Origin: an uncultured Clostridia bacterium
GTDB taxonomy: Bacteria; Bacillota; Clostridia; Oscillospirales; Ruminococcaceae
Reading direction: 5' to 3'
DNA length: 46,923 bases
Assembly: GCA_945947715.1 (NCBI GenBank)
Contig: CAMEYZ010000001.1
Coordinates: forward strand, 1-46,923
Shown: positions 1 through 46,923 of the stretch, in pieces
How positions within the stretch are numbered: position 1 is the first letter of the stretch
Layout of the letters: every line of letters starts with the position of its first letter
Notes under the pieces: model-generated
What the model saw: only the letters and a program-made list of their open reading frames with translations
Told to the model about the DNA's origin: nothing
Databases searched by the model: none
Translations under genes and position numbers: made by a program

Positions 1-666
1 CCCTTTATACTCACTTCAATATACGGCACCGCCGGAGCTGTTCTTATCGGAGTGCCCATAGGCTTTCTGACTGCGGTCTATCTTTCAAAGCTTGCTCGAA
101 AGGGAGTCAAGGCTGTTGTGGGACAGGCGGTGAGTCTTCTGGCAGGCATACCCTCTGTTGTTTATGGTCTGGTGGGCATGCTGGTGCTGGTCCCCGGAGT
201 TATGAAGGTATTTGATCTTTCGGACGGTTCAGGATTGTTCGCGGCGATGATCGTCCTTGCGATAATGGTCCTGCCGAGCATCATCAAGGTATCCATGACA
301 GCTCTGGACGCCGTTCCCGAGGATTACGAGCAGGCCTCCCTTGCACTGGGAGCAACTCCCGTGGAGACCTACATGAGAGTATCCGTCCCAGCCGCAAAGA
401 GCGGTATCGCAGCTGCGGTAGTGCTGGGCGTAGGAAGAGCTATCGGCGAAACGATGGCGGTTATGATGGTATCAGGAAATGCACCGAATATGCCTTCGCT
501 GTTTGAGAGCGTGAGATTCCTCACCACTGCGGTGGCAAGTGAGATGTCCTATTCTTCGGGACTTCAAAGACAGGCACTGTTTTCCATTGCGCTGGTGCTG
601 TTCCTGTTTATCATGCTTATCAACGCGGCGCTGAACTTTTTCCTGAAAAGAGATGAGAAAGGATGA
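1..666 (+). CDS. pstC: Phosphate ABC transporter permease PstC (5' end cut by window edge)
   Basis: Frame 1 is open from nt 1 with no stop before 664-666. Multi-TM permease with the conserved cytoplasmic loop GRAIGETMAVMMVSGN. First gene in the canonical pstCAB-phoU order. Confidence 0.85.
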   Translation, partial: PFILTSIYGTAGAVLIGVPIGFLTAVYLSKLARKGVKAVVGQAVSLLAGIPSVVYGLVGMLVLVPGVMKVFDLSDGSGLFAAMIVLAIMVLPSIIKVSMTALDAVPEDYEQASLALGATPVETYMRVSVPAAKSGIAAAVVLGVGRAIGETMAVMMVSGNAPNMPSLFESVRFLTTAVASEMSYSSGLQRQALFSIALVLFLFIMLINAALNFFLKRDEKG

Positions 667-1577
667 ACGATATGGAAGGAAATACTCTTACTGCTGCGGC
701 GGAAAAGACCGAGCCTGTTCATAATACCCTTTCGCTGCGGAGAAAGGCCTATTCGGCTGCGGTAAAGGGGCTGATGCTCCTGTCGGCGGCGATAACCGTG
801 GGACTGGTGCTGTTTATGATAGCCTATGTCATGGTGAAGGGCGTGCCCAACATAACAGCGGAGCTGCTGACCACCTCCCCCAGCTATCTTAAAAACACCA
901 TAGGAATCCTCCCGGATATCCTAAATACAGTCTATATCGTCATCATAACGCTGGTGATAGTGCTTCCTCTGGGAGTGGGAGCGGCGGTCTATCTTACAGA
1001 ATACGCCTCAAACAAAAAGCTTGTGGACATCATCGAATACACGTCGGAGACCCTTTCGGGAATACCGTCTATTATCTATGGACTGGTGGGCATGCTGTTC
1101 TTCTGTCAGTTTTTAAACATGAAGACATCGCTCCTTGCGGGAGGACTTACCCTTGTTATCATGAATCTTCCCACGATAATGCGCACCACTCAGGAAAGCT
1201 TAAAGACAGTTCCTCAGAGCTACCGCGAGGGAGCCTTTGCTCTCGGAGCGGGAAAGTGGAGAGTTATCCGCACTGTAGTGCTTCCTGGAAGCATCGACGG
1301 AATAATCACAGGCTGTATCCTTGCAGTGGGACGTATCCTCGGAGAATCAGCAGCACTGCTGTTTACCGCAGGCTTTGCCCACACTCTCAACGGCTTCTTT
1401 AAGGGAATGACCTCTGCAGGCTCCACCCTTACTGTAGCTCTGTACGTTTATGCAAAGGAGCAGGGAGAATTTGGCGTAGCCTTTGCCATTGCGGCGATAC
1501 TGATAGTGCTGACTCTGATAATAAATCTGTCAGCTTCACTGGTTGGATATATATTTAAGAAGAGGAAAAACAGATAA
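663..1577 (+). CDS. pstA: Phosphate ABC transporter permease PstA
   Basis: ATGA overlap with the pstC stop. 304-aa polytopic permease with loop [15 protein letters not shown]. Sits between pstC and pstB. Confidence 0.9.
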
Positions 1578-2332
1578 TGGATACAATCATTTCGTCAAAC
1601 AATCTGGAGCTGTGGTATGGAAATAACCGGGCTCTTAAGGGCATCAATATGGAGATACCCGAAAAAAGCATCACAGCGCTCATAGGCCCGTCGGGCTGCG
1701 GAAAGTCTACCTTTCTGAAAACTCTCAACCGAATGAACGACCTTGTCCGGGACGTAAAGATCACGGGAAAGATCATGTATAAAAACACCGACATTTACGC
1801 TTCCTCCACGGACGTGAATAATCTCAGGAGGGAAATAGGCATGGTATTCCAGAAGCCCAATCCCTTCCCCATGAGCATCTATGATAATGTGGCGTATGGT
1901 CCGAGGACCTATGGCATAAGAAACAGACTAAAGCTGGACGAGATAGTTGAAAAATCCCTTAAGGGCGCTGCTATCTGGGACGAGGTCAAGGACAGACTGA
2001 AAAAATCCGCTCTGGGACTTTCAGGCGGACAGCAGCAGAGACTCTGCATAGCAAGAGCCCTTGCAGCTGAGCCTGATGTGCTTCTCATGGACGAACCCAC
2101 CAGTGCTCTGGACCCTATTTCAACTTCTAAGATAGAAGAGCTTGCAATTGAGCTGAAAAAGAGTTATACTATAATCATGGTCACTCATAATATGCAGCAG
2201 GCTGTCAGAATTTCCGACAATACAGCATTCTTCCTTCTGGGAGATCTGGTGGAGTACGGCAATACTGAGAAGATATTCTCGTCGCCCGAGGATAAGCGTA
2301 CCGAGGATTACATAACGGGGAGGTTCGGATAA
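1577..2332 (+). CDS. pstB: Phosphate ABC transporter ATP-binding protein PstB
   Basis: Walker [13 protein letters not shown] signature LSGGQQQRL, Walker [17 protein letters not shown] overlap with pstA. Confidence 0.95.
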
Positions 2333-3006
2333 TGAGAAAAAGCTTCGACGAACAGCTTGCAGAACTGAACAACGAGCTCATAGAAATGGGCGCACTCTGC
2401 GAGGAGGCCATCGCTGCCGCTGCGAAAACTCTTTTGGAGGACGATAATAAGCTTGTCCAGTCTGTCATAAATATGGAGGACGAGATCGACCGCAGAGAGC
2501 ATATTATTGAAAATATGTGCTTCAAGCTGTTTTTAAAGCAGCAGCCTGTGGCAGGAGATCTGCGAAGGATATCCGCTGCTCTGAAAATGATAACCGATAT
2601 GGAGCGGATAGGCGATCAGGCTCTGGATATAACCGAAATGAGCGATTATATCAGAAACGCCGCATTTCCTGAGCATATCGACTTAGGCGAAATGGCAAGA
2701 GCTGCCGTAAAAATGGTCACTGACAGCGTAGATGCTTTTGTAAAGCGGGACGTTGAAATGTCAAAGGCTGTGATACAGTACGACGATGTCATGGATAAGC
2801 TTTTTCTCAGCGTAAAGCATGCCGTGACCGATATGATCTCCGCAGATCCGCAGACAGGAGAATATGCCGTTGATCTTATGATGACCGCGAAATATTTTGA
2901 ACGGATCGGTGACCATGCCGTAAATATCGCCGAATGGGTGGAATTTTCGGTGACCGGGATCCATAAAGGAGAAATGATCAATGATATGGTGCGTAGAGGA
3001 CGATGA
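2332..3006 (+). CDS. phoU: Phosphate signalling modulator PhoU
   Basis: 224 aa with two PhoU repeats carrying metal-binding-type motifs (DMERIGDQA, FERIGDHAVNIAEW). TAATG overlap with pstB. Confidence 0.9.
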   Translation: MRKSFDEQLAELNNELIEMGALCEEAIAAAAKTLLEDDNKLVQSVINMEDEIDRREHIIENMCFKLFLKQQPVAGDLRRISAALKMITDMERIGDQALDITEMSDYIRNAAFPEHIDLGEMARAAVKMVTDSVDAFVKRDVEMSKAVIQYDDVMDKLFLSVKHAVTDMISADPQTGEYAVDLMMTAKYFERIGDHAVNIAEWVEFSVTGIHKGEMINDMVRRGR

Positions 3007-3655
3007 AAGCATTCGTGAAATTGAGATCTATACATTAAAATCAACAGGCTTCGAGGCGGAGGGCTTCTGCGAGGGCAGAGAGCTTTTCGCCGCTTTGTCG
3101 TGCAGGAAGCCGGACCTGATACTGCTTGATATAATGCTGCCCGACATGGACGGTACGGAGATATTAAAGCGTCTTAGGGCAGACAGCAGGACCGAGGATA
3201 TCCCCGTAATAATGGCGACTGCTAAGGGAATGGAGTACGACAAGGTGAAAAGCCTTGACCTGGGCGCGGACGATTATCTTGTAAAGCCCTTCGGAATGAT
3301 GGAGATGACAGCAAGAGTAAAGGCTGTGCTTCGCCGCAGCGGAGGAAAGGCTTCGGAGTCAGGAGTGTTCCGTTCGGGAGACCTGGAGCTGGACGAAAAG
3401 CGTCATACCGTGACCCGCAGCGGACAGCCTGTGGAGCTCACATTAAAGGAATATGAGCTGCTGCGTACACTGATGAGCCATAAGGGGCTGGTATTCACAA
3501 GAGATCAGTTGCTTTCGGACATCTGGGGCTTCGACTATGACGGTGAGACCCGTACAGTAGATGTACATATCCGCACACTCCGGGCAAAGCTGGGAGAAAG
3601 CGGCGAGCAGATACAGACAGTCCGCGGAGTGGGCTACAAAATAGAAAACAGCTAA
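2981..3655 (+). CDS. OmpR/PhoB-family response regulator (Pho regulon type)
   Basis: REC domain (MIWCVEDD..., LILLDIMLPDMDG, KP motif LVKPF) plus winged-helix output (TVDVHIRTLRAKL, VRGVGYK). RBS AAGGAG 9 nt upstream of the ATG. Overlaps the phoU 3' end by 26 nt. Confidence 0.9.
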   Translation: MIWCVEDDESIREIEIYTLKSTGFEAEGFCEGRELFAALSCRKPDLILLDIMLPDMDGTEILKRLRADSRTEDIPVIMATAKGMEYDKVKSLDLGADDYLVKPFGMMEMTARVKAVLRRSGGKASESGVFRSGDLELDEKRHTVTRSGQPVELTLKEYELLRTLMSHKGLVFTRDQLLSDIWGFDYDGETRTVDVHIRTLRAKLGESGEQIQTVRGVGYKIENS

Positions 3656-3680
3656 CAAAAACAGTTAACTGAAAAGTGAG

Positions 3681-5360
3681 GTGTTCAGAAAGGTGAAGGG
3701 AAAAATATTCAGATCGGTAATGGCAGTAGCTATAGCAGTGTTTGCGGCTTCTGTTATTATAATTATGGGGGTACTTTATCAGTATTTCACGGCAGTGCAG
3801 AAAAACGACCTTTCCGAACAGCTGGAGCTTGCCTCTGCGGGTGTGGAATATGCGGGGGCAGATTATTTTTCGGAGCTGGATTTCGGAGCATATCGTCTGA
3901 CATGGGTGGATAGCGATGGAAACGTCCTGTTCGACTCTGTCGATACGGTGAGGGAGCCAGAAAATCATGGAGACCGTCCGGAGATAATCGAAGCTCTGGA
4001 CAGCGGCTACGGTGAAAGCACCAGATATTCAACCACTCTTTCCGAAAGGACGGTCTATGCTGCAAAGCGTCTTAAGGACGGAACTGTTCTGCGGATAAGC
4101 TCCGAGTATTATACTATGCTTACCATTTCTATAAGCATGCTTCGTCCCATACTTGTGGTGCTGATGATAGCGATGATAATTGCAGCACTGCTGGCAAATC
4201 GTCTGTCAAAGCATATCGTAAGGCCTCTGCTGGAGATAGACCCGGACAATCCCTCCGAAGGTGACTGCTATGAGGAGATAACTCCCATTCTGAAGCGGCT
4301 TGAAAGCCAGCACAGGAGGATAAACGAACAGCTTGATGAATTAAAACGTCGCAGGACCGAGTTCGAGACCATAACGGGATCCATGAACGAGGGACTTGTT
4401 CTTCTGAGCGGCAATGGAATTATCCTCAGTATTAATCCTGCAGCACAGAGGATATTCGGCACAGATGACAGTGCTGCGGGACGAAATTTTCTTGAAGTGG
4501 ATAGAAGCCGTGATATTTCCGAGACTGCCGAAAAGGCGGGAGAATGTGGTCATGGAGAAAGCATCATCGACCGTGGCGGCAGGAAGTATCAGCTTGATAT
4601 CACGAAGATAAACGGCGAAGAGGGTTCGGGACTTGTTATGCTGATATTCGACGTGACCGAAAGGATAACCGGAGAGCAGGAACGCCGGGAGTTCACAGCG
4701 AATGTGTCCCACGAGCTTAAAACGCCGCTGCAGAGCATTATGGGCAGCGCAGAGCTGCTGGAAAACGGCCTTGTGAAGCAGGCGGACGTCCCGAAATTTC
4801 TGGGGCGGATACGTTCCGAGTCAGCGCGGCTCGTTACTCTTATCGACGATATAATCCGTCTGTCGAGGCTGGAGGAGCAGCAGGAGCTTGTTCTTGAATC
4901 GGTAGAGCTCAAGTCCTGCGCTGCGGACAATATCAATATCCTGACCGATGCTGCCGAAAAGAAAAACGTATCTATGACGCTTTCGGGAGACGATGCGGTA
5001 ATATATTCCTCGGGCAGGCTTTGCAGCGAGATAATCTACAATCTGATTGACAATGCAATCAAATACAACAAAACAGGCGGTTCGGTGGATATCAGCGTCA
5101 GGGACTGCAGCGAATACGCAGAGCTGACCGTTTCCGATACGGGAATAGGTATCCCCGAAGAGGACCAGGGACGGATATTCGAGCGTTTCTACCGTGCAGA
5201 CAAGAGCCGCTCAAAGGAGCGGGGCGGCACGGGACTGGGATTATCCATAGTCAAGCACGCAGTGATGCGGCTGGGCGGCGAGGTCTCCGTTCGAAGCAAA
5301 CAGGACGTGGGTACTGTCATGACTGTTAAGCTTCCGAAAATAAAAATGGAAAAAATATGA
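3681..5360 (+). CDS. phoR: PhoR-like sensor histidine kinase (TM-sensor-TM, PAS, HisKA, HATPase_c)
   Basis: H-box FTANVSHELKTPLQSI, N-box LIDNAIKYN, G-boxes DTGIGIP and GGTGLGLSIV, PAS-like ITGSMNEGLVLLSGNGIILSINPAAQ. The exact start is uncertain (GTG 3681, GTG 3693 or ATG 3720). Confidence 0.85.
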   Translation: MFRKVKGKIFRSVMAVAIAVFAASVIIIMGVLYQYFTAVQKNDLSEQLELASAGVEYAGADYFSELDFGAYRLTWVDSDGNVLFDSVDTVREPENHGDRPEIIEALDSGYGESTRYSTTLSERTVYAAKRLKDGTVLRISSEYYTMLTISISMLRPILVVLMIAMIIAALLANRLSKHIVRPLLEIDPDNPSEGDCYEEITPILKRLESQHRRINEQLDELKRRRTEFETITGSMNEGLVLLSGNGIILSINPAAQRIFGTDDSAAGRNFLEVDRSRDISETAEKAGECGHGESIIDRGGRKYQLDITKINGEEGSGLVMLIFDVTERITGEQERREFTANVSHELKTPLQSIMGSAELLENGLVKQADVPKFLGRIRSESARLVTLIDDIIRLSRLEEQQELVLESVELKSCAADNINILTDAAEKKNVSMTLSGDDAVIYSSGRLCSEIIYNLIDNAIKYNKTGGSVDISVRDCSEYAELTVSDTGIGIPEEDQGRIFERFYRADKSRSKERGGTGLGLSIVKHAVMRLGGEVSVRSKQDVGTVMTVKLPKIKMEKI

Positions 5361-5379
5361 TTTTATTGGCAAGCTTAAT

Positions 5380-5476
5380 TTAAGGAAGTGCTGATTAAAG
5401 GCACGGCCATCGTTTCCGACACTCGAAAATCCGTCACTGAGAGTGTCGAGAAACGATTTAATCAGCAGTTCCTTAA
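5380..5476. repeat. 97-nt imperfect palindrome (long hairpin) in the phoR-ppk spacer, ends TTAAGG...CCTTAA
   Basis: Left arm is TTAAGGAAGTGCTGATTAAA...CGTTTCCGACACTC. The reverse complement of the right arm is TTAAGGAACTGCTGATTAAATCGTTTCTCGACACTC. Inner stem GACACTC/GAGTGTC with a 16-nt loop. Confidence 0.7.
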
Positions 5477-5636
5477 GTGTCAGTGATAACAGTATTGTTG
5501 GAGAAGTGAAAATAATATCGGCGACTGTTACCTATAAGGACGGTACAAGAGGCGGTATCGCCGTTATTATCCCGTCGAAAAAATTTCCGAGGAACATAAT
5601 TTATGATAATAATGCAGAGAAATGGAGTGATATTAA

Positions 5637-7724
5637 ATGGGCAAAGCAGCTGTCTGCAAAAAGCAGGTCTATATGAATAGAGAAATATCCTGGCTGAAAT
5701 TTAATGAAAGAGTTCTGGAGGAAGCAGAAAGCGACAAAAATCCTTTGTGTGAGAGGCTCTCCTTTGTGTCTATCTATCAGAGCAATCTTGATGAATTTTT
5801 CATGGTCCGTGTGGGCTCACTTATCGACCAGATGCTTCTTGACAGGAATATCCGTGAAAATAAGACCAATATGACAGCAGGAGAACAGCTTGATGCCGTG
5901 CTGAAAAGAGTTCATTCTCTCAATGAGCGCAAAGACCTTGTTTACGGCAAGCTTATGGGCAGACTTGAAGAGCATAACGTAAGAATAGTGGATTTCAGAA
6001 ACATTGACAAAAAGGAAAACGAACATCTTGAAGAGTATTTCAATTCGGAAATAGCACCCTTTCTGTCTCCTGTTATCGTCGGAGAAAGACAGCCCTTTCC
6101 GTTTCTGAAAAACAAGGATATTTATGCAGCGGCTGTTCTTGAAAAGAAAAGCGGAAAGAAAAAGATTGGAATAATTCCCTGCGGCAGCGGAGTTATCCCA
6201 AGACTTATCGAGGTGGGCAGGGGGAGCGGTACATATATCCTTTCCGAAGAGCTCATACTCCATTTTGTTCCGCAGGTTTTCAAGGAATATACCGTAAAAT
6301 CGAAATCACTTCTGCGTGTGACAAGAAATGCCGATATTGATGCGGATGCTCTTTACGATGAGGACCTTGATTACCGTGAATTTATGGAGGACATAATCAA
6401 ACAGAGGAAAAGGCTCTCTCCAGTACGCCTGGAGCTTTCCCGCGAGCTTGATGATGAGATAGTGAACAAGCTCTGCAAATATATGGATATCGAACGGAAG
6501 TATGTTTTCCGGAATATATCTCCCCTTGACCTTTCATTTGTGTTCGAGCTGCAGGACCGTCTCCGTCAGCAGTCTGAGCTATTCTATCCCAAGAGGATAC
6601 CCCAGAAATCGGCGCAGTTTTTCGATGGCATACCAGTTCTCGATCAGATAAAGGAAGGGGATAAATTCCTTGCCTATCCCTTTGACAGCATAAAGCCCTT
6701 TTTGAATATGCTCCACGAAGCTGCGTCAGACAAGGACGTAGTCTCAATTAAAATGACCTTGTACAGAGTAGCCAAAAACAGTGAGGTGGTAAACGCTCTT
6801 ATCGAAGCCGCCGAAAATGGCAAGGATGTGCTTGTGCTTGTTGAGCTTAAAGCAAGATTTGACGAGGAGAATAACATTGAATGGTCACGACGGCTGGAAG
6901 CAGCGGGCTGTACGGTGATATATGGTCTGAACGGCTTCAAGGTACATTCCAAGCTTTGTCTTATCACGAAAAATATCAACGGGAATCCCGAGTATTACAC
7001 TCAGATAGGTACGGGAAATTACAACGAAAAGACTGCCCGTATCTATACTGACCTATCTCTTATGACCGCAAACAGCATCATCGGACGGAACGCAAATGAT
7101 GTTTTCAATGCTCTCGCTTCCGATACCACGGTGAAAAGCTCCGAGGCTCTTCTTGTGGCGCCGAATTGTCTCCAGAACAGAGTCATTGAGATGATAGACC
7201 AGCAGATAAGTCTTGCCGAAAATGGCGAGGAAGCCTATATTGGCGTGAAGATAAATTCTCTCACCGACAAGATCATAATCGACGAGCTTATCAAGGCGTC
7301 AAAGGCAGGAGTGAAGATAGAGCTTGCCGTAAGAGGGATATGCTGTCTTATTCCGGGAGTGGAGGGCGAAACGGAAAATATTCGGGTAATAAGCGTTGTG
7401 GGACGTTTTCTTGAACACTCGAGAATTTACATTTTCGGCAGGGGAGAAGCTGCAAATATTTATATCGCATCAGCTGATTTTATGACGCGGAACACCCTCC
7501 GCAGAGTTGAAGTCGCAGCTCCTGTTTTCGATGAACGTATCAGAGAACAGATAGTTTATATGTTCAATAGTATAATGTCCGACAACATTCAGGCACGAGA
7601 AATGAACAGCGACGGAAATTATATCCGTGTGGAAAATGACAATGAAAAAATGAACAGCCAGGAGCATTTCTATGATATAGCATACGAGCAGGCACAGAAC
7701 GCGGCAGTGCTCAGCGGAAAATGA
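5637..7724 (+). CDS. ppk: Polyphosphate kinase 1
   Basis: 695 aa. N-terminal EISWLKFNERVLEEA, catalytic-His region, and two PLD-like modules (FKVHSKLCLI and RFLEHSRIYIF). GGAG 9 nt upstream of ATG 5637; 5673 is an alternative start. Confidence 0.93.
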   Translation: MGKAAVCKKQVYMNREISWLKFNERVLEEAESDKNPLCERLSFVSIYQSNLDEFFMVRVGSLIDQMLLDRNIRENKTNMTAGEQLDAVLKRVHSLNERKDLVYGKLMGRLEEHNVRIVDFRNIDKKENEHLEEYFNSEIAPFLSPVIVGERQPFPFLKNKDIYAAAVLEKKSGKKKIGIIPCGSGVIPRLIEVGRGSGTYILSEELILHFVPQVFKEYTVKSKSLLRVTRNADIDADALYDEDLDYREFMEDIIKQRKRLSPVRLELSRELDDEIVNKLCKYMDIERKYVFRNISPLDLSFVFELQDRLRQQSELFYPKRIPQKSAQFFDGIPVLDQIKEGDKFLAYPFDSIKPFLNMLHEAASDKDVVSIKMTLYRVAKNSEVVNALIEAAENGKDVLVLVELKARFDEENNIEWSRRLEAAGCTVIYGLNGFKVHSKLCLITKNINGNPEYYTQIGTGNYNEKTARIYTDLSLMTANSIIGRNANDVFNALASDTTVKSSEALLVAPNCLQNRVIEMIDQQISLAENGEEAYIGVKINSLTDKIIIDELIKASKAGVKIELAVRGICCLIPGVEGETENIRVISVVGRFLEHSRIYIFGRGEAANIYIASADFMTRNTLRRVEVAAPVFDERIREQIVYMFNSIMSDNIQAREMNSDGNYIRVENDNEKMNSQEHFYDIAYEQAQNAAVLSGK

Positions 7725-7806
7725 AAGGCAGAATACTGTGGACCTGGACATGGCGTCTCCCGAAATGCTTTGTGCGGACAGCAGAAACTGCATGCTTATT
7801 ATAGAA

Positions 7807-7854
7807 TAAAAAAACGTGGTACTCTGTCGATACCGATAGAGTACCACGTTTTTT
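7807..7854. terminator. Bidirectional intrinsic terminator between convergent ppk and the VWA gene
   Basis: A7-CGTGGTACTCT-(12-nt loop)-AGAGTACCACG-T6: a perfect 11-bp stem flanked by A and T runs. Confidence 0.85.
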
Positions 7855-7855
7855 C

Positions 7856-9700
7856 TTACTTAAAATAGAATACTTTCCCTCTCGGACGAAAAGGGAGCCT
7901 TGCACCTTCGGGAATAAGGAAAGCGTGCTCGTGATGAACCATCAGGTCATGCTCGATACCTGCATCGGTGATTATAAGGATTGGTCCGTTTTTCGGAAAA
8001 TCCGTTGCATTTTCAAGCAGGTCAACGGCAGGCTGCAGGATTGTACCGCCTCTGCCCTTTACCATAACTCTTCCGGCGATATCCTCGGGTGCAATGTAGC
8101 CAATGTCATAGGCCTGTGCGTCGCAGAAAACCACTCTCACAAGAGGAACCTCCTTTGCCACAGAATAGCTTGCAGCTGCTCCGAGAGCCTTTCCTATAAG
8201 TATGGGAGACATGGAACCTGATGTGTCTATTATCACAGCATATGTTCTGCTGAATTCGGGAATATCAGCCCTTACCCAGTTCGGACGAGGAATATCAGGA
8301 GTGCTGCTCTGCCGTCTGCTGGGACGAGCATAGGTGCGGTGCTTTTCAATGGGAGAAAACCAGGTATCGAACCATTTGGCAAGCTCCACATCCCATGGTA
8401 CGGGCGGCATGGAAAGAGCCTTTATCTCCTCGATAAGACCTGCAGGAATAAAGCCTCTGCTTGTGGAGGTGTGATATTCCAGGCCGCTTCTCAGTGCGCT
8501 TTTGCAGAAATCATCAAGGGAGGTAGGTCTGCTCATGTCGGGGGTCCATCCTTTGTCGATGATATCTCCCTTTCCGTATCCTCTGAAGGTGTTCAGCTTT
8601 GAATTTTTGCGGATATTGTCCGTTAATCTGTCATAAATTTCTTCGGCAGACTGATTTTTTAATGCTTCATCGTACATAAGACCTTTCTGCGGCATAGTGC
8701 CAATCTGCATTTCGTTCAGCCAGCCGTTGATAACGAAGTCGCAGGCGATATTCCATAGATACGGGTCACGTCCGTTTCGTCTTGCGTGGTGCTGCAGACC
8801 TGCATGAAGGTATTCATGTGCCAGCACAAATTTCCATTCCTCAGGGGCAAGTCCTGCTGACGGATTGACATATATCTCGCCATTAATAACATTTACAGCG
8901 GCTATCTCTATGTCACTTAGATTTGTCCTGCCTGTGGTCTCAATTAGCTTAAAGCCCGAAGCAAGTCCGCCAAGCAGCGGATAATGGTTTATGAACCAGT
9001 CTGCGGCCTTCTGCATGACCGACTTGCGGGTGGTGTATCCTGTTGGACGGTCGGCTGCCTCATCTATGACAGAACGCACAGAATCTGCCAGAGCATAGGC
9101 AAATTCGGTAATGTAATGATTTGTTCCATAGCGATAGGTGAGGGGAGAATCGGTGCCTATCATATCGGAAAATTCGCCAGCTGTGCCAAAGGAAGCAAGG
9201 TCAGCAGAAACGTGAGTATTCACCAGGTGCTCGTATATTTTCAGCTCGCTTGCAGAGGTATCGCCGATCGTCAGCCTTGACATATCAATATCACTTTTTC
9301 CGAATTTAATATCCGAAAGAAATCGGGATATGTAAATATCGCAAGCCATATTCCATAATTCCGGGTCGTAATTATTCACCCATTTCTGCTGCTTTTCGGA
9401 AATCTGCTGCCAGTAGCCCGGCATACGGTCGGCGTCAAAATGACCGAACGAAAGATGCAGCATACAATGAGCGATGATATATGCCCATTCCTTAGGGTCT
9501 TTATCGCAGTCCTTATTGAGATAAACAATGCCCGACGACGATACCTTTGCAGGTACATTTTTTCCGAGTCTGCTTTTCGGGACGATGCTTGTTCTTATGC
9601 TCAAGGCTCCGAAAAGGGGGTGCTTTTCGACGAGTGCCATACCGTCAAGGAGCTGCTGTTCATTTTTTGAGAGCTTATTCTCCTGCTTATTCTTTGCCAT
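7856..9700 (-). CDS. VWA-domain protein with tandem DUF2201-type putative metallopeptidase modules (MoxR partner, cassette 1)
   Basis: Two homologous N-terminal modules. The first has degenerate HCMLH (9455-9469). The second has intact HExxH, HEYLH (8804-8818). Each is followed by LWN(M/I)ACD. C-terminal VWA with MIDAS DTSGS (8213-8227). The start lies 2 nt after the MoxR stop. Confidence 0.8.
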   Translation of the reverse strand: MAKNKQENKLSKNEQQLLDGMALVEKHPLFGALSIRTSIVPKSRLGKNVPAKVSSSGIVYLNKDCDKDPKEWAYIIAHCMLHLSFGHFDADRMPGYWQQISEKQQKWVNNYDPELWNMACDIYISRFLSDIKFGKSDIDMSRLTIGDTSASELKIYEHLVNTHVSADLASFGTAGEFSDMIGTDSPLTYRYGTNHYITEFAYALADSVRSVIDEAADRPTGYTTRKSVMQKAADWFINHYPLLGGLASGFKLIETTGRTNLSDIEIAAVNVINGEIYVNPSAGLAPEEWKFVLAHEYLHAGLQHHARRNGRDPYLWNIACDFVINGWLNEMQIGTMPQKGLMYDEALKNQSAEEIYDRLTDNIRKNSKLNTFRGYGKGDIIDKGWTPDMSRPTSLDDFCKSALRSGLEYHTSTSRGFIPAGLIEEIKALSMPPVPWDVELAKWFDTWFSPIEKHRTYARPSRRQSSTPDIPRPNWVRADIPEFSRTYAVIIDTSGSMSPILIGKALGAAASYSVAKEVPLVRVVFCDAQAYDIGYIAPEDIAGRVMVKGRGGTILQPAVDLLENATDFPKNGPILIITDAGIEHDLMVHHEHAFLIPEGARLPFRPRGKVFYFK

Positions 9701-9702
9701 AA

Positions 9703-10767
9703 TTATTTATCATTCTTTATAAGTCTGGGAAGGTCGCGGACTATCTCCACCATGAACCATTCGGGAAGGACCTTTCCGTCATCGGAGGAAACTATCATCT
9801 GTGCCAGTTCAAGATTTATATGTGACAGGTCCTTAATTAGAGCCTTTGCACGGTGAGTGAGAAACTGTGTATTCTTGTCCATTTTCTGCTTATTTTCGGG
9901 AAGCTCTATGAGCAGCTTTGCACGCAGGCTCTGGGAAACAAAATAAAGCACATCTCTGTCCTTCGGGTCGGAGGGAAACCTTGCATCGCCCTTGATTATT
10001 TTGCTAAGCAGGTCCTTGTTTTCGATATTTTTTACAAATGCCAGGAACATTCCTGCATGGCTTGCCGAAACACAGCCGTATGCAAGCACACGAAGGATAT
10101 TTTCGGGAACAGCTTTCTGGCCTGCACCGTATTCTTTCAGTGCGTCGCTGAGCATATGCCAAGAGCGGGGAGTGGAATAGGGCTCCTCGGTTTTGGGCGG
10201 CTCGGAGAAAAGGTGGTCGGGACGTTCTGTTATGTAGTCGGTCACCCAGGAATGAAGCTCGTTTTCGTAAGCCCAGTTCAGCCACTGTCCGGGGTCCGCG
10301 GTGAGCTGAACATGGAACATTCGGTTAATTAGTGCCGTTGACATAGTTTTTACTATAGCACCGTCCTGAGAGCGGTTTCCCGCTCCGATGACAACGCTGC
10401 CCTTCGGAAGATGATATTCTCCGATGCGCTTTTCGTGGATAAGGCTGTAAAAAGCCTTCTGTACCTCCTGAGAGCAGGCATTCAGCTCGTCAAGAAACAG
10501 CACATAGGGTTCCTTGCGGGCTATCATTTTCGGCGGCACAAACTGAGATGTGTCTCCGTTTATCTGTGGTATACCGATAATGTCTTCGGGCGCAAGCTGA
10601 CTTCCGAGCAGCGAAACACAGGGCATTCCCACATCATCCGCAAATTTTTGCACAAGTGCGGATTTTCCTATCCCCGGAGCGCCCCAGATGAAAACAGGTC
10701 TTGTCGGAGAAATATTCAGCAAAAGGTCGGATAATTCATTTTGTGTAACTGTAAAGGGTAAATTCAT
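9703..10767 (-). CDS. MoxR-like AAA+ ATPase (AAA_5 type), cassette 1
   Basis: Walker A GAPGIGKS, Walker B VLFLDELNAC, sensor GAGNR. RBS GGAGG 4 nt upstream of the ATG. Immediately upstream of its VWA partner. Confidence 0.85.
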   Translation of the reverse strand: MNLPFTVTQNELSDLLLNISPTRPVFIWGAPGIGKSALVQKFADDVGMPCVSLLGSQLAPEDIIGIPQINGDTSQFVPPKMIARKEPYVLFLDELNACSQEVQKAFYSLIHEKRIGEYHLPKGSVVIGAGNRSQDGAIVKTMSTALINRMFHVQLTADPGQWLNWAYENELHSWVTDYITERPDHLFSEPPKTEEPYSTPRSWHMLSDALKEYGAGQKAVPENILRVLAYGCVSASHAGMFLAFVKNIENKDLLSKIIKGDARFPSDPKDRDVLYFVSQSLRAKLLIELPENKQKMDKNTQFLTHRAKALIKDLSHINLELAQMIVSSDDGKVLPEWFMVEIVRDLPRLIKNDK

Positions 10768-10870
10768 ATTGCCTCCATAAACTCAGGTGCGTTTCAGAAG
10801 CAAACAGACTCAATTCTATCATTTGTAACATGAATATTTTTTGCAGTCTGAGTGTCCGTCTATATCAAAC

Positions 10871-10899
10871 ATTATATCAGACCTTGCTGAAAAAGTCAA
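10871..10899 (-). promoter_or_regulatory. Consensus sigma-A promoter for the MoxR-VWA cassette 1
   Basis: Minus strand reads TTGACT - 17 nt - TATAAT with extended -10 TGATATAAT, about 100 nt upstream of the MoxR ATG. Confidence 0.65.
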
Positions 10900-11007
10900 T
10901 TTTCTTTTGCTCGGCTATATCAGCACTTAATTCGCAAAGCCTTTCATTCAGTTCATCAATATGCTTTTCAAACCACACAAGAAGTCTTGATGACATATCA
11001 GCCTGCT

Positions 11008-11187
11008 TTAAGGCAACACCGCACAAAGCACGCCTAACGGCTTTGCACGCAATCTGCTTGCAGATTTTCCGTCATCTTGCACAGAAATTTCTTGACAGGC
11101 GCCAGCCTGCCTGCGAAATTTCTGTACAATCTGACGAAAAATCTGACTGCGCATCTTGCGCACAAGCTCTGTGCGGTGTTGCCTTAA
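11008..11187. mobile_element. 180-bp MITE-like palindromic element flanked by TTAA
   Basis: Terminal inverted repeats TTAAGGCAACACCGCACA(A/G)AGC match at 21 of 22 positions. Nested inner inverted repeats are CAGATTTT(C/T)CGTCA and ACAGAAATTTC/GAAATTTCTGT (11 of 11). There is no ORF of its own. Conceptual excision restores a host reading frame. Confidence 0.6.
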
Positions 11188-11985
11188 ATAAATATATCTG
11201 TTTTCCGAAATCGAATCGTAATACTGACCATAGAAATTGCAGACAGCCAGAAAGTAATAGAATAGCTTCCCCGCGTTTTCTATATCATAGGAGTTTAATG
11301 GACTAAATTCCATATAATCAATAATATAGCGCATCAAAGCCTCTATACTGAGCTCCCCCTGTCTGACCTCCGGAGCCATAAAGACATAGGATCTGACAAT
11401 CTCCCATATGTATGGGTGCTTGCAGGCGCAGGTCCAGTCAATGATACCGTTTATTTTATCATCAAGCCATATGAGCTGAGATATCATATAATCGCCATGG
11501 GTATTCCCGCAGCTGAATTTGTTAATATCAAACTCATAGGAAGGGATAGCTTCGACAATCCTCATATTGGAACGAATCGCAGCTGCAATATCAGTATCAC
11601 CATTATCAATAGCCTGCTGCAAGGTATCAGTATAGGAATCCTTCATGTACTCAGGTTTTCTGTATATAAAGAAATCCCTGTCTATGCCTATGGGGATATT
11701 CTCCATATCCTTCATAGCTACGTGTATCCTTGCCAATAAAGCAGCCGATTCCTTCTGCATATTCTCGGTTGCTTCATTGTAGTCATATGTGATGCCCTCG
11801 TAGAAATGCTGAACAGTAAATCTTCGTCCGTTTCCATACTCCCACTTTGAGACTGTTTTTTCGCTTATTCCTAATCTTGCCGCGATATCCTTTTGTAAAA
11901 GGCCACGCTCTTTTCTGCGTTCGGCAATAAATTTTCCTATCTTGATCTGATCCATTGTGTATTCTCCATTCATAGTTTTTGACAA
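11008..11985 (-). CDS. Chimeric XRE-HTH / APH-like phosphotransferase ORF; the last ~59 codons are encoded by the inserted palindrome (probably non-functional)
   Basis: N-terminus IGKFIAERRKERGLLQKDIAARLGISEKTVSKWEYG is an XRE HTH. The rest carries the kinase catalytic loop HGDYMISQLIW and IIDWTCAC (APH/choline-kinase fold). No glycine-rich or Lys N-lobe is visible. Confidence 0.6.
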   Translation of the reverse strand: MSKTMNGEYTMDQIKIGKFIAERRKERGLLQKDIAARLGISEKTVSKWEYGNGRRFTVQHFYEGITYDYNEATENMQKESAALLARIHVAMKDMENIPIGIDRDFFIYRKPEYMKDSYTDTLQQAIDNGDTDIAAAIRSNMRIVEAIPSYEFDINKFSCGNTHGDYMISQLIWLDDKINGIIDWTCACKHPYIWEIVRSYVFMAPEVRQGELSIEALMRYIIDYMEFSPLNSYDIENAGKLFYYFLAVCNFYGQYYDSISENRYIYLRQHRTELVRKMRSQIFRQIVQKFRRQAGACQEISVQDDGKSASRLRAKPLGVLCAVLP

Positions 11986-12104
11986 GATGATTTTTTATCA
12001 TAGAATAATTATATCATGTTACAATATGAATTGGAACCCACGCTCCGTAGGATTGATGCAGACTTGAAATTTGTTCTTTAAAAAATCCGGATATGCAGCC
12101 CATT

Positions 12105-12150
12105 GAAAAATGAAGCGATGCCACATAAACGACATCGCTTCATTTTTTTA
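12105..12150 (-). terminator. Intrinsic terminator downstream of the TPR gene (bidirectional shape)
   Basis: Stem ATGAAGCGATG / CATCGCTTCAT with a 12-nt loop, an A-run on one side and T7 on the other. Confidence 0.8.
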
Positions 12151-12165
12151 TTACTGTCAAAAGCC

Positions 12166-15100
12166 TTAAATCGAACTGCTTTCTGCGGTCAGTTCCTCTT
12201 TAGTAGTTCTCCATTGCTTTAACGCACCTTCGACAGTATCATCTTCATGCAAAGGAAATAGTAATTTACAATCAGGAGAAACTCCCTCATAGCATTCAAT
12301 GATTGTATCGATCATTTCATGCATTTGAGTAAAAGTATTGCCTTGGTAAGAATATGCGGGATATTCTAATTCTAATATACGTCCCTTGAGTAACCTTCCG
12401 TTATCTCCGCAGTATGGTTCTGCATCATGTTCAATGCAGAAATCTAAAGCACGGATAATGATTTCATGCTTCGGAAATAGATCATACGGCTTTCTTTTCA
12501 CATATTCTGACATGATCTGGGATATGTAATCCATAATAGCAATATTATACCTAATCTGTTCGTTTTCGGATAACTCATTCATCATAGATGTATATAACTC
12601 GTCGGCATCGTCATACGAGGTATAGAGCGCGTAAAGTACATGACCAAGATAGCCCTTCTTACAGCCCTTACTTATGGCAAGGTCAAAATTCAGCTTAACC
12701 AGCTTGCCTAATGGGATTGGCTGGTCGGGTATATATTTTTCTCTCAAATCTGCATGGTAAGGATATTGGCAGTTATCTCTTATTATTTTCATTGCCTGTT
12801 CAAAGTATTCTTTACCGCTCATATCACCGCCCACAATTCCCTGATAAAAATCAGTGCAGGCTTTTTTCAGCTTTTTCCCGTTTGTGCCGACAACATTATC
12901 CTTATTAAATGCAATATCATAGAAGTCGTCAAATATCTCTGCTATATGGTCATTTGCGAGCATCTGATCAAATATCATATGATTGATATGATAGTACATC
13001 TCTTTCTGATTTTCAGGAACAAAAATGAGTGCAGACAGCAGACTCTTAATCGCCGAATCGGTATCAAACATAGCATTATGATATTCAGCTTTTTTCAGAA
13101 GCATATTTACCATTAAAACCGCCTGGACAGGCTCCTTCGGCTTGATATACAGCTTTTCGTAATACTCGCTTTCAATTACTACTTCCTTATCAGCCGCTTC
13201 AAGCAGTTCAAGAGCCGTTATCTGACCAAACTCATCACATTCTGAGGCCTGCTTGAAAAGCTGACGAACCTTGTCAAATTTTTCATTGACCTGTTCATCG
13301 CTCAATTCATCATCATCTGAAAACTTGTAAAAGTATGTAAGCAATTCAGATTCTATTGTCGGATAATCAGCGCATGAGGACCACGTATCAGTTTCTTCTG
13401 TGTCATCCCAGGTGTGCCATATATTATCATCATTTTCGTTACTCATATTTTCCTCCTGCTTAGCTTCATTTTCGAATTCGCTCCAGTCAGGCCATTGGCT
13501 GTCATTATCAGTAGGTTCACTTTGCTCATTGTTCAGAGCATCATAGTCTGAAATGCCTTGTTTTTTCTTTGCTTCTTCAAAAGCTTTTTTAGTTGCTTCC
13601 AGCTCCTCTGAGCAATCCACTCCATTTTCCAGAGCAAGCTGATAGTATTTTATTGCATTTTCATGCTCATTAAGTACACTGTATATTGATGCACATAGCC
13701 TATATGCGTCCGGGAAGGAACACTCTGCTCCTTTTTTTCCATATTCCAGAGCTTCTTTTAATTTCTGAGTATCAAGCTCATTTGCACTAAATATATTGTA
13801 ACACTTTTGTGTATAGTAACAGCCAAGCAGACCGTTGTATTCTTTTTCCGGCAGCTGTCCCTTGAGCTTTTCAAGATATTTCATGCAGATATCAAGCTCA
13901 TTCATCTTAAAATGTATAATGAAAAGCAGCTTATATGCTTGTGTAGGTTCATCATTGTTTTTTATGGCCATTTCCAAGCAGCTTATTGCAGATTTATTAT
14001 CATTAAGCTTATTATGATAAATAACACCCTGCTTGTAATAGGTCATACAGCCATACTCAACAGCCTTTTTATAATTCTCAATGGCTTCTTCAAAATCACC
14101 TAAATCTGCTTTGGTGTTGCCTTCGTCAAGGTAAAGCTTACCCTTTGCAGCTTTTAGCTCACCCTGAATAGAAGCCGCTGTTGACGGATACTTGTTAATG
14201 GATTTCTTAAAAAAACTGCACGCCATATCATATTGTTCCAGCTGCATATATATTCTTGCAATAGTGATATATAGATCCTCGTCAGCCACATCTGCAACGC
14301 TCTCCAGCAGCTTAAGTGCAGCATTGTAATTATTATTCGCAATAGCTTTCATTGCCTGAGCGATGATATCTGATAGCTTTCTGTTGAATTTTATTTCTGC
14401 ATTAACAATATCAATTGAGTGTTCTTCGGGAATGAATAATTTTGCCAGATTAAGAGCAAAGCGAGCTTTTTCCATTTGGTTCAGATCAATATAGATCAGG
14501 GCACACTCTACATCTGCAAGAGCTTTTCCTTCTTTAGCTGCCTGCTGGAATAATTCAAGGGCTTTTTCTGGGTCAGTTTTTTTAACTAATAAGCCTTCAT
14601 TGTACAATAGTTCAGCATGAGCCTTCGATTCAGCTTCTCGTTTTTTATTTCTTGCTTTTTCGAGCATTTCTGAGCATTCAATATTATTTTTTTGTGCTAT
14701 TTCATAGTTTCTTACAGCATTTTCATAGTCTCCGAGGTGATAATATGCATATCCGATATTTTTATAAACGTTCTTAAAGTCCGGCTTTTTTTTCATGCTC
14801 AGCTGATAATATTTAACTGCATTGCTGTAATCCTTCAGAAAAAAATAGGCATTTCCGCAGTCGTTATACACATATTCCGGACAGCCAAGCTCAATAGACT
14901 TCAGGAACATCTCAATAGCTTTGGGATAATTCTTTTCATCATAATACTGACTTCCTTTTTCAGCATATTCCTCTGCCTTATCTTCATTTTCTTGCTGCTG
15001 AGGCTGGTATGAATAGGACGGGGTGCTTCTCGGAGAAAAATTCTTCTGAACAGGCACAGAGTTGCTTACATTATTTCGTGCCGGACCCTGAGATAATTTT

Positions 15101-15939
15101 ATCTGTGCATTTTTCAGCTCTTTCGAACAGTCTATGCCGTTTCTGCAGGCATTTGAATACCATATGACAGCATTTTTATAATCACCGGTATTATAATAAG
15201 CATCACCGATACATTCCATCATCCAGACATCGTCCGGGTCGATATCAAAGTCCTCATCTAAAAATTCTTCGTATGCATTTACAGCATTTTTATTATCGCC
15301 GATGCAGAGATAGTAAAATCCCCAAGCCTTTTTGCAGGGATAAGTATATCCGATGCCGTCAGCTTTGTCCAGATATTGCTTTGCCTTCTGGAAATTATCC
15401 TCTTCGCACTCCTGAATGGCAAGCTCACAATATGCATAGCAAAGATTATAATCCGTCTCATACTCTTCATTATATTCCTCGATATCTTCCGGCTCAGCCT
15501 CTTTCATTATGCGCTCAGATATCTCAATTGTTGTCTCATAATCGCCTTCATTGAAAGCATTTCTTGCTTCAATAGCATCGCGGCTGCTTATGCAGTGTTT
15601 GAGAAATTGCCGCATTGTATAATAATCGTCCGCCCCATCAGGATATTCCTGCACGAAAAGTAAATAATCATCCAGCGTTGCTCTGATATCGGAGCATGCC
15701 CCACATTTCACTCCGCTGGTATCCTCATTTTTCTTCATGCCGTAGCCCCGGCATACGATACCTACATCATTTCCCGATTTGATTCTGGGCTCACGTAGCT
15801 TTTCCGATATTGCTATTGCAGTATCCCGCTGTATCTTACTTTTACTCAGATAAAAATATAGTGCCATTGCCTTTTCTTTATCACCAAAAGAACTGAATCT
15901 GCCGGATTCCGCTTCGCTCAGATATCCTATTTCTCCCAT
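12166..15939 (-). CDS. Giant cytoplasmic TPR-repeat protein (1257 aa), function unknown
   Basis: Many TPR-like units (xDYxNA(V/I)xxYxxA). The motif NG(I/V)(D/E)CSxEL occurs three times. There is an acidic Trp-rich linker and a roughly 400-aa non-repeat C-terminal region. RBS GGGAGG upstream. Confidence 0.8.
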   Translation of the reverse strand: MGEIGYLSEAESGRFSSFGDKEKAMALYFYLSKSKIQRDTAIAISEKLREPRIKSGNDVGIVCRGYGMKKNEDTSGVKCGACSDIRATLDDYLLFVQEYPDGADDYYTMRQFLKHCISSRDAIEARNAFNEGDYETTIEISERIMKEAEPEDIEEYNEEYETDYNLCYAYCELAIQECEEDNFQKAKQYLDKADGIGYTYPCKKAWGFYYLCIGDNKNAVNAYEEFLDEDFDIDPDDVWMMECIGDAYYNTGDYKNAVIWYSNACRNGIDCSKELKNAQIKLSQGPARNNVSNSVPVQKNFSPRSTPSYSYQPQQQENEDKAEEYAEKGSQYYDEKNYPKAIEMFLKSIELGCPEYVYNDCGNAYFFLKDYSNAVKYYQLSMKKKPDFKNVYKNIGYAYYHLGDYENAVRNYEIAQKNNIECSEMLEKARNKKREAESKAHAELLYNEGLLVKKTDPEKALELFQQAAKEGKALADVECALIYIDLNQMEKARFALNLAKLFIPEEHSIDIVNAEIKFNRKLSDIIAQAMKAIANNNYNAALKLLESVADVADEDLYITIARIYMQLEQYDMACSFFKKSINKYPSTAASIQGELKAAKGKLYLDEGNTKADLGDFEEAIENYKKAVEYGCMTYYKQGVIYHNKLNDNKSAISCLEMAIKNNDEPTQAYKLLFIIHFKMNELDICMKYLEKLKGQLPEKEYNGLLGCYYTQKCYNIFSANELDTQKLKEALEYGKKGAECSFPDAYRLCASIYSVLNEHENAIKYYQLALENGVDCSEELEATKKAFEEAKKKQGISDYDALNNEQSEPTDNDSQWPDWSEFENEAKQEENMSNENDDNIWHTWDDTEETDTWSSCADYPTIESELLTYFYKFSDDDELSDEQVNEKFDKVRQLFKQASECDEFGQITALELLEAADKEVVIESEYYEKLYIKPKEPVQAVLMVNMLLKKAEYHNAMFDTDSAIKSLLSALIFVPENQKEMYYHINHMIFDQMLANDHIAEIFDDFYDIAFNKDNVVGTNGKKLKKACTDFYQGIVGGDMSGKEYFEQAMKIIRDNCQYPYHADLREKYIPDQPIPLGKLVKLNFDLAISKGCKKGYLGHVLYALYTSYDDADELYTSMMNELSENEQIRYNIAIMDYISQIMSEYVKRKPYDLFPKHEIIIRALDFCIEHDAEPYCGDNGRLLKGRILELEYPAYSYQGNTFTQMHEMIDTIIECYEGVSPDCKLLFPLHEDDTVEGALKQWRTTKEELTAESSSI

Positions 15940-16042
15940 GATTTATAGTCCTCCCGATCCTTTACAGAGAGCGCAATTTCTGAAAGTCCGTGTCGTGAAA
16001 TACATATTGCTCACCCAATCGCACTCTAACATTTTTATACAT

Positions 16043-16071
16043 ATTATATCATATCACATTGGCACTGTCAA
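16043..16071 (-). promoter_or_regulatory. Consensus sigma-A promoter for the TPR gene
   Basis: Minus strand reads TTGACA - 17 nt - TATAAT with TGATATAAT. Confidence 0.6.
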
Positions 16072-16188
16072 CTGACAATATTGGCGTTATATGTCCCAAA
16101 ATCGGACCTTTACATTACCATGCATAGCTTTATAAATGCTATCAAAAGTTGATTTTTAGTGAATGTCATAAAACCTCCAAAAAAGCTC

Positions 16189-16239
16189 TTGACATATTGA
16201 CAATATAATGATATAATACAATCGACAGTCAGTCGGTTG
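16189..16239 (+). promoter_or_regulatory. Promoter plus palindromic operator upstream of tetR-1
   Basis: TTGACA (16189-16194) - 17 nt - TATAAT (16212-16217) with a TG extension. Imperfect palindrome CAATCGACAGTCAGTCGGTTG at 16219-16239. Confidence 0.65.
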
Positions 16240-16289
16240 GCTGCTTTAATTATGCCATAAACCTATCTGTCGGAAAGGAATATCATAAA

Positions 16290-16919
16290 ATGAGAGTTGT
16301 AAAGGATGCCGAGGAACGCAGAAATGAGATACTCGATGCTGCGGAAAGGCTTTTCGGAGAAAAGGGCTTCGACGGTACAAGTACAAATGATATATTAGAT
16401 GAGGTCGGTATCGCAAGAGGAACGCTCTACTATCATTTTAAATCGAAAGAGGATATTCTTGATGCAATGATAGAGCGCCTTACAGGAAGGCTTATTGCAA
16501 ACGCTTCGGAGATAGTGAAGAAAAAGGATATTCCTGTATTGCAGCGGCTGACTATGACGATGATGTCGCTGAACGTCAGCGGCGGTATAGGTCAGGAAAT
16601 AATGAAGCAGGTACACAAGCCTCAGAATGCGCTGATGCACAGAAAAATGCAGGCAAGAATGCTCAATGCCGTAAATCCGCTTATTACAGGTCTGATAGAG
16701 GAAGGCATTTCTCTGGGAATATGCAGCACTGAATATCCCGGGGAGGTCGTTGAAATGGTTCTGCTTTATTCAAACACAGCCTTTGACGATCTTGCAGAGA
16801 TAAGTTCTGACGAACGTCAGAAAAAGATATCCGCTTTTATTTACAATCTTGAACGTCTGCTTGGAATGGACCGTGGAAGTCTTGATGAGGTTATACTTCC
16901 CATATTCCAAAGAAATTGA
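16290..16919 (+). CDS. TetR/AcrR-family transcriptional regulator
   Basis: N-terminal TetR HTH: RRNEILDAAERLFGEKGFDGTSTNDILDEVGIARGTLYYHFKSKEDIL. Confidence 0.9.
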   Translation: MRVVKDAEERRNEILDAAERLFGEKGFDGTSTNDILDEVGIARGTLYYHFKSKEDILDAMIERLTGRLIANASEIVKKKDIPVLQRLTMTMMSLNVSGGIGQEIMKQVHKPQNALMHRKMQARMLNAVNPLITGLIEEGISLGICSTEYPGEVVEMVLLYSNTAFDDLAEISSDERQKKISAFIYNLERLLGMDRGSLDEVILPIFQRN

Positions 16920-16964
16920 TATAAAAAATCAGGGAATTATCAAATTCCCGATATTTTAAATATT

Positions 16965-16983
16965 AACCGACAGACTGGCGGTC
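16965..16983 (+). promoter_or_regulatory. Second copy of the TetR-1 operator, upstream of the MFS remnant
   Basis: AACCGACAGACTGGCGGTC resembles the 16219-16239 site (shared pattern A-A-y-CGACAG-w-C-w-G-k-CGGT). Preceded by a tetR-1 terminator hairpin, GGGAATT/AATTCCC at 16932-16949. Confidence 0.5.
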
Positions 16984-17001
16984 TATAAAGGGGGATTTTC
17001 A

Positions 17002-17358
17002 ATGAAAAATAATAAGAGCAATTTCTCAAAATTTATGCTGCTGTGGACGGGAGAGCTTATCTCTTCAATAGGCGGCGGTCTTACAAGCTTTGGTCTGGGC
17101 GTGTATGTTTTCGGCAGGACAGGAAGTGCCGCAAGTATGGCTCTTGTCACTATGCTGGGATTTCTGCCGACGCTGCTGCTAAGTGTGCCTGCCGGAGTTC
17201 TTGCCGACAGACACGACAGGCGGCTGCTTATGATGATAGGCGACGGCTTTTCTGCACTTGGTATCCTTTATATAGTTTATTCTCCGGGACATTTATTTCC
17301 ATGGCTTAGCGCCGTCAAGCCAGCCCTGTTTCTCCCAATACTCCTTTTCGGAGGGTGA
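17002..17358 (+). pseudogene. MFS efflux transporter remnant (only ~97 N-terminal codons are homologous)
   Basis: WTGELISSIGGGLTSFGLGVYVF...LPAGVLADRHDRRLLMMIGD is a typical MFS TM1-TM3 with the loop motif. From 17293 onward the ORF merely runs antisense through the flavoprotein gene's 3' end. Confidence 0.7.
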
Positions 17359-17987
17359 AGCTCCCCAGTTGGCTTTTTGCATACTGCATCCAAGCAAGAA
17401 GCTTGCCCTTGTTCTTATGCCGATATGTATCCTTTTATTCTTTGATAAGCGCACTCCCAGTCTGTGCATATCCTTGTTTATCTTCTGCTTTATTTTATCT
17501 GGGACCATGCCCCAGTTCATTGCCTGCACCTGTATGCCATATTGAATGACTTCGGGAATACACCAATTCCGCAGATTATCCGCCACAAGCCTTGCCGCCT
17601 TTTTTGCCCCCATACCTGCTGCAGTCGAAATGACCACTGCACGTTTGCTGAACATTTCTTTATATGGCTTATGGGACATCCAGTTGGTGAAAAAAAATCA
17701 AGGAACGCCTTCATCGGCGCGCTTGGCATCATACAATAATTCGGTGTTGTCAATATAAGAAGGTCAGCTGTCAGTATCGCATCATCTATTCTTTTCTTTT
17801 CCTCCCAATAGGGACATTTATCTCTTCCCTCAATGCACCTGTAGCACCCAAGGCAAAAATGGTCCAGATCTCTCGGCAGGAAAAATTCCTCAACCTCCTT
17901 TTCGCAGGTGATATTATTTATAAGAGTATTTGCCACATTCCATGTGCTTCCTTTGTGATTCTGACCATGTATCATTACAATTTTCAT
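17293..17987 (-). pseudogene. Flavodoxin-like NAD(P)H-dependent FMN reductase / iron-sulfur flavoprotein, frameshifted in a T8 run
   Basis: MKIVMIHGQNHKGST...CLGCYRC...LILTTPNYCMMPSAPMKAFLDFF is in one frame. TNWMSHKPYKEMFSKRAVVISTAAG... is in another. The junction is the homopolymer at 17690-17697. RBS AAGGGTGG lies before ATG 17987. Confidence 0.75.
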
Positions 17988-18097
17988 ATTGATATCGCCA
18001 CCCTTTCCCAGCAAATCACTCATTTTCGAAACCTCCGTTATAATGTCATTCCAAACAGCTTCTGTTAGGTTTTCTCTTCTGTATAAATAGATGGTGC

Positions 18098-18150
18098 TTG
18101 ACAAAACAATAATAATTCATTATAATTTAATTGAAAGCGAACGTTAGCTT
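18098..18150 (+). promoter_or_regulatory. Perfect sigma-A promoter plus palindromic operator for tetR-2 (divergent from the flavoprotein gene)
   Basis: TTGACA (18098-18103) - 17 nt - TATAAT (18121-18126). Palindrome AAGCGAACGTTAGCTT (14 of 16 symmetric) at 18135-18150. Confidence 0.65.
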
Positions 18151-18169
18151 ATGCAAGGAGAAATGTATC

Positions 18170-18775
18170 ATGGAAAAAATACCAACTAAAGACAGGATAT
18201 TAGATTCGGCGCTTACTCTGTTTTCCGAAAGAGGCTATGACGGTGTGGGAGTTGACCTTATTGCAGAAAATGCGGGGATAAAGGGCCCGTCCCTTTATAA
18301 GCATTTCAAGGGCAAGGAGGATATACTGGACTCGCTTATCGAAAAGGTTGAAAGCTACTATCAGGACAATTTCGGTTCGGTTTTAAGTCCTGGAAAAATC
18401 CCGGGCTCAATGGACGAGCTGATAACCTTGTCGCTTAAAAGGATAGAGTTTACTCTCCATGACCCAATGATAAAAAAGGTCAGAAGAATGCTTACTATGG
18501 AGCAGTTTCGAAATCATCGGATTGCACTGCTTACCACAAAGTACAACATCGACAGCGTACAGGAAATATATCATAAGCTATTTCAGGCGATGATGGACAA
18601 CGGTATTATGAGAAAAACTGACCCTGCATTGCTTGCGATGTCCTTTGCAGCGCCCGTTTCGCTCCTTATCCAGATGTGCGACCGTGAGCCGGAACGGGAG
18701 CAGGAGGCTATGGAACGTGCTAAAGAATATTTCCGCTATTTTGCAGATGAATATGATGTGAAAACCAAACAGTAA
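18170..18775 (+). CDS. TetR/AcrR-family transcriptional regulator
   Basis: TKDRILDSALTLFSERGYDGVGVDLIAENAGIKGPSLYKHFKGKEDIL. AAGGAG lies 9 nt upstream of ATG 18170, which I prefer over TTG 18131. Confidence 0.88.
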   Translation: MEKIPTKDRILDSALTLFSERGYDGVGVDLIAENAGIKGPSLYKHFKGKEDILDSLIEKVESYYQDNFGSVLSPGKIPGSMDELITLSLKRIEFTLHDPMIKKVRRMLTMEQFRNHRIALLTTKYNIDSVQEIYHKLFQAMMDNGIMRKTDPALLAMSFAAPVSLLIQMCDREPEREQEAMERAKEYFRYFADEYDVKTKQ

Positions 18776-18996
18776 TAAGGATTGCCTTATACGCTTTTAT
18801 TTACCCCCTCGATTTGTAATTACGATGATTTCCTGCCACGTAAAGCTAACGAACGTTTTCTTTTATTATACCACCGTATTCTTATCCTGTCAATAAAAAA
18901 ATTAGTGATTATATATCTACTTATTTTTAGCGTGAGGCTGTCACACTACAACGGATAATTTTCAAATGTTATCTTCTGATTGTAATAGAGAAAACT

Positions 18997-19042
18997 CGAA
19001 AAAGGTAAGAGGCTGCTGCAGAATATCCTGCAACAGCCCCTC
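18997..19042 (-). terminator. Intrinsic terminator after the GH5 gene
   Basis: Minus strand GAGGGGCTGTTGCAG-loop-CTGCAGCAGCCTC followed by a T-rich tail. Confidence 0.75.
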
Positions 19043-19066
19043 ATAGGAAAAATCAAAAGGTCAGTA

Positions 19067-20023
19067 TCATAAATATTTTATTAGCTCGCTTCTTACGCTG
19101 TCCATTCTGTTGTCAGAAAGTCCGAAATTCATTTCCTTGTAGCTCCATGTCGCACGGGAAATTCCCAGCTTTTCAAAGGCGCCATTTATCGCTTTGTACC
19201 ATTTCAGAACGTCCTCAGGACGAGCATTTTCGATAACGCCGTATTCTCCGCAGTAGAGAACAGTTCCGTTTTTCTTTGCAGCTTCATAGGCGCGGCTGAA
19301 TCTTTCGATGAAAAACTCGGGAGTTACAGGAGGCTCGCACTGGTCGAAGCTCATGCGGAAAGAGGTGTCCATTCCCTCGTACCAGTATGCTCCCTGATGT
19401 GTGAAGTTCATCGGGTCGTAGCAGTGGAAGTTGTATACCACCTTATCATCATATGGTGCATCAAGATCGGGAACAGCATCGGGGCTGTTCTGCCAGTAGC
19501 CGCCTACCAGTATCACCGTATCGGGAGCATATTTACGGATACGTTCGATACAGTTGCGGGCTATTCCATTCCATATTGGTCCGAAGCTTTGCTCGGTGAC
19601 CTCGTTTAAAAGCTCAAAGGCAATGGTTCCGTCACTTACAGCATAGCGCTCTGCAAGCTTCTCCCACAGTTTGTAAAACCGCTCCCACAGCAGCGGACTA
19701 TCAAAGAATCCGCTTTCATTTTCGCCCTTGTCAAAGGAGTAGCCTGCGGTCTTGTGCAGGTCTATGATGATATTAAGACCTGCGCTTCTGCACCATTTTA
19801 TTGCATTGTCAATATAGGTGAAGCCCTTTTCGATATAATTGCCCTTTTCGTCCTCGATAAGCTCATAATCTATGGGCAGACGGACATGATCTGCCTGCCA
19901 TGAGGCTATTTTTTTTATGTCCTTCTCTGTGATGAAGCTGTCATAATGCTCATAGGTATGCTCGCACTGAGACAGCCAGCCGCCGAGATTTACTCCCTTT
20001 TTAAAGCCTGTAAAATTATTCAT
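19067..20023 (-). CDS. Glycoside hydrolase family 5 (cellulase-type beta-glucanase), no signal peptide
   Basis: GVNLGGWL, HVRLPIDY, acid/base FELLNEV, nucleophile region LYCGEYGV. The N-terminus lacks a hydrophobic leader. Confidence 0.88.
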   Translation of the reverse strand: MNNFTGFKKGVNLGGWLSQCEHTYEHYDSFITEKDIKKIASWQADHVRLPIDYELIEDEKGNYIEKGFTYIDNAIKWCRSAGLNIIIDLHKTAGYSFDKGENESGFFDSPLLWERFYKLWEKLAERYAVSDGTIAFELLNEVTEQSFGPIWNGIARNCIERIRKYAPDTVILVGGYWQNSPDAVPDLDAPYDDKVVYNFHCYDPMNFTHQGAYWYEGMDTSFRMSFDQCEPPVTPEFFIERFSRAYEAAKKNGTVLYCGEYGVIENARPEDVLKWYKAINGAFEKLGISRATWSYKEMNFGLSDNRMDSVRSELIKYL

Positions 20024-20041
20024 TCGATTATCCTTTCGTTC

Positions 20042-21454
20042 TTAGAAATTTTCCTCTATCTGCTTATTAAGCTCGTCCACTGTCTGCTGGGTAAGACCTA
20101 TCATGTTTTCTCTTGTTACCGCCCAGTCAGAGCCATTGAAGGAAGCCTGCTTCAGACCGTCGTCAACAATAGCTGCAACGTCGGCGGGAAGTCCCATATG
20201 TAAGCTTACCACAGGATTTTCATCGGTCATTGCTCTTACAGTGTACCACATTTCAAACATTTCGTCGGTCCAGCCGTAATCCTCGCGGTACTGCTTTTCG
20301 GTGATTGCCAATGCGCTTTCGTCCTTTTCAGCGATGAGCTTGCACTTGATGAAGGCTGCAGCTCCCTCGGGGTTAAGTGCGCCCTTGCAGAGAGCATATG
20401 CGTCCATGTTTGCGGGGAGGTAATACTTGTCAGCCTCGGGGTCCTTAGGCATGGGAACGAACATTATCTCATCAGGCTTGCCGAACTTGGAGAGATCTGC
20501 TTCCCACAGCGCCCATGTTGCGCAGGGCCAGAACAGGGTCTTGCCCTCGCTTATTCTCTGAGGCTGCTCGGTCCAGTCGTATTCAGCCTTTGGAAGAGGA
20601 AGATCGTCCTTTTTCAGATTATACATGAAGTTTTCCGCACGCTCCACCTCTGCGGATGCGAGATTATTTTTAACGAGGCCGTTTTCCATGCTTATGGGAG
20701 CAACGCCTGTTGTAAGAATGAACTGAGTCTCGAAATACCAGCTGTCATATGCGAACTTGTCATCGTCACGGTTGCAGTATTCAAGGCACATTTCTCTGAA
20801 GGTATCCCATGTCCAGTTGCCCTCGGCAAGAAGCTCAGCAGGGTCAGCAAGACCGTTTTCCTCGATGGTCTTCTTGTTGTATATCATAAGGCACTTGGAA
20901 TCTGTGGCAACGGGAGCAACATAATGCTTTCCTCCGAGAACATGGGCTTCGGCAAGCTTTTTCGTACCCTCAGTCCACAGGTCGCTGTCAAAATCAAGAT
21001 AATCGTCAAAGGGCTGGAACATTCCGTCAACGACCTTGCTGGGGAAGGTGTCAAATTCCTGGGCAGGGAACAGGTCGGGAGATGTGCCGCCGAGAACATT
21101 GGTGGAAAGGTCGCTGTAGCGGTTTTCCCATGTGGTGGGTATCCACTCCACGCTTCCGCCGTACTTGGACTCGAAAAGCTCCAGTGCGAACATTTTCGGC
21201 TTGCCCTTGTCGGGGTTGATGTCATAGGTTGCAAGCCATCTTATCTTGCCGTTTTCAAGCTTTTCGTCCTCGCCGATGTCAACCTCCGCAACAGCTGCCT
21301 TGTCCTCCTCGTCGAGCTCCTTGGGAGCGGTGGTCGCCGAGGTCTCGGTGGGAGCTTCGGACACGGACTGCTCGGAGCTGCTTCCACATGCTGTCATTGA
21401 GCCGATAAGTGCGAGGGCTGCTGCAAATGCGATTGATCTTTTTACGTTTTTCAT
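20042..21454 (-). CDS. ABC-transporter extracellular sugar-binding lipoprotein
   Basis: Lipobox LIGSMTAC-GSS after a signal peptide. 470-aa family-1 SBP-like sequence. RBS AAGGAG. 18 nt upstream of the GH5 gene. Confidence 0.8.
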   Translation of the reverse strand: MKNVKRSIAFAAALALIGSMTACGSSSEQSVSEAPTETSATTAPKELDEEDKAAVAEVDIGEDEKLENGKIRWLATYDINPDKGKPKMFALELFESKYGGSVEWIPTTWENRYSDLSTNVLGGTSPDLFPAQEFDTFPSKVVDGMFQPFDDYLDFDSDLWTEGTKKLAEAHVLGGKHYVAPVATDSKCLMIYNKKTIEENGLADPAELLAEGNWTWDTFREMCLEYCNRDDDKFAYDSWYFETQFILTTGVAPISMENGLVKNNLASAEVERAENFMYNLKKDDLPLPKAEYDWTEQPQRISEGKTLFWPCATWALWEADLSKFGKPDEIMFVPMPKDPEADKYYLPANMDAYALCKGALNPEGAAAFIKCKLIAEKDESALAITEKQYREDYGWTDEMFEMWYTVRAMTDENPVVSLHMGLPADVAAIVDDGLKQASFNGSDWAVTRENMIGLTQQTVDELNKQIEENF

Positions 21455-21563
21455 AATATCTTCTCCTTACATGGTGATGTATTTGCCGTGTTATTGTACT
21501 TATAATTTACCATACCCCAAAGGAAATCTATATTAATTTTTTGCTTTTTATATCAAAACTTTG

Positions 21564-21592
21564 TTGCAATTTTGTTTTCTATGGTGTATAAT
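21564..21592 (+). promoter_or_regulatory. Sigma-A promoter for the AraC-family gene
   Basis: TTGCAA - 17 nt - TATAAT, 20 nt upstream of ATG 21613. Confidence 0.5.
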
Positions 21593-21612
21593 GTGATTAA
21601 GGAGATGATACT

Positions 21613-22374
21613 ATGCCCCAATCGGAAAAGGAGCTCACCTACAAAGCCTTTCTGAATAGAGAATATGCCTTCAGACATTCTCCCTTTGAAAAGGAGTTTG
21701 AGTTCTACGACTGCGTAAAAAGCGGTGATACTGAGGGAGTAAAGCGTCTTATGACCCCTCTGGGAGGCAGCGGTACAGGTGTGCTGTCCGAGGACCCTAT
21801 GCGTAATCTCAGGTATCATTTTATCGTCACCGTTGCCATGATAACACGCTTCTGCGTTGAGGGCGGCATGGAAATGGAAAGTGCATATACTCTCAGCGAT
21901 TTATACATCTTAAAAGCGGATAAATGCACAACGCCCGAGGAGATACATGCTCTGCACAGTGAGGCTATCATGGATTTTACTGTGCAGATGAACAGGATAG
22001 CTCACGGGACAATATATTCCAAGCCCGTTATTATGACCATGGATTACATATATGATAATCTTCACTCGAAGATATCTGAAAAGGATATAGCCGAATATGT
22101 GGCGCTGAGCACTTCCTATCTGTCGCGACTTTTCCGCAGAGAGGTGGGCGTGACCATAAGCACATATATAGCTGTAAAGCGTGTGGAAACTGCGCAGAAT
22201 ATGCTGAAATATTCGGATTATTCTCCGCTGGATATCGGGAATTATCTGGCCTTTAACTCACACAGCCATTTTATCAGCACCTTTAAAAAATATACGGGCA
22301 TGACTCCCAATGAATTTCGAAAAAAATATTTCCGCTCTAACTGGGGAGATGAAGCTCACAAAAGGTCAAAATGA
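21613..22374 (+). CDS. AraC-family transcriptional regulator
   Basis: C-terminal double HTH: IAEYVALSTSYLSRLFRREVG...LDIGNYLAFNSHSHFISTFKKYTGMTPNEFR. Confidence 0.88.
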   Translation: MPQSEKELTYKAFLNREYAFRHSPFEKEFEFYDCVKSGDTEGVKRLMTPLGGSGTGVLSEDPMRNLRYHFIVTVAMITRFCVEGGMEMESAYTLSDLYILKADKCTTPEEIHALHSEAIMDFTVQMNRIAHGTIYSKPVIMTMDYIYDNLHSKISEKDIAEYVALSTSYLSRLFRREVGVTISTYIAVKRVETAQNMLKYSDYSPLDIGNYLAFNSHSHFISTFKKYTGMTPNEFRKKYFRSNWGDEAHKRSK

Positions 22375-22462
22375 CGATGTGAAAATCAAAATTATGATAT
22401 ACGAATTTCTTGAAAAAAGGTATACTATGTGAAAAGAAAATAGTTGAATCGGAGGAATTATT

Positions 22463-23239
22463 ATGGATAAAAGAAGGATCATCGCAGCGTTTCTTGCAGC
22501 AGCTTCATGTGCGGCAGTGCTCTGCTCCTGCGGAGAAAAGTCCGAAAAGCCGCAGGTCATCGAAGCTACTTCATCTGCAGAAATCGAGGATATTTCAGAT
22601 GTAACCTTTACAAATGGCAGCTCATCATTGTTCGAGCCTGCGGACGGTTGGTGCAATGGCAGCATGTTTAACGTAACATGGCGCAAGGAAAACTGCACAT
22701 TTGAAAATGGAAAAATGCAGCTGATCATCGACACTGACTCAAAGGCAGGAACTGTTCCATATTCGGGAGGAGAGTACCGCTCAAAGGATTTTTATGGCTA
22801 TGGCCGCTATGAGGTCAGTATGAAGGCTATCAAAAATGACGGTGTGGTGTCCTCGTTCTTTACATATACGGGGCCTTCGGACAACAATCCCTGGGACGAG
22901 ATAGATATTGAGATTCTGGGCAAGGATACCACCAAGGTACAGTTCAACTACTTCACAAATGGTGTGGGAAATCATGAATATCTGTATGACCTGGGCTTTG
23001 ATTCCTCGGAGGATTTTCACAGCTACGCCTTTGAATGGCACAAGGACAGCATCTCATGGTTTGTGGACGGTGAGGAGGTTTATTCCGTCTCGGAGAATAT
23101 CCCTGTGACCGAAAGTAAGATAATGATGAACGCATGGTGCGGCACAGGTGTGGACGGCTGGCTGAGTGCCTTTGATGACAGCAGTCTCCCTCTCACTGCC
23201 GAATATGAAAGAATATCATTTACGCCCTTTGATGAATGA
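22463..23239 (+). CDS. Glycoside hydrolase family 16 beta-glucanase (lichenase/laminarinase type), lipoprotein
   Basis: Catalytic EIDIE motif within WDEIDIEILG (22898-22912). Lipobox-like LCSC-GEKS. RBS GGAGGA. Confidence 0.9.
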   Translation: MDKRRIIAAFLAAASCAAVLCSCGEKSEKPQVIEATSSAEIEDISDVTFTNGSSSLFEPADGWCNGSMFNVTWRKENCTFENGKMQLIIDTDSKAGTVPYSGGEYRSKDFYGYGRYEVSMKAIKNDGVVSSFFTYTGPSDNNPWDEIDIEILGKDTTKVQFNYFTNGVGNHEYLYDLGFDSSEDFHSYAFEWHKDSISWFVDGEEVYSVSENIPVTESKIMMNAWCGTGVDGWLSAFDDSSLPLTAEYERISFTPFDE

Positions 23240-23253
23240 GTTGGAGTGCGGAT

Positions 23254-23300
23254 AAAAAATGAAGGCGTATCGAAAAAAGGACGATACGCCTTCATTGATA
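23254..23300. terminator. Hairpin terminator between the convergent GH16 gene and the small RHH-like gene
   Basis: Perfect 14-bp stem ATGAAGGCGTATCG / CGATACGCCTTCAT, with an A-run upstream and a T-rich stretch downstream. Confidence 0.75.
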
Positions 23301-23301
23301 A

Positions 23302-23514
23302 TTATTTTTCTGCGTGAAGCCTTTCCAGCTCAGCTGAATATTCATCAAGCCTTTCCATGACGAATTTTTTGAGAATAGCAGCGGGAGTGGTGTTATGAGC
23401 GGTGCAGTATTCTTTGAATAGCTCTGCGTCCTCTCTGCGCAGGCGGCAGGTCACAGAGCGCATATTTTCCTTATCCCACTTGCGGGCATATTGCTTTTGC
23501 TTTTCGGATACCAT
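23302..23514 (-). CDS. Small (70 aa) ribbon-helix-helix-like protein
   Basis: KENMRSVTCRLRREDAELFKEYCTAHNTTPAAILKKFVMERL fits a beta-strand plus two helices, as in a CopG/Arc RHH. RBS AAGGAG 9 nt upstream. Confidence 0.55.
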   Translation of the reverse strand: MVSEKQKQYARKWDKENMRSVTCRLRREDAELFKEYCTAHNTTPAAILKKFVMERLDEYSAELERLHAEK

Positions 23515-23535
23515 ATTTTTATGCTCCTTTGATGC

Positions 23536-24144
23536 TCAGATGATAGCTTTTAACCAGTTATCGAGAAAAGCAAGCTGTTCTTCTGTATGAAACCAATGCT
23601 CTCCATTTTCCATAACCGTTAATGATGAATTGGTTGCTCCGGCAAATCCGGATACAGTTTCGTATGAGGTCAGGCTGTCCTTCCCGGCGTACAGAATATC
23701 AGTTTTTGTATTCCATACTATCGGATTGGCTCTGACATAGCACAGATAATCCCAGGATAACGTTTCTCCGAATGAGGTCTTTATCTCCTGCTTATCCTGA
23801 AGCTCCTGTTTTGTCACTCCGGCCCACAGCATCATATCTGAAATTAGCCTTTCCATATTTACAATGGGAGAAATGAAAAATGCTCTTTCAAGCTCCTTAT
23901 CAGATAAAGCATTCATAGTGAAGTATGCGCCTATACTGTTTGCAATGATGATAACAGAGTCATATTTGCTGTGCAGCAGCTCATACTCAGCACGGAGCTC
24001 TTCTCTTGTTTCCCACGGAGTAAAGGTCTTGTAGTCAAGTCCAAGGACATCACAGTCTGTAAAAAATTTTTTGTAGCGTTCAGCTTCCTGTGCATTTCCG
24101 CCCTTTCCGTGTATGTATAATACCACTTTTGACAATGCAATCAC
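23536..24144 (-). CDS. Alpha/beta-fold hydrolase (small, 202 aa)
   Basis: VVLYIHGKGGN oxyanion-type start. Nucleophile elbow IIANSIGAY. C-terminal NGEHWFH. The start codon is uncertain (GTG). Confidence 0.65.
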   Translation of the reverse strand: MIALSKVVLYIHGKGGNAQEAERYKKFFTDCDVLGLDYKTFTPWETREELRAEYELLHSKYDSVIIIANSIGAYFTMNALSDKELERAFFISPIVNMERLISDMMLWAGVTKQELQDKQEIKTSFGETLSWDYLCYVRANPIVWNTKTDILYAGKDSLTSYETVSGFAGATNSSLTVMENGEHWFHTEEQLAFLDNWLKAII

Positions 24145-24365
24145 TCTTTTCTACATAGGATAAATATTCACATAAACAGTATACCACACATTTGATACTG
24201 TTGATAGTATTACATTGTACAAACTTATACGCAATAGTTTGTGGAAAATTGATATTACAGAATGCTGAGCAAGTGATAGCTTTTAGGAGTAATCTATTTC
24301 AGCAAAAAAAATCGAGAAATATTTTTCGGAATGAAGTATACTGAGATCATTGGGAGGGATGAAGA

Positions 24366-25259
24366 GTGAACGAGATCGTAAAAGCTGTTCAGCGAATGCA
24401 GGACTGCATTTCAGAGCATATCAACGAGAAAATAACCATGGCGGAGCTTGCCCGTGCGGCAATGTTTTCTCCGTGGTATTCATATCGTATATTCAAGGAG
24501 CAGACGGGGCTTACTCCTTCGGATTATATCCGAAGGCTGAGACTCTCACGCTCGGCGATGCGGCTAAAAAACGAGGACGTCCGAGTCGCGGATATTGCTT
24601 TTGAGATGGGCTTCGGAAGCGTGGACGGCTATCAGAGAGCGTTTCTGCGTGAGTTCGGCTGTAATCCGAAGGAATACGCAAAAAATCCTGTCCCGATAAC
24701 GTTATTTATTCCCTATGGAGTGAAGTTCAGAGAGCTGAGAAAGGAGTCTGATAGTATGGAAAATGTCAGAAATGTATTTATTCAGGTGATACACAAGCCT
24801 GAAAGAAAGGCTGTTATCAAGCGGGGAGTTAAGGCGGAGGATTATTTTGAATACTGCGAAGAGGTGGGCTGCGATGTGTGGGGACTGCTTATGAGCATGG
24901 ATTCTCTATGCGGTGAGCCTGTCTGCATGTGGCTTCCGGAGAAATTCCGCAAAAACGGTACGTCAGTATATGTTCAGGGAGTCGAAGTACCGAAGGATTT
25001 TGACGGTACAGTTCCTGAGGGCTTTGATGTGATAACCCTTCCTGAGTGCGATTATCTCATGTTTCAGGGTGAGCCCTTTGAAGAGGAGGAATACTGCAAT
25101 GCAATAACAGCAGTTCAGCAGTCAATGGATAACTATTCTCCTGAGCTTATCGGATATGAATGGGACGACGCGAATCCCCGCATACAGCTTGAACCTATTG
25201 GAGAACGGGGATATATCGAGCTGAAAGCGGTCCGCCGCAGAAATAAAATACCTGAATAA
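24366..25259 (+). CDS. AraC-family regulator with C-terminal GyrI-like effector-binding domain
   Basis: N-terminal AraC HTH pair (ITMAELARAAMFSPWYSYRIFKEQTGLTPSDYIRRLRL..., ADIAFEMGFGSVDGYQRAFLREFGCNP) and a roughly 170-aa C-terminal domain. GTG start with GGGAGGG 7 nt upstream. Confidence 0.8.
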   Translation: MNEIVKAVQRMQDCISEHINEKITMAELARAAMFSPWYSYRIFKEQTGLTPSDYIRRLRLSRSAMRLKNEDVRVADIAFEMGFGSVDGYQRAFLREFGCNPKEYAKNPVPITLFIPYGVKFRELRKESDSMENVRNVFIQVIHKPERKAVIKRGVKAEDYFEYCEEVGCDVWGLLMSMDSLCGEPVCMWLPEKFRKNGTSVYVQGVEVPKDFDGTVPEGFDVITLPECDYLMFQGEPFEEEEYCNAITAVQQSMDNYSPELIGYEWDDANPRIQLEPIGERGYIELKAVRRRNKIPE

Positions 25260-25269
25260 CTCTATGAAC

Positions 25270-25302
25270 GGGGCCTTTGAGAGATCAAAGGCTCCTTTTT
25301 TG
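25270..25302 (+). terminator. Intrinsic terminator after the AraC/GyrI gene (left boundary of the candidate operon)
   Basis: GGGGCCTTTGA-gaga-TCAAAGGCTCC followed by T6. Confidence 0.85.
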
Positions 25303-25451
25303 TTGATGATTTATGGGATAGCATAGCCTGTTGACTGTGGACATACAGTCATCAGATTTTTTTCAGATTTGAAAAAAAATCACGCGGACGGTATGGTATT
25401 ATTATTTCAGCAAAGAAATATGGCAGAGAATAATTCATGGAGGTCGGTCCG

Positions 25452-26840
25452 ATGAACAGCTATGATGAGCCCTGTAGGAGCATATTCAAGCGTTATCCCG
25501 ATTCGGTATTTTTTGACGCGGACAGTGCTGTGAGAAAGTGCATGAAGGGTATATCCGATGCTGAGCTTTCGGAATATGTGGGAAGGTTCACTTCCTATTT
25601 TGTGATACATCAAAGCGGAGTGGTTTCTCTTCTGGAAACAGTTTTTTCGTACATGACGGTCCTTCTGATGTACCGCGGAGAGGATGAGCTTATAAAAAAG
25701 CTGATGCCGTTTAACAGCGCGGAAAAATCAGCATATATGAAGCTGACTCCCTCTGATATTTCCAGGACAAATATACTTAGCATGCTTATGCTATGCTGTA
25801 TGAAAAAAACTGACGAGGTATTCTGCAAGCGGCTTATTGATATGTGGATAGGGATAGATATGATCGAAAGGGAAAAGGATGTTATCCTTGCTGATGAGGC
25901 GGAGTTTATCCTTCATCCCCTTTATCCGCTGATGCTCACCGAAAGCTTTGAGCTGGTGAGATACTACGCAGACAGATTTCAGGAGGAAAGGCGCAGGGCA
26001 GGAAAAGCGCACTTTGACAACAGATATTACCGAGGTTATGTGGAGTCTGCGATATACTACCGTCAGAAGGAGTTTCTTAGGGTCCTCTGCGACAGCGGAT
26101 ATGACCCCTCCTTCAGCGAAAACACTCTTGCATATATTCTGTCTGACAGAGCCAATGTTGAGTATATTTCCGACATCTGGGAGGTGCGTGAAATCGGGCT
26201 CTTGGAGGACGATATCACGCAGAAAGCTCCGGATAAGCATTATCTGAACATAATGAGCATTGACCGGATAAGCCTGTTGGACAATCTATGCCGAAATTAC
26301 GGTGATGCTGGCTGCAGTGAGCTGTTCAAAACGATACCGCTGATAGATTCAGTTTACGAAAGAGACCTTGCGGCTGTTATTGATAAGCTTTCCGGTAATT
26401 ACGGACTTATTTCCGACAAGGAAAACGCCGAAAAAACAGAAAGGGCTTTCAATAAATACAGCACTGAAAATATCACTATTGTTATTCAGAACGGAAGAAA
26501 TATCCTGCGATTTGAAAAATATCTTAAGGATAAGAGCATTACCTACGATTTCAGCGATGACACTGAGCTCAGATGCATCACTTCTCCTTTCGTCAGAAAT
26601 GAGCCGATTGGAAGGCTGGTAAGATTCTTTTCAAAGGGGCAGTTCATCTTCAATACAGAAAAGCTGTCCCTGTTTACCGCCGAGCTGCTGTTGAGAAATA
26701 GTGCCGCTCTGACGAAGGCTCTTGTCATGAAGGGTGCTTTTTCTGAAAAAAACATCGGAGATGCTATAGACTTTGCCGTTGAAAACAAGCTGTACAACAG
26801 CCTTGATCAGATAAATAAATTCTATTTTCAGGAGGATTAG
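25452..26840 (+). CDS. Hypothetical alpha-helical repeat protein P1 (462 aa; possibly divergent ankyrin-like repeats)
   Basis: GGAGG lies 8 nt upstream of ATG 25452; the 25437 ATG sits inside that RBS. I see no catalytic motif. Segments such as AIYYRQKEFLRVLCDSGYDP and ALVMKGAFSEKNIGDAIDFAVENKLYNSL resemble the ANK pattern. Confidence 0.7.
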   Translation: MNSYDEPCRSIFKRYPDSVFFDADSAVRKCMKGISDAELSEYVGRFTSYFVIHQSGVVSLLETVFSYMTVLLMYRGEDELIKKLMPFNSAEKSAYMKLTPSDISRTNILSMLMLCCMKKTDEVFCKRLIDMWIGIDMIEREKDVILADEAEFILHPLYPLMLTESFELVRYYADRFQEERRRAGKAHFDNRYYRGYVESAIYYRQKEFLRVLCDSGYDPSFSENTLAYILSDRANVEYISDIWEVREIGLLEDDITQKAPDKHYLNIMSIDRISLLDNLCRNYGDAGCSELFKTIPLIDSVYERDLAAVIDKLSGNYGLISDKENAEKTERAFNKYSTENITIVIQNGRNILRFEKYLKDKSITYDFSDDTELRCITSPFVRNEPIGRLVRFFSKGQFIFNTEKLSLFTAELLLRNSAALTKALVMKGAFSEKNIGDAIDFAVENKLYNSLDQINKFYFQED

Positions 26841-26843
26841 ACC

Positions 26844-28514
26844 ATGAGTATTCCTATGATACACAAGCACAGCTTCGGAGATAAAAAATATCTTCAGCCC
26901 GCTGATATTTCGGACGAGCAGATACGCAAAGCAGTTTATTCCCGCAGCAGATTCAGCATGACCGTCGAGCTTATGCGCAGACTTGACAGGATAGACGCGG
27001 AGGATTTTTCTGAAAATACAAATAAGTATTTTATCTCGGCAGAACATATCAACGACGCATATATCGCTGTTATGGCAATATACGGCTGCATAGCCGATAA
27101 AATGGAGGAGCTTGGCAGCGTTATCCTTCTTGATGAGAGGGACGGCAAAAATACCGAAAGCAACGTTGCGGCAGCTATCAAGATTTCTGCGGAGATGAAT
27201 GACCCAAGTACCGCTGAGATGCTCTCCTGCGAGAACAATCCTGTTATACATAACCTTCCCTCTCTTTCAGAGGGGAATATCGGAAGGGATATCCTCCTTG
27301 ATGACAGGATAGAGTTTTTCATATGCTGTCCGCCTGCCGACCGCTCTGACCCTGTGATGAAGCAGGTGGAGGGCTGCTGCAGATGCGTGTTCATTGAATC
27401 GGACAGCTCCGAGGACCCAAGAAGTATCCTGACCGATTATTTCTGGGAAAGGGACTATGATCCCGAAAATGTGGAAAAGGAGATAAGCTCTCTTGTGCGC
27501 AGTATTCATACCCGCGATGAATATGTTATCGCTTCGGCGGCCCGTCAGGTCATCAGCAATCATCTGTACAATTCGCCCGACGACCGCGAGCTCACACGCA
27601 GCGATTTCAAGGGTGTGGCTGAGCTGTTTTCAGCGTCCTCTGCAAAGGTCTCTGTCAAGGGCGCCTCACTTGTGGGGCTTGAAAAGGAAACGGAAAAGAT
27701 AAACGGCATAATCAACTCGGTAGGTATTGACAAGCTCAGATTCGACAAGGGCATCTCAAGGAGCTTCAGCGGCTGCAGTATGGTCTTCGCAGGACCTCCG
27801 GGCACCGCTAAGACTACCCTTGCAAGACTTTTCGCCGAAAAGCTGGCAGAGCTCCACATCATCAAAAGCGGTTCCTGCTTCAAGGAATGTACCAAATCCG
27901 ATTATGTGGGTCAGTATGTGGGACATACTGCTGCAAAGGTGGATTCCCTCTTTTCTGAAATGTCCAAAAACGGCGGCGGAGTTATCTTCTTTGATGAGAT
28001 ATATACCCTTGCAGAGGATAACGCTACTGCCTTCGATAAGGAGGCTGTGACCTGCATCACCCAGAATATGGAGAATTACAGAGGAAACGTGTTCTGTATC
28101 TTTGCAGGCTATGAGGACAAAATGGACAGCTTTCTGTCCTCCAATCCCGGACTCAGGTCGCGTATGAGCTTTATCGTGAGATTTTCAGGCTATTCAGACG
28201 AAACACTGGTCAGCATTTTCAGGAGCATGGCGGCTGCGGATAATTACAAGCTTCCTGACAGCTGCGAGGATATCCTCTGTGACTTTTTCAGCCGCCTGAG
28301 AAGCTCGCGGGGGGAAAAGTTCGGAAACGGCAGAGAAGCCCGCAATCTGCTGGTGAACGCAAAGCAGAAGCATGCTCAGAGGATAAGCGGATTTAAGAAA
28401 AAAACTGCAAAAATGCTCACGGTTCTGGAAATAGAGGATATCTCGTCGGCTGCTGAGGATATGCTGTCCTCCGAGCTTTCAGACGGCTTCGTTCACAGGA
28501 CCATTGGTTTCTGA
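26844..28514 (+). CDS. AAA+ ATPase, CbbX/SpoVK-type C-terminal module with an uncharacterised ~300-aa N-terminal region
   Basis: Walker A GPPGTAKT (27792-27815), Walker B VIFFDEIY, GLRSRM, sensor-2 GNGREARNL. RBS AGGAGG. Starts 3 nt after the P1 stop. Confidence 0.85.
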   Translation: MSIPMIHKHSFGDKKYLQPADISDEQIRKAVYSRSRFSMTVELMRRLDRIDAEDFSENTNKYFISAEHINDAYIAVMAIYGCIADKMEELGSVILLDERDGKNTESNVAAAIKISAEMNDPSTAEMLSCENNPVIHNLPSLSEGNIGRDILLDDRIEFFICCPPADRSDPVMKQVEGCCRCVFIESDSSEDPRSILTDYFWERDYDPENVEKEISSLVRSIHTRDEYVIASAARQVISNHLYNSPDDRELTRSDFKGVAELFSASSAKVSVKGASLVGLEKETEKINGIINSVGIDKLRFDKGISRSFSGCSMVFAGPPGTAKTTLARLFAEKLAELHIIKSGSCFKECTKSDYVGQYVGHTAAKVDSLFSEMSKNGGGVIFFDEIYTLAEDNATAFDKEAVTCITQNMENYRGNVFCIFAGYEDKMDSFLSSNPGLRSRMSFIVRFSGYSDETLVSIFRSMAAADNYKLPDSCEDILCDFFSRLRSSRGEKFGNGREARNLLVNAKQKHAQRISGFKKKTAKMLTVLEIEDISSAAEDMLSSELSDGFVHRTIGF

Positions 28515-28534
28515 ATACACGGGGAGGGATAAAT

Positions 28535-29599
28535 GTGGATAATATCAGTCAGTTTGAATTTCTGACAAAAATAGAACACTGTGTCAATGATAATGGCTCT
28601 GCCGATGATTTTGCTGAGCTTGAAGGTGAGATGTTTTCGAAAAACTCCGTTTTGATCGAGAATCCGTTTATTACTGACGAGTATGATGAACTCGTGCTCA
28701 GCAGCACTTATAATTTTCTGTCCGTATTTGCCGAACGTTTCCCCGAAAGATTTCTCATACAGGATAATGCTAACATTTCGGACTCAGGTCCATTCATCTA
28801 CAAGGCAATGCTGCGTGATATTTTTGCGGGCAGAAGGTCGGCTGAAACGCTGGCTGAAATTGTATTTGCGCCGTTTTTCCCTGATAGCTATTTTAATGAA
28901 GCTCTGACTGCAGCGGTATTAAGCGGGAACGACAGCTTTTTTGAATATTTTATTCAGAAGGTTGAAAATCCGGTGCGTTACGTAAGCAAATCAATATACA
29001 TGTATTTCACGGATCACGGCATGTATGACCATATCGAAAGAATATTCAGAGGAGCTTCCCGGGAGGAAATATTAGCTGTCTGCCGCAATTCGATAGGACA
29101 GCTGCTGCGACAGGTAGATATTAAGTGCAAAAAAATGCCGGTAGAGTATCTGTACGAGCTTACCGGATATCTTCCGGGAAATGTCAGCGCAGAAGAACGT
29201 TCCAGGATTGTGATCGGTATCATGGAGGAGGTTAATGATTGGGAAGCATCTATATTTTCGGATAGGAGGAATATGCTTGTACGGACAAACAAAACAGAAA
29301 AACACTGGGGTGTGGACACATGGAAATATATGAATGAACATGGAATAAAAATCCGTTCGCTGGATTTTCTTTTTGGCAATAAGCTCAGATTCAATATATC
29401 CGATGAGAAAATCCTCTCGATACTTAGTCTTATCCAGGAATACATTGTTCCTATTCTTGAGGACAAGCTCATTATTACCGAAAAATTCTATGCTTTTCTG
29501 AGCAAAAGCCAGCAGGAGTTAGTGATTCGGTTTGTTGAGCTTATAGGAGCAGACAGAGTTTACATGGATTGCACCGATAAAAACTGCAGCTTTTTTTGA
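28535..29599 (+). CDS. Hypothetical helical protein P3 (354 aa), N-terminal part of a P1 paralogue
   Basis: GTG start with GGGGAGGG 6 nt upstream. Ends AGC TTT TTT TGA inside a T7 run. The +1 frame continues open into the next ORF. Confidence 0.7.
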   Translation: MDNISQFEFLTKIEHCVNDNGSADDFAELEGEMFSKNSVLIENPFITDEYDELVLSSTYNFLSVFAERFPERFLIQDNANISDSGPFIYKAMLRDIFAGRRSAETLAEIVFAPFFPDSYFNEALTAAVLSGNDSFFEYFIQKVENPVRYVSKSIYMYFTDHGMYDHIERIFRGASREEILAVCRNSIGQLLRQVDIKCKKMPVEYLYELTGYLPGNVSAEERSRIVIGIMEEVNDWEASIFSDRRNMLVRTNKTEKHWGVDTWKYMNEHGIKIRSLDFLFGNKLRFNISDEKILSILSLIQEYIVPILEDKLIITEKFYAFLSKSQQELVIRFVELIGADRVYMDCTDKNCSFF

Positions 29600-29633
29600 C
29601 GATGAATTTTTTAACGAAAATACTGACGGTGAT

Positions 29634-29882
29634 ATGAAGGCACGTTCACTGGCAAAAACAGGTGTTCATGTGATATTAGACGATGACATACGCAACAGCT
29701 ATTATGTCTCCAAGCTTCTGTTAGATGTCCAATGTCTGGGATATATGCTGGACGGAGCTGCTCTGACAGATGAACAGATAGATACGCTTATTGATATATG
29801 CGTCGAGAAAAAACTGTTTGACGCCATGAATGCTGTCAGAAAATATGTTGACAGGAAGATTTCTTCAAAATTGAAAAAATAA
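29634..29882 (+). CDS. Small ORF P4 (82 aa), probably the C-terminal part of P3 reached by a +1 shift
   Basis: Its frame is open upstream back through 29598. There is no convincing RBS of its own. LLLDVQCLGYMLDGAALTDEQIDTLIDICVEKKLFDAMNAVRKY aligns with the P1 C-terminus. Confidence 0.6.
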   Translation: MKARSLAKTGVHVILDDDIRNSYYVSKLLLDVQCLGYMLDGAALTDEQIDTLIDICVEKKLFDAMNAVRKYVDRKISSKLKK

Positions 29883-29948
29883 CCGCAGAAACATCTTGTA
29901 TAATATGATCATAGGATAAAAAACATCAAAAAACAGGAGGAATTTATT

Positions 29949-31184
29949 ATGACAAATTCAATTACCGCTTCCGGAGGAAGACACAGCGTTACTATCGCAC
30001 AGGCAAAGGAGCAGCTTAAGATGATCTGCCGCACCTATCTTGAAAAGGATAGCTCGGGTCAGCCTATTATCCCCGTGAACAGACAGCGTCCCATTATGCT
30101 TATGGGTCCTGCGGGCATTGGAAAGACTGATATCCCCAGGCAGGCAGCTAAGGATATGGGTCTGGGCTATGTTTCCTACTCAATCACTCACCACACCAGA
30201 CAGAGCGCCCTCGGACTTCCCAAGATCGTTTCCAGAAGCTACAACGGAGAGAATATCTCCACCACAGAATATACCGCCAGCGAGATAGTTACCTCGGTAA
30301 GAGACGAGATCGAACGCACGGGCAATCCTGAAGGGATTCTCTTCATCGACGAGGTGAACTGTGCTTCTGAAACACTGGCTGCTCCCATGCTGCAGCTTTT
30401 CCAGAACAAGACCCTCGGACAGAGCAGAATACCTGACGGCTGGATACTGGTCATGGCGGGAAATCCTCCCGAGTATAACAAGAGCGTCAAGGAATTTGAC
30501 GCGGTTACAAGAGACCGTCTCAGAGTTATCAACATAGTGCCCGACAGCGAGGCATGGCTCAGATATGCGTCAGAAAATAAGCTGCACCCCATAATCACAG
30601 CATACATAACCTCTGACAGCAGCAAGATATACTCCTTTGACGAAAATGATAACAGCATCGTTACTCCCAGAGGCTGGGAGGAGCTGTCCATAACTCTTAC
30701 AGCCTTTGAAAGAAACAGCTTCCCTGTGACTATCGACCTTATCGAGCAGTATCTCGCCGTTCCTACGGTGGCAGCCGAATTTTTCGACTATTACCGCCTT
30801 GTCAAGGAAACCATATCCGAAGAGGAAATAGATCTTATCGTCAGCGGAAAGGCCTCCGCGGATATGATATCCCGGCTTAAGGGCTGCAACGTGGGGATAC
30901 GCTTTATGCTTATTGAGTGTATGAAGAGAAGGCTTCATATGGCAGCAGTTTCTGGTGATCTTCGACTGGCTTCGGAGATGATGGATAATATATCCGATTT
31001 TGTGGAAAAGGTCTACGGAAAGAACGGCGAAATAGAGATATTTATGAGCGGTATCCTTGTGGACGGCGATATTGTCAAGGCTGCGATAGCCTCTCGCAAT
31101 CAGCGCTTTGGCGTTTATCTGGACAACGTTACCACCGCGGAGACTAATATCAAGAAAAAGCTTAAAAAGACTGCAAAGCAGTAA
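29949..31184 (+). CDS. MoxR-like AAA+ ATPase (AAA_5 type), cassette 2
   Basis: Walker A GPAGIGKT (30105-30128), Walker B ILFIDEVNCA, MAGNPPEYN, Arg-rich TRDRLRV. RBS AGGAGG. Confidence 0.85.
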   Translation: MTNSITASGGRHSVTIAQAKEQLKMICRTYLEKDSSGQPIIPVNRQRPIMLMGPAGIGKTDIPRQAAKDMGLGYVSYSITHHTRQSALGLPKIVSRSYNGENISTTEYTASEIVTSVRDEIERTGNPEGILFIDEVNCASETLAAPMLQLFQNKTLGQSRIPDGWILVMAGNPPEYNKSVKEFDAVTRDRLRVINIVPDSEAWLRYASENKLHPIITAYITSDSSKIYSFDENDNSIVTPRGWEELSITLTAFERNSFPVTIDLIEQYLAVPTVAAEFFDYYRLVKETISEEEIDLIVSGKASADMISRLKGCNVGIRFMLIECMKRRLHMAAVSGDLRLASEMMDNISDFVEKVYGKNGEIEIFMSGILVDGDIVKAAIASRNQRFGVYLDNVTTAETNIKKKLKKTAKQ

Positions 31185-31196
31185 GGAGCTGATAAT

Positions 31197-32576
31197 ATGC
31201 GCGATAAAAATTCCTTTACACCCGATGAGCTTGAGCTGGCAGCGGAGATAATCAGCCACACGATCCGCAGGACCACAATGGAGCTCTCCTTTCTACAGCG
31301 GGCCGTTTACTCGCTTAAAACGGAGCCTGCGGACGAGGTGGAGACCATATGCTCGGATTATGAATATCTCTATTATAATCCCAAGTGGGTCATCAGTATG
31401 TACACCAAAAATAAGGACAAGCTGATAAATGCCATAATCCATACTGTGCTGCACAGTCTGTACCTTCACCCGTCAATGACGTCGGAAAAGGATGATGTTT
31501 TTGATACGGCAGCTGACTTTTCCGTGTTCTGCATGATGAAGTCTGCTGATCTGCTCAGTGGCATGTCTTCGGTGGAGAGTGACATAGATAAGTTCATCGA
31601 CAAGTATAAAGTAAGCTCCACAGCCGAGCTGTACGAGCTTGCAGAATCAGATGTCAAGGCGTTTGGCAAGATGTTCTCCATAGTGTCAAAGCTTAAGTCT
31701 GACGATCATCAGATGTGGTACACCAGACGGGAAAAAAATCAGCAGAATAGGCTGGACGCTCCTGAGATCAGCGGAGATGCTGCCCCTTTGGAAGAAGCTC
31801 CTGAGCAGAAGGGCAGCGACATCTCAGCTGCGGCAGCGATCTCTGAGGCGGAACAGAGCTGGTCATCACTGCTGTCCCATGCGAAGGTGAGCGCTCGCAG
31901 CGAGTGCTTCGGCAGCAAACACGGAAATATGTTCATGGAAATAAAAAAGCCTGACCGGTTCAGCAGGTTTTCTTATCTGGAGTATATCCGCCGGTTTGCA
32001 ATACAGGAGGTCATGTCTGAGGACCCTGATACCTTCGACCTTATGATGTACACCTGGGGCATGGATAATCTGGGGGACACTCCGATAATTGAATTCAGCG
32101 AGACCCGTGAGCAGTGCAGTGCTACGGATATAATCATCGCCATAGATATGTCGGGCTCCTGCGGCGGAGATATCGCAGTCAATTTTCTGCGGCAGATATA
32201 CTCCCTTTTCGAGCAGATGAACATTCGCAGCTCAGTTAATATCCACGTGGTGACCTTTGATACCTGTATCATCAGCAAAAAGGTGATACGTTCCCGCAAA
32301 GACGCATACGAGCTTATTAAAAACTATAGGGGGAGTGGCTGGGGAGGCACCGATTTTACCTGTGTATTTAATTATGCGGATAGCTTTTCTAAGGAAAATC
32401 ACGGAAAAAGACTTAAAGGACTGTTTTTCTTCTCGGACGCAATGGGCATGTTCCCCGGCACAAAGCCCAGCTACAGAACGACGTTCTTCATTCCCGAGAA
32501 CAGCAGCTTTGGCGCAGGTACATTCTGGGAGCCAGATGTTCCTGACTGGGTAGAGATGGTCCATTACAAGGACTGA
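31197..32576 (+). CDS. VWA-domain protein with DUF2201-type pseudo-metallopeptidase N-domain (MoxR partner, cassette 2)
   Basis: HTVLH occupies the HExxH position (31440-31454). MIDAS IAIDMSGSC (32145-32159). C-terminal GGTDF. 12 nt after the MoxR stop, with RBS AAGGAG. Confidence 0.8.
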   Translation: MRDKNSFTPDELELAAEIISHTIRRTTMELSFLQRAVYSLKTEPADEVETICSDYEYLYYNPKWVISMYTKNKDKLINAIIHTVLHSLYLHPSMTSEKDDVFDTAADFSVFCMMKSADLLSGMSSVESDIDKFIDKYKVSSTAELYELAESDVKAFGKMFSIVSKLKSDDHQMWYTRREKNQQNRLDAPEISGDAAPLEEAPEQKGSDISAAAAISEAEQSWSSLLSHAKVSARSECFGSKHGNMFMEIKKPDRFSRFSYLEYIRRFAIQEVMSEDPDTFDLMMYTWGMDNLGDTPIIEFSETREQCSATDIIIAIDMSGSCGGDIAVNFLRQIYSLFEQMNIRSSVNIHVVTFDTCIISKKVIRSRKDAYELIKNYRGSGWGGTDFTCVFNYADSFSKENHGKRLKGLFFFSDAMGMFPGTKPSYRTTFFIPENSSFGAGTFWEPDVPDWVEMVHYKD

Positions 32577-32587
32577 GGAGGACAAAT

Positions 32588-32728
32588 GTGACAGAGCTTC
32601 AGGAAATGATGCTATGCTATATCCCGTCGGAGACTACAGAGATAGACGTAATTTCAAGAGAACATGAGCACATGGGCGTACTTTGCGCCGAATTATGGAA
32701 GGAGAATAAATATGTGCAGAGAAATTAA
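32588..32728 (+). CDS. Candidate 46-aa micro-ORF between the VWA and RNA-ligase genes
   Basis: GTG lies 6 nt after a perfect AGGAGG that overlaps the VWA stop. 46 sense codons. Its TAA overlaps the ligase start by 17 nt. No homology can be judged. Confidence 0.3.
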   Translation: MTELQEMMLCYIPSETTEIDVISREHEHMGVLCAELWKENKYVQRN

Positions 32729-33638
32729 GCATAAGAAGTATCTTGACATCGAAAGATTTACCGATAAGCTTGCTTTCGGTTTCAGCGCGGGAGACGATAT
32801 CCTCATCGAGGAAAAGATCGACGGTTCAAATGCAAGCTTTCTCTATGATGAGGAGTCTGACAGCATCATCGCTTTTTCAAGAAATTATCAGTTAGACGAG
32901 GAAAATGATCTTCGGGGCTTCTGGGGCTGGACTCAGAGCCTTGACAAGGAGCTTGTCAAAAAGGTCATTGGCACGTCAAAGAAGGTTTTCGGAGAATGGC
33001 TGGTCCCTCATACGGTGAAATATCCTGAGGAATGTTATCAGAAGTTCTACTGCTTCGACGTGTGGGATATCGAAAATAACAAGTATCTCACTCAGAACGA
33101 GGCAATGGAGATAGCCGAAGCGCTGGGACTTACCTTCGTACCTGTTTTCTATTCCGGAAAATTCACGAGCTGGAACGATATCAAGGGATATGTGGGAAGG
33201 ACCGCTCTCGGCGGAGAAGAGGGCGAGGGTATCGTAGTCAAGAACATGTCCTCCCTGAATAACGATGAGATACGTTGCGTGTTTTACACGAAGCTTGTCA
33301 GTGATAAGTTCCTTGAGGTACACGACGTCAAGAAGTTCAAACAGAAAAAGGAAAAGGATCCTGATATGTATAAGCTGTCCCCGGATATGGAGATAGCAGC
33401 TATGGTAGTGACCAGAGCTCGTGTGGAGAAGATACTCAATAAAATGGTGGACGACGGCATTATCCCCGAAAACTGGGGCAGGAACGACGTGGGCACCATT
33501 ATGAAGAATGCGGGCAGGCTCGTATATGAGGATTGCGTGAAGGAGGAGCCCGAGATCGTAGCAAAGGCGGAGGATTTCGGAAAGGCATGCAGTGCCACCA
33601 TCGTCAGAGTGCTTAAGAAGATCGTGCTGGACAGATAA
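32712..33638 (+). CDS. ATP-dependent RNA-ligase-fold nucleotidyltransferase (RNA_ligase/Rnl2-like family)
   Basis: Motif I EEKIDGSN (Lys codon 32814-32816), motif III VFGEW, IIIa FYCFDVW, IV EGIVVKN, V YTKLVSDKF. GGAAGGAG lies 7 nt upstream of ATG 32712, which I prefer over 32664. Confidence 0.8.
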   Translation: MCREIKHKKYLDIERFTDKLAFGFSAGDDILIEEKIDGSNASFLYDEESDSIIAFSRNYQLDEENDLRGFWGWTQSLDKELVKKVIGTSKKVFGEWLVPHTVKYPEECYQKFYCFDVWDIENNKYLTQNEAMEIAEALGLTFVPVFYSGKFTSWNDIKGYVGRTALGGEEGEGIVVKNMSSLNNDEIRCVFYTKLVSDKFLEVHDVKKFKQKKEKDPDMYKLSPDMEIAAMVVTRARVEKILNKMVDDGIIPENWGRNDVGTIMKNAGRLVYEDCVKEEPEIVAKAEDFGKACSATIVRVLKKIVLDR

Positions 33639-33651
33639 GCTCGTCTGAATG

Positions 33652-33690
33652 AAAAATCGCTGTCGCGGATAGCTGCGGCAGCGATTTTTG
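33652..33690. terminator. Bidirectional intrinsic terminator between the convergent RNA-ligase and WYL genes
   Basis: AAATCGCTGTCGC-loop-GCGGCAGCGATTT followed by T5 and preceded by A5. Confidence 0.85.
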
Positions 33691-33699
33691 TTGAGTATA

Positions 33700-34890
33700 T
33701 CAAAGCTGTGTAGGCTCCCTGTCATAGGTCTGCAGAAGCTTTTCGGCAGCCTCCTTCATCTCCTGGCGCAATGACGGCGGAGAGAGTATCTCACAGCCCC
33801 AGCCGTATTCCAGTGCCCACATCTTCACCCCTGACAGCGAGGTGTTCATAATATCCACCTGCACATGAGAGGCGTCTATATCATTGATGAGCACGTCAAA
33901 GCCGAAGGTGTCTATGACGTTATTTATCAGGCTTCTGTCGCATATCATTGAGACTGAGTGCTTGGACAGGTCGCTATACATCACAGGATTTTTATTCTTA
34001 TAGGTTATCTCGTTGAATTTTTCTTCGGGCAGCTGTGCCTTATGCTCGGTACATTTTACCTCTATCATGCGGTCAACGCGGTAATTGATATAAACGGGAC
34101 CTTTTTTCGGATTAAAGGAATAGGTCACAAGATAGTAATATCCATTGGTCCACATGAGCTTTACCGGATTGACCTCTCTCACATCAGGGTCGTTCTTATC
34201 GCAGGAAAACTTCGGGTGCTTGACCACCAGCTCCTTTTTGGAGTTGTATTCGCAGTATTTGAATCTTACTGTATTTATGGGCTTTTCATAGGAGCGGTCG
34301 TTATCCTCGCGTATTGCTTCCTTATCGGATTCGGTCAGCTCACGTATGTATTTTGTAGTTGAAAGAGCCTTGCTTATCTCCTCGATATTTTCGTAATAGG
34401 TGCCATTATATTTTATGGCAGACACCTTGCGGGGATCGTAAAGCTCCTGATTATATTCCGGGGTGAGCTGGTTGAGACCGTAGATGATATCCTTTGTGAC
34501 CTTCGGGTCAGCGAAGGAATATACTGCGATAGCGTCTCGGAGTATCTTTATCTGTGTCTCGGACAGCGGGCCCTCAACATAATATCTTCTTATATCTCTT
34601 TCCTTGCTCTTGGGAACATTCGGACAAGGTTCCGCATACAGCTTGAGCCCGTAATAAAATATGCTGTTTTCGCTTTTTTCGGCTTTTTCCACCAGCTTAT
34701 CAAGGGTGCGATACACGTTATACACCGTGCTGTCAGAAAGATCGCTTACCATATCCGTGTCATATTTTAGCTTGTACATAGCCGCATAGATCTCTCTTCC
34801 CGAAACCTTATGCCCCTCCGAGGAATTATCAATAAGAAATTGAATGATATCCTTTTCGGAAATAGATTTATCTTTATTAGAATCAGACAT
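33700..34890 (-). CDS. WYL-domain transcriptional regulator (wHTH - WYL - WCX architecture)
   Basis: N-terminal wHTH-like IIQFLIDNSSEGHKVSGREIYAAM. WYL core VNPVKLMWTNGYYYLVTY...INYRVDRMIEV (~34060-34165). C-terminal WCX-like MWALEYGWGCEILSPPSLRQEM. Confidence 0.85.
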   Translation of the reverse strand: MSDSNKDKSISEKDIIQFLIDNSSEGHKVSGREIYAAMYKLKYDTDMVSDLSDSTVYNVYRTLDKLVEKAEKSENSIFYYGLKLYAEPCPNVPKSKERDIRRYYVEGPLSETQIKILRDAIAVYSFADPKVTKDIIYGLNQLTPEYNQELYDPRKVSAIKYNGTYYENIEEISKALSTTKYIRELTESDKEAIREDNDRSYEKPINTVRFKYCEYNSKKELVVKHPKFSCDKNDPDVREVNPVKLMWTNGYYYLVTYSFNPKKGPVYINYRVDRMIEVKCTEHKAQLPEEKFNEITYKNKNPVMYSDLSKHSVSMICDRSLINNVIDTFGFDVLINDIDASHVQVDIMNTSLSGVKMWALEYGWGCEILSPPSLRQEMKEAAEKLLQTYDREPTQL

Positions 34891-34923
34891 TTTTTTTCGC
34901 CTCCGCGCGCATCACTTTATCAC

Positions 34924-34952
34924 ATTATATCATGGTAGATGCTGATTGTCAA
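34924..34952 (-). promoter_or_regulatory. Perfect sigma-A promoter dedicated to the WYL gene
   Basis: Minus strand TTGACA - 17 nt - TATAAT with TGATATAAT. Followed by the direct repeat GTGATAAAGTGAT and RBS GGAGG. Confidence 0.7.
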
Positions 34953-34996
34953 GAAAATAATAGCAGGCGAGCTTCGATATTGAACGCCGCCTGCTG
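34953..34996 (-). terminator. Intrinsic terminator after the TPM gene, insulating it from the WYL gene
   Basis: Minus strand AGCAGGCG-(18-nt loop)-CGCCTGCT followed by ATTATTTTC. Confidence 0.65.
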
Positions 34997-35029
34997 TACA
35001 AAAAATATTATCAGGAAAAAGCCGTGCGG

Positions 35030-35881
35030 TCAGAAGCCGCCTCCGCCGTGTGTGGTGTCAGATGAAGAGATGTGTGTATCAGAGCCGCCCGAAGTGCTGT
35101 CGTCTGCCTTTTCTGTGGCATCAACGTGGGAGTAAAGGAATATATCACGGGCCTTATTCACCTTAAGACTGTCCTTCTTTACATAATCGGCGGCCTGATA
35201 CTGGCTCTTCACCGACTTTAACTGTGCTCTCATTATTCCCGTTGCGATAAGTGCTATCACAAGACCTATACCGAGAGATATCAGAAGATTTCTCACGAGA
35301 GGAAAATCTCCCTTGGGCAGGCTGCCCACATCATAGGGTGTGCCGCTATCTGCCTGAGTGATAAAATCATCGCACAGTGTGACAAATTCCAAAAAGGCTG
35401 TCTCATATTCACCCTCTAAAAGCGCGGGAGTTATCTGTCTGCCAATGTACTGGATACCCTCGTCAGTAAATGCTGTGATACCGTAGCCGGTGGTGGATAT
35501 CCAGCTGTTCCCCTGTGAGTATGTACTGTCGGGAATGTTCACCAGAAGCAGTAAACCGTCATTATTTTCGCCAAAGCCGTACCCGTTGTAATCATAGAAG
35601 TCATCTGCATATTCCATGAGAGATTTTCCGTCCGTTGAATCAATGGTAACGACAACAACGTCCATTTGCTGTCTTTCGCTGACTTCATCAAGGTAGGAAA
35701 GCAGGGAAGACTCCTCATCATCGGTCAGCACATCTGCCATATCAGCAAGTCTTGTGGGTTCGCTCAGGATAATTGTGGAGTTTTCACCGATCGTATGCTC
35801 TATATCCTCCGCAGCAGCGGTGATTCCGAGAGCACCTGCCAGTGCAAGTGTGAGCATAAAAGCTGTAATTATCTTTTTCAT
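35030..35881 (-). CDS. TPM-domain (YgcG-like) membrane protein
   Basis: Signal peptide, TPM core LTDDEESSLLSYLDEVSERQQMDVVVVTIDS...NDGLLLLVNI, a C-terminal TM helix and a Gly/Ser tail. GGAGG lies 8 nt upstream of ATG 35881. Confidence 0.8.
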   Translation of the reverse strand: MKKIITAFMLTLALAGALGITAAAEDIEHTIGENSTIILSEPTRLADMADVLTDDEESSLLSYLDEVSERQQMDVVVVTIDSTDGKSLMEYADDFYDYNGYGFGENNDGLLLLVNIPDSTYSQGNSWISTTGYGITAFTDEGIQYIGRQITPALLEGEYETAFLEFVTLCDDFITQADSGTPYDVGSLPKGDFPLVRNLLISLGIGLVIALIATGIMRAQLKSVKSQYQAADYVKKDSLKVNKARDIFLYSHVDATEKADDSTSGGSDTHISSSDTTHGGGGF

Positions 35882-35894
35882 TATCCGCACCTCC

Positions 35895-36980
35895 TTACAG
35901 CAGCCACAGCAGATAGCTTATTCCAAATGCCACAGCGCCAATCAGAGCGGTCAGTCCGATAAGCCATTTCCAGTATGCTGATTTATCAACGGGAAGATCT
36001 CCCACGAGCTTTCCTGTCTGTCCATTCATTGCAAAGGTATATTTCTGATCGTTCCATGTGGTGTTGAGTATCCACACAGGATAGAGCGCATATTTTGCCT
36101 TACCGTTGTTCAGTTGAATGGCTGTGGATTCGGGTATGCAGGTATCATATCCGATAACAGTGGAGGCAAAGGCCTGCTCGGTGCTTTTTTTGATTCGTTC
36201 GTTAGCGCGGTCGATGCTGTGTTCAGCGTCCACGTCGTACTTATCCGCCATATAGCCTGCCAGATAGGCGGTCTTGAAATCCACTGCCTCAGAGAAATCG
36301 AAGGGCTCGATAGATTCCATGAGCTCAGCCTCCATTTTTGTGGATCCGTCCACAGGAACATGCTCAAAGGCCAGGGCGCCCTCACGCATCACCAGAAAAT
36401 AGCTTGTTTCCGTATAGTTGTAGCGACTGTCGCTCCAGAAGCGAGTCTTAGTGGCCTTGTAGCGTATCTCAGCGTCAGCATCAGCGTCAAACAGCCAGAA
36501 GGGAACATATACACCCTTGATCTCGTCGATATGATTCTGATCCTTGAATATCTTCGGCAGCAGTCTTTTTCCCTTGTAATGCTCGTTCAGAGCCTTCTTT
36601 GCGGCTTCCTTATCCAGCTTGAAGGGGATAACGTAATCGGGCTTTAGTGCACCGGAGAACTGTCCTGTCATAACCACAGGACTGCCGCAGTAGGGGCAGG
36701 CTGTGGCAGCAGTATTTTCATCGCCCACGATCTCGCCGCCGCATGATTTACATACATATGCCTTCAGGCCGTCAGCCTCACCATTGTCCCACTGTGAGCC
36801 TGGGGAGGTCTCCCACTGCATATCGTCCTCCTGCATATTGTTCAGCGCTTCATCATAGGAAGCAAGAGCTTCCGCTTCAAATTCGGTGCCACAGTAGGGA
36901 CACTGAAGCTTCTGCGAGTTGGGGTCAAAAGCAATTTCTCCGCCGCAGCACGGACATTTGTACTCCATTAATTCGGACAT
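35895..36980 (-). CDS. Double zinc-ribbon protein with C-terminal membrane anchor
   Basis: CPCCGG...CPYCG and CKSCGG...CPYCG ribbons, a roughly 230-aa globular region, and C-terminal TM WLIGLTALIGAVAFGISYLLWLL. AAGGAG lies 8 nt upstream of ATG 36980. Confidence 0.7.
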   Translation of the reverse strand: MSELMEYKCPCCGGEIAFDPNSQKLQCPYCGTEFEAEALASYDEALNNMQEDDMQWETSPGSQWDNGEADGLKAYVCKSCGGEIVGDENTAATACPYCGSPVVMTGQFSGALKPDYVIPFKLDKEAAKKALNEHYKGKRLLPKIFKDQNHIDEIKGVYVPFWLFDADADAEIRYKATKTRFWSDSRYNYTETSYFLVMREGALAFEHVPVDGSTKMEAELMESIEPFDFSEAVDFKTAYLAGYMADKYDVDAEHSIDRANERIKKSTEQAFASTVIGYDTCIPESTAIQLNNGKAKYALYPVWILNTTWNDQKYTFAMNGQTGKLVGDLPVDKSAYWKWLIGLTALIGAVAFGISYLLWLL

Positions 36981-37202
36981 AACCTTCACTCCTTACATTT
37001 TATCATTTTGAATTTATCGTAAAAAAATATCTGTTAATTATATTGTACCATATCTGTCAAGTACCGGGGAAAAAACATGAAAAGATATATTTTTTGTGAA
37101 ACAATTCGTTTTTTGTAGTGACATTTCTGATATTTTCGTTTATGTTTATAATGTATTCATGGCAGGTCTATAGGAAAAATGGTCTTGAAAGGATTATAGC
37201 GT

Positions 37203-37520
37203 ATGAGAAAAAATATTGTTAGGGTAGTGGCTGTTTTGGGCATTTTATCGGTGATAGGGGGACTGTTCTGCGGCTGCGGAGCAAAGGCTCCCAAGGAAAA
37301 TGAAAATACCTTTAACAAGGCTGATTATCTGTCAGATACGGATTTTCACGGGATATATTATCACCATGACAGTATGGAGCGGGAGCTTATCAGCGAATGC
37401 TTTAGCTCAGCCGACCATATCTCCGATGTCGAAGCTGATATGAGCTGTAAGCTTTCCGAGGACAGCGTGACAAAGCTCAGAGAAACTATAGCAATGTACC
37501 CCGTGCTTTCCTGGGACTGA
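37203..37520 (+). CDS. Small lipoprotein ORF ending at an in-frame TGA (reading frame stays open to 37694)
   Basis: Lipobox GLFCGC-GAK. The TGA at 37518-37520 is followed by 57 in-frame sense codons and TAA at 37692-37694, directly upstream of a terminator. Confidence 0.6.
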   Translation: MRKNIVRVVAVLGILSVIGGLFCGCGAKAPKENENTFNKADYLSDTDFHGIYYHHDSMERELISECFSSADHISDVEADMSCKLSEDSVTKLRETIAMYPVLSWD

Positions 37521-37712
37521 TTTAGAGAGAGTCGTTCTGCGGACCATGATATGCTGGACGGAGGTGACAGCTTTCAGTTCGAGCTTGTGCTTGATGACGG
37601 AACGGTCATCAATGTAGAAGGTTCATATGCTCACCCTGAGCAGTTTGATGAGTTCATCCTTATAATCCTCGATATATGCATGAGCAGAGAGTAAATATCC
37701 CCGAATAATAAC

Positions 37713-37745
37713 CAAAAGCCTGTCGATGAAAGCGGGCTTTTTCCT
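37713..37745. terminator. Bidirectional terminator between the lipoprotein gene and degV
   Basis: AAAAGCCTG-(10-nt loop)-CGGGCTTTTT. Confidence 0.65.
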
Positions 37746-37760
37746 TTTGTATATGATGCT

Positions 37761-38633
37761 TTACATATCCTTCCTGACGAAAAGTACCCCGAATGTACCT
37801 GGTCCGCAGTTGCTGGAGATTGTGGCAGAAGCATCTGTAACGGTCAGCTTGTCAAATTTGCAGTAATTATTTACCTCCTCGGTTATTGCTTTCAGCATTT
37901 TGATGCTGCAGCTCGAATGAGTGACAAACGCACTTCTTTTGTCGATGTTATTTTTGCCTTTAAGGGTTTGTCTCACATAATATCTGCATGCTGATTCATA
38001 GCTTCCGATGATAATGGTTTTCAGCTTAAGATCGCCGTTTTTCATGGCAAGCACAGGGTGGATATTCAGAGCGGTGCAGAGCTTTTTTACATAAGAGGGA
38101 ACCAGTCCGTTTCTGTACAGATAATCGGCATTTTTTGCAAGGAAGCTGGTGTAGACCCGTGCTTTCAGGTCTTCAAGCTCAGACAGTATCTTATCGGCAG
38201 TGCAGCCCTGATTTGCAAGCTCTGCTGCTCGAAGAACGAGAAATCCCATTCCTGTAGAAAGATGCTCCGAATCAAAAATGTGGACCCGTTTACCGTTGTC
38301 GCCCATGAGCTTCACAGCCTTCTCCGCATTTTCGCAGGAATGGCTTATATGTGAGCTGATAGCCACATGAATGACCTCGTCGTATCTTCTGAGATTTTTC
38401 TCAAAGGACTTCCTGTATACCTCGGGAGGAGGTGGTGCTGACTCTGTTTTGCCGCCGTTTTCCATATGATCAATAACATTTTCCGCTGTGATCTCGTCCG
38501 TATCGGTAAATACTCCGCTTTCGGTCTCTACCAGAAAATACAGGATATCAACTCCCCAGTTGCGCAGAGTGCTTTTGGGCAGATCGCAGACGCACTCAGT
38601 AAGAATACCGACCTTTTTCTTTTCCAGAGCCAT
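37761..38633 (-). CDS. DegV-family fatty-acid-binding protein
   Basis: 290 aa. VGILTECVCDLP..., SAPPPPEVYRKSF, VIHVAISSHISHS, and C-terminal SNCGPGTFGVLF are typical of DegV/FakB. Confidence 0.85.
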   Translation of the reverse strand: MALEKKKVGILTECVCDLPKSTLRNWGVDILYFLVETESGVFTDTDEITAENVIDHMENGGKTESAPPPPEVYRKSFEKNLRRYDEVIHVAISSHISHSCENAEKAVKLMGDNGKRVHIFDSEHLSTGMGFLVLRAAELANQGCTADKILSELEDLKARVYTSFLAKNADYLYRNGLVPSYVKKLCTALNIHPVLAMKNGDLKLKTIIIGSYESACRYYVRQTLKGKNNIDKRSAFVTHSSCSIKMLKAITEEVNNYCKFDKLTVTDASATISSNCGPGTFGVLFVRKDM

Positions 38634-38655
38634 TTCTTATTTTCCTTTCCGATGA

Positions 38656-41445
38656 TCACATCTTTATTTTTTCAGAAATTGCGGCTGCCTTTTCAGCTGC
38701 GCTGTCGTACTCGAAATCATCTACATCAGCCTTAACACCGTCAAACAGAGGCCTCAGAGCAATATCTCCCACAGCATACTGCGAAGCCTCCTCGCAGATT
38801 TTTGCGACCTCGTCTCCGTCGAACATCTCACAGGCGGACTTTATCTTTTCGATAAATTCTCCTGCCTTTTCCGCAGTTATCTGGGTAAGTGAGCTCTTGT
38901 CGGGTTCTGCGGGGGCTTCCTCGACAGTGGGAGCGGCTATGTTCAGGTAATTTCGTCCCAGCTCAGCAACCTTAAGATACATGTCAAGCATAGCGCTGTT
39001 CTTTTCCTCGATAAGGCTGTAATTTCCCGCCTTTCCTGCCAGCTCCAGCTCCTTTGCAAGCTCGGAGAGCGGCTTTGAACCAATGGTCAGCGATGAGCTT
39101 TTCAGCGCATGCACCTCGATAACATAGTTTTTCCAGGACTTCTCGTTGAAAAGCTGCTGTATCTGAGCATGCTTTTCAGGAGCCTTGCGGACGTAGACCT
39201 CCAGTATCTCGTTATATGCGTCCATATCTCCGCCTGTGTAGAATACTCCCGTTTCGGAGCTCAGGAGCTCTGACTGGATAGAGGGCTTTTCCTTTGGCGG
39301 CTCTTTTGGCTTTTCGGTTTTCCTGCGCTCCTTTGCGGGAACACGCTCGCTTCTGGGAGAGGGCGCCTGTATGAGCTCCCTGGGCAGCCAAGTCTTAAGT
39401 ACGCGGTCCAGAGCAGAAAGCTCGATAGGCTTTGCAATGAAATCGTTGAGGCCAGCCTCGATATACATATCTCTTACGCCGTTCACAGCATTTGCTGTAA
39501 GGGCGATGATAGGCAGATTCTTATAGTATGTGCCCTCCATGCTTCTTATAGCCTTTGTGGCCTCGATGCCGTCCATTTCAGGCATCATATGGTCCATGAA
39601 TACGATGTGGATGTCCTTTGAACGGAGCATAGAAATCGCTGCACGTCCGCTGTCCACGGTGAGCACCTGCATATGATAGGGACGCATAAGTCCCACAGCT
39701 ACCTTAAGGTTGATGATATTGTCATCAACGATAAGCACACGGGCCTTGGGAGCCACAAAGCGCACATTGGAGCTTCTCCGCTCGTTGATATTGGCAAGGA
39801 GCTTTTCGTTGTTGAATACGGAAACAGCTGTCATCACATAGAAGGGCTTGAAGATGCACTTCATTCTTGAGGGCAGCTCTATGGCGTTCAGTCTGTCCTG
39901 GACCACAACTACCTCCGTATCGCCGGACAGACCCTCCAGGAAATCGCGGTTTGCGGTATATTCCTCCCTGCCTGTGAAAAGGTGGGTATATTTTTTCTCG
40001 GAGACTGCTCTGCGCAGCGCGGCAATGCAATCGAACATCTCAAAATCGGTGTTAAGCTCTGTCCGAAGCTCGGAAATGAGGGCTGCGTATTCCTTGGTGA
40101 CCCTCGGCATCTCAAATTTTGTCATGTCGATGTAGCAGGCTGCATGTATCTTTTCGGGCTCCTTTATGGAGACGAAGGGGTCACTGTTCGATACCTTAAG
40201 AGGTACTACAAAACGAAACTCCGAGCCTGAGCCCTCAACGCTGGATACGTTGATAAAGCCGCCCATGCTGGTGATAAGATTTCTGGAAATTGCCAGTCCC
40301 AGTCCTGCGCCCTCAACGGAGCGATTTTTCTTTGTGTTTATCTGCTGGAAGCTGTTGAACAGCTTTTCAAGCCCCTCGGGGGAGATGCCTATTCCCGTAT
40401 CCGCTACAGATACGGAAAGATTTATGCCATAGTCGTGCTTTGTCTGGGAGACCCGTATCACCACGCAGCCGCGGTTTGTAAATTTTATGGCATTTGTCAC
40501 AAGATTTATCATTACCTGACGTATCCTGAGCTCGTCGCCCACAAGTCCCACAGGTATGTCGGGGTCGCATTTCACGATTATCTCAATGGGCTTGTCGCCC
40601 TTTCTTGTGATTGCCATGTTTATCACGTCATTGAGCGTGGAGGCAATGTTAAATTCCTCGGAGATGAGCTCCATTTTTCCCGATTCTATCTTGGAGAAAT
40701 CCAGGATATCGTTTATAATGGAGAGCAGGCTCCGTCCGGAATTTTGAATGTTGAAGCAGTAGTCTCTTACGGTATCGCTTATGTCGCTCTCACGGAGGAT
40801 AAGCTCGCACATTCCCACAACAGAGTTTAGCGGTGTTCTTATCTCATGGCTCATATTGGCGAGAAAGTCGCTTTTTGTGTTGTTTGCCTGCTGAGCCATA
40901 ACGATGAGGTCGTCCTGTTTTTTTCTGACCTTCCATAGGGTGTAGTTGATGTAGATGCACACTATCGTCTCAAAGAAGTACACCATGGGAAATCTCAGCA
41001 GATAGGTGTCGGAATAGGCATATCCCAGCTCATGGAGCGGCGACCACATATATACTGCGGTGATGATTCCCATTAGGATACTGCATCCTCCGCCGTAAAA
41101 CAGCCTGTAAAAGAATATCCCTATGGGAGGCACAAGCAGCAGCCAGACGATACTGAAGCCGTCCTTGCCGCCTGTCACCACGAAGTACATCATCATAACG
41201 GCCACAGCAGTCAGTGTGTTGATGCTGAGCGCTGAAAAGCTCTTCCATTTTTTGTACACAAGATAATTGATGATGAACCATGCGCTCATCACGCCGGTTA
41301 TTGCCACCATAACAGAAGACTTTGTCACAATATTTACGATGCACATGAACAGGCTGATGAAGCCTAAGGTGATAGTCAGTATGCCAATGGTCCTGATGTC
41401 GGTTTTTTCTGCGTCCTTTTTCAGCTCTTTTAAAAGTTTAAGCAT
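38656..41445 (-). CDS. Hybrid sensor histidine kinase (multi-TM sensor, HisKA, HATPase_c, REC, HPt)
   Basis: About 6 N-terminal TM helices. H-box FLANMSHEIRTPLNSV, N-box LVTNAIKFT, G-boxes DTGIGIS and GAGLGLAISRN. REC VLIVDDNIINL...VFMDHMMPEMDG. HPt HALKSSSLTIG. Confidence 0.9.
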   Translation of the reverse strand: MLKLLKELKKDAEKTDIRTIGILTITLGFISLFMCIVNIVTKSSVMVAITGVMSAWFIINYLVYKKWKSFSALSINTLTAVAVMMMYFVVTGGKDGFSIVWLLLVPPIGIFFYRLFYGGGCSILMGIITAVYMWSPLHELGYAYSDTYLLRFPMVYFFETIVCIYINYTLWKVRKKQDDLIVMAQQANNTKSDFLANMSHEIRTPLNSVVGMCELILRESDISDTVRDYCFNIQNSGRSLLSIINDILDFSKIESGKMELISEEFNIASTLNDVINMAITRKGDKPIEIIVKCDPDIPVGLVGDELRIRQVMINLVTNAIKFTNRGCVVIRVSQTKHDYGINLSVSVADTGIGISPEGLEKLFNSFQQINTKKNRSVEGAGLGLAISRNLITSMGGFINVSSVEGSGSEFRFVVPLKVSNSDPFVSIKEPEKIHAACYIDMTKFEMPRVTKEYAALISELRTELNTDFEMFDCIAALRRAVSEKKYTHLFTGREEYTANRDFLEGLSGDTEVVVVQDRLNAIELPSRMKCIFKPFYVMTAVSVFNNEKLLANINERRSSNVRFVAPKARVLIVDDNIINLKVAVGLMRPYHMQVLTVDSGRAAISMLRSKDIHIVFMDHMMPEMDGIEATKAIRSMEGTYYKNLPIIALTANAVNGVRDMYIEAGLNDFIAKPIELSALDRVLKTWLPRELIQAPSPRSERVPAKERRKTEKPKEPPKEKPSIQSELLSSETGVFYTGGDMDAYNEILEVYVRKAPEKHAQIQQLFNEKSWKNYVIEVHALKSSSLTIGSKPLSELAKELELAGKAGNYSLIEEKNSAMLDMYLKVAELGRNYLNIAAPTVEEAPAEPDKSSLTQITAEKAGEFIEKIKSACEMFDGDEVAKICEEASQYAVGDIALRPLFDGVKADVDDFEYDSAAEKAAAISEKIKM

Positions 41446-41476
41446 GATTTACCTCCCGTCCCGATAACTACAGAAT

Positions 41477-44400
41477 TTATGAAAAATATTCATCGGCTGC
41501 CCCTTCAAGATTTTCTGTAGCTCTTCGGTACATTTTTATAAAGCTGCTATGATTTTCGGCGATATAGCTCATATCATTGCTCTCGGCGGCGCTCATCAGC
41601 TTTGAAGCTGCTTCCGCCAGCTCTGTGAGACCGACAAGCTCTGCATCAGCCTCCGCCTTTTCCAGATTTACGCGGTAGCTTCTCAGGTCCTTGAAATTAT
41701 AATCCAGCTCAAGATCGTTGCATCTGTTGTTGTCGCAGAAATCGTAAACTGCATTCATATATTCGTCCGGGTCGGAGCCCAGAGCTTCGAGAGCACCTTC
41801 GATGTCAAGCCTGGAGCCCACATCCGCAGAGGACCTGGCTGCGTCTTCGGGGGAGCTGCTTCCGTCTTCGTTTTCGGCAATTTTTATCATATCTCTGCTT
41901 ATATGGCTGAAAAGGCATTTTTCGATATCATGTCCAGTGAAGGGCTTGGAGAGATAATCGTCAAAGCCTGCTTCAAGGTAGGTCTGCTTTGCGCCATGGA
42001 TAGCATTTGCTGTCAGTGCAACAAATACTGTTCCCACGCCCAGCTGCTCCTCCTTGATTTTTTTCAGGGTCTCAATTCCGTCCATTTCGGGCATCATATG
42101 GTCAAGGAAAACAATGTCGTAGATATTGGACTTTAGCAGCTCTATGCAGTCCTTTCCGCTTGAAGCCGTCTCCACCTTTGCAAGAGTGCGCTTAAGAAGG
42201 CTCTTTGCCACCAGCAGATTGGTCTCGTTATCGTCAACGACCAGTATCCGCACATCAGGCGCAGTCTTTGAAGCGTTTTCGGAAATGCTTTCTGCGGAGG
42301 CCTTGAAGCGGAGCTCATAATTGCCCATAGGCTCTGCGTTGACTATCTTCTGCTCCACAACAAAGGAGAACGTGGAGCCAACTCCGTAAACACTGGAAAC
42401 GTTCAGCTCACTGCCCATCATTTTCAGCAGCTGGGAAACGATAGTTATTCCGAGTCCCGTGCCCTCGATGCTGCGGTTCTTTTCCTGATCGAGTCGCTGG
42501 AAGGAGGTGAACAGCTTGTCCATATCCTCTTCCTTGATGCCTATTCCCGTATCGGACACGCTGACCTCCAGGCGCACCATTCCGTCCTCTATCTGGATAG
42601 CGTTCATTTTAAGGCGGACATAGCCCTCAGGAGTGTATTTAACCGCATTTGTAAGAATATTGGTGATTATCTGTCTCAGTCTCACATCGTCGCCGAAAAG
42701 CACCGAGGGAATCTTTTCGTCTATCTCGGGAATGAAGCGGAGATTTTTCTTTTCCGCTCTTACCTTTATCATGTTCACGATATCGTTCACAAGGGAGCTG
42801 ACATCGTATTCCACAGGAACAATCTCCATTTTGCCCGATTCAATCTTGGACAGGTCGAGGATATCGTTTATAATGGAAAGCAGTGTTCTGCCTGCGCTCT
42901 GAATATTGGCGGCATATTCCACTATCTGCTTCTCGTCGGATTCGCGCATGATCATCTCGTTCATACCGAGAACAGCGTTGATAGGAGTTCTTATCTCATG
43001 GCTCATGTTAGCGAGGAAGTTGTTCTTGGCCTTGTCGGCGCTTATAGCCTTGTCGGCGGCCTCCTTAAGCTCTCTGTTGACCTTTGCCTGCCAGCGGGTA
43101 AGGCTGTTCATTATTGCATTTACGATGATTATGCAGAGCAGGAACACTCCTATGTATATCAATTCGGAATAAATAGCGCTGCCCATGATATACATCTGGT
43201 CCTTTACAACGAATACATTAAAGCCGGAGATATCCTCCTTCATTGCAAGGCAGAGCTTTGTGCCGCCATCGTAATCGGTTATATTAACATAATTTCCGTC
43301 GATTTCCGAAAGGACGCTTCTGTAGCAGATGTCCGCAGCATTGACGGAATATCCGGGCTTCATCTGATATTCCTCGTAAGGGTGATTGAGGATATTTCCT
43401 TCAATATCGGTAAGGAATGCGTATCCGGTATCGGTATAGCTTTCGCCCAGGATTCCTATCAGCTTGTCAAGATAATAGTCGATGCCGAGGACTCCGATAA
43501 AATTGCCCTTTTCGTCATAGACTATCTTGCTTAGGGTGGTGCAGTAAAGACCAGTCTGTTCATCGAGGTAGGGCGCAGAAACGTTGAAATTATCGCCGGA
43601 ATCTATGGTATCGACGTACCACTGTCTTTCCTCAACATGCCAGTTATCATCAGGCTCCCAGCCGTTGTTCATTATTACGGTATGTTCCCATTCGGGGTTG
43701 CATACGTAGGCTACGGAGATGTCGTCATGATTTGAGACCACGCTGTCCAGATATGCTACTGCCGCGCTGTAATTATCGGTAAAGCCCGGCTGGGAGGCGA
43801 TACTGTCAGCTATCACGTCCAGTACGGTCTTATTTGTAAGAGCCCATTCCTTTACCTGATTCAGGTAAAGTGAGGTCTCGTTATACATTTTCAGGTCGAT
43901 AAGCTCACTGTTTGTTTTTGTGTTGAAGAAGAATGCGAATATTCCGGTGGCAAGAAGCACAATGGTCACAAGAGCTATTCTTATCCTGTGATTTACGGGG
44001 CTCTTGTTCAGATTCTGGTTATCCTGTTTCGATTCTGTGCTGTCTGCCGTGGAAAAATCTGCGATGCAGTCGTCCAGCATGCGGCCAAGCTCCTTGGCGG
44101 AGTCGCCTATCTCAGCGCCTGTTTCGCTGTTGTCTTCATTGGTGCTGACGAGGATATCGGCACGGTTCATTATCTTTGAAAGGGGGCGCCTGAGCTCCAG
44201 GCTCAGATTTTTCAGATACTCATTTTTAGCTTCCAGTTCCTTTTCCGCTGCGGCCTTTTTGCGGCATATGTATACGAAGAACACTGCCAGTGCCACTGCA
44301 AAGACTATCATTATCAGGGTGATGTACAGCGAGTTTCCGCTGAGCAGCTCCGAGGTGTCGCCGCCCTTTACGCACACGATAAGGTACCAGTCATAGTTTG

Positions 44401-45181
44401 TCTTAGCGGAGAAAACGTTGTATTTTACGCCGTCTGCGGTGTAATCGAAGGAATTTCCATAAAGCATGAATACTTTATTGACAAGCTCATAGTAGAAGTT
44501 CAGCTCACGGTAGTCCTTGCCCACATATTCGGACTGAGAATGTCCGACTATCATTCCGTTGTCGTTGACGATAAGACTTGTTCCCGAACTGTTGGAGTTC
44601 ATTTCCTCGATATACTGCTGTATGCCGCTGAGATTGAAATCCAGTCCCACAACGGTGGAGCCGTCCGACAGCAGCTTGGAGATACTGTAGCACATTTCGC
44701 CTGTGCTTGCGTCGATATAGGGCTCGGTAACGTTTACAGCGCCCATGCGCTTCTTTGCGCCCACATACCAGGAGCGTTCGTCGAGCACGAAGTTATCGTC
44801 GGGGACAAAATCGTCGATATAGAGCTCGCCGTTATAGGCAGCATATGCGCTAAAGCAGCTTCCGTCCGCTCTGCTGCTGATATCGGCGATGGTCTCGGCG
44901 CAGAAATAGCCTTTTAGCAGCTCGGAGGTATCACCTCCCGAAGCAATCAGCTGTTCCACCTGCATAGCCACGCTGTCCAGCAGACATTCCGAACGGTAAA
45001 GGCTTGTATCCACGCGGCCTGCAATGCTGCTGAGCCTCATCTGGCCCTCAGCCTCTATACGCTGGGTCTCGGTGTGTTTTATCATTGAAACGTTAAGTAC
45101 GATTATTATGCCAAGAATAGTTATGATGATCAATAATGCTGTACGATAACTGCTGCTCAGTTTCGGCTTTTTTTTCTTCAA
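41477..45181 (-). CDS. Hybrid sensor histidine kinase with two tandem TM-bracketed Cache-like sensor modules, HisKA, HATPase_c, REC and a C-terminal HPt-like domain
   Basis: Four predicted TM segments (about aa 15-35, 285-306, 398-419, 668-692). H-box FLANMSHEIRTPINAV, N-box LTNAVKYT, G-boxes DTGIGIK and GTGLGITIV. REC ILVVDDNETNL...VFLDHMMPEMDG. Apparent TTG start. Confidence 0.88.
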   Translation of the reverse strand: MKKKKPKLSSSYRTALLIIITILGIIIVLNVSMIKHTETQRIEAEGQMRLSSIAGRVDTSLYRSECLLDSVAMQVEQLIASGGDTSELLKGYFCAETIADISSRADGSCFSAYAAYNGELYIDDFVPDDNFVLDERSWYVGAKKRMGAVNVTEPYIDASTGEMCYSISKLLSDGSTVVGLDFNLSGIQQYIEEMNSNSSGTSLIVNDNGMIVGHSQSEYVGKDYRELNFYYELVNKVFMLYGNSFDYTADGVKYNVFSAKTNYDWYLIVCVKGGDTSELLSGNSLYITLIMIVFAVALAVFFVYICRKKAAAEKELEAKNEYLKNLSLELRRPLSKIMNRADILVSTNEDNSETGAEIGDSAKELGRMLDDCIADFSTADSTESKQDNQNLNKSPVNHRIRIALVTIVLLATGIFAFFFNTKTNSELIDLKMYNETSLYLNQVKEWALTNKTVLDVIADSIASQPGFTDNYSAAVAYLDSVVSNHDDISVAYVCNPEWEHTVIMNNGWEPDDNWHVEERQWYVDTIDSGDNFNVSAPYLDEQTGLYCTTLSKIVYDEKGNFIGVLGIDYYLDKLIGILGESYTDTGYAFLTDIEGNILNHPYEEYQMKPGYSVNAADICYRSVLSEIDGNYVNITDYDGGTKLCLAMKEDISGFNVFVVKDQMYIMGSAIYSELIYIGVFLLCIIIVNAIMNSLTRWQAKVNRELKEAADKAISADKAKNNFLANMSHEIRTPINAVLGMNEMIMRESDEKQIVEYAANIQSAGRTLLSIINDILDLSKIESGKMEIVPVEYDVSSLVNDIVNMIKVRAEKKNLRFIPEIDEKIPSVLFGDDVRLRQIITNILTNAVKYTPEGYVRLKMNAIQIEDGMVRLEVSVSDTGIGIKEEDMDKLFTSFQRLDQEKNRSIEGTGLGITIVSQLLKMMGSELNVSSVYGVGSTFSFVVEQKIVNAEPMGNYELRFKASAESISENASKTAPDVRILVVDDNETNLLVAKSLLKRTLAKVETASSGKDCIELLKSNIYDIVFLDHMMPEMDGIETLKKIKEEQLGVGTVFVALTANAIHGAKQTYLEAGFDDYLSKPFTGHDIEKCLFSHISRDMIKIAENEDGSSSPEDAARSSADVGSRLDIEGALEALGSDPDEYMNAVYDFCDNNRCNDLELDYNFKDLRSYRVNLEKAEADAELVGLTELAEAASKLMSAAESNDMSYIAENHSSFIKMYRRATENLEGAADEYFS

Positions 45182-45420
45182 CCTGATCAGATCCTTTTTT
45201 GAATATAATATCTTATTATAAATTATAATGTTTTTTTACCAAAGTGTCAATAAAAATAAGCACAATCGGCATTTTTTTACATCAGAGGTCAATTTTTTTC
45301 TGTTTTCGGCCTTTGTTTTGTTAATATTGTATATGGGGACCCGGAGACTGAATATTGCATTATTTTTCTGTTTGTGATATAATGTATTTCATTGATATCA
45401 AAAGCATAGGAAGTGACAAA

Positions 45421-46092
45421 ATGTATAGGATATTTATAGTGGAGGACGAGCCTGTTATTGCGGAAACTGTGAAAAATCATCTGGAAAGGTGGGGCTATGA
45501 GGTGCGATGCGCCGATGACTTCAAGGACATAATGAGTACCTTTTCAGAGTTTTCCCCTCAGCTTGTGCTCATGGATATCGGGCTGCCATTTTTTAATGGC
45601 TTCTACTGGTGTGCGGAGATACGCAGGGTATCAAAGGTGCCTGTGGTATTTCTGTCGTCGGCCTCGGATAATATGAACATAGTCATGGCAATGAATATGG
45701 GCGGTGATGATCTGATCCCGAAGCCCTTTGACCTTTCGGTGCTGCTGGCGAAGGTGCAGGCTATCCTGCGGAGGACCTACGATTTCAGTGGGGGAGTGAA
45801 CATCATCGAACATAAGGGAGCAGTGCTGAATATCTCCGATGCATCCCTTACATACAGCGGTGAAAGGATAGACCTTACGAAAAACGAGTACCGCATACTG
45901 CTGACTCTTCTTGAAAACAAGGGGAAGGTGACGAGCCGGGAGCTGCTTATGAACAAGCTCTGGGAGACGGACAGCTATGTCGATGAAAACACTCTGTCCG
46001 TAAATGTGTCGAGACTGCGGAAAAAGCTTGAAGGTGCGGGACTCTTAGGCTTTATCGAAACCAAGCCCGGCATGGGATATATTGTGGAGTGA
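45421..46092 (+). CDS. OmpR-family response regulator (BceR/GraR-like)
   Basis: MYRIFIVEDEP..., LVLMDIGLPFFNG, IPKPF. Winged helix LSVNVSRLRKKL...KPGMGYIV. I prefer ATG 45421 with an AGGAAG RBS over 45355. Confidence 0.9.
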   Translation: MYRIFIVEDEPVIAETVKNHLERWGYEVRCADDFKDIMSTFSEFSPQLVLMDIGLPFFNGFYWCAEIRRVSKVPVVFLSSASDNMNIVMAMNMGGDDLIPKPFDLSVLLAKVQAILRRTYDFSGGVNIIEHKGAVLNISDASLTYSGERIDLTKNEYRILLTLLENKGKVTSRELLMNKLWETDSYVDENTLSVNVSRLRKKLEGAGLLGFIETKPGMGYIVE

Positions 46093-46096
46093 AAAT

Positions 46097-46923
46097 ATGG
46101 CAGGATATTTAAAAGCACATGTAAAAAGCATAGCTGTATGGCTGATAATTATCGCAGTATTTGCTGTGATTTTTGCCCTTTATGAGCTGCCGGTCTCTGC
46201 TGTCTGGTATGGGGCTGCAGTCAGCGGATTTTTCGGGCTGATATTATTCGTGGCAGACTACATATCCTTTCGTCGCAGAAGGAACGCCCTCAAAAAAGCA
46301 GCGGAGGAGCTCACTCTGACTGTCGATCATCTTCCCATGCCAGCAAGCGGCATCGAGGAGGACTATGACGAGCTTGTGCGGCTGCTGTTCGGGGAGCTGA
46401 AAAATGCGGAAAATGAAGGGGCTGTAAGGCTGGCGGATATGACCGATTACTATACCATGTGGGTACATCAGATAAAGACGCCCATTGCGGCGGCAGACCT
46501 TATCCTGCAAAGCATGGACTGTCCCGAAAAGGCGGAGCTGACCGAGGATCTGCAGCGGATAGAACAGTATGCGGAAATGGTGCTGTGCTATCTGCGGCTG
46601 GATTCGGACAGCACAGACTTCATAATCAAGGAATATGACCTGGACGGGATAATCAGACAGGCAGTGCGGAAATTTTCACAGCAGTTCATACGCAGACGAC
46701 TGAGGCTTGTCTATTCACCTGTGGGAAAAACAGTGCTGACCGATGAAAAATGGCTGCTTTTTGTAATTGAGCAGGTCATATCAAATGCGGTCAAGTACAC
46801 TCCCTCTGGCGAGGTGGAGATATACTGCGAGGAGCCTATGACCCTCTGTATCCGCGACACGGGGATAGGTATCGCGCCTGAGGATATCCCGCGGATATTT
46901 GAAAAGGGCTACACTGGCTGTAA
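46097..46923 (+). CDS. BceS-like intramembrane-sensing histidine kinase (3' end cut by window edge)
   Basis: ATG lies 4 nt after the regulator stop. Two N-terminal TM helices with almost no extracellular loop. H-box YTMWVHQIKTPIAA, N-box VISNAVKYT, G1 DTGIGIAPEDIPRIFEKGYTG. The frame is open to the window end. Confidence 0.85.
   Translation, partial: MAGYLKAHVKSIAVWLIIIAVFAVIFALYELPVSAVWYGAAVSGFFGLILFVADYISFRRRRNALKKAAEELTLTVDHLPMPASGIEEDYDELVRLLFGELKNAENEGAVRLADMTDYYTMWVHQIKTPIAAADLILQSMDCPEKAELTEDLQRIEQYAEMVLCYLRLDSDSTDFIIKEYDLDGIIRQAVRKFSQQFIRRRLRLVYSPVGKTVLTDEKWLLFVIEQVISNAVKYTPSGEVEIYCEEPMTLCIRDTGIGIAPEDIPRIFEKGYTGC

Follow-up and report, generated by a model that had tools for sequence, protein, structure and literature searches.

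The minus-strand reading frame at positions 11,008–11,985 of the stretch analysed here (the window, 46,923 nucleotides from an uncultured clostridial member of the Ruminococcaceae) ends in a long palindrome bracketed by TTAA. The locus raises the question whether this palindrome belongs to the gene's own 3′ region or is a mobile element that has landed in it and, in the latter case, which kind of transposase would have moved it and what has become of the gene. The evidence set out below makes it highly probable that the palindrome is a 172-bp IS5-type MITE, inserted at a TTAA of a regulator–kinase gene that is now decayed. The window's own genome is referred to as G000, and G002, G003, G004, G005 and G006 are genomes of the same genus.

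The palindrome and its insertion site

An earlier note on this DNA had described a TTAA-flanked, palindromic and hairpin-forming insertion, a description borne out by the inverted-repeat, folding and empty-site data. It had given the element 180 bp and 22-nt terminal inverted repeats agreeing at 21 of 22 positions; the letters are as described, but TTAA is the duplicated target and lies outside the inverted repeat, so that the element proper measures 172 bp (11,012–11,183) and its ends 18 nt. The features of the insertion are as follows.

11,008–11,011, no strand assigned: left copy of the target-site duplication, TTAA, 4 bp, which holds the TAA stop of the current ORF
11,012–11,183, no strand assigned: the MITE proper, a 172-bp nested palindrome without a transposase
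11,012–11,029, plus strand: left terminal inverted repeat, GGCAACACCGCACAAAGC, whose first 15 nt are those of the right end of an IS5-family element in G003:C12
11,166–11,183, minus strand: right terminal inverted repeat, which reads GGCAACACCGCACAGAGC in the inward direction
11,184–11,187, no strand assigned: right copy of the target-site duplication, TTAA, 4 bp

The two 18-nt ends agree at 17 of 18 positions and form part of inverted-repeat arms of 23 nt that are 96% complementary (11,007–11,029 and 11,166–11,188). Between these arms lies the inner inverted pair (11,061–11,091 and 11,115–11,145) that the earlier note had correctly recognised as nested. Two occurrences of the 18-nt terminus are present in the window, where 0.02 would be expected by chance. 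Folding of the element region gives one long hairpin, predicted at −118.8 kcal/mol (z = −16.4 relative to shuffles). ORFs across the 172 bp are read-through frames only; the element has no transposase gene of its own.

The insertion site itself can be inspected in its unoccupied state. Two close orthologues from the same genus, G005:C373 (79% amino-acid identity) and G002:C6 (75%), carry a single TTAA exactly at the insertion point, and their reading frame runs on uninterrupted. The coding strand of G005 reads GATATATTTAT-TTAA-AGCAGGCGGATATG, with one TTAA, while that of the window reads GATATATTTAT-TTAA-(172 bp)-TTAA-AGCAGGCTGATATG; the insertion point falls within the codons ...TAT TTA AAG CAG... 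of an HTH-APH-DUF2087 gene, whose TTAA has been duplicated. Both orthologues translate across the site as ...NRYIYLKQADMSSKLL(V/A)WF(D/E)KHIDELNEKLCE..., and the joined flanks of the window likewise read NRYIYLKQADMSSKLL. The tail obtained by joining the flanks also aligns with more distant homologues in G132, G075 and G094 (blastp E = 1.5e-9 to G132), and the element-encoded tail has no match in these three. The comparisons that the earlier note had proposed, a search for empty sites and an alignment of orthologue C-termini with the restored tail, are thus answered by the single TTAA of the two orthologues and by their matching C-termini. The note had also named a single-copy sequence with no empty site as the outcome that would speak against an insertion; the opposite was found, multiple copies together with empty sites.

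A hairpin native to the 3′ region of the gene, whether a terminator, an attenuator or another structured RNA, would be in keeping with the very stable fold and with a terminator-like sub-hairpin and T run inside the element (11,165–11,147, minus strand). This explanation has next to no probability, given that the hairpin is absent from orthologues that read straight through the site, that the same sequence recurs in unrelated contexts in many genomes and is accompanied there by 4-bp duplications, and that an Rfam search of the element returned no family (best score 18.6 bits, gathering threshold 45). The element is instead an ordinary but well-documented case of a prokaryotic MITE, showing the structural characteristics of this class: it is short, lacks a transposase, and has terminal inverted repeats, a fixed-length duplication, dispersed copies and an empty site.

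Target-site duplications and the repeat family

Target-site duplication was assessed in 101 non-redundant elements from many genomes, scoring the direct repeats that abut GGCAAC...GTTGCC. A perfect 4-bp direct repeat is present in 64 of the 101 elements, whereas the 4 bp immediately outside it agree in 2 of 101 and shuffled partners match in about 26; a 5-bp repeat was found in none of the 101. The consensus of the duplication by position is T88% T83% A83% A95%. TTAA makes up 33 of 58 perfect duplications in a separate tally; the others found include TAAA, TTTA, CTAA, GTAA, TCAG and CTTG, as well as a TTAG variant. Even where the left flank is not TTAA the right flank is frequently the same (27 of 48 such elements). 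The 37% of copies without a perfect duplication may include some that have decayed. Overall, the duplication is exactly 4 bp long, and TTAA is a preferred target but not an obligatory one.

The predominance of TTAA, as the commonest duplication and in the consensus, is what a TTAA-specific element would display, moved by a piggyBac-like or IS1380-like transposase rather than by one of the IS5 family. We consider such an origin very improbable in view of the many non-TTAA duplications, including the 27 with identical left and right flanks, and of the GGCAACACC-type ends, which begin with GG and agree with IS5-family elements in 15 of 15 and 15 of 18 positions (see below). The profile PF13843 was also without a match in five genomes of the genus, which weighs little against a piggyBac origin because control genomes were equally silent.

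The copy number, which the earlier note had recommended counting, is high: the element is present twice in G000, and in dozens to hundreds of copies in relatives. G000 is a 2.16-Mb MAG of 281 contigs with a completeness of 93%; its second copy (G000:C185:4201-4332, 92% identity) lies downstream of an acetate-kinase-like gene at the end of a contig. Matches were obtained in all eight of eight genomes of the genus, with about 92 terminus hits in G002 and about 45 paired elements in one sister genome. R. callidus ATCC 27760 yielded 452 first-look candidates, and another 124 came from R. flavefaciens FD-1; 40 of these were scored per genome, nearly all of them full-length at 172–173 bp. An exact-terminus scan of a species-level genome collection retrieved at least 119 DNA stretches, nearly all from Ruminococcus or Oscillospiraceae, and R. 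callidus ATCC 27760, R. flavefaciens FD-1 and R. albus AR67 are among the matches listed. A consensus built from 41 full-length copies shares 95.3% identity with the window copy.

Besides the full-length form of 172–173 bp, elements of 93–95, 81–83, 46 and 33–34 bp occur, and these size classes constitute an internal-deletion series of the nested palindrome. A subfamily in G006 (L025, L031, L034 and L038) combines the same palindromic core with other ends, GGTCACCTCTAAAAACC, in dozens of copies that are flanked by 4-bp duplications of TTAA, TTAT or TAAA; its termini have apparently been exchanged as modules.

The family is mostly intergenic: an ORF of at least 120 aa spans the joined site in 12 of 58 well-flanked copies, compared with 79% of random positions, which places the window copy in a genic minority. 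Palindromic, high-copy and mostly intergenic repeats are also typical of the REP/BIME type, or of an IS630-type repeat such as RUP and Correia, for which a RAYT (REP-associated tyrosine transposase) or a TA-duplicating transposase would be responsible. The RUP elements of pneumococcus and the Correia elements of Neisseria resemble the Ruminococcus family in being high-copy MITEs of about 100–160 bp with IS-like ends, internal-deletion variants and the potential to form hairpins. RUP and Correia families duplicate TA, however, whereas the Ruminococcus family has a 4-bp duplication and IS5-type ends, and it differs from REP/BIME in having a target duplication and IS-type ends at all. A duplication of exactly 4 bp rather than 0 or 2, together with ends that match IS5-family elements, leaves an assignment to either type with a very slim chance, and an IS5-type MITE remains the preferred reading.

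Several further observations concern the distribution of the repeat. Copies at 78–86% identity are present on seven contigs of uncultured 'Bacteriophage sp.' that derive from viromes of human faeces (including MT835572.1, MT835885.1 and MT838104.1), and a search of a plasmid collection for the element gave no match. A Cas3-like ORF of 892 aa at L149:2115-5125 lies between a solitary left terminus and a complete MITE, with TAAA at both outer flanks; this arrangement could be due to chance or represent a MITE-bounded composite. The window itself holds a copy of a second MITE family:

5,380–5,476, no strand assigned: an 89-bp element flanked by duplicated TTAA, its termini reading GGAAGTGCTGATTAAAGG and GGAACTGCTGATTAAATC

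At least 14 copies of this 89-bp family are present in G000, flanked by TTAA, CTAA, TTAG or CTAG.

The predicted folding of the main family is markedly asymmetric between the strands. In 41 of 41 non-identical full-length copies the same strand, corresponding to the minus strand of the window, folds better as RNA, with a mean of −94.6 kcal/mol for the favoured strand and −69.9 kcal/mol for the other. This preference of about 25 kcal/mol raises the prospect that the family is also constrained as a strand-specific folded RNA or single-stranded DNA, either through a function or as a strand-dependent intermediate of transposition. Double compensatory changes at 30 of 64 predicted consensus pairs point in the same direction, as do 254 G.U cells against 27 A.C cells on the favoured strand, a count that is biased by the consensus structure having been predicted on that very strand. 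We nevertheless regard the constraint as unlikely. The copies are kin, and fixed G.U pairs may have come from a master copy; minority states, with G.U at 30 pair positions and A.C at 22, are not clearly different; and the orientation of the stable strand relative to flanking genes is unbiased (31 co-oriented and 28 anti-oriented, p = 0.79). The bcr1-type repeats of the Bacillus cereus group are MITE-like, and their strand-specific G-U pairing suggested a constraint at the RNA level. Predicted folds of the Ruminococcus family have a similar one-strand bias, but here the test of orientation against neighbouring genes was negative. The predicted asymmetry is not taken as evidence of function. If the constraint were real, the family would be more than selfish DNA, namely a transcribed RNA module or a repeat that passes through a single-stranded step in its propagation.

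Candidate IS5-family parents

The earlier note had suggested searching for a cognate transposase with matching inverted repeats, and IS5-family elements with such repeats and with 4-bp flanks do occur in relatives of the window's organism. R. callidus has two 100%-identical IS copies of 1,222 bp with the ends GGAAACACTGATTAAATC and GGAAACGCTGAACAAAAGC (GGAAACACTG...) and TTAG/TTAG duplications. Their transposase, of 331 aa, scores 301 bits against the IS5-family model NF033581 (cutoff 140) and comprises DUF772 and DDE_Tnp_1 domains. The end of the local R. callidus MITE, GGAAACACTGCATAAAGC, matches the left end of the IS at 15 of 18 positions. Within the genus of the window, an element of 1,105 bp lies on G003:C12; its transposase shares 42% identity with that of R. 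callidus, its ends are GGTAACACCTCACAA and GGCAACACCGCACAA, and its flanks are TTAG and TTAA. Compared with the window MITE, the right end of this element, GGCAACACCGCACAA, agrees in 15 of 15 positions and the left end in 13 of 15. The ends of the second, 89-bp MITE family (GGAACCGCTGATTAAATC type) also resemble the R. callidus IS5-family element (13 of 18 and 15 of 18 positions, and up to 15 of 18 at the left end of the IS).

Members of the IS5 group generate 4-bp duplications at YTAR-like targets, according to ISfinder descriptions. The IS5-family elements described here (NF033581) and the MITE are alike in that their ends start with GG and that their 4-bp duplications fall on tetranucleotides rich in T-T/A-A. 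The candidate parents measure 1.1–1.2 kb and encode a single DDE transposase (DUF772 plus DDE_Tnp_1), and the interior of the MITE differs from them in being an unrelated long nested palindrome. The similarity between the MITE and either IS is confined to about 15 terminal nucleotides; since the palindromic interior is unrelated to both, the MITE is not a simple deletion derivative. Judged by their termini and flanks, IS5-family elements are likely to be the parent of the MITE family.

A further association has been observed in R. callidus, where both IS copies (L180:1005-2226 and L182) sit precisely in TTAG beside different MITE copies. Identity between the two adjoining MITE copies is only 92%, and the presence of identical IS copies beside them suggests that the transposase may be drawn to MITE ends and that IS5-family insertion next to them is targeted.

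In the mechanism that we infer, a DDE transposase supplied in trans would recognise the GGCAACACCGCACA ends, cut the target with a 4-bp stagger and insert the element. The source of this transposase would either have been lost from the window's lineage or be missing from the assembly. No IS5-type transposase was detected in G000, a MAG that is 93% complete and split into 281 contigs, using the PF01609 profile and homologues of the R. callidus transposase, in agreement with the earlier note's view of the element as non-autonomous. A search of G002, G004 and G006, two of which (G002 and G006) have high copy numbers, found no cognate transposase in these fragmented MAGs, which often drop IS copies. 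In G005, the PF01609 profile (IS4/IS5 DDE) gave one partial hit.

Other candidates for an autonomous partner were considered and rejected. The long intervals of 1.6–3.7 kb between terminal inverted repeats in fetched loci contain ordinary genes, among them those for a Cas3-like helicase, a MATE transporter and IscS, and none contains a transposase. Clustering of 1,037 ORFs from about 150 fetched loci, mostly terminus-containing, revealed no protein that recurs beside the termini. An IS4-family element of R. callidus, present in four copies and encoding a 369-aa transposase, is not bounded by MITE-like termini, and the terminus hits near it belong to MITE copies outside the element.

The decayed host gene and related repeats

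The gene into which the element was inserted has suffered more than one lesion, and its remains and surroundings are distributed as follows.

11,188–11,985, minus strand: portion of the gene 5′ of the insertion, in which a shortened HTH_3 is fused to an APH-fold kinase core without the N-lobe; G002 and G005 have HTH-APH-DUF2087 orthologues of it at 75–79% identity
11,816–11,830, minus strand: junction of a 405-nt in-frame deletion (between 11,827 and 11,826), with CGGA microhomology
10,897–11,007, minus strand: coding remnant of the 3′ part, about 37 codons long (KQADMSS...AEQKKI), now displaced but retaining homology to the orthologues
10,871–10,899, minus strand: promoter-like site before a MoxR-like gene, TTGACT-17-TATAAT with an extended TG, 11 of 12 matches

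The current ORF encodes 325 aa, of which 58 codons lie within the element, and its stop is the TAA of the left TTAA; the read-through of about 59 codons to this stop described in the earlier note therefore holds, with the count now at 58. Removal of 176 nt yields a 310-codon frame that ends in KQADMSS...FFSKV (KQADMSSRLLVWFEKHIDELNERLCELSADIAEQKKIDFFSKV) at the TGA of 10,877–10,879. The earlier note had concluded that excision restores a 43-codon tail, and the frame is indeed open up to that TGA, but only about 37 of the 43 codons are ancestral. Homology to the orthologues ends at the promoter-like site, so the last six codons and the TGA belong to the promoter region of the neighbouring gene and do not represent ancestral coding sequence.

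Intact orthologues comprise HTH_3 (positions 1–55 of 55), APH (profile positions 7–216) and DUF2087. Measured against this architecture, the window gene has lost 135 codons to the 405-nt in-frame deletion, which removed the end of the HTH and the N-lobe of the kinase including the VVK lysine strand; the MITE insertion has severed the roughly 37 surviving ancestral codons downstream; and everything beyond about 10,897, including DUF2087, is gone, the promoter-like site of the MoxR-like gene being found there instead. The abrupt end of homology in this region (10,871–10,909), at a strong promoter-like site, and the loss of DUF2087 indicate that a rearrangement joined a MoxR-VWA cassette to the stump of the gene. 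The window gene is a multi-lesion pseudogene and its 325-aa ORF is chimeric. Because the N-lobe and DUF2087 are missing, even a precise excision of the MITE would not rescue a working gene.

Palindromic MITE-like repeats that are sometimes intragenic and translated as part of a host ORF have been described as Rickettsia palindromic elements (RPE), intragenic ERIC, large BOX and Coxiella QMITE1 (PMC10969869). The window copy is comparable in that 58 element-encoded codons replace the native tail of the gene. An RPE is usually inserted in frame, and the protein keeps its full length, whereas the window element brings a stop and truncates a gene that has two further lesions. In a large automated census of MITEs across prokaryotes, Ruminococcus receives no more than a passing mention (PMC11602168), and no specific description of this Ruminococcus MITE family was found in the searchable literature.

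For the annotation of such genomes, the finding means that the last 58 residues of the 325-aa 'HTH-kinase' ORF are translated repeat DNA; similar repeat-derived 'tails' were encountered by six-frame searches in many Oscillospiraceae genomes. With candidate copies numbering in the hundreds in one 3.2-Mb genome, the family constitutes a major Ruminococcus repeat, and it is likely to cause contig breaks in gut and rumen Ruminococcus MAGs, so that its copy number is probably under-counted in these assemblies. Finally, the link to the IS5 family would provide a testable pair of transposase and substrate in bacteria for which few genetic tools are available.

Follow-up and report, generated by a model that had tools for sequence, protein, structure and literature searches.

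The stretch of DNA analysed here (the window, 46,923 nucleotides in full) carries a previously undescribed gene cluster of a predicted type, in which two different ATP-driven remodelling machines are paired with fast-evolving repeat proteins. Sequence comparison with about 13 related loci shows a conserved core made up of a BrxR-like WYL regulator, the AAA+ protein P2, a MoxR ATPase, a vWA protein and one to five paralogues of the P1/P3 family. The reading adopted here, to which we give roughly an even chance, is that these genes together encode a single accessory multi-chaperone system under WYL regulation, which most likely acts in conflict or defence, as a Clostridial analogue of the predicted MoxR-vWA ‘ternary’ systems. 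The cluster is closest to the predicted ‘FtsH ternary’ conflict systems, for which section 21 of PMC7159879 outlines two AAA ATPases and extra α-helical proteins; the second AAA+ ATPase of the ternary systems is a classical one. The preliminary description, made from the letters of the window, could name no described system of this composition, and a PADLOC run on the window likewise called no known system. The features of the locus are as follows.

25270..25302, plus strand: intrinsic terminator belonging to the AraC-family gene upstream, forming the left operon boundary (terminator scan and folding)
25369..25397, plus strand: promoter-like site 5′ of P1, TTGAAA-17-TATGGT (weak, 9/12 matches)
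25437..26840, plus strand: P1, ankyrin-like helical-repeat protein with a central α/β region and a C-terminal module common with P3
26844..28514, plus strand: P2, 556-aa AAA+ protein (Pfam AAA and AAA_lid_6)
28535..29882, plus strand: P3+P4, one 448-aa P3-family gene with a +1 frameshift (frame analysis and strain comparison)
29949..31184, plus strand: MoxR-class AAA+ ATPase, 411 aa (Pfam AAA_5)
31197..32576, plus strand: vWA protein with an N-terminal metallopeptidase-like DUF2201_N domain and an intact MIDAS (Pfam)
32588..32728, plus strand: micro-ORF, remnant of a 283-aa gene (comparison with L007 and L009)
32664..33638, plus strand: ATP-dependent RNA ligase, Rnl2/Rnl5-like nucleotidyltransferase domain and C-terminal domain
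33652..33690, both strands: bidirectional terminator hairpin between the ligase gene and the convergent WYL gene (folding of both strands)
33700..34890, minus strand: WYL and WCX transcription regulator of BrxR/CapW-like architecture (Pfam WYL and WCX, over cut-off)
34924..34952, minus strand: consensus sigma-70 promoter of the WYL gene, TTGACA-17-TATAAT with extended TG (12/12 matches)

The seven ORFs of the preliminary description and their spacers (in order 3, 20, 34, 66, 12 and 11 nt) are borne out by the coordinates; the P3+P4 entry comprises two of them, at 28535-29599 and 29634-29882, and the ligase ORF comes in addition. Every motif cited there is found in the translations and Pfam concurs (AAA with AAA_lid_6, AAA_5, DUF2201_N with DUF2201, RNA_ligase, and WYL with WCX). 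Both strong terminators also stand. The left one has an 11-bp stem with 6 GC pairs and a T-run, and the hairpin at 25270-25295 together with that T-run folds with a ΔG of -19.6 kcal/mol (z -4.85). The right hairpin folds with a ΔG of -29.1 kcal/mol (z -5.98) on the plus strand and, because it folds on the minus strand too (ΔG -18.5, z -5.39), it would serve the WYL gene as well.

P1 probably starts at 25452, giving 462 aa, because GGAGG lies 7 nt 5′ of this position and the homologue length is also 462 aa. No match to P1 was found in Pfam, PADLOC or NCBIfam, the best sub-threshold Pfam family being Ank_2, and 10 relatives were found in 5.8 billion proteins. An AF2 model (pLDDT 78, pTM 0.75) gave no significant Foldseek match. 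P3 and P4 are a single gene that one additional T has split; frame analysis places the frameshift in the T7 run at 29590-29596. Deleting one T from this run restores the 448-aa ORF, strain L005 (98.97% DNA identity) has T6 at the site and an intact 448-aa P3 ORF, and P3 orthologues are 430-475 aa long. The proposed paralogy of P3 and P1 holds for a C-terminal module of ∼100 aa, detectable with profile methods only, but not elsewhere in the two proteins; a search seeded with this module gathers every P1 and P3 paralogue.

Identity between the window and L010 is 34% for P1 and 27% for P3, as against 64% for P2, 73% for MoxR, 63% for the vWA protein and 65% for the WYL regulator. The same contrast between slow enzymes and fast P1/P3 proteins recurs for L002/L007 and L016, and evolution of P1/P3 is 2-3 times faster than that of the enzymes. 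Related loci carry between 1 and 5 P1/P3 copies; of those in L020, three are recent tandem duplicates (68-71% identity) and two are old (25-28%).

P2 has CbbX as its closest PDB match (E 4e-38), and its C-terminal half, which carries the motifs GPPGTAKT, VIFFDEIY and GNGREARNL, looks like an active CbbX/SpoVK/EccA-type module. The Walker A motif has Ala in place of the consensus Gly, a feature invariant across the P2 family, and ATPase activity is assumed. The pore-loop Tyr (VGQYVGHTA) is conserved in the family alignment. The N-terminal half (residues 1-275) is family-specific, with 19 cluster representatives in 1.84 billion, of 546-605 aa save three shorter ones at 224-304 aa; in the related loci P2 has 546-586 aa. 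This half is possibly a degenerate AAA-like domain. In Foldseek, full-length P2 (AF2 monomer model, pTM 0.48) gives alignments of 550-600 columns with double-ring AAA+ proteins, these being long but loose (TM 0.42-0.44, rmsd about 11 Å), and hhalign of the N-terminal against the C-terminal half was not significant (probability 1.7%). P2 ends in a flexible tail with the motif IGF, and [IVLM]-G-[FI] is invariant among its relatives. At one locus only, L017, a ClpP gene adjoins P2, 18 nt 5′ of it; its catalytic Ser-His-Asp is present and it looks active. ClpX engages ClpP through its IGF loops, and it is by internal loops that ClpP partners bind; no precedent is known among them for an IGF-like motif in a C-terminal tail.

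The MoxR protein scores 38.4 bits against AAA_5 (cut-off 22), contains GPAGIGKT and ILFIDEVN, and shows 61-84% identity among related loci. The vWA protein scores 41 bits against DUF2201_N (cut-off 23.2) and 25.6 bits against DUF2201, slightly below the cut-off of 26.4. The loss of the HExxH glutamate (HTVLHSLYLH) alongside an intact MIDAS (DMSGS...T...D), as first described, was confirmed; all 11 aligned relatives keep both H-x-[VIL]-[LM]-H and the MIDAS, and by this alignment the absence of the Glu is ancestral to the entire vWA clade and not a local decay.

The RNA ligase probably starts at 32712, with GGAAGGAG upstream. It scores 99.1 bits against Pfam RNA_ligase, its motifs I, III, IIIa, IV and V are conserved (KIDGSN, FGEW and EGIVVK in the translation), and its profile matches NgrRnl and T4 Rnl2. 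It shares ∼40% identity with ligases from large Bacillus phages, with more matches in Staphylococcus and Listeria phages, every phage match being below 60%. The micro-ORF before it, initially counted as an operon member of its own, is instead an in-frame deletion remnant: on comparison with the intact gene at L007:7029-7880 (283 aa) and a truncated 113-aa version in L009, codons 1-16 are joined in frame to the final ∼30 codons, with ∼239 codons deleted, and there is a 17-nt overlap between its stop and the start of the ligase. Neither Pfam nor PHROG gave a match for the 283-aa protein. Where found, the ligase is translationally coupled to the 283-aa gene, and it is restricted to two close lineages and one independent adjacency to a P2 homologue. 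By this distribution the two genes are a lineage-specific accessory add-on and, because the ligase is missing from most loci, the earlier view of it as the output of the system is not upheld.

Matches of MoxR to phrog_1297 (E 7.8e-44), of the vWA protein to phrog_1314 (E 2e-29) and of the ligase to phrog_548 (E 8.7e-54), with the resemblance of the ligase to those of large Firmicute phages, would fit a phage-derived cassette or prophage remnant, in which MoxR and the metallopeptidase-vWA protein would be virion-assembly chaperones and the ligase would supply counter-defence RNA repair. Section 17 of PMC7824862 proposes a virion-assembly role for the MoxR/metallopeptidase-vWA pair of jumbo phages. 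Such an origin is nevertheless highly improbable. Structural, packaging, integrase and lysis genes are absent from the window and all related loci, scans of IMG/VR for the vWA clade, for the P1 family and for the 283-aa protein gave no matches, and the GC content of the operon is undistinguished from its surroundings. GenBank matches labelled ‘Bacteriophage sp.’ are bacterial chromosome fragments (aminopeptidase, DegV, Mur ligase, sortase).

That P1-family genes co-occur with CbbX-like, MoxR and VWA genes is supported by the neighbourhood search: P1-like, P2, P3-like, MoxR, vWA and WYL genes recur together in eight independent lineages in various orders, and the neighbourhood persists through rearrangements, even where P2 identity has fallen to 43-46%. 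These families are seen in gut Clostridia only, and very rarely; a scan of 185,579 species genomes with very specific patterns returned 6 loci. Representative gene orders are as follows.

L004/L010: WYL; P1-P2-P3-MoxR-vWA
L016: vWA-MoxR-WYL; P1-P2-P3
L017: vWA-MoxR-WYL; ClpP-P2-P3
L020: vWA-MoxR; P2, then four P1-like genes; WYL; P1-like
L011/L012: P2 ... AddAB ... MoxR-vWA ... three or four paralogues (WYL seen in L011)

The WYL gene of the window matches PADLOC WYL (E 2.9e-21), and its orthologues (39-84% identity) adjoin the cluster in L003/L009, L004/L010, L011, L016, L017, L020, L082, L083 and L090. From this recurrence the regulator, rightly singled out at the start as a relevant neighbour, is a conserved member of the gene set and not a chance one. 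WYL regulators of BrxR/CapW-like architecture co-localise with defence systems (PMC9122601).

The set may be two modules, because P2-WYL occurs without visible MoxR-vWA (L082, WYL-P2-DZR; L083, WYL, McrBC, P2; L090, McrBC, WYL, P2) and MoxR-vWA-P3 without P2 (L003/L009, P3-P3-MoxR-vWA, WYL, P1, with no P2 within 27 kb). WYL-P2 would then be a regulated unfoldase, MoxR-vWA would have P1/P3 as clients or adaptors, and the window operon would be a fusion of neighbours. L083 has no MoxR-vWA in about 10 kb of flank on either side of P2-WYL, and the partners of WYL-P2 vary (McrBC, a double-zinc-ribbon protein, ClpP or RNA ligase). Moreover, AddAB separates P2 from MoxR-vWA in L011/L012, P1/P3 proteins occur only alongside MoxR-vWA, and stand-alone MoxR-vWA pairs of the same clade are found amid housekeeping genes. 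However, P2 is present in 7/8 lineages showing MoxR-vWA, never more than about 8 kb away for all the inversions and insertions, and in five of them a P1/P3 gene lies immediately beside it, across a spacer of 3-40 nt. The WYL gene is found with both halves, and the L082 and L090 contigs are short (6.9-7.8 kb), such that MoxR-vWA could lie beyond their ends. Two co-located modules are on balance rather unlikely. The layout of two adaptor-or-substrate/ATPase pairs put forward in the preliminary description is not a fixed one, given the copy number of one to five, the ClpP gene in the P1 slot of L017, and the association of P1/P3 with MoxR-vWA and not with P2.

On either side of the operon the window has ordinary genes, all intact (AraC, GH16, hydrolase, TPM, zinc-ribbon, DegV and histidine kinases), with carbohydrate-use and regulatory functions and no defence genes, integrase, tRNA or GC deviation; the decay once ascribed to the surroundings lies inside the operon. 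The idea of a conflict island is supported by relatives, which adjoin McrBC (L016, L083 and L090), AbiEi (E 9e-64) with a type II methyltransferase (L010), or ZacB (E 1e-28) with a serine recombinase (L020), but not by the flanks of the window. The ordinary metabolic setting, and a core that among related loci has no conserved effector with obvious toxic or nuclease activity, would suit a lineage-specific, non-defence role in proteostasis or assembly, the chaperones folding, assembling or degrading the ankyrin-like proteins or their complex under stress, for example DNA damage. In L008, L011 and L012 the cluster encloses AddAB and a metallophosphoesterase, and the WYL regulators PafBC and DriD sense DNA damage. 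The characterised MoxR-vWA pairs (CbbQO, NorQD, RavA-ViaA and CoxDE) and CbbX are all client-specific maturation or activation chaperones (PMC9976466 and PMC4660213). This role is unlikely, given that, for a housekeeping function, the distribution is extremely patchy and rare, that the proteins proposed as clients diverge quickly and differ in number between loci, that the cluster repeatedly adjoins the defence and recombinase genes listed above, and that an inactivating frameshift separates a close strain pair.

In the favoured single conflict or defence system, the variable ankyrin-like parts of P1/P3 would recognise a target, which could be a protein of an invader or a client of the cell itself, and the common C-terminal module would dock them onto the vWA MIDAS or P2. 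The complex would be loaded or restructured by MoxR-vWA and the bound polypeptide threaded or unfolded by P2, which may pass it to ClpP through the IGF-like tail, on the model of the ClpX IGF loops. The WYL protein would keep the operon silent as long as there is no nucleic-acid or nucleotide signal. In the window copy P3 is frameshifted and the 283-aa gene has lost most of its codons, and because of these two lesions the system may be impaired here; together they suggest relaxed selection at this locus.

The -35 region of the WYL promoter, GATTGTCAAG, recurs 5′ of the WYL gene in L010. Immediately 5′ of the P1 promoter-like site, at 25334-25349, lies a perfect palindrome, ACTGT-N6-ACAGT, which occurs once in the window (chance expectation 0) and could be an operator.

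All seven plus-strand ORFs that the preliminary description had assigned to the operon were recovered, with spacers of 3, 20, 34, 66, 12 and 11 nt, and every sequence motif that it had quoted was found in the window proteins. The hairpins proposed as terminators on both sides of the operon fold strongly. The right-hand hairpin also folds on the minus strand, which indicates a bidirectional terminator common to the operon and the convergent WYL gene. The features of the region are as follows:

25270-25295 plus T-run, + strand: left hairpin, from a terminator scan (-19.6 kcal/mol, z -4.85)
25437-26840, + strand: P1
26844-28514, + strand: P2, CbbX/SpoVK-type AAA+ protein
28535-29882, + strand: P3 and P4
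29949-31184, + strand: P5, MoxR ATPase
31197-32576, + strand: vWA protein
32588-32728, + strand: micro-ORF
32664-33638, + strand: RNA ligase ORF
33652-33690, both strands: right hairpin (-29.1 kcal/mol, z -5.98)
33700-34890, - strand: WYL protein

The domain assignments were borne out by Pfam, which places AAA and AAA_lid_6 in the C-terminal half of P2, AAA_5 in MoxR (411 aa), DUF2201_N and DUF2201 in the vWA protein (459 aa), RNA_ligase in the last ORF and WYL plus WCX in the minus-strand neighbour. The start of P1 is most likely at position 25452, as a GGAGG sequence lies 7 nt 5' of this codon and a 98%-identical homologue (P0001) is 462 aa long. A perfect palindrome, ACTGT-N6-ACAGT, is located at 25334-25349, between the upstream terminator and a promoter-like site of P1. 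This is its sole occurrence in the window (0 expected by chance), and the palindrome is a possible operator; a look at one further locus (L010) revealed no obvious shared operator.

The window copy of the cluster carries two lesions. P3 and P4, originally listed as separate ORFs, are really one gene split by an extra T. The P3 frame ends immediately after a T7 run (29590-29596), across which the P4 frame is open, and removal of one T gives a 448-aa ORF. Indeed, strain L005, with 98.97% identity over 5.1 kb, has T6 at this site and an intact 448-aa gene, and P3 orthologues are 430-475 aa in length. Taken together, the frame evidence and the T6 relative suggest that the frameshift arose by sequencing or assembly error, by recent mutation or by phase variation. 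The window and L005 form a natural strain pair differing by a homopolymer frameshift. The micro-ORF, likewise, is not a gene in its own right; it is a deletion remnant of a 283-aa gene. The first 16 and last ∼ 30 of its codons (46 aa in total) match both ends of the 283-aa gene, and ∼ 239 codons have been lost in frame. The gene is intact in a related locus (L007:7029-7880) and cut to 113 aa in Huintestinicola (L009:11375-11716); searches of Pfam and PHROG with its product gave nothing, and no relative of it was found in phages. The ligase start is probably at 32712, with GGAAGGAG upstream, and the stop of the remnant overlaps this start by 17 nt. This overlap suggests that the 283-aa gene and the ligase gene constitute a translationally coupled pair, which is broken in the window.

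Conservation of the gene neighbourhood is the decisive result of the analysis. The suggestion of a conserved, undescribed gene set was upheld by a neighbourhood search, in which the cluster recurs in related loci in several gene orders:

L004/L010: divergent WYL; P1-P2-P3-MoxR-vWA
L002 and L007 (one MAG): P1-P2-P3 and P3'-MoxR-vWA-283aa-ligase
L003/L009 (Huintestinicola): P3-P3-MoxR-vWA-113aa, then WYL, then P1; P2 absent within 27 kb
L008/L011/L012: P2 (L011/L012), then metallophosphoesterase-AddA-AddB on the other strand, then MoxR-vWA, then paralogues (three or four P1/P3 paralogues after MoxR-vWA in L011/L012; WYL seen in L011)
L016 (P2 46% identical): vWA-MoxR-WYL; P1-P2-P3; McrB-McrC
L017: vWA-MoxR-WYL; ClpP-P2-P3
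L020: serine recombinase; vWA-MoxR; P2 and four tandem P1-like genes; WYL; P1-like
L082, L083, L090: WYL-P2 with a double-zinc-ribbon (DZR) protein and/or McrBC

The core consists of WYL, P2, MoxR, vWA and at least one P1/P3 protein, and the adjacency of WYL to the cluster is conserved in the related loci. A fixed layout of two adaptor/ATPase pairs, as initially envisaged, is not supported: P1/P3 copies number from 1 to 5 per locus, and ClpP takes the place of P1 in L017. The best supported interpretation is that the cluster is one WYL-regulated accessory system. Alternatively, two modules, WYL-P2 on the one hand and MoxR-vWA with P1/P3 on the other, may simply be co-located; WYL-P2 accompanied by DZR or McrBC, and the Huintestinicola arrangement, would be consistent with this, and the presence of all core families in L010, L016 and L020, each in a different order, argues for the single system.

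PADLOC-DB v2 called no known defence system in the operon, in agreement with the initial expectation, and gave no match for P1, P3, P4, MoxR or vWA. McrBC adjoins the cluster in three independent loci. Downstream of the cluster in L010 are AbiEi (E 9e-64) and a type II methyltransferase, and L020 is flanked by ZacB (E 1e-28) and a serine recombinase. No defence genes were found in the flanks of the window's own cluster. These flanks had been described as decayed; they consist of ordinary genes, encoding AraC regulators, GH16, DUF6290 and a hydrolase upstream, and TPM, zinc-ribbon, DegV and hybrid histidine kinase proteins downstream. Moreover, GC content is not distinct, and the window contains no tRNA genes and no Rfam matches as markers of an island. 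The DUF6290 protein (70 aa; 23302-23514, - strand) lies upstream of the AraC gene, and the next ORF on that strand encodes a 202-aa α/β-hydrolase-like protein rather than a recognisable toxin. Two distant loci have a DZR protein of 592-657 aa alongside WYL-P2 (L082:5001-6779 and L083:2281-4254), and in the window a 364-aa zinc-ribbon/DZR-like protein (35895-36989) and a TPM-domain protein are encoded just past the WYL gene.

A phage remnant is an unlikely explanation of the cluster. The GenBank matches named 'Bacteriophage sp.' are bacterial chromosomal fragments. Scans of IMG/VR with the vWA, P1 and 283-aa proteins were empty, and the sole IMG/VR contig with P2 (L083) carries McrBC, NADAR and amidase genes; none of the 10 proteins scanned from it could be recognised as a virion protein.

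The C-terminal half of P2 matches CbbX/SpoVK/EccA models with E-values of 1e-56 to 1e-47, compared with only 3e-8 for FtsH-type models, and its best PDB match is CbbX (E 4e-38, 33% identity). The bit scores are all far below the equivalog cut-offs (173 against 459.25 for TIGR02880, 189 against 422.95 for TIGR02881 and 160.3 against 466.65 for TIGR03922). By these scores P2 is placed in the CbbX/SpoVK/EccA clade as a predicted orthologue of none of the three. It has the features of a classical, CbbX-like AAA+ protein: K323/T324 in Walker A, D384/E385 in Walker B, a VGQYVGHTA pore loop, R440 as Arg finger and an AAA_lid_6 domain (46.7 bits). The pore loop, Walker B and Arg finger are also seen in the alignment of the P2 family. 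The AAA_lid_6 and the pore-loop context VGQY[IV]GHTA are held in common with CbbX, SpoVK and EccA; P2 differs from all three in a unique 275-aa N-terminal half, an IGF tail and the Walker A sequence GPPGTAKT (residues 317-324), which throughout the P2 family has Ala at the position of the second conserved Gly in GxxxxGK[ST]. The N-terminal part of EccA is composed of TPR repeats, and CbbX has no such N-terminal half. Genes for Rubisco, sporulation or type VII secretion were absent from both the window and the related loci. PADLOC returned only weak generic AAA matches for P2 (IetA E 1e-9, TRIP13).

A full HMMER pass with the N-terminal half (residues 1-275) over 1.84 billion representatives returned 19 clusters, 16 of which are 546-605 aa proteins of the same architecture, the other three being shorter (224-304 aa); a profile of this half returned one protein from a word-indexed database. 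CbbX was first in the Foldseek search with the P2 model (276 columns). Whole P2, moreover, aligned with the double-ring AAA+ proteins Rix7, p97/Cdc48 and Drg1 over 550-600 columns with TM 0.42-0.44, which, as a lead, suggests weakly that the modelled N-terminal half may be a degenerate, inactive AAA-like domain; by hhalign its similarity to the C-terminal half was not significant. The extreme C-terminus is conserved in the family, with SSEL followed after 7-10 residues by [IVLM]-G-[FI], and this tail is flexible and of low confidence in the model. At L022:6-3148, the gene directly behind that of an LGF-terminated P2-family protein encodes a phrog_548-type RNA ligase (291 aa), and a 328-aa protein comes next; P2 and an RNA ligase are here linked a second time, independently and in another gene order.

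Matches to the P2 alignment in metagenome scans were considered as further copies of the system and set aside. They are mostly a different SpoVK-like gene of a common human-gut species, in the layout [443 aa][365 aa][AAA] without MoxR, vWA or WYL, and they were not counted. This gene is very common in human-gut metagenome contigs (L023-L071), is 44% identical over residues 184-514 and is always preceded by two genes of about 443 and 365 aa. The three genes appear to make up an uncharacterised unit of their own.

P1, P3 and P4 have no match in Pfam or NCBIfam, and P1 has a single marginal PHROGs match (E 0.009). The preliminary description had noted no catalytic motif in P1; no invariant catalytic-type residues stand out in P1 and P3. 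The claim that P1 and P3 are paralogues stood for the C-terminal module by profile methods; beyond that module, and with BLASTP, which detected no similarity of P1 to P3/P4, it did not. In a profile-profile comparison (hhalign) of P1 and P3 the C-terminal ∼ 100 aa alone align (E 4e-4, probability 33%). Using divergent paralogues of related loci as bridges, jackhmmer reached window P3P4 from P1 at E 1e-5. Searches seeded with the last 110 residues of P1 or P3 united all family members, reaching window P3P4 at E 9e-17 and the 82-aa P4 ORF at E 5e-17, these jackhmmer and C-terminal-seed E-values being relative to a small local database. P1 and P3 are therefore homologous in their C-terminal module, and paralogy is shown for this part alone. 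Since this module is the sole part common to all paralogues, it is the natural candidate for a docking surface to the conserved machinery.

The AF2 model of P1 (pLDDT 78, pTM 0.75) has a helical N-terminal part, an α/β region (248-404) and a helical C-terminal module; no Foldseek match in PDB or BFVD was significant. The PDB matches were generic TPR, ARM and PPR repeats, and the weak BFVD list consisted mostly of giant-virus ankyrin proteins (all E > 0.02, TM ∼ 0.2). From the model, the fold can be assigned only as 'helical repeats plus an α/β insert'. Conserved stretches of degenerate-ankyrin-like character (PLYxLMIT and ASAAY..EFL..LFD.GY) are found in the P1/P3 family, and Ank_2 is its most frequent sub-threshold Pfam match (3 of 11 members, best E 0.025). 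A profile search among 5.8 billion proteins found 10 relatives of P1.

P1 and P3 evolve much faster than the enzymes of the cluster. In L010, identity to the window proteins is 34% for P1 and 27% for P3, against 64% for P2, 73% for MoxR, 63% for vWA and 65% for WYL. In L016 the corresponding values are 24% and 20%, against 46%, 67%, 47% and 39%. Of the five paralogues in L020, three are tandem duplicates of recent origin with 68-71% identity, and the other two are old (25-28%).

The MoxR protein (P5) scores 38.4 bits with AAA_5 (cut-off 22) and has no match to Pfam bpMoxR; by sequence its only PDB match is midasin (E 2e-4). The vWA gene begins 12 nt downstream. Its product scores 41 bits with DUF2201_N (cut-off 23.2) and a marginal 25.6 bits with DUF2201 (cut-off 26.4), and has no PDB match by sequence. 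Loss of the HExxH glutamate with retention of the MIDAS, as first reported for the window protein, extends to its relatives: H-x-[VIL]-[LM]-H is found in 11/11 aligned relatives, and the MIDAS (DMSGS...T...D) is kept in all of them. The occurrence of this sequence in all 11, stand-alone pairs included, suggests that the glutamate loss is ancestral to the clade. Judged by this motif, the vWA protein is predicted not to be an active zinc metallopeptidase. Like CbbQ-CbbO, NorQ-NorD, RavA-ViaA and CoxD-CoxE, the pair combines a neighbouring AAA_5 ATPase with a vWA protein that has an intact MIDAS; unlike these, it has no sequence-level subfamily membership, and its vWA protein carries DUF2201_N. 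MoxR-vWA chaperone pairs are expected to act by ATP-driven remodelling of a vWA-held client.

Group 2.2 jumbo phages encode a MoxR and metallopeptidase-vWA pair for which a role in virion assembly was proposed (Iyer et al., 2021; PMC7824862), and a tblastn match at 24% identity was obtained in PA5oct-like phages. The two-gene arrangement and the DUF2201_N plus vWA composition are alike in the phage pair and the window pair. The Clostridial clade differs in being without the catalytic Glu and chromosomal, with no virion genes nearby, and in the addition of P2, P1/P3 and WYL.

The ligase is a strong Pfam match (PF09414, 99.1 bits against a cut-off of 27) and keeps motifs I, III, IIIa, IV and V (KIDGSN, FGEWLVPH, KFYCFDV, EGEGIVVKN and K..V..K). 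Its domain order is that of T4 Rnl2: an NTase domain with all nucleotidyltransferase motifs, then a C-terminal domain. The relationship of the ligase to Rnl2 (profile match E 3e-5) and to Naegleria NgrRnl (Rnl5; E 1e-6) is a distant one, and it differs from these and the phrog_548 ligases in being coupled to the 283-aa gene, not to a kinase-phosphatase, and in occurring in a minority of clusters. The notion that RNA ligation is the output of the core finds no support in this distribution, the ligase being confined to the window clade and L007, plus an independent adjacency to a P2 homologue in L022.

The WYL protein scores 23.6 bits with WYL (cut-off 21.8) and 33.4 bits with WCX (cut-off 23.9), and gives the only good PADLOC match in the cluster, to a generic WYL model (E 2.9e-21). 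No solved homologue was detected in the PDB by sequence. Its domain composition points to a BrxR/CapW-type architecture, with an N-terminal HTH assumed in a region that has no Pfam match. WYL-WCX regulators co-localise with defence systems (PMC9122601). As with BrxR and CapW, the gene is divergent from or convergent with its cluster and has a consensus promoter in front, the difference being that the neighbouring genes are not BREX, CBASS or another known system.

The closest published concept is the 'FtsH ternary' class of MoxR-vWA conflict systems, a purely computational prediction (Kaur, Burroughs, Iyer and Aravind, 2020, eLife; PMC7159879). MoxR-vWA ternary systems, as described there, have VMAP, iSTAND, a two-domain FtsH-type AAA+ or a β-propeller as third component, together with effectors. 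The third component of the FtsH systems has an inactive N-terminal AAA+ domain and an active one of the classical clade; these systems also have private α-helical proteins seen nowhere else, and chaperone-gated assembly was inferred (PMC7159879). The present cluster likewise has a MoxR-vWA pair, a conserved third AAA+ component (P2), private helical proteins and a vWA protein with an N-terminal non-vWA domain. It differs in the CbbX/SpoVK/EccA-type ATPase of P2, whose inactive-AAA N-terminal half is only suggested, in its WYL regulator, ankyrin-like paralogue arrays, effectors and dead-peptidase vWA protein, and in its host range, gut Clostridia as compared with δ-proteobacteria, actinobacteria and planctomycetes (PMC7159879). 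Among the proteins scanned, neither Pfam nor PADLOC picked out a NEFF1, radical-SAM, Ubl-conjugation or caspase component. By sequence, then, the cluster would be a variant of a computationally predicted kind, with a function assigned by proposal; its families are essentially unknown, its architecture is unusual and its distribution is narrow.

How the components might act together can be outlined. The fast-evolving, ankyrin-like P1/P3 proteins would serve as recognition or adaptor subunits, MoxR-vWA would load or remodel them, and the bound polypeptide would be threaded by P2. In L017 a ClpP with an intact Ser-His-Asp triad occupies the P1 slot directly upstream of P2, which, together with the IGF-like tail of P2, suggests delivery to ClpP. 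In this speculative step P2 would hand the polypeptide to ClpP via its tail. Like ClpXP and IetAS, P2 has a threading-type pore loop, and its terminal [IVLM]-G-[FI] resembles the ClpP-docking IGF loop. Unlike in ClpXP, the motif is at the C-terminus and not in an internal loop, and the linkage to ClpP is seen in L017 alone; unlike in IetAS, there is no IetS protease, and P2 scores 23 against 510 bits for IetA/IteA. We tentatively entertain, as a possible though not a probable reading, an undescribed anti-phage or anti-mobile-element system in which 1-5 hypervariable ankyrin-like sensors capture invader proteins, MoxR-vWA arms them, and a WYL-gated tandem-AAA unfoldase docks ClpP via the IGF tail, whereupon the target is destroyed or an effector set free. 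Defence would then rest on targeted proteolysis, and modules such as the RNA ligase would be optional additions. A proteostasis or assembly system with no role in defence is the alternative; the remodelling expected of MoxR-vWA pairs and the ordinary flanks in the window would be compatible with it, and the McrBC, AbiEi and ZacB neighbours elsewhere are more in keeping with defence.

To our knowledge, MoxR-vWA multi-ATPase systems are among the largest predicted prokaryotic conflict classes without an experimental member. With five families, encoded by six or seven genes in the window, the present cluster is a compact representative; it belongs to gut Firmicute lineages of culturable type and lends itself to cloning and testing. 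If the link between the IGF tail and ClpP is true, it would represent a new coupling of a CbbX-type AAA+ protein to a protease, and defence by protein recognition through fast-evolving ankyrin-like sensors, paralleling eukaryotic repeat-protein immunity. Even a non-defensive cluster would contain three families with essentially no relatives, namely P1/P3, the P2 N-terminal domain and the 283-aa ligase partner.

A second MoxR-vWA pair is encoded on the minus strand ∼ 15 kb upstream. Its MoxR (9703-10767) is an AAA_5 protein 26% identical to P5 (E 1e-24). In contrast to the operon vWA protein, its vWA/DUF2201_N partner (7856-9700; 614 aa) has intact HEYLH and DTSGS motifs, with an additional degenerate N-terminal copy (HCMLH). 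Adjoining this pair, also on the minus strand, are an HTH plus APH-type kinase gene (11008-11985) and the gene for a 1257-aa TPR/Sel1 repeat protein (12166-15939); both genes lie within the one stretch of the window whose GC content is clearly low (0.375-0.39 compared with about 0.45-0.49). Together with the pair, they could represent another MoxR-vWA-centred accessory system.
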